Positions 1-33,569 of a stretch of DNA of 33,569 nucleotides are shown here, piece after piece. Origin of the DNA: a virus. Lineage: Duplodnaviria; Heunggongvirae; Uroviricota; Caudoviricetes. Made by a program: the position numbers and the translations under genes. The number at the start of each line of letters is the position of its first letter. Position 1 is the first letter of the stretch. Under the pieces are notes generated by a model that was not told where the DNA came from, searched no databases, and saw only the letters and a list, made by a program, of their open reading frames with translations. The DNA lies in IMG/VR virus record IMGVR_UViG_3300045988_135277, positions 1 to 33,569 of that record. The stretch is one strand, 5' to 3'.

Positions 1-40
1 CTGAGCCTCAAGACGATCCTGAATGTAATAAGCGTTCATG
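1..40 (-). CDS. 5' end of a leftward gene that runs off the window (product unknown)
   Basis: ATG at 38-40 on minus strand preceded by AGGAG-type RBS; N-terminus reads [13 protein letters not shown]; remainder lies outside the window. Confidence 0.4.
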
Positions 41-114
41 GCTGAACTCCTGAAAATGGCTGTGAAAATATCGCCCGCGAAATGCCAGGCTGATTAGGAA
101 AACAGGAAAGGGGA

Positions 115-321
115 TTAGTGATTCAGGCCGTTACCGCGTCCATCGAGAAAAACTTCCACGAGCAAATCACGGGTATAAGTGCGCTCGATGCCGCGATGCA
201 GATAAAGCCGTCCGCGTAAATTAGCTGATGCAGTCCAGGTACCATCTTTGTGTTTGACCAGCATTCCTGGCATGACCGCACCTCGATTAACGGTCTGCGT
301 TCCGTAATGTTGATGAACCAT
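115..321 (-). CDS. hypothetical small protein (68 aa), leftward early operon
   Basis: ORF track; ATG with AGGAG RBS ~5 nt upstream on minus strand; balanced non-repetitive composition. Confidence 0.6.
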
Positions 322-597
322 AAAAACTCCTGCCCGTAAGCTGGGCTGCTGAACAAATAAGGGGTTGCGCAGTATCTGGCGGTGGATGGCCGCCGGTTGT
401 CATAACTAAGTCGCCTCGTTGAAGCGACTGAGGTATGAAGTGTTGAGTTGATTTCAGCTGGTCACACCGACGTTCACGCGTCCGTTTCACCCCTCGCACT
501 CCCCGAAGCCTGCTGAAATTCAAGCTGCGGATCTAAGCGGTCATCGCAACGGTGAATCAGGTGATTGCCGTATCGTTGTGTTGTTGCGATGAATTCA

Positions 598-660
598 TTT
601 AAAACTATAGTTGTTTTATCGTCAACAACAAAAGTTGTTTTGTTGGTTGTTATAGATATA
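598..660 (-). promoter_or_regulatory. PL-like promoter with OL-like operator repeats
   Basis: Minus strand reads TTGTTGACgataaaacaactatagTTTTAAA, a near mirror copy of the PR segment at 3152-3181 (gTTGTTGACtaaaaacaaccatagTTTTAAt); additional GTTGTT/AACAAC inverted repeats at 621-650. Confidence 0.5.
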
Positions 661-770
661 ACTGGTTGTATTTAAGATGGATTTATTTTGTGACTTGCAT
701 CGCATAGCGATAACTGAAGGGAGGTTGTGGTGGTTTTTCGAACGGTTTGTGTGATGAGGGGAGGGGACAA

Positions 771-796
771 AAGAAAACCCGGCGCGGTGGCCGGGT
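771..796 (-). terminator. intrinsic terminator closing the cI-distal cassette (tIMM-like position)
   Basis: On minus-strand RNA: stem CCCGGC/GCCGGG with 6-nt loop followed by UUUUCUUUUG; lies 9 nt after the stop of ORF 805..1707. Confidence 0.6.
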
Positions 797-804
797 GCAA
801 ATGA

Positions 805-1707
805 TTAAATTTCTGAGTACAACGCGATAGGTTCTATGAAAAACTCATTTTCTGTTGGTTTACAGAACGTTGACTCGATATTTGCTAATGCATCATTCAT
901 GTTCCATGCTGCACTTCGTATATCAATCATTGCTCTTTCTGAGTCTGTATTATTGATTGTATCTTTACCTGATTGCGTTACTATACCAACAATAGTAAAT
1001 TCTCTGGTCGTTTTTCTGGAGTATAGTTTCACTAACATTTCTGGCGTTAGCTTTAAAAATCCCCGAATTAAGAAAGATGTAAATTTGTAATCATTAATTT
1101 TTTGTGATATTTCAAGCTCATCTCCATAAGCATAATTTAAAACAATTGATAGGTTGTCAAAGAAAGCTTTTTTGTTTTTCATGGCACTTTCTTTTATTTG
1201 TTCTAATAAATTATCGCGAAGTATTTTTAAATCTTTTTTTACATTTGGCTTTGCTGTCTTATCAGAAATCAAGATGTCAATATTTTCTAATTCATCATGT
1301 TTGTGAACATAATGAATAGCATATCCAAGGTCAGTAAAATTTTTAGTGGTATCTTTTAGTTTTTTATAATCATTAATTTCAATAGCACATTTTATTTTTA
1401 CGAATTGTCCTGATTCAATCTCCTCTGGATAAAAATCCCCAGAGGAGATTGATTTGATGAGTCCTCTATGAAACAGTTCTTTTTCAAATTTCAAGTAATG
1501 GTAGTCATGCGGGTTTATAACAGTCGATAGCTTATTTGTATCACTAGTATTACTAGATTTTGTCTGCGTTTTGACCTCGACCGCATCAGAGTTTGATAGC
1601 GTTGATGCCTGCTCTTCTACGGCTGATTGAACAACTCCTTCGAATAACTGTGAACTGAGGGAGTAAACTTTTTCGTAATCAATGTAAATTATATTTTTTA
1701 ACGACAT
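805..1707 (-). CDS. hypothetical soluble protein, 300 aa (cargo in rexA/bstA slot)
   Basis: Long ORF on same strand as cI; conspicuously AT-rich; no family recognised by eye; followed by terminator. Confidence 0.8.
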   Translation of the reverse strand: MSLKNIIYIDYEKVYSLSSQLFEGVVQSAVEEQASTLSNSDAVEVKTQTKSSNTSDTNKLSTVINPHDYHYLKFEKELFHRGLIKSISSGDFYPEEIESGQFVKIKCAIEINDYKKLKDTTKNFTDLGYAIHYVHKHDELENIDILISDKTAKPNVKKDLKILRDNLLEQIKESAMKNKKAFFDNLSIVLNYAYGDELEISQKINDYKFTSFLIRGFLKLTPEMLVKLYSRKTTREFTIVGIVTQSGKDTINNTDSERAMIDIRSAAWNMNDALANIESTFCKPTENEFFIEPIALYSEI

Positions 1708-1718
1708 AGTAATACCTG

Positions 1719-1901
1719 TTATCGATATCTAAGTGCTTTTGCTTTCTCGGCAAAATGCTCACTATTTTTCTTTCTTATGTTTTCAATGGACGCTAGTGCG
1801 TCTTTATATTTTTTGAGGTTATTTCTTGAGAGAAATGCAAGATATACAGGAATGATAACTGTTATTATAAAGAGCAAGATCATTAAATAATACATAATCA
1901 C
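1719..1901 (-). CDS. small single-pass membrane protein (~58-60 aa)
   Basis: ORF track; N-terminal hydrophobic helix (YYLMILLFIITVIIPVYLAF) then charged tail; likely ATG start at 1895, 2 nt from stop of upstream gene, 11 nt before start of downstream gene. Confidence 0.5.
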   Translation of the reverse strand: MIMYYLMILLFIITVIIPVYLAFLSRNNLKKYKDALASIENIRKKNSEHFAEKAKALRYR

Positions 1902-2356
1902 TCCTTGGTTAAAATATCATTATTTATAATAGCACATTGAACGGAGTTTTGTCCAATATATAGCGATATTAAGCATGTAATTATTACTAGTATCTTGGTG
2001 AATGTTAAATCCAAAAGTTCCTCTGCCAACATGCTTATTATGTATATAGTAGAGAAAATCACTATAAAAATAATGGAGAAGGTTGTATTTACTATGAATT
2101 TATTTTCACTTTTGAAACTCGGTTTACCAATGCCAAAGTAAATGCTTGATATTTGTATGGCGAAACCAAAGCATACTAACTCAGTAATATTAAAAAGCTC
2201 AATGTCTTTTTTTATAATCATGAATGAAATCAATCTAATTATAATTGGGATCGCACCAACTATAACTGTCCCACACCACCACTTAAAATAATCAGCATGT
2301 ATATTTCCATTCATTGTAATGGCTTCCGTTTTTCCTATAAATATACGCTCATACAA
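1898..2356 (-). CDS. hypothetical integral membrane protein, ~4 TM segments (152 aa; possible later start at 2314)
   Basis: ORF track; four hydrophobic stretches; first gene downstream of cI on same strand; AT-rich. Confidence 0.7.
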   Translation of the reverse strand: MYERIFIGKTEAITMNGNIHADYFKWWCGTVIVGAIPIIIRLISFMIIKKDIELFNITELVCFGFAIQISSIYFGIGKPSFKSENKFIVNTTFSIIFIVIFSTIYIISMLAEELLDLTFTKILVIITCLISLYIGQNSVQCAIINNDILTKE

Positions 2357-2416
2357 TTTGTCCCGTGGCCAACTATATTTGGCCTATCTCACAAACACAT
2401 AACATTAGCAATAAAA

Positions 2417-3106
2417 CTACCCATGCTTCCTATACGTCTGCGGCATGCTTCCAATGACTTTCCCGAAGATAAACACCCGGTTCATCTCGTCTTTCTCGAT
2501 CGGGTCCCACGGTGAGTAGCTCTTGTTATCAGAGATGACCAGCAGCTTATCCTTCATCATTTGCAGGCGCTTTACATGGGCTGTGTCGTCGTACAGAAAC
2601 GCATAGATACCATCACCGTCGAAAGATTTAACTGTGATATCAACGAACAGCAGATCACCAGGTTCGATCGTTCCTGACATGCTGTCACCACGCACGTTAA
2701 TGATGCGGATATTTTCCGCCTTCCTACCATCGAACATGTGACGAGCATCGTCAAACGAGTACTCAACCGAGCGTAGAACTTCTACAAACTCACGGTTGAT
2801 GACTCCCGGCCCGGCACTGACTTCTATATCAAGAACGTCAATTTTGAAGTATTTGGAATGGCTGACAGTTGATTGTATTGGTTGCACTGTACTGTCTGAC
2901 ATATTTCCAACGCCAGAAGATAACCATTCTGCGCGCACACCCAAAGCGTTCGCGATCTCCACGATTTTAGTTGTTTGGTTAGCTTTCCCTGTTTCGATTT
3001 TCTGAATAGCAGCCTGGCTAACCCCGACCAAATCCCCAAGCGCCTTTTGTGTAAGGCCTCGCGCTAATCTGGCTTCTTTAAGTCTTTCTGAGAGTGTTGT
3101 TTTCAT
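2417..3106 (-). CDS. cI: CI-type prophage repressor (N-terminal HTH, C-terminal LexA/S24-like autocleavage domain)
   Basis: N-terminal HTH motif (LTQKALGDLVGVSQAAIQKIETGK), C-terminal GDSM serine and downstream Lys typical of S24 peptidase fold; divergent to cro across an operator-bearing intergenic region. Confidence 0.92.
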   Translation of the reverse strand: MKTTLSERLKEARLARGLTQKALGDLVGVSQAAIQKIETGKANQTTKIVEIANALGVRAEWLSSGVGNMSDSTVQPIQSTVSHSKYFKIDVLDIEVSAGPGVINREFVEVLRSVEYSFDDARHMFDGRKAENIRIINVRGDSMSGTIEPGDLLFVDITVKSFDGDGIYAFLYDDTAHVKRLQMMKDKLLVISDNKSYSPWDPIEKDEMNRVFIFGKVIGSMPQTYRKHG

Positions 3107-3210
3107 AGATCAAATGTACAACCAAGGTTTTATTTCATCAAACGAAAATGGTTGTTGACTAAAAACAACCATAGTTTTAATCTTGATTCGGATTAACCAC
3201 GGAGGTTGTT
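3107..3210. promoter_or_regulatory. OR operators with PR (-35 TTGACT 3155-3160, -10 TAATCT 3178-3183) and PRM region
   Basis: Divergent cI/cro intergenic region; palindrome TGGTTGTT-N7-AACAACCA overlapping -35/-10; GGAGG RBS before cro ATG. Confidence 0.6.
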
Positions 3211-3441
3211 ATGAACCCAGCAATCAAAACAGCGATCAATATCGTTGGTTCACAAAAGAAACTAGGCGATGCCTGCGAAGTTTCACAGCAGGCCGTCTAT
3301 AAGTGGCTTCACAACAAAGCAAAGGTATCCCCTGAACATGTCGGCAGCATTGTTACGGCTACTGGTGGAGTTGTGAAGGCATACCAGATTCGCCCGGATC
3401 TTCCGAAGTTGTTTCCACACACCGAAAAGAACGCAGCTTAA
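3211..3441 (+). CDS. cro: Cro-like HTH regulator (76 aa)
   Basis: Small HTH protein transcribed divergently from cI immediately after PR; RBS GGAGG. Confidence 0.85.
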   Translation: MNPAIKTAINIVGSQKKLGDACEVSQQAVYKWLHNKAKVSPEHVGSIVTATGGVVKAYQIRPDLPKLFPHTEKNAA

Positions 3442-3453
3442 ATTTCCATTTCA

Positions 3454-3466
3454 CGCTCTTTAACAA
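3454..3466 (+). promoter_or_regulatory. boxA-like element (nutR-type antitermination site)
   Basis: CGCTCTTTAACAA matches the boxA consensus; located between cro and the next gene as nutR is in lambda; no convincing boxB hairpin identified. Confidence 0.45.
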
Positions 3467-3510
3467 TAAGCAATCAACTTAACAGTCAATTCAAACTAAA
3501 GGAGTCAATT

Positions 3511-4050
3511 ATGCAACCACTTACATACCAACAGACTAGCGGATTTATTCCGACTGCGGTGATAAATCGTTCTCAAACAAAACAAGCTCCAGGCCACGAA
3601 AAAATCCGTGATGCCGTCCGCGCCTGGTCGGCTGTAGATAATCAGGATGTCGTTGCCGCACTCATTGTGAATGAGTATCGGGAGCAGGGCGACGGCACCA
3701 TCGATTTCCCTGATGATGTCAGCCGTGCACGCCAGAAGCTGTTCCGCTTCCTCGATAACAAATTCGATTCTGAAAAATACCGAAATAACGTGCGTGAACT
3801 GACCCCGGCAATTCTGGCGGTACTACCGCTGGAATATCGCGGCCACCTGGTTGAGCAGGATAGCTTCATGGCTCGGCTGGCTGAAATGGAAAAGGAACTC
3901 AGTGAGGCAAAACAGGCTGTCATTCTCAACGCACCACGCCACCAGAAACTGAAGGAGATGAGTGAAGGCATTGTGTCGATGTTTCGTGTGGACCCGGATC
4001 TGGCTGGTCCACTGATGGCGATGGTCACCAACATGCTGGGGGCAATATGA
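3511..4050 (+). CDS. hypothetical protein in the cII slot (179 aa; possible lysogeny regulator, family not recognised)
   Basis: ORF track; RBS AAGGAG upstream; position between cro and O. Confidence 0.75.
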   Translation: MQPLTYQQTSGFIPTAVINRSQTKQAPGHEKIRDAVRAWSAVDNQDVVAALIVNEYREQGDGTIDFPDDVSRARQKLFRFLDNKFDSEKYRNNVRELTPAILAVLPLEYRGHLVEQDSFMARLAEMEKELSEAKQAVILNAPRHQKLKEMSEGIVSMFRVDPDLAGPLMAMVTNMLGAI

Positions 4051-5066
4051 CAGGTTCGGAAATGGCGAAAGCCGGTCTGCGCGAACAGAACCGACTTTCA
4101 GGTGCAAATCGTAACACACTCATTGCGGGAGGAATTATGGCAAACACTGCTGAGATATTCAATTTTCCAGTGCCGGATGTGGCACAAAAGGAGCCGCGCG
4201 TGGCAGATCTCGATGATGGTTATACGCGCATTGCAAATGAGTTGCTGGAAGCTGTGATGCTGGCCGGATTAACACAGCACCAGCTTCTGGTCTTCCTGGC
4301 TGTCATGCGCAAAACATATGGCTTTAATAAAAAACTGGATTGGGTGAGCAACGAGCAACTTTCCGAGTTGACCGGGATATTGCCGCACAAGTGTTCTGCT
4401 GCAAAAAGTGTTCTGGTAAAGCGTGGGATTCTTATTCAGAGCGGGCGGAATATCGGCATCAATAATGTGGTCAGTGAATGGTCAACATTACCCGAATCAG
4501 GTAAGAAAAATAAAGTTTACCTGAAAGAGGTAAATTTACCTGAATCAGGTAAGAAAAGTTTACCCAAATCAGGTAAAGGCACTTACCCGAATCAGGTAAA
4601 CACAAAAGACAAACTAACAAAAGACAATATAAAACCTTATTCGTCCGAGAATTCTGGCGAATCCTCTGACCTGCCAGAAAACGACCTTCCTGTGGTGAAA
4701 GCGGATGCTGCGATTCAGAGCGGCAGAAAGTGGGGGACAGCAGAAGACCTGACCGCCGCAGAGTGGATGTTTGACATGGTGAAGACCATCGCGCCATCAG
4801 CCAGAAAACCGAATTTTGCAGGGTGGGCTAACGATATCCGTCTGATGCGTGAACGTGATGGACGTAACCACCGCGACATGTGTGTACTGTTCCGCTGGGC
4901 CTGCCAGGACAACTTCTGGTCCGGTAACGTGCTGAGTCCGGCCAAACTCCGCGACAAGTGGACCCAGCTCGAAATCAACCGGAACAAGCAACAGGCTGGC
5001 GTGACAGTCGGCAAACCAAAACTCGACCTGACAAACACTGACTGGATTTACGGGGTGGATCTATGA
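4047..5066 (+). CDS. O: replication initiator O-like protein (iteron-binding N-domain, lambda-type C-terminal region)
   Basis: Contains internal iterons (ori) as lambda O does; immediately upstream of and overlapping lambda P; N-terminal region has O-like motif LLxxxLxxxQxxVLLAxxRKTYGxNK. Confidence 0.9.
   Translation: MTGSEMAKAGLREQNRLSGANRNTLIAGGIMANTAEIFNFPVPDVAQKEPRVADLDDGYTRIANELLEAVMLAGLTQHQLLVFLAVMRKTYGFNKKLDWVSNEQLSELTGILPHKCSAAKSVLVKRGILIQSGRNIGINNVVSEWSTLPESGKKNKVYLKEVNLPESGKKSLPKSGKGTYPNQVNTKDKLTKDNIKPYSSENSGESSDLPENDLPVVKADAAIQSGRKWGTAEDLTAAEWMFDMVKTIAPSARKPNFAGWANDIRLMRERDGRNHRDMCVLFRWACQDNFWSGNVLSPAKLRDKWTQLEINRNKQQAGVTVGKPKLDLTNTDWIYGVDL
4489..4600 (+). repeat. ori: five ~19-bp iterons TTACC(C/T)(G/A)AATCAGGTAA(G/A) inside O, followed by AT-rich stretch 4601-4650
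   Basis: Direct repeats at 4489-4506, 4516-4534 (degenerate), 4535-4553, 4558-4577, 4582-4600, each internally palindromic (TTACC...GGTAA), ~22-23 bp apart; encode repeated PESGK peptide in O. Confidence 0.75.
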
Positions 5067-5764
5067 AAAACATCGCCGCACAGATGGTTAACTTTGACCG
5101 TGAGCAGATGCGTCGGATCGCCAACAACATGCCGGAACAGTATGACGAAAAGCCACAGGTACAGCAGGTAGCGCAGATCATCAACGGTGTGTTCAGCCAG
5201 TTACTGGCAACTTTCCCGGCGAGCCTGGCTAATCGTGAGCAGAACGAACTGAACGAAATCCGCCGCCAGTGGGTTCTGGCTTTCCGGGAAAACGGGATCA
5301 CCACGATGGAACAGGTTAACGCAGGAATGCGCGTAGCCCGTCGGCAGAATCGACCATTCCTGCCATCCCCGGGACAGTTTGTAGCCTGGTGCCGGGAAGA
5401 AGCATCCGTTATTGCCGGACTACCAAACACCAGCGAGCTGGTTGATATGGTTTACGAGTATTGCCGGAAGCGTGGCCTGTATCCAGATGCAGAGTCTTAT
5501 CCGTGGAAATCAAACGCGCACTACTGGCTGGTTACCAACCTGTACCAGAACATGCGGGCCAATGCGCTTACTGATGCGGAATTACGGCGCAAGGCTGCCG
5601 ATGAACTGGCCTGTATGACCGCGCGAATTAACCGTGGTGAGGCGATACCTGAACCAGTAAAACAACTTCCTGTCACGGGCGGTAGACCTCTAAATCGTGC
5701 ACAGGCTTTGGCGAAGATCGCAGAAATCAAAGCTAAGTTCGGACTGAAAGGAGCAAGTGTATGA
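5063..5764 (+). CDS. P: replication protein P (DnaB helicase loader), lambda-type
   Basis: 233-aa protein recognised as near-identical to lambda P from memory (MKNIAAQMVNFDREQMRRIANNMPEQYDEK...). Confidence 0.95.
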   Translation: MKNIAAQMVNFDREQMRRIANNMPEQYDEKPQVQQVAQIINGVFSQLLATFPASLANREQNELNEIRRQWVLAFRENGITTMEQVNAGMRVARRQNRPFLPSPGQFVAWCREEASVIAGLPNTSELVDMVYEYCRKRGLYPDAESYPWKSNAHYWLVTNLYQNMRANALTDAELRRKAADELACMTARINRGEAIPEPVKQLPVTGGRPLNRAQALAKIAEIKAKFGLKGASV

Positions 5765-6063
5765 CGGGCAAAGAGGCAATTATTTATTACCTGGGGACGT
5801 ATAAGAGCTTCTGTGCGCAGGACGTTGCCGCGGTAACAGGCGCTACAGTAACCAGCATAAATCAGGCTGCGGCTAAAATGGCGCGGGCAGGAATCTTGGT
5901 CATTGATGGTAAGGTCTGGCGAACGGTGTATTACCGCTTCGCTACCAGGGAAGAACGGGAAGGAAAGGTGAGCACGAATCTGATTTTCAAGGAGTGTCGC
6001 CAGAGTGCCGCGATGAAACGAGTGTTGGCAGTGTATGGAGATATGAACTTAAACTTGCTGTGA
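5761..6063 (+). CDS. ren: Ren-like protein (Rex exclusion escape)
   Basis: N-terminal ~90 aa recognised as lambda Ren-like (MTGKEAIIYYLGT...VWRTVYYRFATREERE); overlaps P stop as in lambda. Confidence 0.85.
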   Translation: MTGKEAIIYYLGTYKSFCAQDVAAVTGATVTSINQAAAKMARAGILVIDGKVWRTVYYRFATREEREGKVSTNLIFKECRQSAAMKRVLAVYGDMNLNLL

Positions 6064-6311
6064 CGGTTTTCATCGGTAACACACCATGTAATCTAGCAGT
6101 CAGCTTAGAAATAGGAGCGGCAGTTAAAGATTTTTCAGTTAGTAGAAAATTACTGTTATTGCAGGGATCTAATCACCGGAGAGTCGTTCCATTTGTCTTA
6201 TGATTACCTGATGTCCGTTAGTTCGTTGGTAATCACCGTTTTTGTTAGAGAAGTAAGCATCGCTGACAAAATATTCTCAACGATGCCTGCTTTATTGCCA
6301 CTACAAATTAA

Positions 6312-7814
6312 TTAAATTGCATCTGCAAACTCTGGGGTTTTTCGCTCAGGTATAATTGATGAGTTGTTGTTGTCACTTTTTTTATTTTCATGATTACGAA
6401 TAGCCAATGACTCATTAAAGTCTTTTGCGACTGCTGTCTCAATAAATTCAATTTCTGAATCAGAGTGTTTTTTAAGAGCTTCTTTGATCTCATCCAGAGT
6501 AACATAGAAAAACTCTTTTCTACGATTTACAAGATTGACTCTCTTTTTATCGAAGACATCATGTAGTTTTTTTTCTAATGATGGAGCGTCCTCCGAATAA
6601 ATCATAGCATGCACATCAAAAATAAATGGAACAGATGCATCACCGAGCTCATTTACACGGTCTTGCGGATCAAGACGTCGTGTCATGCCTATTTTATAAA
6701 CATTCTCCCCAAAAGAACCTATGTTCGAAATAATATAAACATGACCTTGTTTGGTTTGTTGTGCCATGGATAATGCTCTTTGATGCTTTGATTCAGCCTG
6801 CGACAAACTCTGTTCTAGTTCGGCAATGCGATTTTCGAGGCGTTGCTTCATGTCACCAGTAACTTTTTCCATTTCCTTTCTTGCAGCTTCAATTGCTTTT
6901 TTATAACGGCGCTCTTCTGCCTCTGCGTCTTGCATGGCCTTTTCTATTTCTCGTTGTGCACGCTCCTCCTCTCTCATTTGTGCCCTTATTTCTGCCTGTT
7001 CTTCTTTTTCTTTCTGTTTTTGCTCACGATATTCATGGGTAAGCCACAATTCCTCAAGTTTTTTATTGAGGTATTTAGTGTTTATATATATGTGATTTTG
7101 CTCGTTTAGTTTATTTATGGCCTCAAATGCCTTTGTGATGCGTTCTTCCATTTTAGTGATATTTTTCCACGTGCAATTGCTAATTGCAGCATCACATTCA
7201 TTATTAAATGCTCTAGTAGTTAACCTGATATTTCTGTCTGTCATTTTTTTACCCTCTGCTCGAGAGCCTTCAACAGTCCATTGGGTTGTACAATATACTG
7301 CGCCAGAGTGGGTTTTATCCCGCAGCATTAATTTCTGTTCATCCCTGATGGATTTTATTTTGTTTTTAAATTGCTCTGAATCTTCAAAATTAAAATGAGG
7401 TTCGTAAAATCCTAGCTCGGCTAGCTCAACATCTTCTGAATAAATAGAAATTTGCCTTACTAGTTTATCATATATTTCTTTCTTCTCTTTATAAGTTCTT
7501 CTTAGCTCTTGGATTTGTTTATTGATACCATCCATTTTTTCAATGGTGTTTGTTAGTTCATTATTGGCATTTTCTTTTGCTTTTTGGGATTCTTCTTTTA
7601 TTATGGAGCATTCTTGCTCTGTTTTCTCAATAAGCTTCTTACATTCTTCTTCTACATTAAAATAATCTGCAAAGCGAGATTTGTATTCTTCATTTTTTTG
7701 ATTGCTATCACTTAATTCTAATTGTATTTTTTTGATGCGTTTGATTGCAGCTATATAAAGAACAAGAACAACCAATAAAAATATGATTGCAAGTAATAGT
7801 GGAGTTTGAGTCAT
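6312..7814 (-). CDS. membrane-anchored coiled-coil protein with C-terminal T5orf172 (GIY-YIG-like) domain, 500 aa (DUF4041-like architecture)
   Basis: N-terminal TM helix (LLLAIIFLLVVLVLYIAAI), ~300 aa K/E-rich heptad-like region, C-terminal motif GHVYIISN...YKIGMTRR...PF...LH..F...R...EFF matching T5orf172 consensus; antisense, AT-rich, flanked by ~250 and ~425 bp noncoding DNA. Confidence 0.9.
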   Translation of the reverse strand: MTQTPLLLAIIFLLVVLVLYIAAIKRIKKIQLELSDSNQKNEEYKSRFADYFNVEEECKKLIEKTEQECSIIKEESQKAKENANNELTNTIEKMDGINKQIQELRRTYKEKKEIYDKLVRQISIYSEDVELAELGFYEPHFNFEDSEQFKNKIKSIRDEQKLMLRDKTHSGAVYCTTQWTVEGSRAEGKKMTDRNIRLTTRAFNNECDAAISNCTWKNITKMEERITKAFEAINKLNEQNHIYINTKYLNKKLEELWLTHEYREQKQKEKEEQAEIRAQMREEERAQREIEKAMQDAEAEERRYKKAIEAARKEMEKVTGDMKQRLENRIAELEQSLSQAESKHQRALSMAQQTKQGHVYIISNIGSFGENVYKIGMTRRLDPQDRVNELGDASVPFIFDVHAMIYSEDAPSLEKKLHDVFDKKRVNLVNRRKEFFYVTLDEIKEALKKHSDSEIEFIETAVAKDFNESLAIRNHENKKSDNNNSSIIPERKTPEFADAI

Positions 7815-8239
7815 TCGTGCTATTCCTTACGGACAATTTAAGACGTTTTTATTAAATCCTGTTCAATGTGTATGCGGGTGATTGCCACCGCTTACAATCT
7901 TCATAATTATCAGTTAGATAGACTCTCTAGTAAATAATTTCATTTTTTGCAATATTCTTGTTTAATATTTCAATTTATGAAATGAACTCTTTATCCTTTC
8001 AAGGCGAAAGGTTTCTTCTTCGGAAATATTTGCTCTCGTGTGACGTATAAAGACCTTTGATTTTCAAAAATCAGTAGGGAATAATATAGTTACTGTCGGC
8101 CTGAACACCCGGTGGTGGGGTTGCGCTAAACGGGGACGTTTATGCGCACATACAATCCAAACTCTCTTCTCCCTTCACAGATGCAGAAATGCACCTGCAA
8201 TTCTTTGCATCTAGCGTTTGACCTCTGCGGAGGTGAAGC

Positions 8240-8695
8240 GTGAACCTCCCACAAGACGGTATCAAATTGCATCGCGGTAACTTCACCGCTATCGGTCAGC
8301 AGATCCAGCCTTATCTGGAGGACGGAAAATGCTTTCGCATGGTGCTTAAACCGTGGCGCGAGAGACGCAGTCTTTCCCAGAATGCACTCAGCCACATGTG
8401 GTACAGCGAAATCAGCGAGTACCTCATCAGCAGGGGGAAAACGTTCGCTACTGCAGTATGGGTAAAAGATGCACTCAAACACACTTATCTCGGTTATGAA
8501 ACCAAAGAACTGGTTGATGTCGTAACCGGTGAAATCACCACCATTCAGTCATTACGTCATACCTCCGATCTCGATACCGGAGAGATGTATGTCTTCCTGT
8601 GTAAGGTTGAAGCCTGGGCGATGAATATTGGCTGCCACCTGACTATTCCGCAGAGCTGCGAGTTCCAGCTGCTGCGCGACAAGCAGGAGGCGTAA
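8240..8695 (+). CDS. NinB/YbcN-like protein (151 aa)
   Basis: GTG start with GGAGG RBS; motif [15 protein letters not shown] resembling the NinB family; gene order ybcN-ninE-ybcO-rusA-ylcG as in DLP12. Confidence 0.8.
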
Positions 8696-8865
8696 TGGCT
8701 ACACCGCTTATTCGTGTCATGAACGGACACATCTACAAAGTACCAAATCGTCGTAAGCGTAAACCTGAGCTGAAGCCATCCGAAATACCAACTCTGCTCG
8801 GATATACCGCCAGCCTGGTTGATAAAAAATGGTTGCGACTGGCAGCAAGGAGGAATCATGGCTGA
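8695..8865 (+). CDS. ninE: NinE-like small protein (56 aa)
   Basis: ATG overlaps upstream stop (TAATG); translation [56 protein letters not shown]; below ORF-track size cut-off. Confidence 0.6.
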   Translation: MATPLIRVMNGHIYKVPNRRKRKPELKPSEIPTLLGYTASLVDKKWLRLAARRNHG

Positions 8866-9148
8866 TTTGAGAAAAGCAGCGCGTGGTCGGGAATGCCAGG
8901 TAAGAATCCCTGGCGTATGTAATGGCAATTCTGAAACGTCTGTACTGGCACATATCCGGCTGGCTGGATTGTGCGGTACCGGTATCAAACCGCCAGACCT
9001 GATTGCCACCATCGCATGTTCTGCCTGTCACGACGAAATCGACCGCCGCACACATTTTGTCGATGCTGAGTATGCAAAAGAATGCGCGCTGGAAGGTATG
9101 GCGAGAACACAGGTTATCTGGCTGAAAGAGGGGGTTATTAAGGCGTGA
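8858..9148 (+). CDS. YbcO-like protein (96 aa, Cys-containing, DUF1364-type)
   Basis: ATG at 8858 with AGGAGG RBS; CxxC...CxxC motifs; sits directly upstream of rusA. Confidence 0.75.
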
Positions 9149-9507
9149 ATACCTACAGCATCACATTACCCTGGCCTCCGAGCAATAATCGCTATTACCG
9201 CCATAATCGCGGGCGCACGCACGTCAGCGCAGAGGGGCAGGCATACCGCGATAACGTCGCCCGAATCATTAAAAACGCAATGCTGGATATCGGCCTGGCT
9301 ATGCCTGTGAAAATCCGCATTGAGTGCCACATGCCGGATCGCCGTCGCCGTGACCTGGATAATCTGCAAAAAGCCGCTTTTGACGCACTCACCAAAGCAG
9401 GTTTCTGGCTGGATGATGTTCAGGTCGTTGATTACCGTGTTGTGAAGATGCCCGTTACCAAAGGTGGGAAGCTGGAGCTGACCATCACTGAACTGGGGAA
9501 TGAATGA
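9145..9507 (+). CDS. rusA: RusA Holliday-junction resolvase
   Basis: 120-aa protein recognised as near-identical to E. coli RusA ([28 protein letters not shown]...). Confidence 0.95.
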
Positions 9508-9644
9508 TGTTTGAGTCTTATATGGCAGAACGTCTTCGCCACCGCTGGATGCGCCTGCGCTTATATCGTTTCCCCGGTTCTGTTTTGACCGATTACCGGA
9601 TACTGAAGAATTACGCCAAAACACTGAAAGGAGCTGCCGCATGA
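9504..9644 (+). CDS. ylcG: YlcG-like small protein (46 aa)
   Basis: Translation [46 protein letters not shown]; overlaps rusA stop and Q-like start. Confidence 0.55.
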
Positions 9645-10330
9645 ATACCCAATATTTACAGTATGTCCGCGAGCAACTCATTGTGGCTACTGCTGATTTG
9701 AGCGGAGCAACGAAAGGCCAGCTTGAAGCCTGGCTGGAGCATGCACAATTTGATACTGGTACATATAAACGAAAGAAGCCGCGCATTCTGGATGAGGTAA
9801 CGGGCAAGATGATTACGCTGGATAATCCGCCGATTTCCGGTAAGCAGTCGTACGCAAAAGGTTCATCCATTGCACTGGTCAGCCAGGTTGAGTTCTCAAC
9901 ATCTTCATGGCGCCGCGCGGTTCTGTCTCTCGAAGAACATCAGAAAGCGTGGTTGCTGTGGAGTTACAGCGAAATTGTTCGCTGGGAACATCAGGTCACC
10001 ATAACGCAGTGGGTATGGAACGAGTTTAAGGCTCTGTTAGGTACAAGAAAAATTGCCAGTAAGACACTGGAACGCTTAAAGAAGTTGATCTGGCTGGCGG
10101 CACAGGATGTGAAGAACGAGCTGGCAGGGCGTAAGACCTATGAATACCAGGAGCTGGCATCACTGGTGGGAGTGACATCAAAAAACTGGTCTGAGACATT
10201 TACTGAACGCTGGGTTGCAATGAAGCACATTTTTCTACAGCTTGATAGCCAAGCTTTATTGCTTTTAACGAAAACACGTTCAAAACAAAAGACGACATTT
10301 TCACAGCAAAGTATTGCAAAACTGGATTAA
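9641..10330 (+). CDS. late-gene antiterminator Q-like protein (229 aa)
   Basis: Position between rusA/ylcG and a tR'-like terminator plus lysis genes; family assignment by synteny, not by recognised motif. Confidence 0.6.
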   Translation: MNTQYLQYVREQLIVATADLSGATKGQLEAWLEHAQFDTGTYKRKKPRILDEVTGKMITLDNPPISGKQSYAKGSSIALVSQVEFSTSSWRRAVLSLEEHQKAWLLWSYSEIVRWEHQVTITQWVWNEFKALLGTRKIASKTLERLKKLIWLAAQDVKNELAGRKTYEYQELASLVGVTSKNWSETFTERWVAMKHIFLQLDSQALLLLTKTRSKQKTTFSQQSIAKLD

Positions 10331-10511
10331 AAAGCATATATTTCGTGTAAATCTGATATTTTGCCAATGTTGTACGCACTGGCAGTAATCCAAATTCAAG
10401 CTCGAGGTTTAAAGCCTTGGGCTTTTCTGTTTCTGGGCGGTGAGTATCCTTCCGACGTACCCCAGCCAGGGTGTCTTCAGCTGTTGAGTTGATATTGCTT
10501 AACCCTCTGTT

Positions 10512-10536
10512 GCCAGCTACATGCTGGCTTTTTTAT
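10512..10536 (+). terminator. tR'-like intrinsic terminator downstream of Q
   Basis: Stem GCCAGC/GCTGGC, loop TACAT, followed by TTTTTTATT. Confidence 0.6.
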
Positions 10537-10639
10537 TCCAGGCTTGCGGGGAGCATCAACTCCGTGCTTTGTCGTTAAATTACCCCGTGAGCCTGATTTC
10601 TGACATTTAACGTCCCGGCCTTTTGTCGGCGGCGAAACA

Positions 10640-10957
10640 TTGGCTATTCATATGCACGAAAAAGAGAGCCTTGCCGGAGCGTTCTGGCTCGTTTTGCTGA
10701 TCATCGCAGGTTGGGGCGGTCTGGTCCGCTACCTGATAGATGTGAAGCAGAGTAAAGCAACGTGGAGTTGGATAAATGCTCTGGCTCAGATAGTGGTATC
10801 AGGATTCACCGGTGTTATTGGTGGCCTGATCAGCATCGAAAGTGGATTCAGTATTTACATGATTCTCGCGACAGCGGGGATTAGTGGTGCGATGGGTTCG
10901 GTTGCACTGACGTACTTCTGGGAACGACTGATAGGGGTGAAAAATGCAAAATCTTAA
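10640..10957 (+). CDS. holin (3 predicted TM segments, dual-Met N-terminus)
   Basis: 105-aa hydrophobic protein immediately upstream of and overlapping the endolysin gene; MAIHMHEK N-terminus. Confidence 0.8.
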   Translation: MAIHMHEKESLAGAFWLVLLIIAGWGGLVRYLIDVKQSKATWSWINALAQIVVSGFTGVIGGLISIESGFSIYMILATAGISGAMGSVALTYFWERLIGVKNAKS

Positions 10958-11420
10958 TCCTCAGCGTAAGGCTTTCCTCGATATGGTGGCATGGTCAGAA
11001 GGAACGGATAACGGGCGACAACCGACACGTAATCACGGTTATGATGTTATTGTTGGCGGCGAACTGTTTACTGATTACTCTGATCACCCTCGCAAACTTG
11101 TCACGTTAAACCCCAAACTCAAATCAACAGCCGCCGGACGTTATCAGCTTCTTTCCCGTTGGTGGGATGCTTACCGTAAACAGCTTGGTTTGAAAGACTT
11201 CTCCCCCAAAAGCCAGGACGCAGTGGCATTGCAGCAGATTAAAGAGCGTGGCGCTTTACCTATGATTGATAGCGGCGATATTCGTCAGGCAATCGACCGT
11301 TGCAGCAATATATGGGCTTCATTACCCGGTGCAGGTTACGGTCAGTATGAACATAAAATCGGTGACCTGATTGCCCGATTTAAAGAGGCTGGTGGGGTGG
11401 TAAATGAAGTTGAGTTATAA
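10944..11420 (+). CDS. R: endolysin R (lambda-type lytic transglycosylase)
   Basis: 158-aa protein recognised as near-identical to lambda R (NQRKAFLDM.AWSEGTDNGRQ.TRNHGYDVIVGGELFTDYSDHPRKLV...). Confidence 0.95.
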   Translation: MQNLNPQRKAFLDMVAWSEGTDNGRQPTRNHGYDVIVGGELFTDYSDHPRKLVTLNPKLKSTAAGRYQLLSRWWDAYRKQLGLKDFSPKSQDAVALQQIKERGALPMIDSGDIRQAIDRCSNIWASLPGAGYGQYEHKIGDLIARFKEAGGVVNEVEL

Positions 11421-11796
11421 GCTGACTATCTCTGCTTTCTTCTTTACTGTTATTGGCTCTTTCATCTGGTCAGCGAATCACTACTACAGCAAATATCAGC
11501 ACGAAAAGAAACGTGCTGATGAGGCTGTACAAAATGCCAAATCGGCAACTGCCATTACCAATAACGTCCTGCAATCACTGCAAATCGTCAATACAGTACT
11601 GGAGGCTAACCAGCATGCAAAACAGCAGATCGCACTGGAGTCACAGAGAACCCAGGAAGATATCAAAATGGCTGTTGCGGATGATGATTGTGCTTCACGT
11701 GCTGTGCCTGCTGCCGCTGCTGACCGGTTGCGGAAGTACGCGGACAGTTTACGTGAGCGTTCCGGTGGCACCACTGCCACCCAGCCTGACTTCTGA
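11404..11796 (+). CDS. Rz-like inner-membrane spanin (i-spanin)
   Basis: N-terminal TM helix, coiled-coil periplasmic region; overlaps R stop; contains embedded +1 frame lipoprotein ORF. Confidence 0.8.
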   Translation: MKLSYKLTISAFFFTVIGSFIWSANHYYSKYQHEKKRADEAVQNAKSATAITNNVLQSLQIVNTVLEANQHAKQQIALESQRTQEDIKMAVADDDCASRAVPAAAADRLRKYADSLRERSGGTTATQPDF

Positions 11797-11938
11797 TACT
11801 CCTGTACCGTTTATACCTAATCCGCTGACGTATGGTGCCAGTCTGGAGCTGAATGTGAGTCTGTTGTCTGCGCTGGCTAACTGCAATCGGGATAAAGCTG
11901 ATATTCGTAAAATAGATGCAGAGAGAACTAACCATTAA
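11681..11938 (+). CDS. Rz1-like outer-membrane lipoprotein spanin (o-spanin)
   Basis: Starts inside Rz in another frame; signal peptide plus lipobox LLTGC; proline-rich mature region; extends past Rz stop. Confidence 0.7.
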   Translation: MMIVLHVLCLLPLLTGCGSTRTVYVSVPVAPLPPSLTSDTPVPFIPNPLTYGASLELNVSLLSALANCNRDKADIRKIDAERTNH

Positions 11939-11959
11939 GCAATAAAATTGTCAAATTAA

Positions 11960-12586
11960 TCAGTTGTCAAATGAATATACGTTAAAGGTATATGTCGACA
12001 TAATTTCACCAAGTACCTCAATACATACACTTTTTTTATGAAAATTACTGGGAAATGAACTTAGCTCCTCAAGACATTGCACATAAGTGCTGATATCACT
12101 TGCATCACGTTCAAGGAATTTCACTTGACCAAAAGAAGGAGTTTTAATCTTGGTTCTTTGCTGGATTATATGGATAAAGTGTGTAGTTGGTGAAACTATT
12201 ACTCTTGAAATATCGGAAATGATGTCTTCTTGAACTTGCCGATAAAGTAAATCCTTTGGGTAATGGTGTTTTATCTCGATGGTTGCAACATTGCCATTAT
12301 GTTCAGACGTTAATATCGACTGGTTATAAAGTGATATGTCAACAGCGCCGATACCGAGTTTTGGATGCTCACTTAAAGCAGTTAGTGTGCTGATTTGATT
12401 GAGTATAACAACTAACTCATCACGTATTTGTGTTTCATGTTTGCGATTGTAGAAGTAGCCATTCAGTTCATTTAACTTTTTATGCATCCTATCGTGACTA
12501 ATTGCTTCGATCAGTAAATCCTGAATCATACTTTTCTCTAGGTAATCCGAACGGTTGTAAGTGACAGTATTGTGCTGGCATGTCAT
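11960..12586 (-). CDS. hypothetical protein (208 aa; likely start at 12529)
   Basis: ORF track; antisense to the flanking lysis and packaging genes; AT-rich; purine-rich RBS before internal Met at 12529. Confidence 0.7.
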   Translation of the reverse strand: MTCQHNTVTYNRSDYLEKSMIQDLLIEAISHDRMHKKLNELNGYFYNRKHETQIRDELVVILNQISTLTALSEHPKLGIGAVDISLYNQSILTSEHNGNVATIEIKHHYPKDLLYRQVQEDIISDISRVIVSPTTHFIHIIQQRTKIKTPSFGQVKFLERDASDISTYVQCLEELSSFPSNFHKKSVCIEVLGEIMSTYTFNVYSFDN

Positions 12587-12629
12587 TAATATGTAAAGGT
12601 ATTGTGAATGCCAGAAAGATAACGAAGTA

Positions 12630-12983
12630 TCATCGATAGAAAAACTTTACAGCCCACTCGTAAACAGCTTTGTAAATCGGTTCATGGTAAATACTATCGA
12701 TACTATTCAGATGTGCGATCATCGCCTCCACAGTTGTAGTGGTTGTTTCTAATATTTCGATTATTGCAGGGCGGTCATCATCTTCATCGAAGTATTCGAA
12801 CAGCAGTACAGGTTTACCATGCAATTCAGCATCTGAGACTCTAAGGTTACAACTACCGCTCAACTCAAAGTGAATTTTGTAATTACCTTCTACAGAATGG
12901 CCTACGGGGAAAAAGTATAGGGTGTCATCTTTGTTCAAAAGCCATTCCCATTCATAACTATTCATTTGTGAACTCCTGTTCAT
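12630..12983 (-). CDS. hypothetical acidic protein (117 aa; likely start at 12965)
   Basis: ORF track; AGGAG RBS before the Met at 12965; upstream partner of 11960..12586 on the same strand. Confidence 0.65.
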   Translation of the reverse strand: MNRSSQMNSYEWEWLLNKDDTLYFFPVGHSVEGNYKIHFELSGSCNLRVSDAELHGKPVLLFEYFDEDDDRPAIIEILETTTTTVEAMIAHLNSIDSIYHEPIYKAVYEWAVKFFYR

Positions 12984-13115
12984 TGAGTTTCAACAACTAT
13001 CAACTACATCCAGCGAAGCATAAAAGATCGTTTATGGCAAAACCGGAATGGAGTGCGATTCGATTCTGAGAAGGGTGCCACGTATCGTACGCGAACCATC
13101 CAAGAGGATTATGCA

Positions 13116-13466
13116 ATGCCCCTACGAACCCCAAAAGCCTGCCGCGTTCGCGGCTGCCGTAATACCACTACAGACCCGTCAGGCTACTGCGAAAGCCACA
13201 AAAACGAAGGCTGGAAACAATACAAGCCGGGGCAATCTCGTCATCAGCGCGGTTATGGTTCGAAGTGGGATGTTATCCGCGCGCGTGTGCTGAAGCGTGA
13301 CAAAGGTTTATGTCAATTATGTCTGCATGCTGGTGTGGTGGGTGAGGCGAAAACCGTTGACCACATCATTCCCAAAGCGCATGGCGGCACCGATGCCGAC
13401 AGTAACCTGCAGAGTCTGTGCTGGCCGTGTCATAAGGCGAAGACGGCCCGTGAACGGCTGAAGTAA
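13116..13466 (+). CDS. HNH endonuclease (packaging-associated)
   Basis: ATG at 13116 with AAGAGGA RBS; motif CQLC...VDHIIPKAHGGTD..NLQSLCWPCH; adjacent to terminase genes. Confidence 0.85.
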   Translation: MPLRTPKACRVRGCRNTTTDPSGYCESHKNEGWKQYKPGQSRHQRGYGSKWDVIRARVLKRDKGLCQLCLHAGVVGEAKTVDHIIPKAHGGTDADSNLQSLCWPCHKAKTARERLK

Positions 13467-13492
13467 GAACCAGTTCCCATTGCCAGAGGGGA

Positions 13493-13552
13493 GGGGCGGG
13501 TCAAATCCCTGTGACCTGACGTCTTCCGGACTGCCCGCCCCATCGTTTTTTT
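13493..13552 (+). terminator. GC-rich hairpin followed by T-run (terminator-like; possibly near cos)
   Basis: GGGGCGGG (13493-13500) pairs with CCCGCCCC (13534-13541) across a 33-nt loop, followed by TTTTTTT. Confidence 0.4.
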
Positions 13553-13591
13553 ATACCCGCGAAAAATGAAATTTAACCAGGAGTGCCGCAT

Positions 13592-14086
13592 ATGGCTGGA
13601 ACGGCGGGGCGTTCCGGGCGTCGCCCCAAGCCAACGGCGCGCAAGGCGCTGGCCGGAAACCCCGGCAAGCGAGCCCTGAATAAAGATGAACCTGTTTTTA
13701 CGCCCATCAAAGGTGTTGAGCCACCGGAGTGGTTCGCTGAAGAAGATCTCCCTCTCGCCACGATCATGTGGCAATTGACAACTAAAGAACTTTGCGGTCA
13801 GGGCCTGCTGTGCGTGACTGACCTCGCGGTGCTTGAGCGGTGGTGTGTGGCCTATGAGTTCTGGCGACGTGCCGTGAAAAATATTGCCAGACAGGGCAAC
13901 ACCATCACCGGTGCAATGGGCGGTATGGTCAAAAATCCTGAACTGACCGCCAAAAAAGAACAGGAGTCCGAGATGAGCAGCACGGGGGCAATGCTCGGAC
14001 TCGACCCCAGCAGCCGCCAGCGTCTGATTGGCCTAGCGGGGCAGAAGAAAGCTACTAACCCGTTTCTGAAAATCATCGAATCATGA
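13592..14086 (+). CDS. terminase small subunit (P27-type)
   Basis: Basic N-terminus ([12 protein letters not shown]); directly upstream of and overlapping the large terminase; ATG at 13592 preferred over track start 13583. Confidence 0.8.
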
Positions 14087-15816
14087 GCCGGAAATCTTAC
14101 CCCAACGTAAATGCTGCCAATCAGTATGCCCGGGATGTCTTTCGCGGAAAGATTGTGGCCTGCCAGTTTGTGATTCAGGCCTGCCAGCGCCATCTTGATG
14201 ACCTGATGGCGGAAAAAAGTAAGTCGTTTCGTTACCGCTTCGACAAGGACCTGGCTGAACGAGCCGCCAAATTTATTCAGCTGTTGCCGCACACCAAGGG
14301 TGAGTGGGCATTCAAGAGGATGCCCATCACGCTGGAGCCGTGGCAGCTCTTTGTGATCTGCTGTGCGTTTGGCTGGGTCAATAAAGGCTCCCGGCTGCGC
14401 CGCTTCCGGGAGGTGTATACCGAAATCCCCCGTAAGAACGGCAAATCGGCAATCTCTGCCGGTGTCGCCCTGTATTGTTTTGCCTGTGATAACGAGTTTG
14501 GCGCGGAAGTGTATTCCGGTGCCACGACAGAGAAACAGGCGTGGGAAGTCTTTCGCCCGGCGCGACTGATGTGTAAACGCACGCCCATGCTGACGGAAGC
14601 GTTCGGGATTGAGGTTAACGCCTCAAACATGAACCGTCCGGAGGATGGCGCGCGGTTTGAACCGCTGATCGGTAACCCCGGTGATGGATCATCACCCCAC
14701 TGTGCGGTGGTGGATGAATATCACGAGCACGCCACCGATGCGCTTTACACCACGATGCTTACCGGGATGGGGGCGCGACGTCAGCCACTGATGTGGGCCA
14801 TTACTACTGCCGGGTACAACATTGAGGGGCCGTGCTACGACAAGCGGCGGGAAGTCATCGAGATGCTCAACGGCTCGGTGCCCAACGATGAACTGTTCGG
14901 GATCATCTATACCGTTGATGAAGGTGACGACTGGACCGACCCGCAGGTGCTGGAAAAAGCCAATCCAAATATTGGCGTGTCGGTTTATCGCGAATTTTTG
15001 TTAAGTCAGCAGCAGCGTGCGAAAAATAACGCCCGTCTGGCAAACGTCTTTAAAACAAAACACCTCAATATCTGGGTGTCGGCGCGTTCGGCGTATTTCA
15101 ACCTGGTGAGCTGGCAGAGCTGCGAGGATAAATCACTGACCCTTGAGCAGTTCGAGGGGCAGCCGTGCATTCTGGCCTTTGACCTGGCGCGTAAGCTGGA
15201 TATGAACAGCATGGCGCGACTTTATACCCGCGAGATTGACGGTAAAACGCATTACTACAGTGTGGCCCCGCGTTTCTGGGTACCGTATGACACGGTGTAC
15301 AGCGTCGAGAAAAATGAAGATCGCCGGACAGCCGAACGCTTTCAGAAATGGGTGGAAATGGGCGTCCTGACCGTTACCGATGGTGCAGAGGTGGATTATC
15401 GCTACATCCTCGAAGAGGCCAAAGCAGCGAACAAAATCAGCCCGGTCAGCGAGTCACCCATCGACCCCTTCGGGGCGACCGGGCTGTCACATGACCTTGC
15501 TGATGAAGACCTGAATCCCATCACCATCATTCAGAACTACACCAACATGTCCGACCCGATGAAAGAGCTGGAAGCGGCAATTGAATCGGGGCGCTTTCAT
15601 CATGACGGCAATCCCATCATGACCTGGTGTATCGGCAACGTGGTCGGCAAAACCATTCCGGGTAACGATGATGTGGTGAAGCCCGTCAAAGAGCAGGCGG
15701 AAAACAAAATCGATGGTGCAGTTGCGCTGATTATGGCGGTTGGCAGAGCCATGCTGTATGAGAAAGAAGACACGCTGTCCGACCACATTGAGTCCTACGG
15801 GATCCGCTCGCTTTAA
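14083..15816 (+). CDS. terminase large subunit
   Basis: 577-aa protein in packaging position with ATPase-like and nuclease-like regions; followed by portal gene. Confidence 0.93.
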
Positions 15817-15827
15817 CTGAGGTAATT

Positions 15828-16010
15828 ATGATCATGCTGATTCTCGCGCCTCTGGTGGGCGTGCTGGGGGTGCTTTTGCTGGCGTATGGTGCCTGGCTGA
15901 TTTATCCCCCGGCGGGGTTTGTTGTTGCCGGGGCGTTGTGCCTGTTCTGGTCGTGGCTGGTAGCGCGATATCTCGACCGTACACAGATGTCTGTTGGTGG
16001 AGGTAAATAG
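15828..16010 (+). CDS. small hydrophobic protein (60 aa)
   Basis: ORF track; two hydrophobic segments; fills the gap between terminase and portal. Confidence 0.45.
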
Positions 16011-17251
16011 TGTTCTTTTCGGGATTATTTCAACGAAAAAGTGACGCACCGGTGACCACGCCAGCAGAGCTGGTGGATGCTATCGGGCTGTCATACGACA
16101 CCTATACCGGAAAGCAGATCAGCAGCCAGAGGGCCATGCGACTGACGGCGGTTTTTTCCTGCGTCAGGGTGCTGGCGGAGTCGGTCGGGATGTTGCCCTG
16201 CAACCTGTATCACCTGAACGGCAGCCTGAAGCAGAGAGCCACTGGCGAACGTCTGCATAAGCTGATCTCCACGCATCCCAATGGCTATATGACGCCGCAG
16301 GAGTTCTGGGAGCTGGTGGCCACCTGTCTGTGCCTACGGGGAAACTTTTACGCCTACAAAGTGAAAGCATTTGGCGAAGTGGCTGAACTGCTGCCCGTCG
16401 ATCCCGGCTGTGTGGTACCGAAGCTTAACAGTAGCTGGGAGCCGGTCTATCAGGTCACATTCCCGGATGGCTCCACGGATGTACTGAGCCAGGAGGATAT
16501 CTGGCATGTGCGCACGCTGACGCTGGACGGACTGGTGGGGCTGAATCCCATCGCCTATGCCCGCGAGGCAATATCGCTGGCGGCAGCGACCGAAGAGCAC
16601 GGGGCCAGACTGTTCAGCAATGGCGCGGTGACGTCGGGTGTGTTGCGTACAGAGCAGACGCTGTCAGATCAGGCTTACGAGCGCCTGAAGAAAGATTTTG
16701 AGGAGCGTCACACCGGGCTTGGCAATGCTCACCGCCCGATGATCCTTGAGATGGGGCTGGACTGGAAGTCGATGGCGCTGAACGCCGAGGACAGCCAGTT
16801 CCTGGAAACCCGCAAGTTTCAACTTGAAGAAATCTGTCGTCTGTTCCGGGTACCGTTGCACATGGTGCAGAACACCGATCGCGCCACCTTCAACAATATC
16901 GAAGAACTGGGGCTCGGATTTATCAACTATTCACTGGTGCCGTATCTGACCCGCATTGAGCAGCGGATCAACACCGGACTGGTACGAAAAAGTAAGCAGG
17001 GTGTTTATTACGCCAAATTTAACGCCGGGGCGTTACTGCGCGGGGATATGAAGTCCCGTTTTGAAGCCTACGCCACCGGGATTAACTGGGGAATTTACTC
17101 TCCCAATGACTGCCGCGACCTGGAAGATATGAATCCGCGTCCCGGTGGTGATGTCTATCTCACACCGATGAACATGACCACGAAACCCTCCGATGGCAGT
17201 AAAGCCGGTAAGCAGAAGGATAACGCCAATGCAGACGAAACAACGTCTTGA
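16010..17251 (+). CDS. portal protein (HK97-type)
   Basis: 413-aa protein between terminase and prohead protease; GTG start with GGTGGAGG RBS. Confidence 0.9.
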   Translation: MFFSGLFQRKSDAPVTTPAELVDAIGLSYDTYTGKQISSQRAMRLTAVFSCVRVLAESVGMLPCNLYHLNGSLKQRATGERLHKLISTHPNGYMTPQEFWELVATCLCLRGNFYAYKVKAFGEVAELLPVDPGCVVPKLNSSWEPVYQVTFPDGSTDVLSQEDIWHVRTLTLDGLVGLNPIAYAREAISLAAATEEHGARLFSNGAVTSGVLRTEQTLSDQAYERLKKDFEERHTGLGNAHRPMILEMGLDWKSMALNAEDSQFLETRKFQLEEICRLFRVPLHMVQNTDRATFNNIEELGLGFINYSLVPYLTRIEQRINTGLVRKSKQGVYYAKFNAGALLRGDMKSRFEAYATGINWGIYSPNDCRDLEDMNPRPGGDVYLTPMNMTTKPSDGSKAGKQKDNANADETTS

Positions 17252-17879
17252 TGTACCGCTGAGTCTGAAATCTGTCAGTGACTCCGGTGAGTTTGAAGGG
17301 TATGGCTCCGTCTTTGGTGTAAAGGACAGCCACGATGATGTGGTGATGTCCGGGGCATTTGCTGCTTCCCTGCGGGCGTGGAGTGACAGAAAAGCGTTAC
17401 CTGCGCTGCTCTGGCAGCACCGCATGGATGAACCCATCGGTGTTTACACCGAAATGAAGGAAGACGATGTCGGGCTTTACGTCAGGGGACGGTTGCTTAT
17501 TGATGATGATCCCCTCGCAAAACGCGCACATGCACACATGAAGGCCGGTTCGTTAACCGGCCTTTCTATTGGGTACGTCCTGAAAGACTGGGAATACGAC
17601 CGGAGCAAAGAAGCCTTTCTGCTGAAAGAAATCGACCTCTGGGAAGTCAGCCTGGTGACGTTCCCGTCTAACGACGAGGCGCGGATCAGCGACGTCAAGA
17701 ACGCACTGGCCCGCGGGGAAATCCCCGAACAGAAAAAAATCGAAAGAGTCCTGCGTGATGTCGGACTCTCCCGTACCCAGGCCAAAGCATTCATGGCCGG
17801 GGGCTATGGCGCACTGTCCCTGCGCGACGCTGAGGATGTGGGCTCTGCACTGAATGCACTGAAAAATCTGAACTTCTAA
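17229..17879 (+). CDS. prohead protease (HK97 S78-type)
   Basis: Overlaps portal 3' end; conserved prohead-protease-like N-terminal region; ATG at 17229 preferred over track start 17193. Confidence 0.88.
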   Translation: MQTKQRLDVPLSLKSVSDSGEFEGYGSVFGVKDSHDDVVMSGAFAASLRAWSDRKALPALLWQHRMDEPIGVYTEMKEDDVGLYVRGRLLIDDDPLAKRAHAHMKAGSLTGLSIGYVLKDWEYDRSKEAFLLKEIDLWEVSLVTFPSNDEARISDVKNALARGEIPEQKKIERVLRDVGLSRTQAKAFMAGGYGALSLRDAEDVGSALNALKNLNF

Positions 17880-17893
17880 TCAGGAGAAATACG

Positions 17894-19099
17894 ATGGCGG
17901 TTGATATTAAAGATGTCGAACAGGTCGCGCAGGAGCTGCAGCAGAAGTTTGACGACTTCAAAGCAAAGAACGACAAGCGCGTGGATGCGATTGAGCAGGA
18001 AAAAGGCAAGCTTGCCGGGCAGGTGGAAACCCTGAACGGGAAACTCAGCGAGCTGGAAAACCTCAAAAGCGATCTTGAAAAAGAGCTGCTTGAGCTGAAA
18101 CGTCCGGCAGGTGGTGCGCAAAATAAACTGGCCACCGAGCATAAAGAAGCGTTTGTGGGCTTCCTGCGTAAAGGCCGTGAAGATGGTCTGCGCGATCTGG
18201 AGCGCAAGGCATTACAGGTGGGCACCGATGAAGACGGCGGCTATGCCGTGCCGGAAGCACTGGATCGCAACATTCTCACCCTGCTGAAAGATGAAGTGGT
18301 GATGCGCCAGGAAGCCACGGTGATCACCGTTGGTGGTTCCGACTACAAAAAACTGGTGAATCTGGGCGGCACGGCTTCCGGATGGGTTGGCGAGACTGAC
18401 GCGCGCTCCCAGACTGCCACCTCAAAACTGGGCCTGATTGAACCTTTCATGGGGGAAATCTACGGTAACCCGCAGGCCACCCAGAAAATGCTGGATGATG
18501 CCTTTTTCAACGTGGAAGCATGGATCAACAGCGAGCTGGCAACCGAATTTGCCGAACAGGAAGAAATTGCCTTTACCACCGGCGATGGTACCAAGAAGCC
18601 GAAAGGGTTCCTGGCGTATGAATCCACGGATGAAACCGATAAGGTCCGGGCGTTCGGCAAACTTCAGCATATTGTATCCGGCGACGCGACGGCGGTGACC
18701 GCAGACGCCATTATCAAACTGATTTACACGCTGCGTAAGGCACACCGCACCGGCGCGAAGTTCATGATGAACAACAATAGCCTGTTTGCCATCCGTCTGC
18801 TGAAAGACAGCGAGGGTAACTATCTGTGGCGTCCGGGGCTGGAGCTGGGGCAGCCGTCCTCTCTGGCGGGTTACGGTATCGCTGAAAACGAACAGATGCC
18901 GGATATCGCCGCTGATGCGAAAGCCATTGCATTTGGTAACTTCAAACGGGGTTACACCATCGTTGACCGTATCGGCACCCGCATTCTGCGTGACCCGTAC
19001 ACCAATAAACCGTTTGTCGGTTTTTATACCACCAAGCGCACCGGCGGGATGCTGGTCGATTCGCAGGCCATCAAACTGCTGAAGATTGCAGCGGCGTAA
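17894..19099 (+). CDS. major capsid protein (HK97 fold) with N-terminal coiled-coil delta domain
   Basis: 401 aa; coiled-coil N-terminus (scaffold-like) followed by capsid-like body; follows protease. Confidence 0.92.
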   Translation: MAVDIKDVEQVAQELQQKFDDFKAKNDKRVDAIEQEKGKLAGQVETLNGKLSELENLKSDLEKELLELKRPAGGAQNKLATEHKEAFVGFLRKGREDGLRDLERKALQVGTDEDGGYAVPEALDRNILTLLKDEVVMRQEATVITVGGSDYKKLVNLGGTASGWVGETDARSQTATSKLGLIEPFMGEIYGNPQATQKMLDDAFFNVEAWINSELATEFAEQEEIAFTTGDGTKKPKGFLAYESTDETDKVRAFGKLQHIVSGDATAVTADAIIKLIYTLRKAHRTGAKFMMNNNSLFAIRLLKDSEGNYLWRPGLELGQPSSLAGYGIAENEQMPDIAADAKAIAFGNFKRGYTIVDRIGTRILRDPYTNKPFVGFYTTKRTGGMLVDSQAIKLLKIAAA

Positions 19100-19106
19100 T
19101 CACTCA

Positions 19107-19126
19107 GGGGCGCGGAACCGCGCCCC
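19107..19126 (+). terminator. GC-rich stem-loop after major capsid gene
   Basis: GGGGCGCGG/CCGCGCCCC inverted repeat 8 nt after the capsid stop; no U-run, so more likely a transcript-stabilising or partial terminator hairpin. Confidence 0.35.
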
Positions 19127-19148
19127 CTGTTCTGACGGGTGAAGAATC

Positions 19149-19349
19149 ATGATCCTGAAACAAGATCTGAAATGGTCACCGGACGGTATGCGTGTTGAGG
19201 TCATTCGGGCCGGTGAGTATGACGACGGGGCGCTTCCTGCCCGGGTGCAGGAGATTGCACTTCAGGCCGGGTTAGCAGAGCGCGGAATCAGTGCAAAAAG
19301 CAGTAAAGCGGCAAAAGAGAAAAAAGCCACGACCAGTAAAGAGGGCTGA
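19149..19349 (+). CDS. small hypothetical head-module protein (66 aa)
   Basis: ORF track; between capsid and connector genes. Confidence 0.5.
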   Translation: MILKQDLKWSPDGMRVEVIRAGEYDDGALPARVQEIALQAGLAERGISAKSSKAAKEKKATTSKEG

Positions 19350-19351
19350 GT

Positions 19352-19675
19352 ATGCTTCTGACAATGGAAGAGATTAAAGCCCAACTCCGGCTGGATGAGG
19401 ATTTCGATGCTGATGACCGCCATCTGCAACTGCTGGCCTGTGCGGCGCAAAAGCGGACGGAAACGTATCTGAACCGGAAGCTCTATGCACCGGATGAAAC
19501 CATTCCGGACAGCGATCCAGACGGGCTGCACCTGCCGGATGATATTCGCCTGGGGATGCTGATGCTTATCAGCCATTTTTACGAAAACCGCTCGTCGGTT
19601 ACGGAAGTGGAGAAACTCGACATGCCGCAGAGTTTTGGCTGGCTTGTCGGCCCGTACAGGTACTTTCCGCAATGA
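19352..19675 (+). CDS. head-tail connector (gp6-like)
   Basis: 107-aa protein in conserved position after the capsid; synteny-based. Confidence 0.75.
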   Translation: MLLTMEEIKAQLRLDEDFDADDRHLQLLACAAQKRTETYLNRKLYAPDETIPDSDPDGLHLPDDIRLGMLMLISHFYENRSSVTEVEKLDMPQSFGWLVGPYRYFPQ

Positions 19676-20082
19676 AAATTCGTCAGGCGCAGACCAGCGC
19701 AACCTACATTCTGCCGGACCCCGGTGAACTGAATAAACGCGTCCTGATCCGCCAGCGGGTGGATATGCCCGCGGATAACTTTGGTGTGGAGTCTCAATAC
19801 CCGGTTACGTTCCAGACATGGGCGAAGGTTATCCAGACCAGTGCCACCACCTGGCAGGAAACCGCGCAGACCGGGGACGCCATCACCCATTACATCACCA
19901 TTCGCTACCGCCGGGGGATCACTGCTGATTATGAGGTGGTCTGTGATGACAGTGTGTACCGGGTGAAACGTCAGCGCGATCTGAACGGGGCGCGGCGCTT
20001 TCTGCTGCTGGAGTGTACGGAGCTGGGCGAATATAGGCAGAGTCATGGAGGCAACAATGACGACTTCCTTTTTGCACGTTGA
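19672..20082 (+). CDS. head-tail joining / head closure protein
   Basis: Overlapping start with the previous gene; synteny-based. Confidence 0.7.
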   Translation: MKIRQAQTSATYILPDPGELNKRVLIRQRVDMPADNFGVESQYPVTFQTWAKVIQTSATTWQETAQTGDAITHYITIRYRRGITADYEVVCDDSVYRVKRQRDLNGARRFLLLECTELGEYRQSHGGNNDDFLFAR

Positions 20083-20563
20083 TTTTCAGCAGCCCGCGGA
20101 GATGCGCTTTAACCGCGCCCGTGTCCGGCGGGCGTTTGTCACGATTGGTCAGCGTCATATGCGTGATGCCCGTCGGCTGGTGATGCGCCGTGCGCGGTCG
20201 GCACCGGGTGAAAACCCCGGTTATCAGACCGGACGCCTGGCACGTTCGATTGGGTATATGGTACCCAGAGCCAGTAAACATCGCCCTGGTTTTATGGCAC
20301 GTATAGCCCCTAACCAGCGTAATGGAGAGGGAAACCGCCGTATCACCGGTGATTTTTATCCGGCTTTTTTGTTCTATGGCGTGAGGCGAGGGGCAAAGCG
20401 TCGTCGCAGCCATCATCGTGGTGCATCCGGTGGCAGCGGCTGGCGACTGGCTCCACGTAATAACTTCATGGTGGAAACGCTTGAAAAGAACCGCAGCTGG
20501 ACACGCTATTTTCTGGCGCGGGAATTACGTAAATCACTGAAGCCGGAGCGACGACGCAGATGA
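20045..20563 (+). CDS. HK97 gp10-like neck/tail component
   Basis: ORF track; basic protein in neck module; start uncertain because of overlap with the preceding ORF. Confidence 0.65.
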   Translation: MEATMTTSFLHVDFQQPAEMRFNRARVRRAFVTIGQRHMRDARRLVMRRARSAPGENPGYQTGRLARSIGYMVPRASKHRPGFMARIAPNQRNGEGNRRITGDFYPAFLFYGVRRGAKRRRSHHRGASGGSGWRLAPRNNFMVETLEKNRSWTRYFLARELRKSLKPERRRR

Positions 20564-21120
20564 AACTGACGCCTGTTATTGCTGCGCTGCGTGCCCGCTG
20601 CCCGTATTTTGAAAACCGGGTGGCAGGCGCGGCACAGTTCAAAAATCTGCCGGAGGTCGGAAAGCTGAGACTCCCGGCGGCGTATGTGGTACCGGGTGAT
20701 GACTCTCCGGGAGAAAACAAAAGCCAGACCGACTACTGGCAGGAGCTGAAAGAGGGTTTCTCCGTGGTTGTCATACTGAGTAACGGGCGTGATGAGCGCG
20801 GTCAGTTTGCCTCGTATGATGTGGTGGACGATGTCCGGCAGATGCTCTTTAAGGCCATTCTGAGCTGGAACCCGGAAGCGTGCGGTAACCCGATTACTTA
20901 TGACGGCGGCACGCTGCTGGATCTGAATCGTCATGAGCTGATTTATCAGTTCGATTTTTCGGTCATCAGCGAGCTGACCGAAGACGATACCCGCCAGCAG
21001 GATGACCTGAACAGTCTGGATGAACTGCGAACGCTGGCGATTGATGTTGATTATCTCGATCCCGGTAACGGGCCTGACGGCGATATCGAACATCACACCG
21101 AAATAACCCTTCCTTCCTGA
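20560..21120 (+). CDS. tail completion / neck protein (186 aa)
   Basis: ORF track; overlapping start; precedes tail sheath. Confidence 0.65.
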   Translation: MKLTPVIAALRARCPYFENRVAGAAQFKNLPEVGKLRLPAAYVVPGDDSPGENKSQTDYWQELKEGFSVVVILSNGRDERGQFASYDVVDDVRQMLFKAILSWNPEACGNPITYDGGTLLDLNRHELIYQFDFSVISELTEDDTRQQDDLNSLDELRTLAIDVDYLDPGNGPDGDIEHHTEITLPS

Positions 21121-21128
21121 GAATCTTC

Positions 21129-21299
21129 ATGTTTGTGAAACCTGTTAAAGGGCGGTCAGTTCCTGACCCTGCCCGCGGCGACCTTTTGCCCGCCGAGGGG
21201 CGAAATGTTGATGAGAACAACTACTGGCTGCGCCGTGAAGCAGCGGGTGATATCCGGCGCGTGAATAAAAAGGTGAATACCGATGACGATAAGCTTTAA
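21129..21299 (+). CDS. possible small protein (56 aa) preceding tail sheath
   Basis: ATG 21129 to TAA 21297-21299; below ORF-track size cut-off; overlaps sheath start. Confidence 0.3.
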   Translation: MFVKPVKGRSVPDPARGDLLPAEGRNVDENNYWLRREAAGDIRRVNKKVNTDDDKL

Positions 21300-22779
21300 C
21301 ACCATTCCGTCGAATACGCTGGTTCCGATTTTTTATGCGGAAATGGATAACTCGGCGGCGAATACTGCACAGGACAGCGGAGCATCGCTGCTGATTGGTC
21401 ATGCCAATAACGGTGCAGAGATTGTTGCCAACAGTCTGGTGCTGATGCCATCGGCAGACTATGCACGCCAGATTTGTGGTGCGGGAAGTCAGCTGGCGCG
21501 TATGGTCGAGGCTTATCGCCAGACCGACCCGTTTGGTGAACTGTATGTGATTGCCGTTCCTGAATCCACGGGCGCGGCGGCAACAGTTACGCTGACGGTG
21601 ACCGGCGCGGCAACCGAAACCGGCACGGTGAATGTTTATGTGGGACGTACCCGCGTGCAGGCACCGGTGACCAACGGCGATAACGTCGCGACGATTGCCA
21701 GCAGTATCAAAGATGCCATCAATGCCGTTCCGACCCTGCCGTTTACTGCCTCATCTTCGGCAGGCGTGGTCACACTGACCGCGCGTCATAAGGGGCTTTG
21801 CGGGAATGAAATTCCTGTCAGCCTCAATTACTACGGCTTTGGTGGGGGCGAAGTGCTGCCAGCGGGCGTACAGATTGCCGTGGCGACGGGTACCGCCGGA
21901 ACGGGCGCTCCTGTTCTCACCGGCGCGGTGGCTGCAATGGCGGATGAGCCGTTTGATTATATCGGCCTGCCGTTCAACGACACAGCCTCCGTTAACACGC
22001 TGGTGACCGAGATGAACGATACCAGCGGTCGCTGGAGCTATGCGCGTCAGCTGTATGGTCATGTGTATACGGCAAAGATCGGCACGCTGTCAGAACTGGT
22101 GACCGCAGGTGACCAGTTTAACCAGCAGCACATTACCCTGGCGGGATACGAAAAAGAGACCCAGACGCCTGCCGACGAGCTGGCGGCAAGCCGTACCGCC
22201 CGCGCAGCGGTGTTTATTCGCAACGATCCGGCACGTCCCACGCAGACCGGTGAGCTGGTGGGTATGCTGCCTGCGCCGAAGGGGAAACGGTTCACGATGA
22301 CCGAACAACAGACCCTGCTGTCTCATGGCGTGGCAACGGCGTATGTCGAAAGCGGGGTACTGCGCATTCAGCGTGATGTCACCACGTACAGGAAAAACGC
22401 TTACGGGGTTGCGGATAACAGCTACCTCGACAGTGAGACACTGCATACCAGCGCGTATGTACTGCGCAAACTGAAATCCGTCATTACCAGTAAGTACGGG
22501 CGTCACAAGCTTGCCAGTGACGGTACCCGCTTTGGTCCCGGTCAGGCGATTGTCACCCCGGCGGTGATCAAAGGGGAACTGCTGGCAACCTACCGTCAGC
22601 TTGAGCGTGCGGGGATCGTGGAAAACTACGAACTGTTTAAGCAGTACCTGGTTGTGGAGCGTGATGCCAGCGATCCGAACCGCCTGAACACGCTGTTCCC
22701 GCCTGACTATGTTAACCAGTTGCGTGTCTTTGCCGTGGTTAACCAGTTCCGTCTTCAGTATTCAGAGGAGTCTGCATAA
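21283..22779 (+). CDS. contractile tail sheath protein (Mu gpL-like)
   Basis: 498-aa protein followed by tube, chaperone and tape-measure genes. Confidence 0.9.
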   Translation: MTISFNTIPSNTLVPIFYAEMDNSAANTAQDSGASLLIGHANNGAEIVANSLVLMPSADYARQICGAGSQLARMVEAYRQTDPFGELYVIAVPESTGAAATVTLTVTGAATETGTVNVYVGRTRVQAPVTNGDNVATIASSIKDAINAVPTLPFTASSSAGVVTLTARHKGLCGNEIPVSLNYYGFGGGEVLPAGVQIAVATGTAGTGAPVLTGAVAAMADEPFDYIGLPFNDTASVNTLVTEMNDTSGRWSYARQLYGHVYTAKIGTLSELVTAGDQFNQQHITLAGYEKETQTPADELAASRTARAAVFIRNDPARPTQTGELVGMLPAPKGKRFTMTEQQTLLSHGVATAYVESGVLRIQRDVTTYRKNAYGVADNSYLDSETLHTSAYVLRKLKSVITSKYGRHKLASDGTRFGPGQAIVTPAVIKGELLATYRQLERAGIVENYELFKQYLVVERDASDPNRLNTLFPPDYVNQLRVFAVVNQFRLQYSEESA

Positions 22780-23135
22780 TGGCCCGTATCGGGGGAACCT
22801 GTTATTTCAAAATTGACGGTCAGCAGCTATCGCTGACCGGCGGCATTGAGGTGCCCATGAACAGGACGGTCAATGATGACATCATCGGCCTGGACGGTTC
22901 AGTGGACCGCAAGGAAACTCACCGTGCGCCTTATGTCAAAGGGACCTTCAAGGTGCCGAAGAATTTTCCGGTGAGCAAAATCACCTCGTCTGATGAGATG
23001 ACCATCACTGCCGAGCTGGCAAACGGTCAGGTCTATGTACTGTCGTCTGCCTGGCTGCACGGCGAAGCGAACCATAATGCCGAAGAAGGCACGGTCGATC
23101 TTGAGTTCCACGGTGAAGAAGGGGATTACCAGTAA
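22779..23135 (+). CDS. tail tube protein (Mu gpM-like)
   Basis: 118 aa, immediately after the sheath. Confidence 0.85.
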   Translation: MARIGGTCYFKIDGQQLSLTGGIEVPMNRTVNDDIIGLDGSVDRKETHRAPYVKGTFKVPKNFPVSKITSSDEMTITAELANGQVYVLSSAWLHGEANHNAEEGTVDLEFHGEEGDYQ

Positions 23136-23404
23136 TGAAAGAGCTTGAGTTAAAGAAACCGATTACCGCTCATGGCGAGACACTCTCCGTACTGGAGTTT
23201 GATGAGCCCACCGGGAAAGATGTCCGCGAGCTGGGATATCCCTACCAGATGAATCAGGATGAGTCCGTCAGACTTCTGGCGCATGTGGTATCGAAATACA
23301 TCGTGCGGCTGGCGAAAGTGCCGCAAAGCTCTGTCGACCAGATGTCTCCGGCAGACCTGAATGCAGCGGCGTGGCTTGTGGCCGGTTTTTTCCTCCAGGC
23401 CTGA
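23135..23404 (+). CDS. tail assembly chaperone (short form)
   Basis: Between tube and tape measure; contains slippery heptamer T_TTT_TTC at 23385-23391 near its 3' end. Confidence 0.75.
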   Translation: MKELELKKPITAHGETLSVLEFDEPTGKDVRELGYPYQMNQDESVRLLAHVVSKYIVRLAKVPQSSVDQMSPADLNAAAWLVAGFFLQA

Positions 23405-23553
23405 CGGCTGAATACCTCACTGATCGCTTCTTTGACTGCGCCAGTTACTGGCGCATTAATCCCTTCGAATTGCTGAATATGCCGATCAGTGAAATTCCCT
23501 TGCTGGTCAGTCAGGCAAACAGGATAGAGCAGGAGAAACGCACACATGGCTGA
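23371..23553 (+). CDS. -1 frame extension ORF of the tail assembly chaperone (long form by programmed frameshift)
   Basis: ORF in the -1 frame overlapping the chaperone 3' end and running to the tape-measure start; canonical slippery site. Confidence 0.6.
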   Translation: MACGRFFPPGLTAEYLTDRFFDCASYWRINPFELLNMPISEIPLLVSQANRIEQEKRTHG

Positions 23554-25381
23554 ATTTGAGCTTAAGGCGTTGATCACCGGTGTCGACAGGCTTTCTCCCG
23601 CGCTGTCGAAAATGCAAAAGAAAATCCGGGGATTTAAACGCCAGGCGGAAGAAGCGTCACAGGGTGGGCTGGCGCTTGGTGGCGGACTGGCAGCGGGTCT
23701 GACGCTTTCCCTGAAATCTTATGCCGATCAGGAAAACGCCGCCACCGGGCTGAAAGTCGCCATGATGGATGCGAACGGCGAGGTTGGAAAGAGCTTTCAG
23801 GACATCAATAAACTGGCTATTGGCCTGGGTAACCAGCTACCCGGTACAACGGCTGATTTCCAGAACATGATGCAGATGCTGGTGCGTCAGGGGATCCCGG
23901 CAGAAAACATTCTTGGTGGTGTGGGTAAAGCGACAGCTTATCTTGCGGTACAACTGAAAAAAACACCGGAAGCGGCTGCTGAGTTTGCTGCAAAGATGCA
24001 GGATGCTACCGGAACGGCGTCAGAAGACATGATGGGGCTGTTCGACACTATCCAGAAGGCGTTTTATCTGGGCGTTGATGATACCAACATGTTGTCCTTC
24101 TTCACTAAAACCAGTTCTGTTCTGAAAATGGTGAATAAGGACGGTCTTCAGGCTGCACAGAGTCTTGCCCCCATCAGTGTCATGATGGATCAGATGGGGA
24201 TGAACGGGGAGTCGGCAGGTAATGCCCTGCGAAAAGTTATCCAGTCCGGATTAAGCGTTAAGAAAATCAGGGACGTCAATAAAATCATGGCCCGCCAGAA
24301 ACTCGGGGTACAGCTCGATTTTACTGATGGCAAAGGGAGTTTTGGCGGTCTTGATAACATGTTCAGGCAACTGGCAAAGCTGCGAAAACTGACCGACGTT
24401 AAGCGAACCGGTGTACTTAAGGCAATATTTGGTGATGATGCCGAAACCCTTCAGGTGGTCAATGCGCTGATCGATAAAGGAAAGGATGGCTACGATCAGA
24501 TCCAGCAGAAGATGAATAAACAGGCCAGCCTGAATAAACGTGTTCAGGCTCAGCTTGGTACGCTGTCCAACCTGTGGGAGGCAATGACGGGGACCGCAAC
24601 TAACGGCCTTGCGGCTATTGGCGGCGCATTTTCTGGTGACGCTAAAAATATCACGCAATGGCTGGGGGAGTTAGGGGAAAAATTCACGAAGTTTGCGGAT
24701 GAAAATCCCCGGGTTATTCGCGGCGTCGTCGGGCTTGCTGCCGGTCTTGCGATTCTGAAACTGGGATTGATGGGCGTTGGCGGTGCCATCAGTATTGTCA
24801 GCAGGATCATGTCGATGACGCCGATTGGCATGATTGCGACGGCGATAGCCCTGGCTGCGGGATTAATTATCACTAACTGGGATGTTGTCGGACCTTATTT
24901 TAAGAAACTCTGGGAAACCATTGGTCCTTATTTTGAGACTGGCTGGGAACTTCTTAAGAAGGTTTTTGCCTGGTCGCCGCTGGGGATGGTGATCAATAAC
25001 TGGGGACCGGTTGTTAAGTGGTTTCAGGATATGTGGGACAAGCTGAAGCCAATTATTGAGTGGTTTACCGACAGTTCCGGTGACACGGTCGATGCCATTA
25101 ACTCTGCGCAGTGGGGCGCGGGTGCTTATGATGCTTATGGGACGGGAATACCGGCGCGGGGATACACACCTTATCCGGCGGTAGATCCGGCTCAGTCAAA
25201 CAACGCCTCCGATGCCACAGGCCTGAATCCCTTCATGATTAACAAAGCTTCTGCGCCAAAAGTTGATGGTGAGATCAAGGTCTCTTTTGTGAATTCGCCT
25301 CCGGGTATGCGGGTTATGGAAACGCGATCCAGCGGTTTTGATGTCAGCCATGATGTTGGCTATACGCGCTTTGGCAGGTAA
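23546..25381 (+). CDS. tail tape measure protein
   Basis: 611 aa, Ala/Gly-rich helical segments and hydrophobic central region; follows chaperone. Confidence 0.9.
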   Translation: MAEFELKALITGVDRLSPALSKMQKKIRGFKRQAEEASQGGLALGGGLAAGLTLSLKSYADQENAATGLKVAMMDANGEVGKSFQDINKLAIGLGNQLPGTTADFQNMMQMLVRQGIPAENILGGVGKATAYLAVQLKKTPEAAAEFAAKMQDATGTASEDMMGLFDTIQKAFYLGVDDTNMLSFFTKTSSVLKMVNKDGLQAAQSLAPISVMMDQMGMNGESAGNALRKVIQSGLSVKKIRDVNKIMARQKLGVQLDFTDGKGSFGGLDNMFRQLAKLRKLTDVKRTGVLKAIFGDDAETLQVVNALIDKGKDGYDQIQQKMNKQASLNKRVQAQLGTLSNLWEAMTGTATNGLAAIGGAFSGDAKNITQWLGELGEKFTKFADENPRVIRGVVGLAAGLAILKLGLMGVGGAISIVSRIMSMTPIGMIATAIALAAGLIITNWDVVGPYFKKLWETIGPYFETGWELLKKVFAWSPLGMVINNWGPVVKWFQDMWDKLKPIIEWFTDSSGDTVDAINSAQWGAGAYDAYGTGIPARGYTPYPAVDPAQSNNASDATGLNPFMINKASAPKVDGEIKVSFVNSPPGMRVMETRSSGFDVSHDVGYTRFGR

Positions 25382-25404
25382 TGAAAAATTAATCTGTTAA
25401 TGAG

Positions 25405-25426
25405 TCCCACTCCGGTGGGATTTTTT
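25405..25426 (+). terminator. short hairpin plus T-run between tape measure and DNA-circulation genes
   Basis: TCCCAC/GTGGGA stem, loop TCCG, followed by TTTTTT. Confidence 0.45.
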
Positions 25427-25441
25427 ATGTACGGAGTTTAT

Positions 25442-26770
25442 ATGACGTGGAAAGACAGACTTCAGGACGCGTCATTTCGCGGTGTGCCGTTTAAGGTTGA
25501 AGAAGAAAGTGCGGGAACCGGTCGTCGTGTGGAAACGCACGAATACCCGAACCGCGACAAACCCTATACCGAAGACCTGGGGAAAATCACTTTCCGCCCG
25601 TCCATCACGGCTTATGTGGTGGGAGATGACTGCTTTGACCAGCGCGATCGCCTGATTGACGCGCTGAATAAACCCGGTCCCGGCACGCTTGTCCATCCGA
25701 CTTACGGTGAGCTGAAAGTCTGTGTTGACGGAGAGGTTCGGGTCAGCACATCGAAGAGTGAAGGGCGTATTGTCCGCTTTGACCTGAAGTTTGTCGAAGC
25801 GGGAGAACTCTCTTACCCCACATCAGGTGCGGCGACGGCGCAGACGCTGATGTCATCCTGTTCTGCACTGGATGACTGCATCAGTGACAGTTTCAGTAGT
25901 TTCAGTATCGATGGCGTGGCAGATTTTGTGCAGAACGACGTCGTCGGTAATGCCAGCACAATGCTTGGGTATGTTTCTGATGCGATGAAAGTGGTGGATT
26001 CTGCCGTATCGGATGCCGCCAGGCTGTTGCAGGGGGATATCTCGGTACTTCTGCCGCCGCCATCGTCAGGCAAAAATTTCGTTGAGCAGGTGCAGAAAAT
26101 GTGGCGTACCGGGAAACGCCTTTATGGTAACGCCAGCGACCTGGTCACCATGATCAAAACGCTTTCCGGTGTCAGCCTCGGCAGCGATCTGCAACCGCGC
26201 GGCGTCTGGAAAACGGACAGTAAAACCACCGCCACGGCTACGCAGCAGCGTAACGTGGTTGCCAGCACCCTTCGTACGACCGCAATCAGCGAAGCGGCGT
26301 ATGCCGTCACCCGATTGCCTGCGCCAACAACTTCCGCGGTGATGCAGAATGCCGCAGTGGGGCAGGCAACAACACCTGCGCAGAGCACTGGCTGGCCTTC
26401 CGTCACGCATCCGGCACTGAACAATGCACCGGCGGTGAAAAACACAGTTGACCTGCCGACGTGGGAAGAACTGACTGACATTCGCGACACACTGAATACG
26501 GCAATTGATAAGGAGTTGTCCCGTACAACCAGTGATGCGCTGTTTCTGGCGCTGCGCCGGGTGAAAGCAGATCTGAATGCGGATATCAACACGCGCCTTG
26601 AACAGTCTGCACGGATCATTCAGCGCACGCCGGATGAGGTTTTACCCGCGCTGGTGCTGGCGGCGACCTGGTTTGATAACGCGGCGCGTGACGCGGATAT
26701 TATCCGGCGTAATGCCATTACGCATCCCGGCTTTGTGCCGGTGATCCCTCTGAAGGTGCCAGTGCAATGA
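25442..26770 (+). CDS. DNA circulation protein (Mu gpN-like)
   Basis: Synteny after tape measure; ATG at 25442 preferred over track start 25400. Confidence 0.8.
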   Translation: MTWKDRLQDASFRGVPFKVEEESAGTGRRVETHEYPNRDKPYTEDLGKITFRPSITAYVVGDDCFDQRDRLIDALNKPGPGTLVHPTYGELKVCVDGEVRVSTSKSEGRIVRFDLKFVEAGELSYPTSGAATAQTLMSSCSALDDCISDSFSSFSIDGVADFVQNDVVGNASTMLGYVSDAMKVVDSAVSDAARLLQGDISVLLPPPSSGKNFVEQVQKMWRTGKRLYGNASDLVTMIKTLSGVSLGSDLQPRGVWKTDSKTTATATQQRNVVASTLRTTAISEAAYAVTRLPAPTTSAVMQNAAVGQATTPAQSTGWPSVTHPALNNAPAVKNTVDLPTWEELTDIRDTLNTAIDKELSRTTSDALFLALRRVKADLNADINTRLEQSARIIQRTPDEVLPALVLAATWFDNAARDADIIRRNAITHPGFVPVIPLKVPVQ

Positions 26771-27846
26771 ACGATAACGTCACGCTACGGGTAAATGGCC
26801 GGGAGTGGAATGGCTGGACATCGGTGCGCATCGGTGCCGGTATTGAACGGCTGGCGCGGGATTTCAGTGTGGAGATCACTCGCCAGTGGCCGGGAGATGA
26901 GGGTATCACCACGCTTCAGCCGCGCATTAAAAACGGTTCAAAAGTGGAAGTGCTGATTGGTGATGAGCTGGTGATCACCGGCTGGGTGGAGGCGACGCCC
27001 GTTCGGTACGATGCCCGTTCGGTCAGCACCGGTATTGCCGGACGTAGTCTGACGGCTGACCTGATTGACTGTGCAGCCGAACCGACACAGTTTAACGGAC
27101 GCTCGCTGGTGCAGATTGCGCAGGCGCTTGCTGCGCCTTTCGGCATTGAGGTGGTGAACAGCGGTGCGCCGTCGGGTGTTATTCCTGATGTTCAGCCTGA
27201 TCACGGTGAAACGGTGATTGAGGTAATCAACAAAATACTCGGTCAGCAGCAGGCGCTGGCTTACGACGACCCGCACGGCAGGCTGGTGATTGGCGGTATT
27301 GGCTCAACGCGGGCACATACCGCGCTGGTACTTGGGGAAAACATCCTTTCCTGTGATACGGAGAAGAGTATCCGGGAGCGGTTTTCTGTTTACCAAGTGG
27401 CGGGGCAGCGTGCCGGAAACGACGATGATTTCGGTGAGGCCACCACCACCGCGCTGCGGGCCCGCACAGAGGACGCATTTATTGCCCGTTACCGTCCGAT
27501 GTATATCAGGCAGACAGGGCAGGCTACGGGGGCAGGCTGTATTGCGCGTGCTGACTTTGAAGCCCGGCAACGGGCGGCGCGGACGGATGAAACCACCTAT
27601 GTGGTGCAGGGCTGGCGACAGGGTAACGGTACGCTGTGGCAACCCAACCAGCGGGTGATTGTCTTTGATCCGGTCTGTGGTTTTGACAATACCGAACTGC
27701 TTGTTTCGGAAGTCACGTTTACTCAGGACCAGAACGGCACCCTGACGGAAATCCGTGTCGGCCCGCCTGATGCTTATCTGCCTGAACCTGAAGCCCCCGG
27801 CGCGCGGAAAAAGAAAAAAGCCAGAGTACAGGAGGACCCGTTCTGA
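26767..27846 (+). CDS. baseplate hub protein (Mu gpP / gp44-like)
   Basis: 359 aa, overlapping start; synteny. Confidence 0.8.
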   Translation: MNDNVTLRVNGREWNGWTSVRIGAGIERLARDFSVEITRQWPGDEGITTLQPRIKNGSKVEVLIGDELVITGWVEATPVRYDARSVSTGIAGRSLTADLIDCAAEPTQFNGRSLVQIAQALAAPFGIEVVNSGAPSGVIPDVQPDHGETVIEVINKILGQQQALAYDDPHGRLVIGGIGSTRAHTALVLGENILSCDTEKSIRERFSVYQVAGQRAGNDDDFGEATTTALRARTEDAFIARYRPMYIRQTGQATGAGCIARADFEARQRAARTDETTYVVQGWRQGNGTLWQPNQRVIVFDPVCGFDNTELLVSEVTFTQDQNGTLTEIRVGPPDAYLPEPEAPGARKKKKARVQEDPF

Positions 27847-28394
27847 TGAGGACGATTGAAGCCATGCAGCGACAACTTCTCGGCCTGATTGGGCGGGCAG
27901 TGGTGAAAAGCATCAGTGCCGCCACGAAATGTCAGACCGTGGATGTGTCCCTGATTGCCGGTGAACCCAAAGCCGGGGTTGAACATCTTGAACCCTACGG
28001 TTTTACCGCAAGGGCAAACAGCGGTGCGGAAGCGGTGGTGTTGTTTCCGGATGGCGACCGTTCTCATGCGGTGGTTGTTACGGTGTCGGACCGGCGCTAC
28101 CGCCTGAAAGGGCTGCAGACGGGTGAGGTGGCTGTCTATGACGATCAGGGGCAGTCTGTGACGCTGACCCGGGAGGGGATCGTGGTGGACGGTGCAGGTA
28201 AAACGATCACGTTTCGCAATGCGCCCAGAGCACGTTTTGAAATGGACCTGGAAGTGACCGGACAGGTGAAAGACCTGTGCGACTCCGGCGGCACCACCAT
28301 GTCAGCGATGCGGCTTGCCTATAACGGCCATTGTCACAGAGAGAACGGTCAGGGCAGTAACACCGACAAACCGGATAAAGCGATGGAGGCATGA
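27846..28394 (+). CDS. baseplate assembly protein V / spike (Mu gp45-like)
   Basis: 182 aa; synteny and gpV-like size. Confidence 0.8.
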   Translation: MRTIEAMQRQLLGLIGRAVVKSISAATKCQTVDVSLIAGEPKAGVEHLEPYGFTARANSGAEAVVLFPDGDRSHAVVVTVSDRRYRLKGLQTGEVAVYDDQGQSVTLTREGIVVDGAGKTITFRNAPRARFEMDLEVTGQVKDLCDSGGTTMSAMRLAYNGHCHRENGQGSNTDKPDKAMEA

Positions 28395-28819
28395 TGGAAC
28401 TGTGGCTGACGGTGAACGGTAAACGCACCTGCGCCAGCGCACCGCTGGATCCGCTGACCCGCGCCGTGGTGATTTCCCTGTTTACCTGGCGGCGGGCGGA
28501 GCCTGATGACAATGCCGACGTCCCGATGGGATGGTGGGGGGATACCTGGCCTGCGGTACAGAATGACCGTTACGGCTCCCGGCTGTGGCTGCTTCAGCGC
28601 GGCAAACTGACCAATCAGCTGGTGCAGACGGTAAGGGGGTATATCCGCGAATGCCTGCAATGGATGATTGATGACGGTGTGGTGTCCCGTATTGATCTGG
28701 ATATCCGCCGCACCGGGATTAATGAACTGGGTAACAGTATCACTCTCTGGCGTCGTGACGGACCGGTAATGATTTCTTTTGATGATCTGTGGAGTGCGAT
28801 AACGCATGGCGGACAGTGA
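28391..28819 (+). CDS. baseplate protein (Mu gp46-like)
   Basis: 142 aa; overlapping start; synteny. Confidence 0.78.
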   Translation: MMELWLTVNGKRTCASAPLDPLTRAVVISLFTWRRAEPDDNADVPMGWWGDTWPAVQNDRYGSRLWLLQRGKLTNQLVQTVRGYIRECLQWMIDDGVVSRIDLDIRRTGINELGNSITLWRRDGPVMISFDDLWSAITHGGQ

Positions 28820-29864
28820 ATTTCAGCGCCCGACGCTGGCAGAAAATATCAGTATGCTCCGTAACGATTTATTCGCCAGGCTGGACGTCAGCGACACGCT
28901 CCGGCGCATGGATGAAGACGTGCGGGCAAAGGTGTATGCGGCGGCGCTGCATACGGTTTACGGGTACATCGATTATCTGGCAATGAACATGCTGCCTGAC
29001 CTGTGCGATGAGTCCTGGCTGGCGCGACATGCTGCGATGAAACGGTGTCCGCGCAAGGGGGCCACGGCTGCCAGCGGGTATATGCGCTGGGAAGGTGTCA
29101 GCGATGGCCTGAAGGTGACCGCCGGAAGTGTTATTCAGCGCGATGACCTGGTTCAGTACACGGCAACTGCCGATGCAACCAGCACCGGTGGTGTCCTGCG
29201 CGTGCCGATCGCCTGCTCAAGTGCAGGCGCGGTCGGTAACGCTGACGACGGTACGTCATTAATCCTGGTCACGCCGGTTAATGGTCTGCCGTCTTCCGGC
29301 GAGGCAGATACCCTGACAGGTGGATTTGATACTGAAGAGCTGGAAACGTGGCGCGCCCGCGTCATTGAGCGGTATTACTGGACGCCTCAGGGCGGGGCTG
29401 ACGGGGACTATGTCGTCTGGGCTAAAGAAGTGCCCGGCATTACCCGCGCATGGACATACCGACATTGGATGGGAACGGGGACTGTCGGTGTGATGATTGC
29501 CAGCAGTGACCTGATTAACCCCATTCCGGAAGAATCAACGGAAACGGCGGCAAGACAACATATCGAGCCACTGGCCCCGGTGGCAGGCTCTGATTTGTAT
29601 GTATTCAGGCCGGTGGCGCACAAAGTGGATTTTCATATCCGCGTGACGCCGGACACACCGGAAATACGGGCTGCCATCACCGCGGAGTTGCGTTCATTCC
29701 TGCTGCGTGATGGTTATCCGCAGGGAGAGCTGAAGGTATCGCGTATCAGTGAAGCGATTTCCGGTGCGAATGGGGAATACAGCCATCAGTTGCTTGCTCC
29801 GGCGGACAATATCTCCATTGCAAAAAATGAACTGGCGGTTCTGGGGACGATTTCATGGACGTGA
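28806..29864 (+). CDS. baseplate J-like protein (Mu gp47-like)
   Basis: 352 aa; synteny. Confidence 0.85.
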
Positions 29865-30439
29865 CAAACGATGATTACATCCGTCTGTTGTCGGCACTGT
29901 TGCCCCCTGGGCCGGCGTGGTCAGCCAGCGATCCGGCGATTGCCGGTGCGGCACCGTCATTAACCCGTGCTCATCAGCGTGCGGATGCCCTGATGCGGGA
30001 GCTGGATCCGCGCACCACCACCGAACTGATAAACCGCTGGGAGCGTCTGTGCGGCCTGCCGGATGAATGTATTCCGGCAGGGACGCAGACCCTTCGCCAG
30101 CGTCAGCAACGGCTGGATGCGAAGGTTAACCTGGCGGGTGGCATCAATGAGGATTTTTACCTTGCGCAGCTTGCTGCCCTGGGCAGACCAGATGCCACCA
30201 TCACGCGATACGACAAAAGCACGTTCACCTGCTCATCGGCCTGTACTGACGCGGTGAATGCGCCGGAATGGCGGTATTACTGGCAGGTCAATATGCCAGC
30301 TGCCACCAACACCACCTGGATGACATGTGGCGATCCCTGCGATTCCGCACTGCGTATCTGGGGGGACACCGTTATCGAGTGCGTGCTTAACAAACTCTGC
30401 CCGTCGCATACCTACGTAATTTTTAAATATCCGGAGTAA
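29855..30439 (+). CDS. tail protein (Mu gp48-like)
   Basis: 194 aa; overlapping start; precedes tail fibre. Confidence 0.78.
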
Positions 30440-30442
30440 TCC

Positions 30443-31369
30443 ATGCATCGTATAGACACGAAAACCGCGCAGAAGGATAAGTTCGGCGCGGGTAAGAACG
30501 GTTTTACCCGTGGTAACCCCCAGACCGGCACGCCTGCCACCGATCTGGATGATGACTACTTTGACATGTTGCAGGAGGAGCTCTGCAGCGTGGTGGAGGC
30601 ATCCGGTGCCAGCCTGGAGAAGGGGCGGCATGACCAGCTGCTTACCGCGCTTCGTGCGCTGCTGTTAAGTCGCAAAAATCCGTTTGGCGATATCAAATCG
30701 GACGGCACGGTGAAAACGGCTCTTCAAAACCTTGGTTTGGGAGATACAAGCGGATACGTGGGACGCCGGCTGAGTACCCGGGCTTTCGCGTCATCAGGTA
30801 CGTATACCCCATCACCAGAAACAAAACGGATCAGGGTCACAATAACGGGCGGCGGTGGCGGAGGGGGTGGCTGCCAGGCTATATCCAGTAACGAAACGTT
30901 TTTCGGTGCTGGCGGTGGGGCCGGAGGGACAGTAATCACCATACTGACCCCGACACAGAATAGTTATCCTGTCACTATCGGCGCAGGTGGGGCCGGCGGC
31001 GTTGGTGCGACGAACGGCCTCAAGGGCGGTTCATGCTCGTTCGGATCGGTAATAGCCCCTGGTGGTGAAGGCGGCGGAAAAGTAGGAGTCACAAACACAA
31101 ACGGCGGTAACGGAGGCGTACCGAATATTGGCGATATCCGCATCACTGGTGGAGATGGAGGCGACGGTCAGTCCGGGAATATCAGCGTCAGCGGTGAAGG
31201 CGGTGCATCGTACTGGGGAGGCGGTGGACGTGCAGGCGCTGGCGGTGGCGTTAGAGGCAGGGCATTTGGTTCAGGCGGAGGTGGTGCATACGATGCAGGT
31301 TATAGCGGAACCAGTATGACGGGCGGGAAAGGTGCTGATGGGGTTTGTATTATCGAGGAGTTTGCATAA
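30443..31369 (+). CDS. tail fibre protein with glycine-rich C-terminal half
   Basis: Conserved fibre-like N-terminus followed by long GGxGG-type repeats; followed by Tfa. Confidence 0.8.
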
Positions 31370-31779
31370 TGAATGCGTCATATGCAGTTATTGAAAATGG
31401 GATGGTTGTGAATGTCATTGTCTGGGATGGCGAGGATGAATTCACTGTGCCGGATAATCTGCAGCTCATTAATATTTCTGATATCAGTGAGCAGCCCGGA
31501 ATCGGCTGGGCGTATTCAGACGGGGTATTTACTGCGCCGCTCCCTCCGGAACGTTCTCATGATGAACTGGTAGCTGACGCTGAACAGAAAAAACAGTCGT
31601 TGATAGACGCAGCAATGGTCAATATCAGCGTGATTCAGTTAAAGCTGCAGGCCGGGCGCAAACTGACGCAAGAAGAAACTACCCGACTTAACGTTGTGCT
31701 GGATTATATCGACGCTGTGACGGCAACAGATACCAGCACCGCACCGGATGTCATCTGGCCTGAACTGCCGGAGGAGTAG
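31369..31779 (+). CDS. tail fibre assembly protein (Tfa)
   Basis: Typical Tfa N-terminus ([21 protein letters not shown]); ATG overlaps fibre stop. Confidence 0.85.
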   Translation: MNASYAVIENGMVVNVIVWDGEDEFTVPDNLQLINISDISEQPGIGWAYSDGVFTAPLPPERSHDELVADAEQKKQSLIDAAMVNISVIQLKLQAGRKLTQEETTRLNVVLDYIDAVTATDTSTAPDVIWPELPEE

Positions 31780-31938
31780 GCCATTCAATATCTGGCGCAC
31801 TGGAGGTATCAACCAGCTCCAGTGCATCCAGATAATCCAGCCACAGATTAAACTGCACTTTTCATCATCAGACAATCGTCCAGGCGCGAGCCTGGATGCT
31901 GGCATCTCTGCCCAATTTAAATTTGAGAGGTAATTATG

Positions 31939-32493
31939 TTAACAGTTAATCCACCAGTATGTGCCGGGTGCCTGCGGGTAAGTGGCGGCGGCAACCTCGT
32001 GAACCATCCCCCAATCCAGAGCTGTAGAGGCATTGGCTATGGTGGCGGCGGAGATAACCTCCTTCCACTCATTGCGGCTCTTACTGAGCTCAATCTGACT
32101 CTCCAAAATATCGACAAAACGCTCCAGGTCATTATTGAGACACGCGCTCCACTCACTGACGCGTGAGTGATCCACGCTTGGGCCCATCAAGCCCCAGTGA
32201 AAAGGATGCAGTAAGAACCGACTCCCAGGATTCGCCTTACGTTCAGACCCTGCAAGAAAAATGATATTAGCGACTGATTCAACATTGCTAAGGTTATGGG
32301 TCTTTACTGGGATTGGTAGGGCCTTTAGAAAGTGATAAGCAGTAAAACCTGCAACGAGGTCACCGCCCGGACTGGAAATGTAAATGTTTAACTCAGTCGC
32401 CCCCTGATTGATAGCTCCAAGGCAATTGCTAATTAAAGCGTTAACGGTGGACTGATTTACGGGCACCGTGAAATTTATAGTATGCAGCATCAC
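31939..32493 (-). CDS. ClpP-fold (S14-like) serine peptidase family protein, 184 aa
   Basis: Strong AAGGAG RBS; alignable by eye to ClpP core: NIYISSPGGDLVAGFTAYHFLK vs ClpP [23 protein letters not shown]; Ser in ...VESVANIIFLAG at the ClpP catalytic-Ser register; His in LLHPF vs MIHQP. Confidence 0.7.
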   Translation of the reverse strand: MMLHTINFTVPVNQSTVNALISNCLGAINQGATELNIYISSPGGDLVAGFTAYHFLKALPIPVKTHNLSNVESVANIIFLAGSERKANPGSRFLLHPFHWGLMGPSVDHSRVSEWSACLNNDLERFVDILESQIELSKSRNEWKEVISAATIANASTALDWGMVHEVAAATYPQAPGTYWWINC

Positions 32494-32602
32494 TATCTCC
32501 TTGTTTAGTTAGTGGACACATTACCCTGGGAGCAATAAAAAACATAACGCATACTGCATGCTTAGTTGGTGACCGGCGATCTAAGTTTAGCAAGGATGCA
32601 TA

Positions 32603-33001
32603 TCTGAAGGCGATACGCTGGTGGTCTGAAAGCGTGACCGCCTCGGTCGCAGCATGCGACATCTTGTTGGGTTAGTGGAGGAACTGCGGGAGAAAGGTGT
32701 TAACTTCCGGAGCCTGACGGATAGCATCGATACGAGTACGCCTATGGGGCGCTTCTTCTTTCATGTGATGGGTGCCCTGGCTGAAATGGAACGAGAACTG
32801 ATTGTTGAACGAACAAAAGCTGGCCTGGAAGCTGCTCGCGCACAGGGACGAATTGGTGGACGACGTCCCAAACTTACACCAGAACAATGGGCACAGGCCG
32901 GACGATTAATTGCATCAGGAGTTCCTCGCCAGAAGGTGGCGATCATCTATGATATTGGCATATCGACTTTGTATAAGAGGTTTCCGGTCGGAGATAAATG
33001 A
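32603..33001 (+). pseudogene. pin: pin/gin/cin-type serine DNA invertase, 5'-truncated with in-frame TGA
   Basis: C-terminal ~115 aa match Pin/Gin (RSLTDSIDTSTPMGRFFFHVMGALAEMERELIVERT...); upstream in-frame remnant GDTLVV*KRDRLGRS has a stop where Pin has Trp; similarity disappears upstream of ~32600, so the catalytic-Ser N-terminus is absent. Confidence 0.8.
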
Positions 33002-33312
33002 AACCGTAGCACGTCGTATGCAAGAACGTGCTACGACTGGCTGGTGAACTTCCGATAGTGCGAGTATTGAATGATTTCCAACTGTTATCGATTTTGCGTA
33101 TTTTTTGCATGAGAGGATTTTTACCTCCTCCCACCGATCCTCCATGGCTTTACGCCAGTGTCTCTGGTCTGCTATGTGCCAGATGCGGACTTTGCAAAAA
33201 GTACGGTTCGTTAATCATTATGGTGGAGGCGACGTAATCTGTCTCATAATTTCCTAGTATTGCTTAACTCACTGAAAACGTTTATATTGTCATTGCGAAC
33301 TATCGTTTGATT

Positions 33313-33569
33313 GGTGATGCTGCCAACTTACTGATTTAGTGTATGATGGTCTTTTTGAGGTGCTCCAGTGGCTTCTGTTTCTATCAGCTGTCCCTCCTGT
33401 TCAGCTACTGACGGGGTGGTGCGTAACGGCAAAAGCACTGCCGGACATCAGCGCTATCTCTGCTCTCACTGCCGTAAAACATGGCAACTGCAGTTCACTT
33501 ACACCGCTTCTCAACCCGGTACGCACCAGAAAATCATTGATATGGCCATGAATGGCGTTGGATGCCGGG
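33313..33569 (+). mobile_element. IS1 insertion sequence, left end (element continues beyond window)
   Basis: IS1 left inverted repeat GGTGATGCTGCCAACTTACTGATTTAGTGTATGATGG at 33313 followed by insA. Confidence 0.9.
33368..33569 (+). CDS. insA: IS1 InsA (partial, 3' end outside window)
   Basis: GTG start; translation [67 protein letters not shown] matches IS1 InsA. Confidence 0.88.

Follow-up and report, generated by a model that had tools for sequence, protein, structure and literature searches.

The window analysed here, by which we mean the whole stretch of 33,569 nucleotides, contains a lambda-type immunity region in which three small genes, designated A, B, and C, lie behind the cI repressor gene, at the position that rexA and rexB occupy in lambda. 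The question raised by this locus is what these genes do in that position. A preliminary description, made from the sequence alone, had regarded them as a candidate exclusion or abortive-infection system occupying the rexAB slot.

To answer this question, we first considered how the cassette is arranged. The ORF listing agreed with the description of three tightly packed minus-strand genes following cI (table 1), and the gaps of 2–11 bp that had been given correspond to 2 nt between A and B and 11 nt between B and C. The cI ORF, which is an XRE family regulator in RefSeq, matched Peptidase_S24 (1.2e-18) and HTH_3 (5.4e-13). Because the pL/oL region mirrors pR/oR at 3140–3180 (inverted repeats I1, I2, and I9; 19 nt at 95%), the cassette could be placed between cI and pL, and hence within the immunity region, as its assignment to the rexAB slot had implied; A, B, and C are the only genes in this interval. 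The AT-richness noted earlier was also evident: the cassette has a GC content of 30.9%, compared with 47.2% for cI and 50.6% for the entire window (flanks about 47–51%), and it is AT-rich relative to all host genomes checked. On the basis of this composition, the cassette looks to have been acquired horizontally.

A promoter and terminator scan revealed no minus-strand intrinsic terminator in the spacer between cI and A, which contains a 6-bp hairpin at 2384–2367 (GGCCAA-ATATAG-TTGGCC) without a U-tract. An internal cassette promoter was rejected, as promoter-like matches in the region were at chance level (11 sites vs. 9.6 expected) and the sole candidate in the spacer overlaps the ATG of gene A. 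The co-transcription with cI that had been proposed fits the lack of a terminator between cI and A as well as a spacing of down to 9 nt in relatives; it is from these two features that we infer that the cI transcript most likely runs on into the cassette. The intrinsic terminator noticed downstream of the cassette was recovered. It is the positional analogue of lambda tImm and is predicted to end the cI-A-B-C transcription unit. A stretch at 700–795 of the window is present in lambda-like phage genomes with 92.7% identity. An Rfam scan of the whole window gave no match.

Table 1.— Immunity-region features in the window, including the A-B-C cassette.
Feature	Position	Strand	Description
pL/oL promoter-operator region	599..641	minus	Left edge of immunity region and cargo slot
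Intrinsic terminator	767..796	minus	Stem 796-777, 7 pairs (6 G-C), then TTTCTTTTGT
Gene C	805..1707	minus	300 aa, soluble, acidic (pI 5.5), DUF6414
Gene C ORF	805-1707	minus	300 aa
Gene B	1719..1895	minus	58-aa single-pass membrane microprotein, likeliest start ATG 1895
Gene B maximal ORF	1719-1901	minus	60 aa, GTG start
Gene A	1898..2314	minus	138-aa integral membrane protein, four predicted helices
Gene A maximal ORF	1898-2356	minus	152 aa, TTG start
cI-to-A spacer	2315..2416	minus	102 nt
cI-type lysogeny repressor	2417..3106	minus	229 aa; HTH_3 and Peptidase_S24 (Pfam)

The protein encoded by gene C, the largest and most conserved of the three components, was found to belong to the Pfam family DUF6414 (PF19952), the match (64.3 bits, cutoff 25; E = 2e-17) extending over the full profile (1–283 of 283; residues 3–297). 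Relatives score 70–86 bits against the same profile, and RefSeq lists C as a DUF6414 family protein. The preliminary description had recognized no named family in the cassette, which holds for A and B, neither of which has a family match above threshold, but not for C. Among PHROGs, C matched phrog_9699 (8.7e-09), whose function is unknown. When PDB sequences were searched with the C profile, no match fell below E = 0.15. Foldseek against PDB and BFVD gave no match at E ≤ 0.001, C was not found by tblastn in 72,556 plasmids, and the literature on DUF6414, PF19952, or WP_023568614 offered nothing beyond a review sentence. When a set of 5.8 billion proteins was searched with the C profile, the matches listed (at least 120) all belonged to the A-B-C subfamily.

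Hydropathy analysis of C revealed no hydrophobic segment, in agreement with the soluble 300-aa protein described earlier. Its predicted model comprises an OB-like beta-barrel, a three-helix insertion (114–193), and a disordered loop (24–62), and the N-terminal motif YSLSSQLFEG is invariant. No recognizable catalytic motif was found in C. The median pI of the family is 5.3, and the acidic character of C makes non-specific nucleic-acid binding by the OB-like barrel less likely.

Dodola (DolA/DolB) protects against SPP1 and streptococcal phages (Millman et al. 2022). As stated in the literature, DUF6414 is the family of one Dodola component, and this protein pairs with a ClpB-like ATPase; the name Dodola is absent from the preprint version of Millman et al. 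The cassette resembles Dodola in that a DUF6414 protein of about 300 aa forms the core of a small operon that occurs in defence islands. It differs in its partners: instead of an ATPase, there is a membrane protein with four helices together with a single-pass microprotein. No ClpB-like ATPase gene is adjacent to the cassette, where A precedes the operon partner of C instead, and the 25 families listed per flanking-gene set include neither Clp nor AAA_2.

A search against defence models had been suggested in the preliminary description. PADLOC (5027 models) gave no real match for A, B, or C, and it was the Pfam search that led to the family reported for Dodola. A PADLOC scan of 45 members of the C family yielded scattered single weak matches (E up to 1), none of them to DolA/Dodola, in a PADLOC copy that may lack a DolA model. 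Since no PADLOC model otherwise matched these 45 members, the cassette appears to represent a separate DUF6414 subfamily, whose tie to Dodola consists of shared Pfam membership and the literature statement.

Turning to the membrane components, the length of 152 aa previously given for the first protein is that of the maximal ORF. All 17 aligned homologues of A begin at ATG 2314, and this codon is therefore the likeliest start. Four hydrophobic segments had been reported in A. Hydropathy analysis supported three strong segments and a weaker, amphipathic second helix, whereas an AlphaFold model of low confidence (pLDDT 65) contains four long helices (7–33, 43–62, 67–96, and 103–137). Comparison of 76 unique sequences revealed conserved residues that include W12, T16, G20, P23, R27, D/E45, F49, G50, S56, S80, and S117. 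The helices of A hold conserved charged and polar residues; among these, the Arg in helix 1 is near-invariant, and an Asp/Glu is located near the N-terminal start of helix 2. Nothing above threshold was obtained for A in Pfam, PADLOC, or NCBIfam, its NCBIfam and PHROGs matches being sub-threshold.

For gene B, ATG 1895 has a Shine-Dalgarno sequence (AAGGAG) 5 nt upstream and lies 2 nt past the stop codon of A. The product agrees with the single-helix protein of about 58 aa described before: one strong hydropathy segment corresponds to an N-terminal transmembrane helix, which is followed by a basic helical tail (net charge +6.6). Sub-threshold matches of B were to Phage_holin_6_1 in Pfam (15.9 bits, cutoff 24.9, E = 0.017), to phrog_4349 in PHROGs (E = 0.024), and to the KwaA model of NCBIfam (17.7 bits, cutoff 100); in PADLOC, only weak PycTM and SAVED_TM matches were seen. 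The KwaA, PycTM, and SAVED_TM matches are confined to the hydrophobic helix of B, and its holin and spanin-like matches fall in the same low-complexity helix. No HMM match to holin or membrane-toxin families exceeded the threshold anywhere in the cassette, DUF4381 reaching 17.3 bits (cutoff 27.2).

The distribution of the operon was then analyzed. A single-sequence search with A reached Enterobacterales alone, owing to a word-index limit that was overcome by a local HMM run over fetched loci. Of 90 genome loci, 86 have a homologue of A that ends 120–190 nt upstream of C, and the same holds for 49 of 50 viral loci from IMG/VR. In most related loci, the gap between A and C is occupied by a B-equivalent ORF of 40–64 aa, whose start and stop codons overlap those of its neighbours and which, outside Enterobacterales, carries the motif W-S-I-x-D-T-R-K-K-Y-Y. 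A, B, and C form one translationally coupled operon. Gene A has pN of 0.13–0.23 versus pS of 0.60–0.85 (dN/dS 0.06–0.16) and gene C has pN of 0.16–0.29 versus pS of at least 0.80, while purifying selection on gene B is more modest than on A or C (dN/dS 0.2–0.64). Such sequence comparisons, that is, the maintenance of the operon in other genomes and purifying selection, confirmed that all three ORFs are present beyond chance expectation.

The operon was detected in more than ten phyla, and the phyla and groups that contain it include Bacteroidota, Cyanobacteria, Chloroflexota, and Lachnospiraceae. It also occurs in chromosomal defence islands, and the earlier description of the cassette within the lambdoid hotspot had to be widened, as the unit is not confined to lambdoid phages. 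Many copies are located in non-mobile chromosomal sites, between housekeeping genes. These copies bear on the idea that the cassette is a toxin-antitoxin or addiction module, or a modulator of the lysis-lysogeny decision, in which B or A would be a holin-like toxin restrained by C and would serve the stability of the prophage or island or the tuning of induction. The weak matches of B to Phage_holin_6_1 and phrog_4349 and the tight coupling of genes in mobile AT-rich cargo are in line with such a module, and RexA influences the lambda switch according to one report (PMC11077077). However, the matches are below threshold and fall in a low-complexity helix, and an addiction module would have no obvious beneficiary between housekeeping genes. 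Toxin-antitoxin and abortive-infection functions are, moreover, not mutually exclusive. We thus consider a role in addiction or induction very unlikely.

The operon always follows the lysogeny repressor directly in Enterobacterales, and it does so too in a 186-like Vibrio phage. Prophages of E. coli, Klebsiella, Enterobacter, Buttiauxella, and Pantoea have the operon right behind unrelated repressors and in the same orientation, and it follows a 186-type CI with a 9-nt gap in Vibrio phage PE001. The viral contigs yielded 31 unique upstream genes, of which 11 have HTH_3 and 8 have S24. The region between cI and N has been named a defence hotspot in the literature, and the notion of a cargo hotspot put forward in the preliminary description proved appropriate for this slot: among 5426 complete E. 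coli genomes, the same cI and flanks are shared by 1836 but the A-B-C cassette was found in one, and other genomes carry alternative cargo there, namely PDC-S42 (other E. coli), DUF7946/7947, or a 170-aa protein. BstA, PDC-S42, and DUF7946/7947 share the slot behind the repressor in lambdoid prophages, but they are unrelated single proteins without sequence relationship to A, B, or C; the BstA models of PADLOC matched neither A nor C.

Defence neighbours of the operon in other locations include Type ISP (4), Type I HsdR (4), GmrSD (3), and HNH (3) genes, several methyltransferases, AAA_21 (2 upstream, 3 downstream), PIN_8, Schlafen, and STAND and KAP NTPases. In this survey, which covered one flanking gene per side, recognizable defence genes account for roughly a quarter to a third of the sampled flanking genes, and many of the others are housekeeping genes. 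The prophage studied here additionally carries PD-Lambda-1, in a different cargo slot. Because a conserved unit recurs across phyla, in prophage immunity regions and in defence islands, A-B-C is most likely an anti-phage system that is related to Dodola and differently built, and on these comparative grounds a defence role of the cassette is, in our judgment, probable.

The same neighbourhoods could be read in another way, since the majority of sampled neighbours are non-defence genes and no family match of A or B is tied to defence. The cassette might then have a non-defence accessory function, for example as a small transporter of the membrane or as a stress module, in either case with a regulator in the cytoplasm, and simply reside in insertion-tolerant hotspots. 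Recurrent independent capture behind the repressors of unrelated temperate phages argues against this, as do the enrichment of restriction and defence neighbours, the membership of C in the same family as a validated defence component, and the presence of PD-Lambda-1 in the same prophage. An accessory function is hardly to be expected in view of these observations.

In position, the cassette corresponds to RexA/RexB of lambda. Both lie downstream of cI, inside the immunity region, with a terminator before pL; both combine a soluble protein of about 280–300 aa with a 4-TM protein of about 140 aa, and expression in the lysogen is presumed for both. The combination of a membrane-bound and a cytoplasmic part, already pointed out in the preliminary description, is present in the form of A/B and C. 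On the other hand, the cassette has the order membrane-membrane-soluble, the reverse of rexA-rexB, and a third component. Homology to RexA/RexB was rejected (hhalign probability 0.1%), as had been anticipated, and the comparisons that had been suggested with RexA/RexB and BstA thus yielded a match to neither.

We propose that the cassette is a horizontally acquired three-component defence module that the prophage would most likely express in the lysogen as an extension of the cI transcript. C would be a cytoplasmic sensor or adaptor, and the A/B pair would be a membrane effector. Once a heterologous phage has infected the cell, C would act on A/B, perhaps via the basic cytoplasmic tail of B, and A, with its Arg in helix 1 and Asp/Glu in helix 2, might mediate ion conduction or membrane disruption by which the infection is aborted. 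The operating logic would be that of RexA/RexB, without homology. Based on the sequences compared, the assignment of C as sensor and A/B as effector is a tentative one that we would not quite put at even, and the two roles could be reversed.

Support for a sensing role of C comes from partner replacement. In a cyanobacterial locus (L064), a protein with an Mrr_cat domain overlaps the start of C and replaces A/B. The variable partners in Dodola and L064 look like effectors (an ATPase and a nuclease), which suggests that DUF6414 is the constant sensing part; the basis of this argument is the single locus L064 together with Dodola.

The opposite polarity would correspond to Kiwa (KwaA/KwaB), in which a cytoplasmic protein of roughly 300 aa is paired with a small, multi-pass protein of four helices in the membrane. 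In this case, A/B would sense attachment, DNA injection, or envelope perturbation, and C would be the effector that is released or activated, for instance by binding phage nucleic acid or protein via its OB-like barrel. The cassette shares the Kiwa layout and, like Kiwa, occurs in defence islands; that C is the largest and most conserved component, and that B has a weak match to KwaA, would also be compatible with such a polarity. However, C lacks the DUF4868 (KwaB) signature, PADLOC gave no Kiwa match, and the KwaA match is far below threshold and touches the hydrophobic helix of B alone. The acidity of C, its lack of a recognizable catalytic motif, and the effector-like partners of DUF6414 in Dodola and L064 are further points against C as the effector, and we regard a Kiwa-like polarity as unlikely.

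Repressor-linked prophage membrane proteins are a classic exclusion design, and SieA, Imm, and HK97 gp15 are membrane blockers of incoming phage DNA. Two small membrane proteins expressed from the immunity region of a temperate phage might act in the same manner, with A/B blocking phage DNA entry at the inner membrane, C being accessory, and no cell death taking place. Yet the operon is common outside prophages, where it adjoins restriction systems or is flanked by housekeeping genes, and the phyla concerned have very different envelopes. Injection blockers are not known to come with a strictly conserved cytoplasmic protein of 300 aa, and in Dodola the DUF6414 protein acts together with a cytoplasmic ATPase. 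Envelope-level superinfection exclusion is accordingly quite improbable, and the sensor-effector arrangement outlined above remains the reading that we prefer.

A broader and more speculative possibility, which we find somewhat doubtful at this stage, is that DUF6414 is the common sensing core of modular immune systems with an interchangeable effector. This effector would be a ClpB-like ATPase in the case of Dodola and an Mrr-type nuclease in rare loci, and the largest and most widespread branch would use A plus B. Unrelated temperate phages would then have repeatedly wired the A + B device to their repressor promoter, and the E. coli cassette would be a model for a new membrane-acting abortive infection that converged with RexAB.

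Should the cassette prove protective, the DUF6414/Dodola family would gain a three-component, membrane-coupled architecture in E. coli, a host for which genetic tools, phage panels, and the background of a lambda-type prophage are at hand. It would also provide a second, non-homologous pair of a cytoplasmic sensor and a small membrane effector on the cI transcript, which, after 60 years of work on RexAB, would help to account for the preference for this slot. In addition, a microprotein of 40–60 aa would be shown to be an obligatory and conserved part of a defence operon.

Finally, the annotation of these loci was examined. In the source genome, PGAP annotated the DUF6414 gene alone and left A and B uncalled, and in several other assemblies A or B was not called. 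As gene callers routinely miss A and B, annotation-based defence discovery would see only an orphan DUF6414 gene at such loci.

Three minus-strand genes downstream of cI, A, B and C, form a conserved, translationally coupled operon that encodes two membrane proteins and one soluble protein. The preliminary description, which had read three packed ORFs closed by a terminator, was largely right. The start of A is most likely ATG 2314 because 17/17 homologues begin at that position, which makes a product of 138 aa more likely than the 152 aa first proposed. Gene A is separated from B by 2 nt and B from C by 11 nt; the start codon of B lies 5 bases after AAGGAG and 2 bases after the TGA stop of A. 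As had been noted, the block is richer in AT than the genes flanking it (30.9% GC; cI has 47.2% and the whole window 50.6%).

Features of the cassette and its surroundings (window coordinates)
Feature	Position	Strand	Basis or remark
Gene A	ORF 1898-2356; likely start ATG 2314, 138 aa	minus	ORF list, homologue starts
Gene B	ORF 1719-1901; ATG 1895, 58 aa	minus	ORF list, DNA reading
Gene C	805-1707, 300 aa	minus	ORF list
cI/LexA-type repressor	2417-3106, 229 aa	minus	HTH_3 and Peptidase_S24 domains; upstream of A-B-C
Terminator, end of unit	796-777	minus	terminator scan; G+C-rich hairpin followed by T-run
Spacer hairpin	2367-2384	minus	perfect 6-bp stem, GGCCAA-ATATAG-TTGGCC, without U-tract
pL/oL	599-641		mirrors 3140-3180
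pR/oR	3140-3180		mirrors 599-641
Kil-like gene	115-321
Interval between pL and kil-like gene	321-598	minus	~280 nt without convincing gene
Second AT-rich cargo gene	6312-7814, 500 aa	minus	29-37% GC; downstream of O, P and ren

The terminator scan found no terminator-like site in the 102-nt spacer between cI and A. The sole promoter-like match in this spacer overlaps the start codon of A, and such matches occur in the region at chance level (11 observed vs. 9.6 expected). The spacer hairpin could serve in RNA processing or RNA stability, or have arisen by chance.

Two segments on either side of cI and the cassette mirror each other (19 nt at 95%, with two more pairs); they are the divergent promoter-operator regions pL/oL and pR/oR. 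A-B-C is thus located in the immunity region, in the interval from cI to pL that in lambda is occupied by rexA, rexB and tImm, in agreement with the rexAB slot originally suggested. Between pL and the kil-like gene, neither an evident N-like antiterminator ORF nor a known Rfam RNA was detected. In a relative from Buttiauxella the corresponding place is taken by an N36 gene.

In E. coli HKUOPY1 from giant panda (NZ_CP019961.1), RefSeq annotates C but neither A nor B, and the gene calls of several other assemblies miss A, B or both (L006, L009 and L098 among the compared loci). Since A and B are missing from gene calls, catalogues of annotated proteins will show C as a lone gene. The A and B ORFs nevertheless adjoin C in every Enterobacterales relative examined, including E. 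coli (a variant with 57% identity), Klebsiella pasteurii, the Klebsiella/Raoultella group, Enterobacter ludwigii, Buttiauxella and Pantoea. Comparison of these copies shows full or near saturation at synonymous sites and limited amino-acid change: pN is 0.13-0.23 vs. pS 0.60-0.85 for A (dN/dS 0.06-0.16), and pN is 0.16-0.29 vs. pS of at least 0.80 for C, with weaker constraint on B (dN/dS 0.2-0.64). Such patterns argue that all three are real genes. Window positions 700-2500 are 100% identical to NZ_CP019961.1, and at ~3100-4050 the coordinates of cI, cro and the ydaT-like gene shift by a few bases to 39; the window may derive from a slightly different assembly. A product 100% identical to C is also encoded by IMG/VR contig UViG_2558860288_000010 (tblastn).

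None of the three proteins had at first been recognised as belonging to a named family. For A and B this holds, neither having a match above threshold, but C matches Pfam DUF6414 over its full length and is a member of that family (64 bits, cutoff 25). No match to C was found in PADLOC or NCBIfam, and no sequence relative in PDB. Its AlphaFold model, built with 45 homologues as input, is confident (pLDDT 81, pTM 0.72) and predicts a beta-barrel with strands from both chain ends, a three-helix insertion (114-193) and a disordered loop (24-62); Foldseek returned no significant match against PDB or viral models. Because the family is acidic (median pI 5.3), the OB resemblance of the barrel was not taken to indicate general binding of nucleic acids. 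The positions that do not vary include an N-terminal motif, YSLSSQLFEG, as well as several acidic residues.

Protein A, which matched no family in Pfam, PADLOC, NCBIfam or PHROGs, probably consists of four long helices (low-confidence model; hydropathy shows three strong segments and a weaker second helix). Across 76 unique sequences P23 is invariant, and R27 (97%), D/E45 (93%), G50 (99%), S80 (96%) and S117 (97%) are nearly so. Protein B is predicted to cross the membrane with a single N-terminal helix and has a tail that is strongly basic; its matches to PycTM, KwaA, holin and spanin are all weak, far below threshold and confined to the hydrophobic helix. Scans with family models placed none of the three proteins in Kiwa, BstA or holin families.

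A GTDB scan of one genome per species, using patterns from the C alignment, yielded 75 loci from Gamma-, Beta- and Alphaproteobacteria, Bacteroidota, Cyanobacteria, Chloroflexota, Poribacteria, Lachnospiraceae, Treponemataceae, Ignavibacteria and others. According to a local HMM, an A-like ORF ends 120-190 nt upstream of C in 86/90 genome loci, and in the gap lies an ORF of 40-64 aa that encodes a single hydrophobic helix, whose ends mostly overlap the A stop and the C start and which outside Enterobacterales carries a conserved W-S-I-x-D-T-R-K-K-Y-Y motif. Of the four exceptions, one lies at a contig edge, one is a C-terminal fragment, one is degraded and one is a locus of an uncultured cyanobacterium MAG (L064, 3406-4963). 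In the last, a 199-aa protein with an Mrr_cat nuclease domain (restriction endonuclease fold) replaces A and B and overlaps the start of the DUF6414 gene, a single case which looks like an effector swap. An exhaustive profile search grouped the C family at 50% identity into 1059 clusters with E <=0.001 and 309 with E <=1e-30; the family is of modest size. By this comparison of loci, A-B-C is an ancient operon of wide distribution.

Capture of A-B-C has occurred repeatedly, downstream of temperate-phage repressors and next to defence genes. In all Enterobacterales cases it directly follows a co-oriented prophage repressor, either S24-type (229-251 aa) or an HTH protein of just 127 aa; the prophages are of a lambda-like kind that has O/P or of a Rac-like kind that has RecE/RecT. 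Among 50,697 deposited phage genomes a homologue was found in one, the 186-like Vibrio phage 10N.286.54.E4_PE001 (PQ189350, 2767-5987), in the order 186-type CI, 9-nt gap, A (147 aa), B (60 aa), C (305 aa) and integrase, with all annotated as hypothetical. IMG/VR provided 50 viral contigs with C, 49 with A upstream; the 31 unique same-strand upstream genes included HTH_3 (11), Peptidase_S24 (8), Cro-like (3) and 186-type CI (1) proteins. Outside phages, the cassette is a small AT-rich insert, with 43% GC in Stenotrophomonas vs. 66% in the surrounding DNA.

We surveyed the longest gene just upstream (67 loci) and just downstream (55 loci) of the cassette. Upstream neighbours included Type ISP (4), Type I HsdR (4), GmrSD (3), HNH nuclease (3), AAA_21 ATPase (2) and several DNA methyltransferases; downstream were AAA_21 (3), PIN_8 (2), Schlafen (2), STAND-type NTPase (2) and KAP (1). 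Many of the remaining neighbours are housekeeping genes. The earlier proposal of a defence candidate in a lambdoid slot largely stands, although the operon is not lambdoid-specific and spans many phyla. We infer that A-B-C is an anti-phage module, which the lysogen would express on the same transcript as cI.

DUF6414 is reported to be one of the two proteins of Dodola, a system protective against SPP1 and dairy streptococcal phages, and the other is a ClpB-like ATPase. A-B-C, by contrast, lacks an ATPase, and the partners of C are A and B; PADLOC models recognised none of 45 C-family members, and DolA-type sequences were not among the listed matches of a profile search with the C family. A-B-C therefore seems to form a separate branch of DUF6414, with an architecture unlike that of Dodola. 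Resemblance to RexA and RexB is not one of homology (hhalign probability ~0.1%), as had been anticipated; the gene order is reversed, and A-B-C has a third component. We rate it as a DUF6414/Dodola-related system with a putative membrane effector pair.

The most economical model is that C would sense infection and A/B would carry out a membrane-level abortive response, with the operating logic of RexA/RexB. This assignment draws on the constancy of DUF6414 beside partners that vary (A/B, the ClpB-like ATPase of Dodola, the Mrr-type domain in L064) and look like effectors, and on the near-invariant charged residues within the helices of A. The basic tail of B facing acidic C is, speculatively, a plausible contact. 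The main rival has the reverse polarity, as in Kiwa, with a membrane sensor and C as effector. Less likely are injection blocking, a role in addiction or in modulating the switch, and a function outside defence. A-B-C offers good experimental tractability.

The cI-to-pL slot is a hotspot in E. coli, and the BstA paper describes the cI-to-N region as a mosaic hotspot with rexAB and bstA. Flanks of the slot occur in 1836/5426 complete E. coli genomes, one of which contains the A-B-C cassette. Three E. coli loci (L094, L095 and L096) that share the flanks cI, cro and kil-gam-bet hold other cargo in place of window 800-2416, namely PDC-S42 (313 aa, E = 3e-86), a DUF7946/DUF7947 protein (287 aa) and an unassigned protein of 170 aa. 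In other genomes a LAPAL-motif protein is annotated in the slot. The second AT-rich cargo gene of the window, hypothetical in RefSeq, matches PADLOC PD-Lambda-1 (E = 9.5e-198), and the prophage thus has one or more recognised defence genes outside the cI-to-pL slot.

Follow-up and report, generated by a model that had tools for sequence, protein, structure and literature searches.

Between the Rz/Rz1 lysis genes and the HNH/terminase genes of the window (the whole 33,569-nucleotide stretch of phage DNA analyzed here) lies a low-GC cargo island of 1,208 bp with two antisense genes, termed A and B. The best explanation, given about an even chance of being right, is that these are two independent single-gene morons stacked by recombination in the lysis/packaging slot, with B encoding a stand-alone PD-(D/E)xK endonuclease. 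The carrier is an SfV-like E. coli prophage with an HK97-type head and a Mu-type tail, and its other large low-GC antisense island is PD-Lambda-1, a known defense gene. The features are collected in Table 1.

The edges of the island are defined by blastn comparison with empty sites, in which homology stops at 11907 and restarts at 13116, the annotated start of the HNH gene. In phage SfV and strain ETEC1718 the junction between Rz1 and HNH is empty, and ∼72 bp of it are replaced by the island; the annotations there place the end of Rz1 26 bp from the start of HNH. The originally proposed extent (11939-13115) is close to the edges from this comparison, and the AT-rich composition proposed for it is borne out by a GC fraction of 0.372 in the island against 0.511 in the remaining window (0.393 for A and 0.353 for B). 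Both genes are convergent with Rz/Rz1, which ends at 11938, and divergent from the packaging side, as had also been described. The terminator scan of positions 11700-13400, including the gap between Rz1 and B, gives no terminator-like site or hairpin, and the promoter-like sites found in the island by a consensus scan are weak, with a count not above that of shuffled sequence. An Rfam scan of the island gives no match and a repeat scan no notable repeats, and so neither an RNA antitoxin nor transposon ends are present in the island. H-NS may silence so AT-rich a segment. A short remnant of a foreign small-terminase (terS) 5′ end marks the A cassette on its outer edge; in loci carrying only A or only B the same sequence (CCAGTCCGGTTTTGCCAT when read on the strand of the cassette) opens an intact divergent Terminase_2 terS gene, identifying the remnant by its sequence as a recombination scar.

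Table 1. Coordinates of the island and its features (window positions)
Feature	Position	Strand	Basis or remark
Low-GC cargo island	11908..13115	.	blastn against empty sites, GC, SfV and ETEC1718 annotations
Gap between convergent Rz1 and B stops	11939..11959	.	21 bp, ORF coordinates
Gene B	11960..12529	-	189 aa, RefSeq WP_000613842.1, phrog_12494; predicted stand-alone PD-(D/E)xK nuclease
Putative active-site codons of B	12269..12442	-	residues invariant throughout the B superfamily
K30 codon	12442-12440	-	
E32 codon	12436-12434	-	
D64 codon	12340-12338	-	
E85 codon	12277-12275	-	
K87 codon	12271-12269	-	
A-B intergenic region	12530..12629	-	100 bp; weak sigma-70-like site
Gene A	12630..12965	-	111 aa, RefSeq WP_001089763.1, phrog_14397; start at M7 of the long ORF
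Remnant of foreign terS 5′ end	13034..13066	+	ATG GCA AAA CCG GAA TGG..., reading MAKPEWSAIRF and a stop

The original prediction placed two minus-strand ORFs at 11960..12586 (208 aa) and 12630..12983 (117 aa), separated by 43 bp. Both ORFs are present there and the genes are real, with the lengths and the spacing now revised to 111 aa for A, 189 aa for B and 100 bp between them, as the RefSeq entries, the PHROG profiles and the homologues from other genera all begin at internal methionine codons. The revised A start has an AGGAG ribosome-binding site 8 nt upstream. The pN/pS ratios among E. coli alleles (0.17 for A and 0.155 for B) indicate purifying selection on both genes, the full-length E. 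coli alleles of each contain no internal stops, and each gene belongs to a conserved family spanning several Enterobacterales genera, which marks A and B as real genes and not chance ORFs. Direct searches gave no match for either protein in Pfam or NCBIfam, families solely of unknown function in PHROGs, and no family at E values up to 1 in PADLOC-DB v2.0 (2023). Both genes are absent from 50,697 sequenced phage isolates (megablast of the whole island, tblastn of A and B), neither is listed in the DefensePredictor supplements, and their accession numbers and PHROG ids are mentioned in no paper found. The Gifsy GiPD474 protein, an ATPase, is unrelated.

Remote-homology and structure searches, the check proposed with the original prediction, were informative for B and returned no relatives of known function for A. 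The AF2 model of B is confident and has the canonical core α-β-β-β-α-β topology of restriction-endonuclease-like proteins, with Asp-64 opening strand β2 and Glu-85-x-Lys-87 lying within strand β3. An alignment of 37 relatives, extending down to ∼20% identity, has Lys-30, Glu-32, Asp-64, Glu-85 and Lys-87 as its sole invariant columns, and the same five residues are invariant in the close B family. The model and the alignment together show that B has a PD-(D/E)xK nuclease fold and motif, in which Glu-32, Asp-64, Glu-85 and Lys-87 would be the metal-binding and catalytic residues. The best structural neighbors are Type II restriction endonucleases (SwaI, BglI, EcoRV, NlaIV, MspI, NgoMIV and SfiI); the Foldseek search against the PDB gave nothing significant (best E 0.06), and PDB sequence and profile searches (queries A1, A2, A3, P0084 and P0056) gave nothing meaningful. 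Different relatives of B give seven sub-threshold Pfam matches to PD-(D/E)xK or restriction-nuclease families, all lying over the motif region: two to HSDR_N (22.2 bits with a cut-off of 25.1; E 0.018), two to PDDEXK_4 (E 0.0012 and 0.013), and one each to PDDEXK_9 (E 0.022), DUF234 (E 0.017) and DpnII-MboI (E 0.046). In PADLOC, distant relatives give weak matches to Shedu SduA (E 1e-5) and REase_II.

The first 40 residues of B contain no signal peptide or lipobox, and the maximum 19-residue hydropathy is 0.97. The B family is rare, with 48 cluster representatives among 1.84 billion proteins. The gene is disrupted repeatedly in E. coli, by an IS3 element at codon 38 and by truncations after approximately residues 106 and 118, and this breakage could mean that B is costly or dispensable. 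Neither in the window nor at the other B loci inspected does a methyltransferase gene adjoin B, and none occurs within 6-8 kb of it in the Enterobacter, Providencia and Proteus loci or beside the distant relatives; a linked methyltransferase was dropped from consideration, there being no consistent neighbor. Taken on its sequence and model, B is probably a small, undescribed candidate anti-phage nuclease protecting the host from other phages, and an anti-phage role for B on its own is plausible.

Gene A codes for what is by sequence a small acidic cytoplasmic protein, the acidic character noted in the original prediction being matched by a computed pI of 4.56, with a conserved LLFEY-x-DEDDD patch. 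It contains no signal peptide, lipobox or transmembrane segment (maximum 19-residue hydropathy 0.95), and no DNA-binding or known antitoxin domain was matched in Pfam or NCBIfam. The fold is not to be judged from the AF2 model, which is poor (pLDDT 59.7). The A family is limited to Enterobacterales and all its members are hypothetical proteins. Elsewhere A normally stands alone, with a terS gene diverging from it; the contexts containing only A are in lambdoid phages from Escherichia and Serratia and in metagenomes. Most likely, the lysogen would express A as a further accessory factor, unrelated to B and separate from it.

The junction itself is a genuine variable cargo hotspot, in keeping with the proposal that the lysis-to-packaging boundary is a moron site. 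No cargo is present there in SfV or ETEC1718, O157 strain FRIK1989 has an antisense iss/bor lipoprotein gene at this position, and L65 and UTI89 have other small ORFs; DUF6979 is among the contents in sibling prophages. In Proteus phages a Lamassu system (LmuA/LmuB) adjoins a B homologue at the junction. The HNH-TerS module is present in 1,101 E. coli genomes and the island in ∼75-80 of the 5,426 complete E. coli genomes, an occupancy of ∼7% for the module. The lambda bor and E. coli iss genes, classic morons of lysogenic conversion, share the slot and the antisense orientation with A and B, as the iss gene of FRIK1989 illustrates. A and B differ from Bor/Iss in being cytoplasmic, without signal peptide, lipobox or hydrophobic segment, and have no sequence relation to them; homology to a Bor-type lipoprotein or to structural or lysis proteins, a possibility raised at the outset, was found for neither.

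The original prediction took the two genes for a two-component accessory module, for instance toxin-antitoxin-like or an anti-phage pair. The corresponding rival, an obligate pair in which acidic A neutralizes nuclease B or the two proteins form one anti-phage system, has in its favor that the genes are on the same strand and 100 bp apart with no terminator seen between them, and that antitoxin or immunity loci are commonly laid out in this way, with a small acidic protein encoded ahead of a nuclease. Among complete E. coli genomes co-occurrence is near constant (A is present in 79 and B in 80, and the full islands number 73), and B is disrupted in several genomes with A never lost alone by truncation. 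Across the 108 loci of the co-occurrence table, however, the pair is not conserved together: A and B are adjacent solely in one cassette lineage whose copies are at least 94% identical, B is beside none of ∼20 loci of diverged A (51-74% identity), and A is beside none of ∼35 loci of diverged B (50-71% identity). B occurs without A in Enterobacter, Citrobacter, Yersinia, Proteus and Providencia, with upstream neighbors that are absent (L016 and L099), unrelated (77 aa in L003 and 103 aa in L017) or divergent. Intact B is also present without A in L076 and L077, the former having lost A except for ∼30 nt of its 3′ end, and beside a frameshifted, unannotated A in NZ_CP053787.1, and A is itself intact beside copies of B that an IS insertion or a truncation has disrupted. 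A-only and B-only cassettes elsewhere abut the same terS start, of which the window retains its remnant. The lack of a DNA-binding or antitoxin domain in A, the lack of a PADLOC match for either protein and the loose coupling further count against a pair, the 100-bp gap holding a promoter-like site. This is TTTACA-17 nt-CACAAT at 12597..12569, with 9 of 12 consensus matches in a region whose site count is no higher than in shuffled sequence; it is kept in L076, which has an intact B but no A, and is a possible promoter for B alone. In other lineages a perfect TATAAT upstream of B was rejected as its promoter, since it sits between the Shine-Dalgarno site and the ATG of the divergent terS. These patterns show A and B to be independent genes as far as their distribution goes, and an obligate pair is improbable. 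As A and B are almost always together within E. coli, a functional link may have been acquired recently.

Three other explanations were weighed for B or for both genes. That B is no novel type of sensor but an orphan restriction enzyme, either Type II-like or modification-dependent and Type IV-like, with methylation supplied by a prophage methyltransferase or by host Dam/Dcm, would suit its best structural neighbors, the weak DpnII-MboI and REase_II matches and the confinement of its close family to Enterobacterales, which are Dam-positive. Sibling prophages do encode DNA methyltransferases upstream of the lysis cassette, but the window has none between Q and the holin, and the missing linkage to B in other genera and beside the distant relatives also makes this unlikely. 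B could instead be a free-standing homing-type endonuclease that spreads selfishly between co-infecting or resident phages by cutting the empty lysis-terS junction; there are homing endonucleases of the PD-(D/E)xK type, the junction occupied by B never varies, B being convergent with Rz/Rz1 despite unrelated terminases and lysis genes, and a conserved terS 5′ fragment travels with it in several lineages in a manner resembling co-conversion. This is nevertheless highly improbable, because the flanks vary so widely (HNH, Terminase_2 or lambda-type GpA terminase, with different Rz types) that a common target sequence is absent, and because non-nuclease cargo such as iss/bor and Lamassu in the slot points to a general hotspot. 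The low occupancy among E. coli prophages that share this HNH-TerS module, the antisense orientation to lytic transcription and the absence of B from all sequenced phage isolates also oppose homing. A role of A, B or both in the lytic cycle, in host DNA degradation, in recombination or packaging help or in anti-defense, is favored by their position next to the lysis and packaging modules, and DNA mimics that counter restriction are frequent among small acidic phage proteins, just as accessory nucleases are common in phages. Against such a role, both genes run antisense to the Q-driven late operon, so that none of the known lytic promoters can express them; most sibling prophages lack them, as do SfV and the phage isolates, RusA and HNH nucleases are already present in this phage, and low GC with a hotspot location is typical of morons. 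A lytic function accordingly has a low probability. Independent morons, with B as a stand-alone endonuclease, remain the preferred explanation.

The closest architectural parallel is the taiEcA/atiEcA "non-contiguous operon" of phi80 (PMC11364771), in which the tai gene occupies an equivalent antisense position, interrupting a Q-dependent late operon at the lysis/packaging boundary, and is shut off by late transcription running over it. Tai is a tail-assembly-inhibition defense carried as lysogen-expressed prophage cargo, and A and B would likewise be expressed in the lysogen. TaiEcA (204 aa) and B (189 aa) are of similar size, but hhalign comparison of the A and B profiles with phi80 orf63, orf64 and orf65 (TaiEcA, AtiEcA and orf65) gives probabilities <1%, and tblastn of A and B in a phage collection containing phi80 gives no match. 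B has a nuclease fold and motif, which are not known to be reported for Tai (PMC11364771), and, unlike tai/ati of phi80, the island has no sense-strand counter-defense gene. The resemblance to Tai/Ati is one of architecture only. Compared with Type II restriction endonucleases (R.SwaI, PDB code 5tgq, BglI and EcoRV), B has 14-15% sequence identity and differs in having no cognate methyltransferase, in reaching no curated family threshold and in the lack of a significant Foldseek match. Shedu SduA/DUF4263, the HsdR N-terminal domain and the Cap4-type nuclease of Lamassu LmuA are, as B, PD-(D/E)xK proteins carried by mobile elements or defense hotspots, whereas B lacks any sensor, ATPase or N-terminal regulatory domain. 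A relation of B to LmuA or to a DUF2779 protein was considered and hhalign shows none.

The proposed mechanism is that B would be made in the lysogen as a small cytoplasmic PD-(D/E)xK endonuclease and would cut the DNA of superinfecting phages. As B has no dedicated methyltransferase or immunity partner, self and non-self would be told apart by other means, which may be DNA modification state, DNA structure or activation on infection. The gap between Rz1 and B has no terminator-like hairpin. Late transcripts bound for the HNH, terminase and structural genes must cross B and A in antisense. After induction, late transcription would run over A and B and shut both off, as described for phi80 tai, since both oppose the Q-dependent late operon in direction and the stretch separating them from Rz1 contains no terminator. 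A more far-reaching and rather doubtful view is that B is the founding member of a new and rare family of anti-phage nucleases, each encoded by a single gene and of minimal size (∼190 aa), with A as a second, independent novel lysogen factor. B would then protect lysogens without a cognate methyltransferase, sensor or immunity protein, and host and prophage DNA might be spared through host Dam/Dcm methylation, through specificity for modified phage DNA or through action on injected or replicating ends only.

If B protects lysogens, a very small single-protein nuclease would be added to the prophage-borne defenses, and how a partnerless restriction-like enzyme spares its own host would become the question; with an inactive or irrelevant B, the island would be ordinary prophage mosaic cargo. 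The case of A and B cautions that adjacency inside one clonal cassette does not amount to functional coupling. The Rz1-HNH/terS junction of SfV/HK97-like and lambdoid prophages is a slot in which antisense cassettes, among them iss/bor, Lamassu, A and B, are swapped and stacked, and as a documented slot it is useful for mining more cargo.

The two minus-strand open reading frames of the original prediction, A and B, lie exactly where they were placed (see the table), and the gene order confirms that they are convergent with Rz/Rz1, which ends at 11938, and divergent from the genes for an HNH endonuclease, a P27-family small terminase and a large terminase. Their extents required revision, as the starts in RefSeq (identical E. 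coli locus), in both matching PHROG profiles and in homologues from other genera agree on internal methionines, giving shorter genes separated by 100 bp. The predicted AT-richness is evident from a GC content of 0.32-0.41 in the island compared with ~0.48-0.59 on both sides (300-nt windows), or 0.372 for the delimited island and 0.511 for the remainder of the window. Because each family is kept across Enterobacterales genera and the E. coli alleles show low pN/pS (A, 0.17; B, 0.155) with no internal stops, A and B are genuine genes.

The E. coli prophage that makes up the window is a relative of Shigella phage SfV and has a lambdoid early region, a Q antiterminator, holin/endolysin/Rz/Rz1, HNH and P27-type terminase genes, a head of the HK97 type and a contractile tail resembling that of Mu. 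In SfV and strain ETEC1718 the site is empty, the HNH start codon being placed 26 bp past the end of Rz1, and alignment to these empty sites delimits the island to 11908-13115, with 1,208 bp in place of ~72 bp. Sibling prophages carry varied cargo at this junction, and iss in FRIK1989 shows that this is indeed the classic bor site. Among the 5,426 complete genomes of E. coli, the HNH-TerS module is found in 1,101, A in 79 and B in 80. The published phi80 tai defence gene also lies antisense in the corresponding place ahead of the packaging module, described in that paper as a frequent site of such genes (PMC11364771). The slot is a genuine hotspot for cargo genes, and the empty and varied sibling slots together with the tai position bear out its earlier description as a classic moron site.

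Features of the island, the window and related loci (positions are in the window unless a locus is named; L-numbers denote collected loci with A or B homologues or sibling-prophage junctions)
Feature	Position	Strand	Description
Maximal ORF of B	11960..12586	-	208 aa, ORF call
Maximal ORF of A	12630..12983	-	117 aa, ORF call
Gene A	12965..12630	-	111 aa; AGGAG site 8 nt upstream of start
Gene B	12529..11960	-	189 aa
terS remnant, 11 codons	13034-13066		MAKPEWSAIRF*; outside A; neighbouring gene here is HNH
ORFs of the 501-2600 stretch	805-1707, 1898-2356	-	300-aa DUF6414 protein; 152-aa protein without family
PD-Lambda-1 gene	6312-7814	-	Full-length 500-aa defence protein; antisense, early-right region
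ClpP-family protease gene	31939-32493	-	184 aa; antisense, downstream of tail genes
Slot occupant, FRIK1989	L114 2182-2475	antisense	iss (bor-type serum-survival lipoprotein), Rz-to-HNH junction
Slot occupant, strain L65			DUF6979 gene and small ORF
Slot occupant, UTI89			74-aa ORF
Slot occupant, L076			B and divergent 151-aa ORF where A would be
Slot occupant, second prophage copy in L025		sense	168-aa gene
Lamassu, Proteus phage contigs	L098 4501-5610; L101 2823-4562 / 4614-5723		LmuA E 4e-148, LmuB E 5e-237

No curated family in the Pfam, NCBIfam or PADLOC libraries matches B, and the family is rare, with 48 proteins at E <=1e-3 when 1.84 billion cluster representatives were searched by profile. 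The AlphaFold model built from 21 homologues is confident (pLDDT 85.5, pTM 0.86) and has a core of helix 29-46, strands 50-53, 65-68 and 80-89, helix 97-107 and strand 117-127, an order that in the model is the restriction-endonuclease-like topology. The sole invariant residues among 37 aligned relatives, down to ~20% identity, are Lys-30, Glu-32, Asp-64, Glu-85 and Lys-87; Asp-64 is located at the start of β2 and Glu-85-x-Lys-87 within β3 of the model, the canonical catalytic arrangement. Different family members give sub-threshold matches to HSDR_N (22.2 bits, the cut-off being 25.1 bits), PDDEXK_4, PDDEXK_9, DUF234, DpnII-MboI, Shedu SduA and REase_II; the Pfam matches with retrieved coordinates all span the motif region, those to SduA and REase_II being without coordinates. 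Foldseek gave no significant match for B and PDB sequence searches were all negative. Fold and motif fit the PD-(D/E)xK superfamily, with no curated-model threshold reached, and B probably adopts a nuclease fold. No signal peptide or membrane segment was found in B. Its distant relatives are singly placed in varied mobile or defence-like contexts. The most distant examined, P0053 (L117 384-5983), lies directly 3' of a DUF2779 gene, with genes for a large AAA ATPase and a WYL-domain regulator nearby, and its neighbourhood looks like a defence island.

The proposal that A and B form a two-component module is contradicted by their distribution. Among 108 loci (genomes, viral contigs and assemblies), each searched for both genes, they adjoin only where the copies share at least 94% identity, representing one E. 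coli cassette lineage with a constant 104 nt between aligned coding sequences, so the pair is not conserved across genomes. No B was found beside diverged A (51-74% identity; Escherichia sp., Serratia, metagenomic lambdoid phages), nor A beside diverged B (50-71%; Enterobacter, Citrobacter, Yersinia, Klebsiella, Proteus, Providencia). Each gene also stays intact beside a lost or broken partner. B copies 96% identical occur without A in L076 and L077, and ~30 nt of the A 3' end retained in L076 indicates that A was replaced there; in the complete genome NZ_CP053787.1, A carries a 1-nt indel and is unannotated. Conversely, several genomes have intact A with B interrupted at codon 38 by an IS3-family element or truncated after ~aa 106 or ~aa 118. 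Independent B inactivations, each with A intact, are seen in L025-L027 (the same as L106-L108; ~6550-7750), L041 (~6790) and the E. coli hits H90-H94; such repeated loss could mean that B is costly, or merely that AT-rich DNA attracts IS elements. Solitary B is convergent with Rz/Rz1 in every locus examined, but its upstream neighbour varies: L016 and L099 have none, L003 has an unrelated 77-aa protein, L017 a secreted protein of 103 aa, and L015, L076 and L098 have divergent genes. Solitary A is divergently oriented to a Terminase_2-type terS gene ~68 bp away. An obligate pair is thus very unlikely. The terS start sequence CCAGTCCGGTTTTGCCAT (cassette strand) adjoins both A-type and B-type cassettes, and the window keeps the terS remnant; A and B are most simply read as alternative occupants of a single slot, apparently stacked by recombination in this lineage. 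Foreign terS 5'-end remnants (MTKPDW/MAKPDW type) accompany the B cassette in L003 (~7920-7960), L002/L095 (~7900) and L015 (~5950), persisting even where its present neighbour is another gene or a different terminase, and are recombination scars tracing its movement.

A and B run antisense to the Q-dependent late operon; no known lytic promoter can therefore express them and they require their own, which makes a helper function in the lytic cycle improbable. A weak sigma-70-like site in the A-B spacer is kept where A is missing; the island as a whole has no more promoter-like sites than expected by chance. Between B and Rz1 no terminator was found, and after induction antiterminated late transcripts would have to cross B and A in antisense before they reach HNH, the terminase genes and the structural genes. 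By analogy with phi80 tai, for which silencing by late transcription was demonstrated experimentally (PMC11364771), this would silence both genes. In the reading that we propose, the lysogen produces B, a stand-alone PD-(D/E)xK endonuclease that would attack DNA of superinfecting phages, with A a separate accessory protein also expressed there; the defence role of B is put forward tentatively. An orphan restriction enzyme with methylation protection supplied elsewhere is unlikely, since neither a methyltransferase nor any other constant partner was found near B or its distant relatives at the loci examined, and a homing-type selfish nuclease is more improbable than any of these alternatives.

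The low GC, hotspot site and antisense orientation, together with known defence genes in the window and beside B, suggest that the island is accessory cargo, probably defensive. PD-Lambda-1 (PADLOC E ~1e-197; Pfam DUF4041 and T5orf172/MUG113), in the window's second large antisense island of low GC (5926-8300), is a known defence moron carried elsewhere in this prophage. In the lysis-packaging slot of Proteus phages, a complete Lamassu system directly adjoins the B homologue in divergent orientation. The lowest-GC stretch of the window (501-2600, ~0.30-0.35) contains two ORFs adjoining a cI-like repressor gene (2417-3106); the two are a possible further cargo pair, accessory or defensive, at the immunity region. 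The position and orientation of the ClpP-family gene are unusual for a prophage protease. Adjacent HEPN-domain and GmrSD_N-domain proteins in the early region of a B-carrying Providencia prophage (L002 14820-16491) are probably another defence pair, and a Tad2-like (anti-Thoeris) protein is encoded among the head genes of an A-carrying phage contig (L013 667-1131).

The island matches the antisense-moron architecture of bor/iss and tai, and the predicted chemistry of B matches that of Type II-like PD-(D/E)xK enzymes and single-gene defence nucleases. When tested, A and B fitted none of the TA, R-M, Tai/Ati or Bor/Iss systems, they match no PADLOC v2 system (catalogue to 2023), and no literature mentioning either protein was found. 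We rate B as a new small family of predicted nucleases, A as a small protein of no assigned function and the slot itself as an already recognized prophage cargo site. Useful outcomes are a refutation of the A-B pair idea and a nuclease prediction for B with named active-site residues.

What the first reader, a model, noticed from the sequence alone, without database searches (positions are those of the whole stretch)
31780..32653. Stand-alone ClpP-fold peptidase gene on the antisense strand inside the tail-fibre/invertase locus
Seen: ORF 31939..32493 (minus) has a strong AAGGAG RBS and aligns by eye to the ClpP core (SPGG motif, Ser at the catalytic register in ...VESVANIIFLAG, His in LLHPF, acidic residue in the C-terminal ASTALDWGMVHEV segment). 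Established: ClpP-family (S14) proteases in phages normally act as prohead proteases inside the head module, and this phage already has an S78-type prohead protease at 17229..17879. In pin-type systems the DNA between Tfa and the invertase normally holds inverted alternative fibre/tfa segments. Inference: the invertible segment has been replaced by a protease-like cargo gene, which could be a defence or exclusion factor or act in fibre processing.
Basis: partly seen in the sequence, partly recalled or inferred. Interest (0 to 1): 0.6.

Follow-up and report, generated by a model that had tools for sequence, protein, structure and literature searches.

The report
Prophage cargo gene: truncated ClpP peptidase
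A real, well-conserved gene for a shortened ClpP-type protease has been dropped as stand-alone cargo into this prophage's tail-fibre inversion switch, wrecking the switch. Its closest studied relative is a Pseudomonas ClpP paralogue that teams up with the normal ClpP, but its role for the phage is untested.

Summary
The ORF is real: 31939..32490 on the minus strand, 183 aa, ATG at 32490, AAGGAG 6 nt upstream. It is a ClpP-fold protein (Pfam CLP_protease 50.5 bits; AF2 pLDDT 93). Ser72 and His95 align with ClpP Ser97 and His122 and are invariant in 60 close homologues.

The protein also lacks the first 24 residues of mature ClpP, which hold the axial loops. Its closest solved relative is PpClpP1 of Pseudomonas plecoglossicida (9UXT; E 4e-38, TM 0.92). 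PpClpP1 is a weak Ser-His peptidase that forms tetradecamers, does not bind ClpX, and boosts ClpXP through mixed complexes with the canonical ClpP.

The 742-bp cassette (31859..32600) replaced most of the inverted tfa'/fibre' segment, the right crossover site and about 50 codons of the invertase. The fibre switch is dead.

Relatives are solitary genes at many different positions in Mu-like, P2-like, lambdoid and P22-like prophages. In P22-like phages the gene sits in the mnt operon. It is under strong purifying selection (dN/dS about 0.08).

It is not a prohead or fibre protease. A lysogen-expressed modulator of host Clp proteolysis is the best inference, but this is untested. RefSeq already annotates it as ClpP. 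Interest is moderate.

The parts
31939..32490 (-). CDS of the truncated ClpP-family Ser-His peptidase (183 aa; stop codon 31939..31941 included; ATG 32488..32490).
   Evidence: ORF list and sequence. Pfam CLP_protease 50.5 bits. AF2 pLDDT 93. Foldseek TM 0.92 to 9UXT. phmmer E 4e-38 to 9UXT. RefSeq WP_016244976.1. dN/dS about 0.08.
32497..32502 (-). Shine-Dalgarno AAGGAG, 6 nt upstream of the ATG.
   Evidence: Read from the sequence. Conserved in the Enterobacter and E. coli 100416 copies.
31859..32600 (.). Inserted cargo cassette (742 bp): the stretch with no homology to intact tfa-tfa'-fibre'-invertase modules.
   Evidence: blastn against phage 500465-2 and the T22 P2-like phage. Homology stops at 31856-31858 and resumes at 32601-32607. 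The cassette is present in 26 of 5426 complete E. coli genomes.
31751..31858 (-). Remnant of the inverted alternative tail-fibre assembly gene tfa' (last 36 codons only: KVQFNLWLDYLDALELVDTSSAPDIEWPTPPAVQAR*).
   Evidence: Translation. RefSeq pseudogene annotation in L001. Homology to the tfa' 3' end of L049/L050. Inverted repeat I2 with tfa.
31345..31779 (+). Expressed-orientation tail-fibre assembly gene tfa (probable ATG at 31369).
   Evidence: Pfam Caudo_TAP 76 bits. ORF list.
30443..31369 (+). Tail-fibre gene (glycine-rich C-terminal part), frozen in one orientation.
   Evidence: Pfam Gly_rich_2 49.6 bits. ORF list.
30720..30745 (.). Surviving left crossover site of the inversion system (CTCTTCAAAACCTTGGTTTGGGAGAT, core AAACCTTGGTTT), inside the fibre gene. 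No partner site remains.
   Evidence: Only exact match to AAACCNNGGTTT in the window. Sequence. No matching inverted partner found. Assignment as a gix/pix-type site rests on my knowledge of the Hin/Gin/Cin/Pin consensus.
32601..33001 (+). Serine invertase pseudogene. The N-terminal ~50 codons (including the catalytic Ser region) are deleted, and three in-frame stops lie before the residual ORF 32654..33001.
   Evidence: Translation. Pfam Resolvase profile positions 79-144 only, plus HTH_7. RefSeq flags 'internal stop; missing N-terminus'.
33313..33569 (+). Left end of an IS1 element that interrupts the prophage's right arm. Related prophages have dinI, int and then dusA here.
   Evidence: Sequence. 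RefSeq annotation of the identical locus L001, compared with the uninterrupted L002.

Best explanation
Shown. The gene encodes an intact, selectively maintained, N-terminally truncated ClpP-family peptidase of the PpClpP1 type. It has Ser72 and His95 in the catalytic register and Ala at the Asp171 position. It starts at residue 25 of mature E. coli ClpP, so it has no axial loops. Six of the eight residues of the ATPase-docking pocket are replaced. It is a single-gene cargo cassette of about 740 bp. Its insertion deleted most of the inverted tfa'/fibre' segment, the right crossover site and the 5' end of the invertase. This fixed the tail fibre in one form. It is neither the prohead protease nor a fibre-linked gene, because relatives sit as solitary genes at many unrelated positions in Mu-like, P2-like, lambdoid and P22-like prophages.

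Inferred from the characterised homologue PpClpP1. The protein assembles into ClpP-like heptameric rings that cannot dock ClpX or ClpA themselves. It has weak peptidase activity that depends on the Ser and His. Most likely it stacks on a ring of the host's canonical ClpP to form mixed tetradecamers, and this changes the output of host ClpXP/ClpAP proteolysis.

Inferred from context. It is expressed from the prophage independently of the late operon. In P22-like phages it is the second gene of the mnt (lysogeny maintenance) operon. It probably benefits the lysogen or prophage, either by interfering with superinfecting phages or by tuning Clp-dependent regulators. Which of these applies is unknown.
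For: Identity:
- Pfam 50.5 bits; AF2 pLDDT 93.
- 9UXT is the top hit by sequence (E 4e-38) and by fold (TM 0.92, rmsd 1.9).
- Ser and His are invariant and position 149 is never acidic.
- The protein starts at ClpP residue 25, and pocket residues change as Y60N, F82A, I90H, F112K, L114N, L189A.

Function retained:
- dN/dS is about 0.08 against the 90%-identical E. coli 100416 copy. dN is 0.12 with saturated dS against the Enterobacter copy.
- The cassette is 99.6-99.9% identical in 25 E. coli genomes, and all copies are annotated as intact CDS.

Cargo behaviour:
- Klebsiella and Leclercia: between Rz/LysC and terminase.
- Enterobacter P2-like: between tfa(G) and gpU, the slot where phage 500465-2 has its inversion module.
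- Proteus: between N and erf.
- Chromobacterium: between fibre and lysis genes.
- Pantoea: between tape measure and the DNA-circularisation protein.
- E. coli 100416: between the fibre gene and a dinI preceded by a dinI-type LexA-box-like sequence (my reading of the sequence).
- P22-like phiv205-1 and lambda-like PhiR12_1: overlapping the stop of an Mnt-like ribbon-helix-helix gene that is divergent from arc-ant.
- Leclercia phages carry a separate 284-aa ClpP-type prohead protease as well. The window phage has an S78 protease.

Switch destruction.

Biochemistry of the homologue (homotetradecamer, 13-fold lower activity, S73A/H96A inactive, no ClpX binding, more active heterotetradecamer with canonical ClpP): PMC12900304.

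The same prophage carries a validated defence gene (PD-Lambda-1, 656 bits) in another antisense cargo slot.
Against: - No experiment or computation here shows that this protein binds E. coli ClpP. Identity to PpClpP1 is only 40-50%. PpClpP1 is a chromosomal gene in pseudomonads, not phage cargo, so its physiology may not transfer.
- No convincing sigma-70 promoter was found in the 110 bp upstream of the ORF. Timing of expression in this prophage is therefore unknown.
- In the Enterobacter P2-like prophage the gene is co-oriented with the tail genes FI-U. Late expression cannot be excluded there.
- There is no match to any PADLOC defence model, and no paper linking such a gene to phage defence or lysogeny was found.
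- The list of ClpP docking-pocket residues comes from my memory of the ClpP literature.
Confidence: 0.5

Rival explanations
1. A self-contained, ATPase-independent open-pore peptidase. The protein works alone as a homotetradecamer with a wide ungated pore, as seen for PpClpP1 (42.7 A). It degrades unfolded or extended polypeptides without any unfoldase. Candidate substrates are ejected proteins of incoming phages, nascent chains or peptides.
For: PpClpP1 forms homotetradecamers with a dilated pore and has measurable peptidase activity on its own (PMC12900304). The window protein likewise lacks the N-terminal gate. It lacks the docking pocket, so action independent of ClpX/ClpA is structurally plausible.
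Against: Homotetramer activity of the homologue is low, 13-fold below canonical ClpP, and rises in the mixed complex. E. coli always supplies canonical ClpP, so mixed rings are likely if the interfaces are compatible. No substrate is known.
Confidence: 0.2
2. A poison or decoy subunit. The phage ring caps host ClpP rings and lowers ClpXP/ClpAP capacity, because one face can no longer dock an ATPase. This would stabilise Clp substrates such as antitoxins or phage regulators, acting as an anti-defence or lysogeny-control device.
For: There is no axial loop and no conserved docking pocket. The homologue does not bind ClpX. Phage inhibitors of host proteases are known (T4 PinA against Lon, lambda cIII against FtsH; my background knowledge).
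Against: In the only tested homologue the mixed complex increases, not decreases, peptidase activity and ClpX-dependent degradation. The catalytic Ser and His are invariant across the family. A pure decoy would not need them.
Confidence: 0.1
3. A virion-maturation protease: either a second prohead protease or a protease that processes the tail fibre or Tfa. The fibre option is the first reader's alternative.
For: The best PHROG match is phrog_94, 'head maturation protease' (99 bits). NCBIfam Clp_rel_HeadMat is the top NCBIfam hit (50.4 bits). The gene lies next to tfa in the window and in the Enterobacter prophage.
Against: - The NCBIfam score is far below its cutoff of 120.
- The phage has a complete portal, S78 protease and capsid head module.
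- Leclercia phages carry both a true 284-aa ClpP-type prohead protease in the head module and this 179-aa gene elsewhere, and the two share only a 37-residue BLAST match.
- Most homologues are far from fibre genes, and most are transcribed against the structural operons.
- The gene is absent from 99.5% of complete E. coli genomes searched (26 of 5426 carry the cassette).
Confidence: 0.03
4. A non-functional relic carried along in a decaying prophage.
For: The surrounding locus is degraded: dead invertase, tfa' stump and IS1 insertion. No promoter was detected.
Against: The ORF is intact with a consensus RBS. dN/dS is about 0.08. Full-length homologues with invariant Ser/His occur in dozens of 90% clusters across Enterobacterales and in sequenced, viable temperate phages.
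Confidence: 0.03

Closest known systems
PpClpP1 of Pseudomonas plecoglossicida (PDB 9UXT; PMC12900304)
   Same: Same length (183 aa) and the same N-terminal truncation. The catalytic Ser and His are in the same register (S73/H96 against S72/H95) and the third triad position is non-acidic. It is the best hit by sequence (E 4e-38) and by fold (TM 0.92). Shared biochemistry is expected: tetradecamer, weak peptidase, no ClpX docking, partnership with canonical ClpP.
   Different: - Identity is 40-50%.
- The third position is Ala, not Pro.
- PpClpP1-type genes are chromosomal in pseudomonads, conserved next to an MFS transporter.
- This gene and all sampled Enterobacterales and Chromobacterium relatives are prophage cargo.
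- Partnership with E. coli ClpP is untested.
Two-paralogue ClpP systems (P. aeruginosa ClpP1/ClpP2, Listeria ClpP1/ClpP2, Mycobacterium ClpP1P2)
   Same: A second ClpP isoform depends on, or works best in, a ring-ring heterocomplex with the main ClpP, and only one face docks the ATPase (background knowledge; PMC12900304 discussion). Listeria ClpP1 also lacks the Asp (it has Asn).
   Different: Those paralogues are full-length cellular genes that keep their N-terminal regions, and most have complete triads. Here the second isoform is supplied by a mobile prophage and is truncated.
ClpP-related phage head maturation proteases (NCBIfam NF045542; phrog_94)
   Same: ClpP fold without the cellular N-terminal gate, phage-encoded, similar core length.
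   Different: The score is below the family cutoff (50.4 against 120). There is no C-terminal scaffold-like extension. The gene lies outside head modules and coexists with genuine prohead proteases.
Prophage morons at variable cargo positions (P22 sieA next to mnt; P2 Z/fun after gene G; lambda bor after Rz)
   Same: A single gene with its own translation signals, at variable positions next to tail-fibre, lysis or immunity genes. Contexts include the mnt-adjacent position of P22-like phages and the post-tfa slot of P2-like phages. The comparison with sieA, Z/fun and bor is from my background knowledge.
   Different: Those genes encode membrane or unrelated proteins with demonstrated exclusion phenotypes. 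No phenotype is known for the ClpP-like gene, and it matches no PADLOC model.
Gin/Pin/Cin/Hin tail-fibre inversion switches (Mu G segment, e14 P segment, P1 C segment)
   Same: The locus has the constant fibre part with a crossover site, tfa, a tfa' remnant and a Pin-like recombinase remnant. The intact architecture is seen in phages 500465-2 and T22-P2.
   Different: Only one crossover site is left, the alternative fibre segment is gone, and the invertase lacks its catalytic N-terminus and carries stops. The switch is a fossil.

Membership tests
ClpP / peptidase S14 (Pfam PF00574) | Profile match above the curated threshold | tested here: met
   50.5 bits against a gathering score of 20.2, covering residues 5-168 and profile positions 19-180 of 182.
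ClpP / peptidase S14 (Pfam PF00574) | ClpP alpha/beta fold with handle helix | tested here: met
   AF2 pLDDT 93.1. Foldseek TM 0.81-0.84 to S. aureus, T. thermophilus and Listeria ClpP, and 0.92 to 9UXT.
ClpP / peptidase S14 (Pfam PF00574) | Catalytic Ser97 and His122 (E. coli mature numbering) | tested here: met
   Ser72 and His95 align to them. They are invariant in 60/60 close and 125/126 distant homologues.
ClpP / peptidase S14 (Pfam PF00574) | Catalytic Asp171 | tested here: not met
   Ala149 occupies the position. None of 60 close homologues is acidic there. In PpClpP1 the equivalent Pro is dispensable for activity.
ClpP / peptidase S14 (Pfam PF00574) | N-terminal axial loops that gate the pore and contact the ATPase | tested here: not met
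   Residue 1 aligns with residue 25 of mature E. coli ClpP.
ClpP / peptidase S14 (Pfam PF00574) | Hydrophobic pocket for the IGF/LGF loops of ClpX/ClpA (Y60, Y62, F82, I90, M92, F112, L114, L189; list from memory) | tested here: not met
   Six of eight positions are polar or small: N35, A57, H65, K85, N87, A167. Only Y37 and L67 are retained.
ClpP / peptidase S14 (Pfam PF00574) | Assembly into stacked heptameric rings | not testable with these tools
   Shown by cryo-EM and AUC for the homologue PpClpP1 only.
PpClpP1-type short ClpP | About 183 aa, N-terminally truncated, Ser-His with a non-acidic third residue, clear sequence and fold similarity to 9UXT | tested here: met
   E 4e-38 over residues 3-169. 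TM 0.92 over 183 columns. Ala at the Pro position.
PpClpP1-type short ClpP | Forms a heterotetradecamer with the canonical ClpP and does not bind ClpX | not testable with these tools
This needs pull-down, AUC or cryo-EM.
ClpP-related phage head maturation protease (NF045542) | Score above the NCBIfam cutoff and a position in the head module between portal and capsid | tested here: not met
   50.4 bits against a cutoff of 120. The gene lies 12 kb downstream of the head module, which has its own S78 protease.
Known anti-phage defence systems (PADLOC-DB v2) | Match to any defence or candidate-defence protein model | tested here: not met
   0 families at E <= 1. As a positive control, the prophage's ORF 6312..7814 hits PD-Lambda-1 at 656 bits.
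Gin/Pin-type invertible tail-fibre switch | Two inverted crossover sites, alternative fibre/tfa segments and an intact serine invertase | tested here: not met
   There is one site only, at 30720..30745. The tfa' is reduced to 36 codons. The invertase lacks its N-terminus and has three in-frame stops.

The most novel reading that the evidence does not exclude
Temperate phages of Enterobacterales spread a truncated ClpP ring as a single-gene moron. The ring docks onto the host's own ClpP and re-programmes ClpXP/ClpAP proteolysis in the lysogen. This would give superinfection immunity or abortive defence, or would lock in lysogeny. It would be a new class of prophage-encoded host-protease hijacker that no defence catalogue currently lists.
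Probability: 0.2. Interest if true: 0.7.

Novelty: new member of a known kind. Interest (0 to 1): 0.4.

Why it matters
ClpXP and ClpAP control many phage-relevant proteins: lambda O, Mu repressor and transposase, antitoxins such as Phd and MazE, RpoS, and SOS factors. This list is my background knowledge.

A mobile, phage-borne ClpP isoform that can pair with host ClpP would let a prophage retune this proteolysis with one small gene. The family is already biochemically tractable because a homologue has a cryo-EM structure, activity assays and an inhibitor. The hypothesis is therefore directly testable in E. coli.

The locus also gives a clean example of cargo insertion destroying a tail-fibre host-range switch. 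In addition, the "divergent ClpP paralogue" recently proposed as a drug target in a fish pathogen belongs to a family that is mobile on prophages in enteric bacteria.

If the gene turns out to have no phenotype, it is simply one more annotated ClpP-like moron.

Tried and rejected
- PADLOC scan of the protein gave no hit.
- The promoter and terminator scan of 31700..33100 found no sigma-70-like site upstream of the ORF on the minus strand. Reading the 110 bp by eye found only weak hexamers. Expression signals remain unresolved.
- A LexA-box search in the window found nothing near the gene. By eye, a dinI-type LexA-box-like sequence sits upstream of the dinI that precedes the gene in E. coli 100416. 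In the window that region is replaced and interrupted by IS1.
- The genome-contig scan with the family alignment returned only 6 close loci. The other 26 hits were distant matches (28-50% identity over the best segment), many in Patescibacteria and Bacteroidota assemblies, and I did not examine them.
- I tested whether PpClpP1 is itself prophage-borne and rejected this. No Pseudomonas phage carries it. In P. entomophila and Stutzerimonas it lies among ordinary chromosomal genes.
- I considered an origin from the co-resident ClpP-type prohead protease and could not support it. Pairwise BLAST shows only a 37-residue match. The strong phrog_94 hit may reflect short members of that cluster annotated by transfer, for example in phiv205-1.
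- Literature searches found no description of this kind of gene. The searches covered prophage- or phage-encoded ClpP, ClpP-like defence, P2 hotspots and serine-recombinase-linked defence.
- Fibre-processing, second prohead protease and relic readings were rejected on context and selection (see rivals).
Full report

The ORF listing gives 31939..32493 on the minus strand, with a GTG start. The sequence reads AAGGAG-ATAGTG-ATG, so the ATG at 32490 has a consensus Shine-Dalgarno 6 nt upstream. Homologues begin MLHT, and RefSeq calls the same 552-nt CDS (WP_016244976.1, "ATP-dependent Clp protease proteolytic subunit") in identical E. coli loci. The protein is therefore 183 aa.

- Pfam CLP_protease matches at 50.5 bits against a cutoff of 20.2, nearly end to end.
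- An AlphaFold2 model built on 22 homologues has mean pLDDT 93.1 and pTM 0.88.
- The model superposes on solved ClpPs with TM 0.81-0.84, and on PDB 9UXT with TM 0.92.

The ClpP fold is not a chance resemblance.

**2. The catalytic residues**

I aligned 186 family members together with E. coli ClpP.

- Ser72 falls on ClpP Ser97 and His95 on His122. Both are invariant in 60/60 close homologues and in 125/126 distant ones.
- The residue at Asp171 is Ala149 (SAATI). In close homologues it is Ala, Ser, Gly, Thr or Met, and never Asp or Glu.

The protein begins at residue 25 of mature ClpP, so it lacks the axial loops. Six of the eight residues I recall as forming the ClpX/ClpA docking pocket are polar or small.

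**3. The closest characterised relative**

phmmer against PDB sequences gives one outstanding hit, 9UXT (E 4e-38). The next best hits are ordinary ClpPs at about 1e-9. 9UXT is ClpP1 of Pseudomonas plecoglossicida (PMC12900304). The paper reports the following:

- It is 183 aa, N-terminally truncated, with a "Ser73-His96-Pro" triad.
- It forms a homotetradecamer with a 42.7 A pore.
- Its peptidase activity is 13-fold lower than that of the canonical paralogue.
- S73A and H96A are inactive, while mutating the Pro costs only about 40% of activity.
- It does not bind ClpX.
- It forms a stable heterotetradecamer with the canonical ClpP. That complex is more active and enhances ClpX-dependent degradation.

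The window protein shares every sequence-level hallmark, except that Ala replaces Pro.

**4. What happened to the locus**

Intact relatives (phage 500465-2 and a P2-like phage from strain T22) have this order: fibre, tfa(+), tfa'(-), alternative fibre C-terminus(-), invertase(+).

- Homology between the window and these modules runs to 31856-31858 and resumes at 32601-32607.
- What is left of tfa' is its last 36 codons.
- The invertase reading frame upstream of the residual ORF 32654..33001 has three in-frame stops. It lacks about 50 N-terminal codons, including the catalytic serine region. Pfam matches only Resolvase profile positions 79-144 plus the HTH.
- One crossover site with the palindromic core AAACCTTGGTTT survives inside the fibre gene at 30720..30745. 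No partner exists.

A 742-bp cassette (31859..32600) carrying only the ClpP-like gene has therefore replaced the variable half of the switch and killed the recombinase.

In uninterrupted relatives the prophage ends with dinI, int and then dusA. In the window an IS1 starts at 33313.

**5. Cargo behaviour of the family**

The cassette occurs in only 26 of 5426 complete E. coli genomes.

A 5.8-billion-protein search finds 63 clusters of roughly 180-aa homologues in Escherichia, Enterobacter, Citrobacter, Klebsiella, Pantoea, Erwinia, Rahnella, Serratia, Leclercia, Proteus and Chromobacterium. An exhaustive phmmer against 1.84 billion representatives finds 6 at E <= 1e-30 and 640 at E <= 1e-10. 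Most of the 150 best hits listed are 180-200 aa and match from their first few residues.

Every context I sampled in these taxa is a prophage or phage, and the neighbours differ each time:

| Host or phage | Position of the gene |
|---|---|
| Klebsiella, Leclercia | between Rz/LysC and the small terminase |
| Enterobacter P2-like (83% identical) | between tfa (G) and gpU, the slot where phage 500465-2 has its inversion module |
| Proteus | between N and erf/ssb |
| Chromobacterium | between fibre and lysis genes |
| Pantoea | between tape measure and the DNA-circularisation protein |
| Enterobacterales MAG | within a baseplate module |
| Erwinia | next to a Rha-family regulator |
| Metagenomic lambdoid contig | next to an HTH repressor-like gene |
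| E. coli 100416 | between the fibre gene and a dinI preceded by a dinI-type LexA-box-like sequence (my reading) |

In P22-like phiv205-1 and lambda-like PhiR12_1 the gene overlaps by one base the stop codon of an 82-aa Arc/Mnt-family gene. That gene is divergent from arc-ant, which is the P22 immI layout. In P22, mnt is expressed in lysogens and sieA lies beside it (my background knowledge). This is the best available hint that the ClpP-like gene is a lysogen-expressed moron.

DNA homology between the window and Enterobacter copies is confined to the ORF plus RBS (31936..32502). Homology with the E. coli 100416 copy spans 31903..32552. The mobile unit is essentially the gene alone.

**6. It is a working gene**

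Against the 90%-identical E. coli 100416 copy, dN is 0.04 and dS is 0.54, giving a ratio of about 0.08. Against the Enterobacter copy, dN is 0.12 with saturated dS.

**7. What it is not**

- **Not the prohead protease.** The window has portal, S78 protease (110 bits) and capsid in a row. The NCBIfam head-maturation model scores 50.4 against a cutoff of 120. Leclercia phages carry both a 284-aa ClpP-type prohead protease in the head module and this short gene elsewhere, with almost no pairwise similarity.
- **Not tied to fibres.** See the contexts above.
- **Not a listed defence protein.** PADLOC gives nothing. The same prophage does carry PD-Lambda-1 at 6312..7814 on the antisense strand (656 bits), which shows that it collects defence cargo.

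**8. Mechanism**

What is shown is the fold, the Ser-His pair, the missing gate and docking pocket, the purifying selection and the cargo distribution.

What is inferred from PpClpP1 is that the protein forms heptameric rings with weak peptidase activity. Most likely these rings pair with a ring of host ClpP, so that the mixed particle docks ClpX/ClpA on one face only and has altered output.

What is inferred from context is expression independent of the late genes and a benefit to the lysogen, either exclusion of other phages or tuning of Clp-controlled regulators.

I could not detect a convincing promoter upstream. In the Enterobacter prophage the gene is co-oriented with tail genes. Timing therefore remains open.

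Rivals are a stand-alone open-pore peptidase (0.2), a poison subunit that lowers Clp capacity (0.1), a virion-maturation protease (0.03) and a relic (0.03).

**9. Relation to known families and novelty**

The PpClpP1-type gene is widespread and chromosomal in pseudomonads. There are 207 clusters at E <= 1e-30. It is conserved next to an MFS transporter in P. entomophila and Stutzerimonas, and no Pseudomonas phage carries it. The enterobacterial branch, at 40-50% identity, is phage-borne.

I found no paper describing this. The gene itself is already annotated as ClpP in RefSeq and belongs to a family with a solved structure. I therefore file it as a new member of a known kind, with an undescribed prophage-cargo lifestyle.

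Interest is moderate (0.4). The mechanism is directly testable in E. coli, and Clp proteolysis is central to several phage life cycles. However, no phenotype is known and the protein class is not new.

Noticed in passing
window 6312..7814 (-): A 500-aa ORF antisense to the early genes is a full-length match to the validated single-gene defence PD-Lambda-1 (PADLOC 656 bits; Pfam DUF4041 + T5orf172/MUG113). The prophage therefore carries at least one known anti-phage gene in a separate cargo slot.
   Followed up: partly
window 805..1707 (-) and 1898..2356 (-): A 300-aa DUF6414 protein and a 152-aa ORF lie at the left end, on the minus strand next to a 229-aa HTH repressor-like gene (2417..3106). 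Neither has a PADLOC match. They may be further cargo of unknown function.
   Followed up: partly
window 32601..33001 (+) and 30720..30745: The Pin-like invertase is a pseudogene (N-terminus deleted, three in-frame stops). Only the left crossover site, inside the fibre gene, survives. The tail-fibre host-range switch is frozen in one orientation.
   Followed up: yes
window 33313..33569: An IS1 left end runs off the window. In the identical E. coli AH04 locus it is followed by IS66-family genes and a different integrase. The uninterrupted relative (CX12) has dinI, int and dusA here. Window bases 33107..33312 match neither.
   Followed up: partly
L051 3753..4537 (phage phiv205-1) and L052 (phage PhiR12_1): A two-gene unit, Mnt-like RHH repressor plus ClpP-like gene with a 1-nt overlap, lies divergent from arc-ant. 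In lambda-like PhiR12_1 this whole immI-like block, including the antirepressor, sits between tail-tip genes L and K.
   Followed up: partly
L058-L061 (P. entomophila, Stutzerimonas) and L054: The PpClpP1-type short ClpP, recently proposed as a drug target, is an ordinary chromosomal gene in pseudomonads. It is next to an MFS transporter, and next to tig on one short metagenomic contig. Its enterobacterial relatives are all prophage-borne. The direction of transfer is unknown.
   Followed up: partly
L053 5743..6060 (E. coli 100416): In this second E. coli context the ClpP-like gene lies 155 bp downstream of a dinI gene. The dinI is preceded by a dinI-type LexA-box-like sequence (CTGTATATCCAACCAG), and by eye no obvious hairpin followed by a T-run lies between the two genes. 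SOS-driven read-through is possible there.
   Followed up: no
L003-L006 (Klebsiella, protein P0040): The Klebsiella homologue is annotated as 238 aa. Its first ~52 residues align with nothing in the family, so the true start is probably the internal MIHTVHF.
   Followed up: no
PDB 9UXT / PMC12900304: By my count on the deposited chain sequence, the proline at the third triad position is residue 150, not 151 as numbered in the paper. Ser73 and His96 agree. This is a minor numbering discrepancy.
   Followed up: no

Follow-up and report, generated by a model that had tools for sequence, protein, structure and literature searches.

A ClpP-like cargo cassette in place of the alternative tail-fibre segment of an e14-type prophage invertible region

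Introduction

Can the tail-fibre switch of this prophage still be operated and, if it cannot, which event disabled it? The question is raised by a stretch of 33,569 nucleotides from a virus of the Caudoviricetes (IMG/VR record IMGVR_UViG_3300045988_135277), here called the window. Close to its right end, a damaged invertase gene of the Pin type is followed by the left end of an IS1 element. A sequence-only reading had taken the switch to be inactivated and, together with the IS1 insertion, had seen in this region the right end of a decaying or domesticated prophage. It had suggested alignments to Pin and Gin, a search for gix-like sites and an inspection of the DNA beyond the window, and it had named a sequencing error as one way in which its inference could fail. 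Here, we compared the region with related prophages and with 5426 complete Escherichia coli genomes. The features are listed in Table 1.

Table 1. Features of the fibre, cassette, invertase and IS1 region (window coordinates).
Feature	Coordinates	Strand	Basis and remarks
Tail-fibre gene, 308 aa	30443..31369	+	Single ORF; Pfam Gly_rich_2 residues 119-305; PHROG tail-fibre families
Left crossover site (pix/gix-type), CTCTTCAAAACCTTGGTTTGGGAGAT	30720..30745	+	Constant/variable junction of the fibre gene; orphan without partner
Tail-fibre assembly chaperone, 136 aa	31369..31779	+	Pfam Caudo_TAP, E 2.9e-21; PHROG 188
Second, oppositely oriented fibre-assembly gene, of which the last 35 or so codons remain	31751..31887	-	Comparison with L003; PGAP
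Cargo cassette, 744 bp	31857..32600	.	No homology to L003 between these coordinates
Lone ClpP-like gene, 183 aa from ATG	31939..32490	-	AAGGAG Shine-Dalgarno 6 nt upstream
Invertase pseudogene	32600..33001	+	pinE codons 52-184: end of catalytic domain, E-helix, HTH
In-frame TGA at the Pin Trp61 codon	32627..32629	+	Common to all 9 aligned sequences
Perfect hairpin with 10-bp stem, directly 3' of the pin stop	33005..33035	+	Repeat search; fold -20.9 kcal/mol, z -2.65
IS1 left end, cut by the window end	33313..33569	+	IRL 33313..33335; insA GTG start 33368

Results

The invertase gene has lost its 5' part

The remnant comprises the 3' two-thirds of a pinE-type serine invertase gene. When an intact PinE, encoded at 4911..5465 of the related prophage L003, was searched against the window with tblastn, residues 52-184 matched 32600..32998 with 93% identity, in agreement with the earlier statement that the similarity starts only at about 32603. 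The alignment began at residue 52-53, and residues 1-51 had no match anywhere in the window. A displaced N-terminal fragment of the invertase was looked for across the whole window and was not found. The catalytic serine is missing because it sits in the MLIGYVRVSTNDQ segment of PinE, within the absent N-terminal part, as had been suspected.

The frame from 32495 contains ISEGDTLVV, a stop and KRDRLGRSMRHLV, and ends with GDK and a stop. The internal stop is the TGA that had been noted at a Trp codon of Pin, here identified as Trp61. A further 4 stops occur within 36 codons in the same frame upstream of 32600, and no uninterrupted reading frame for an invertase is present. When the TGA was conceptually translated as tryptophan, the product matched residues 55-181 of Mu Gin (PDB 3uj3) with an E value of 5e-63. 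In Pfam, only positions 79-144 of the 145 of Resolvase were recognised, along with HTH_7. By homology, the surviving part belongs to the DNA invertase subfamily (the Pin/Gin/Cin/Hin small serine recombinases), an assignment that holds for that part only.

PGAP labels the identical sequence as 'recombinase family protein; internal stop; missing N-terminus'. The invertase is an ordinary pseudogene, flagged already by the routine annotation of near-identical genomes. In a search for the direct ancestor of the remnant, no intact pinE among the 5426 genomes was above about 90% nucleotide identity to it. The hairpin behind the pin stop codon is probably the former pin terminator. It is overlapped by a sub-threshold match to CssrB, which was the sole Rfam result.

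The fibre gene retains a single crossover site

The fibre gene encodes about 100 conserved, StfP-like N-terminal residues, followed by a glycine-rich distal domain. Relatives with a different fibre tip are homologous to it up to 30744/30745, at the left crossover site. This site holds the only exact AAACCNNGGTTT of the window. When up to 3 mismatches to the 26-nt consensus were allowed, it was still the only match in the window, and 0 matches would be expected by chance. It also contains TTGGTTTGGGAGA, which corresponds to 13/16 nt of the e14 inverted repeat published in PMC12529663. The search for gix-like sites uncovered no close inverted copy of it in the window: the best candidate on the minus strand, at 32007..32019, differs at 3 positions, and minus-strand matches to the crossover repeat stayed at chance level (9 found, 10.2 expected). 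A second site was also sought with three patterns at up to 3 mismatches, and besides the left site only chance-level matches were obtained. Two inverted 26-bp sites are present in the intact relative L003, where the partner TTCTCCCAAACCAACGTTTATGAAAA lies at 4831..4856.

In L003, the order of genes is fibre, chaperone, inverted chaperone, gp53-like tip, pixR and pinE, which is the intact layout. In the window, the chaperone gene starts with an ATG that overlaps the stop codon of the fibre gene (TAATG). The segment 31594..31856 matched L003 3895..4157, where the two chaperone genes meet at their 3' ends in convergent orientation. The equivalent of the second, inverted chaperone remnant is called by PGAP as a frameshifted, N-terminally truncated pseudogene.

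For hin, about 100 bp separate the enhancer from a hix site (PMC3798978). In comparison with L003, nucleotides 1-153 of pin, the stretch equivalent to the hin enhancer region, are deleted in the window. By analogy, the Fis-dependent recombinational enhancer was probably lost along with the 5' part of pin.

A cargo cassette occupies the place of the alternative segment

The cassette shares no homology with L003. It takes the place of the alternative fibre tip together with the greater part of the matching chaperone gene and, further on, of the right crossover site and the first 51 codons of pin. It was found in 26 of the 5426 complete E. coli genomes, in 25 of them at ≥99.6% identity. The carriers occupy five or more chromosomal sites (thrW, dacD, ssrA, dusA and others) and have differing backbones. 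All examined carriers were colinear.

Eight other carriers, all independent assemblies, were aligned with the window, and 8/8 had the identical junction and the identical TGA. Among the 9 aligned copies, the pin remnant showed no additional stop or frameshift. A core of about 31744..32823 was near-identical across the 8 aligned carriers and both flanks diverged, as expected of a mosaic. In the gene neighbouring the remnant, 4 sites in 555 bp were segregating among the aligned carriers. The variation within the pin remnant was concentrated at its 3' end and resembled a recombination junction.

Terminal repeats or target duplications were looked for at the cassette ends and nothing convincing was found. 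A promoter scan around the cassette gave background-level matches, none of them upstream of the ClpP-like gene or of a 115-codon ORF within the pin remnant. Terminator-like matches were above background (5 found, 1.4 expected) and marked nothing informative. In another relative, L005, an acyltransferase gene was observed where the ClpP cassette sits and the pin remnant was even shorter; in other relatives, PD-T4-3 was found beside pin.

The cassette encodes a non-canonical ClpP-like protein

The protein encoded by the cassette scored 50.6 bits with Pfam CLP_protease, for which the cut-off is 20.2, and none of the NCBIfam ClpP models reached its cut-off. The match starts at position 18 of the 182 positions of the Pfam model, so that the protein is N-terminally short, and the N-terminal axial loops, to which ClpX or ClpA docks, are not present. 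Ser72, His95 and Glu113 were invariant across 26 homologues. A complete Ser-His-Asp triad was not found, as there is no Asp and the third position is an Ala aligned to Pro151 of PpClpP1. The AlphaFold model had a pLDDT of 92.6 and showed the ClpP fold when compared by Foldseek with ClpP structures (TM 0.81-0.91). The top PDB match was 9uxt, PpClpP1 of Pseudomonas plecoglossicida, with a TM of 0.91 and 40% identity over 167 residues. As predicted from its sequence and its model, the protein is a non-canonical ClpP paralogue of peptidase family S14.

PpClpP1 lacks the N-terminal axial-loop module and does not bind ClpX; its tetradecameric assembly and its peptidase activity are known (PMC12900304). 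Both proteins have 183 aa and are short at the N-terminus, and in both the Ser-His pair is conserved and the catalytic Asp absent. They differ in the third triad position, which is Ala here and Pro in PpClpP1, and the gene described here is phage cargo. Judged by sequence, this cargo gene, as a PpClpP1 homologue with 40% identity, is the only mildly new item of the region.

Two candidate roles were considered and rejected. PHROG and NCBIfam gave weak matches of the head-maturation-protease type. A role in head maturation was discarded, since an HK97-type prohead protease is already encoded within the head module of the prophage and since the ClpP-like gene stands alone, on the opposite strand and outside that module. 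A role as a known defence system was not retained, as neither the ClpP-like protein nor the pin remnant had a match at E ≤ 0.01 in PADLOC-DB 2.0, a library in which the positive controls PD-Lambda-1 and PD-T4-3 matched strongly. In the literature searched, we found no description of the gene as defence or moron and no experimental phenotype.

Unrelated temperate phages carry the gene at their accessory hot spots. It resembles phage morons and the genes at defence hot spots (the P2 hot spots, the lambda bor/iss spot, P22 immI) in that it is a single, self-contained gene on the opposite strand. The differing accessory positions in unrelated phages are also moron-like. As at defence hot spots, validated defence genes are present, PD-T4-3 at the same flank in relatives and PD-Lambda-1 elsewhere in this prophage. 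Unlike defence-cargo genes, the ClpP-like gene matched no known defence model in PADLOC.

IS1 probably arrived separately and is associated with a deletion

The 23-bp left inverted repeat of IS1, GGTGATGCTGCCAACTTACTGAT, begins exactly at 33313, 312 bp past the pin stop codon, and is followed by the insA start before the element runs off the window, just as first read. Both the repeat and the start are canonical and nothing about them is unusual. The IS1 part in the window is 96% identical to the annotated IS1 of the relative L004.

Everything beyond 33569 is deduced from the relative L001, which is 99.9% identical over 31700..33569. There, the rest of the element was found as anticipated, a full 768-bp IS1 at 7614..8381, annotated as IS1A-family transposase. 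The target-site duplication of 8-9 bp that had been looked for was missing from its flanks, CGTTTGATT and CGTATAATG. In comparison with the IS1-free relative L005, IS1 exactly replaces 972 bp (L005 3029..4000), a stretch with a 306-aa ORF; L005 is without the ClpP cassette, so this deletion is deduced across related, non-identical right arms. Either an adjacent deletion or recombination between two IS1 copies leaves no target duplication. As in IS1-mediated adjacent deletion, one flank here borders DNA from which it is normally separated by 972 bp. The missing target duplication and the replaced 972 bp indicate that the insertion was followed by a deletion or by recombination. The idea that IS1 marks a rearrangement breakpoint is correct in this sense, and the rearrangement is a small one.

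IS1 was present in only 9/25 cassette carriers and absent from 16/25. We infer that its insertion was a later event, separate from the lesion of the invertase. In a 99.1%-identical annotated relative, attL lies at tRNA-Thr and attR, a 48-bp repeat, about 1.5 kb beyond IS1, which places IS1 inside the prophage. In this relative, the structural genes are all intact and the integrase is present, and the ORF sizes of the window match. The early region of the window is a different mosaic from that of the best late-region match.

Discussion

The fibre switch of this prophage is irreversibly locked on the glycine-rich tip, since the invertase is defunct, a single crossover site is left and the alternative fibre segment has been deleted. 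The inactivation proposed from the sequence alone is borne out more strongly than it was put. We give a probability of about 90% to the explanation that a cassette replacement killed the switch, that the resulting block spread and that IS1 came later.

The ancestor would have been a prophage of the e14/Pin type, with a constant fibre head, the left site, tip A and its chaperone, an opposed chaperone and tip B, the right site and the invertase gene. In one replacement event, tip B and most of the chaperone belonging to it, along with the right site and the first 51 codons of pin, would have given way to the 744-bp ClpP-like cassette. The change of Trp61 from TGG to TGA in the 3' part of the invertase gene may have been acquired after the truncation or may have been present already. 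The switch would then have been fixed: its own enzyme was gone, an enzyme supplied in trans would lack a second site to act on, and no segment was left that could be inverted. The block presumably moved between prophages by homologous recombination, with the 3' end of the chaperone gene and the invertase remnant as arms. The dead invertase would travel with the cassette because it serves as a homology arm. In one lineage, IS1 would have inserted 312 bp downstream, and 972 bp of neighbouring cargo DNA would then have been deleted.

We weighed this history against other explanations. Were the invertase truly intact, the stop and the missing start would have to be sequencing or assembly errors, or the TGA would have to be recoded. 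A lone change of TGG to TGA could indeed arise from an error. However, the same TGA and the same 5' junction are found in eight other assemblies and the adjoining cassette in 25 genomes; since they are identical in independent assemblies, the junction and the TGA are not sequencing artefacts, and this escape from the earlier inference is closed. In addition, 51 N-terminal codons are missing throughout the window, 4 stops lie upstream, and a read-through of the TGA would not bring back the catalytic serine. The chance of an intact invertase is practically nil. It is also most improbable that the switch still flips in trans, by PinQ, PinR or PinE encoded elsewhere in the chromosome. PinQ and PinE do act in trans on the e14 P segment and invert it (PMC12529663), and the left site is well preserved. 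However, a pair of inverted sites is required for inversion and the window offers a single site, and the carriers examined all have the same arrangement. Recombination of the orphan site with sites in other prophages is the most that could occur, and this would be a large chromosomal inversion and not fibre switching.

A continued use of the remnant is conceivable, but we regard it as very doubtful. The 115-codon ORF from the ATG at 32654 (Pin Met70-Lys184, with the E-helix and the HTH) might act as a DNA-binding protein that occupies pix-type sites or poisons Pin-family invertases. It is open in 9/9 aligned copies, keeps a complete HTH_7 domain, and Pin-family enzymes are known to work in trans across prophages (PMC12529663). 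However, the open frame says nothing about selection, because the carriers are too similar for extra lesions to be expected. The ATG is preceded by no recognisable Shine-Dalgarno sequence and no promoter-like site upstream, the clustering of variation at the 3' end is unlike purifying selection, and L005 retains a still shorter remnant. An origin of the switch loss in the IS1 insertion, with the region as the eroding end of a dying prophage, would fit the distance of 312 bp between IS1 and the pseudogene, the lack of a target-site duplication and the roughly 1 kb of adjoining DNA that is missing. Yet the same dead invertase is carried by the 16 cassette carriers that have no IS1, the pin remnant is untouched by IS1, and the prophage of the near-identical relative has intact structural genes, an integrase, attL and attR. 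This origin is hardly credible. The truncation was made by the ClpP-like cassette, and the intact fibre and chaperone ORFs of the window also speak against a decaying prophage end. The cassette replacement, with IS1 as a later arrival, remains our preferred explanation.

The closest known system is the e14 P segment with PinE of E. coli K-12, to which Mu G/Gin and P1 C/Cin are similar. The baseplate genes gp46, J/gp47 and YmfQ are the same, as are the StfP-type constant fibre head and the sequence of the crossover site. In contrast to e14, there is one site here and no alternative tip, a ClpP-like gene fills the space, and the invertase, interrupted by an internal stop, begins only at residue 52. 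Orphan or defunct Pin-family loci of cryptic prophages likewise have a serine-invertase gene with no functional switch beside it. The PinQ and PinR enzymes are intact and act in trans, whereas the remnant described here is catalytically dead, and the cassette replacement as its cause and the spread across prophages can be traced.

The properties of the cassette and its protein can be joined in one tentative reading, which draws on analogy and which we consider possible, if rather unlikely as a whole. A mobile ClpP-like cargo protein might co-assemble with the host ClpP and re-tune ClpXP and ClpAP proteolysis in lysogens, for example to exclude phages or to modulate induction. The cassette would spread by way of its dead invertase and chaperone arms, and fibre-inversion modules would be a recurrent landing pad, as is suggested by the acyltransferase of L005 and by PD-T4-3 beside pin in other relatives.

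The pseudogenised invertase and IS1 matter little by themselves, and both had been flagged in near-identical genomes. A phage released from such a prophage would have one fixed fibre type and no alternation of host range. The more useful result is the mechanism, in which a fibre switch was in all likelihood lost by the replacement with a cargo cassette and not by random decay. Since then, the cassette has reached at least five prophage contexts. Along with the acyltransferase and PD-T4-3 at the same flank, it marks the e14-type invertase region as a hot spot for cargo, and the uncharacterised phage-borne ClpP1-like gene is a candidate for functional testing.

Structure of the invertase remnant

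When PinE of the relative with an intact switch (L003, 4911..5465) was used as a tblastn query, residues 52-184 matched 32600..32998 of the window with 93% identity, and residues 1-51 had no match across the entire 33.6-kb window. Read from 32495, the plus strand translates as ...ISEGDTLVV*KRDRLGRSMRHLVGLVEEL...FPVGDK*. The in-frame TGA (32627..32629) is at the position of Trp61 in PinE and Gin, and four more stops lie in the remnant's frame within 36 codons upstream of 32600. With the stop read as W, the remnant aligned to residues 55-181 of Mu Gin (PDB 3uj3, E 5e-63). Pfam detected positions 79-144 of 145 of Resolvase, the last part of the catalytic domain, together with HTH_7 and nothing else. 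The catalytic serine sits in MLIGYVRVSTNDQ, a segment absent from the remnant. The sequence-only reading, which described a degenerate Pin-type frame with a TGA in place of Trp and without the N-terminal catalytic-serine region, was therefore right and had placed the frame correctly.

The remnant, from a well-known family, is unexceptional as a pseudogene and already flagged in public annotation: PGAP lists an identical sequence as a recombinase family protein with an internal stop and no N-terminus. What is new here is its origin and its travelling with a cargo cassette.

Rfam gave a sub-threshold match to CssrB, a Shigella sRNA family, at 32975..33035 (34 bits, gathering score 76); the match takes in the 3' end of pin as well as a hairpin with a perfect 10-bp stem (33005..33035, fold z -2.65). 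The segment 33036..33106, ~70 bp downstream of pin, is ~90% conserved in some 3000 E. coli genomes; the 41-aa 'capsid protein' that PGAP sometimes places there looks like an annotation artefact.

Replacement of the alternative fibre segment and loss of the switch

For the ancestral layout we used L003 (strain FY10), where the same baseplate genes as in the window are followed by the fibre, its chaperone, an inverted chaperone, an inverted gp53-like fibre tip, a crossover site and pinE. Homology to the window extends up to 30744 (the constant fibre head), covers 31594..31856, where the two chaperone genes converge with their 3' ends, and resumes from 32601 with pinE nt 155. The 744 bp at 31857..32600 are unrelated to L003 and hold a single minus-strand ORF (31939..32490). 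The cassette has therefore taken the place of the alternative fibre tip, the right crossover site, pin codons 1-51 and most of the second chaperone, of which only some 35 codons at the end remain.

The crossover site at the fibre junction contains the window's only exact AAACCNNGGTTT and was the only match in the window to the 26-nt consensus at ≤3 mismatches, where 0 are expected by chance. Of the 16 nt in the e14 inverted repeat at which PinQ and PinE are reported to invert, it includes 13; such invertases act in trans between prophages (PMC12529663). No close inverted copy was found in the window; the nearest minus-strand match (32007..32019) differs at 3 positions, and this search's total of nine matches was not above chance expectation. 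In L003, the partner site TTCTCCCAAACCAACGTTTATGAAAA lies ~55 bp upstream of pinE. Since the enzyme, the second site and the alternative segment are all missing, fibre inversion is impossible, and an invertase acting in trans would not restore it. In hin, ~100 bp separate the Fis-dependent enhancer and a hix site (PMC3798978). Because the corresponding part of pin is deleted, the enhancer is likely to have been lost too. The earlier proposal of a locked switch, for which a search for crossover sites had been suggested, is borne out.

A Mu-like-tail prophage (L006, 3831..5588) has a glycine-rich fibre still carrying a pix-like sequence, an 88%-identical ClpP-like gene and no invertase.

Features of the window, carriers of the cassette and locations of ClpP-like homologues
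Feature	Position	Strand	Details
pix/gix-type crossover site, CTCTTCAAAACCTTGGTTTGGGAGAT	30720..30745		sole one in window; exactly at constant/variable junction of 308-aa fibre gene
IS1 left end	left inverted repeat starts exactly at 33313		312 bp after pin stop codon; insA start 33368; extends past window end
PD-Lambda-1 anti-phage defence protein	6312..7814	-	500-aa ORF; full-length PADLOC match, E 9.5e-198; early region
Cassette carrier L002	adjoins dacD		different baseplate
Cassette carrier L008	ssrA		
Cassette carrier L011	dusA		
ClpP-like homologue, P2-like prophage	adjoins fibre chaperone		
ClpP-like homologue, Klebsiella lambdoids	between lysis and terminase genes		
ClpP-like homologue, Proteus prophage	adjoins gene N		
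ClpP-like homologue, P22-like phage	immI region		
ClpP-like homologue, Mu-like-tail prophage			pin wholly absent

The IS1 insertion and the state of the prophage

The left inverted repeat and insA confirmed the IS1 where the sequence-only reading had put it, running off the window. To attribute the lock to this element would be wrong. Only 9 of the 25 carriers of the same lesion have IS1, and it was the cassette that replaced the front of the invertase; the IS1 is a separate and younger event. The 99.9% identical carrier L001 has a complete IS1 of 768 bp, with CGTTTGATT as its left flank, CGTATAATG as its right flank and no target-site duplication. In the IS1-free L005, which has the same right arm, the left flank runs into 972 bp that end exactly at the start of the right flank. 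Therefore, relative to L005, IS1 replaces 972 bp holding most of a 306-aa ORF without a family match, which fits an adjacent deletion by IS1 or IS1-IS1 recombination. The idea that IS1 marks a rearrangement breakpoint is right on a small scale. The element is not the edge of the prophage: attR, where 48 bp of the 3' end of tRNA-Thr are repeated, is found a further 1.5 kb out.

Two right-arm ORFs between pin and attR (L005 3112..4032, 306 aa; L001 8743..9522, 259 aa) have no Pfam or PADLOC match; in the window's lineage most of the former has been lost at IS1. Right after attR, L001 carries another tyrosine integrase and a further element (9883..11309), and its thrW holds a tandem array of integrated elements.

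A decaying prophage end had also been proposed. Positions 13116..33569 are 99.1% identical to the thrW prophage of strain 123636, where all late genes are annotated intact (HNH endonuclease, terminase, portal, prohead protease, capsid, sheath, tube, tape measure and baseplate), and the ORF sizes in the window agree, which argues against decay. No evidence of general decay was seen in the window or in this annotated relative; the right end lost its switch, nothing more. The fibre gene, split into two by PGAP, is one continuous ORF in the window, and the chaperone gene overlaps its stop codon by one base, as would be expected for translational coupling. Compared with the late-region match, positions 1..13115 (the early region) form a different lambdoid mosaic, and no single complete E. 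coli genome in the collection searched contained the whole window. Relatives of its PD-Lambda-1 protein are named DUF4041 or SNIPE-associated by PGAP.

Spread of the cassette

The cassette was present in 26 of 5426 complete E. coli genomes. In 25 of these the cassette has at least 99.6% identity and lies between the chaperone remnant and the recombinase pseudogene, at varied sites and in varied backbones (thrW in L001 and L014, beside dacD, ssrA, dusA and others). The 5' junction and the TGA were identical in 8/8 other carriers aligned, and none of the eight had an additional stop in the remnant. The lesion is old, shared and mobile. Its core (~31744..32823) varies by just 2-8 bases across carriers, 2-3 in most, and differences accumulate leftward in the chaperone gene and rightward from 32824 or 32920 in the pin remnant. 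A near-identical core with divergent flanks is the mosaic that movement of the block by homologous recombination would produce, with the conserved end of the chaperone gene and the remnant of the invertase as arms; the dead invertase would be retained because it serves as a homology arm. Among the 5426 genomes no intact pinE closer than ~90% to the remnant was found.

In L005 an acyltransferase (Acyl_transf_3, 1353..2378) occupies the position of the ClpP-like gene, and the pin remnant (2574..2717) is shorter still, beginning at the equivalent of 32850. The same switch appears to have been replaced independently here. In other relatives PD-T4-3, a LEM-3-like GIY-YIG gene (E 5.6e-140), lies just downstream of pinE or its remnant (L003 5523..6296; L009, L010 and L012 3459..4232), and in L010 and L012 a cytosine methyltransferase and a type II restriction enzyme lie beside it. 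These three genes are absent from the window, as 33001..33201 is contiguous. Taken together, the acyltransferase and the PD-T4-3 genes mark the invertase neighbourhood as a cargo hot spot.

The ClpP-like cargo gene

The cassette ORF has AAGGAG 6 nt upstream of its ATG and matched the Pfam Clp protease family with 50.6 bits (cut-off 20.2). The family is widespread in Enterobacterales, and Ser72, His95 and Glu113 are invariant across 26 homologues, down to ~30% identity. The AlphaFold model was confident (pLDDT 92.6), and its best solved match was PpClpP1 of Pseudomonas plecoglossicida (PDB 9uxt; TM 0.91, 40% identity, sequence E 4e-38). Truncated at its N-terminus, this ClpP has a Ser-His-Pro triad, a wide pore and low activity; ClpX is not bound, but with canonical ClpP the protein forms mixed tetradecamers of higher activity (PMC12900304). 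The window protein shares the Ser and His, whereas its third triad position is Ala, not Pro.

In unrelated temperate phages the homologues stand alone at accessory positions, usually on the opposite strand, and the gene behaves as a moron. It matched none of the PADLOC models, and a literature search found nothing on it. Any function is speculation; the most concrete hypothesis, drawn from PpClpP1 biochemistry, is that the protein might co-assemble with host ClpP. This ClpP1-like moron is the sole item that might repay experiment.
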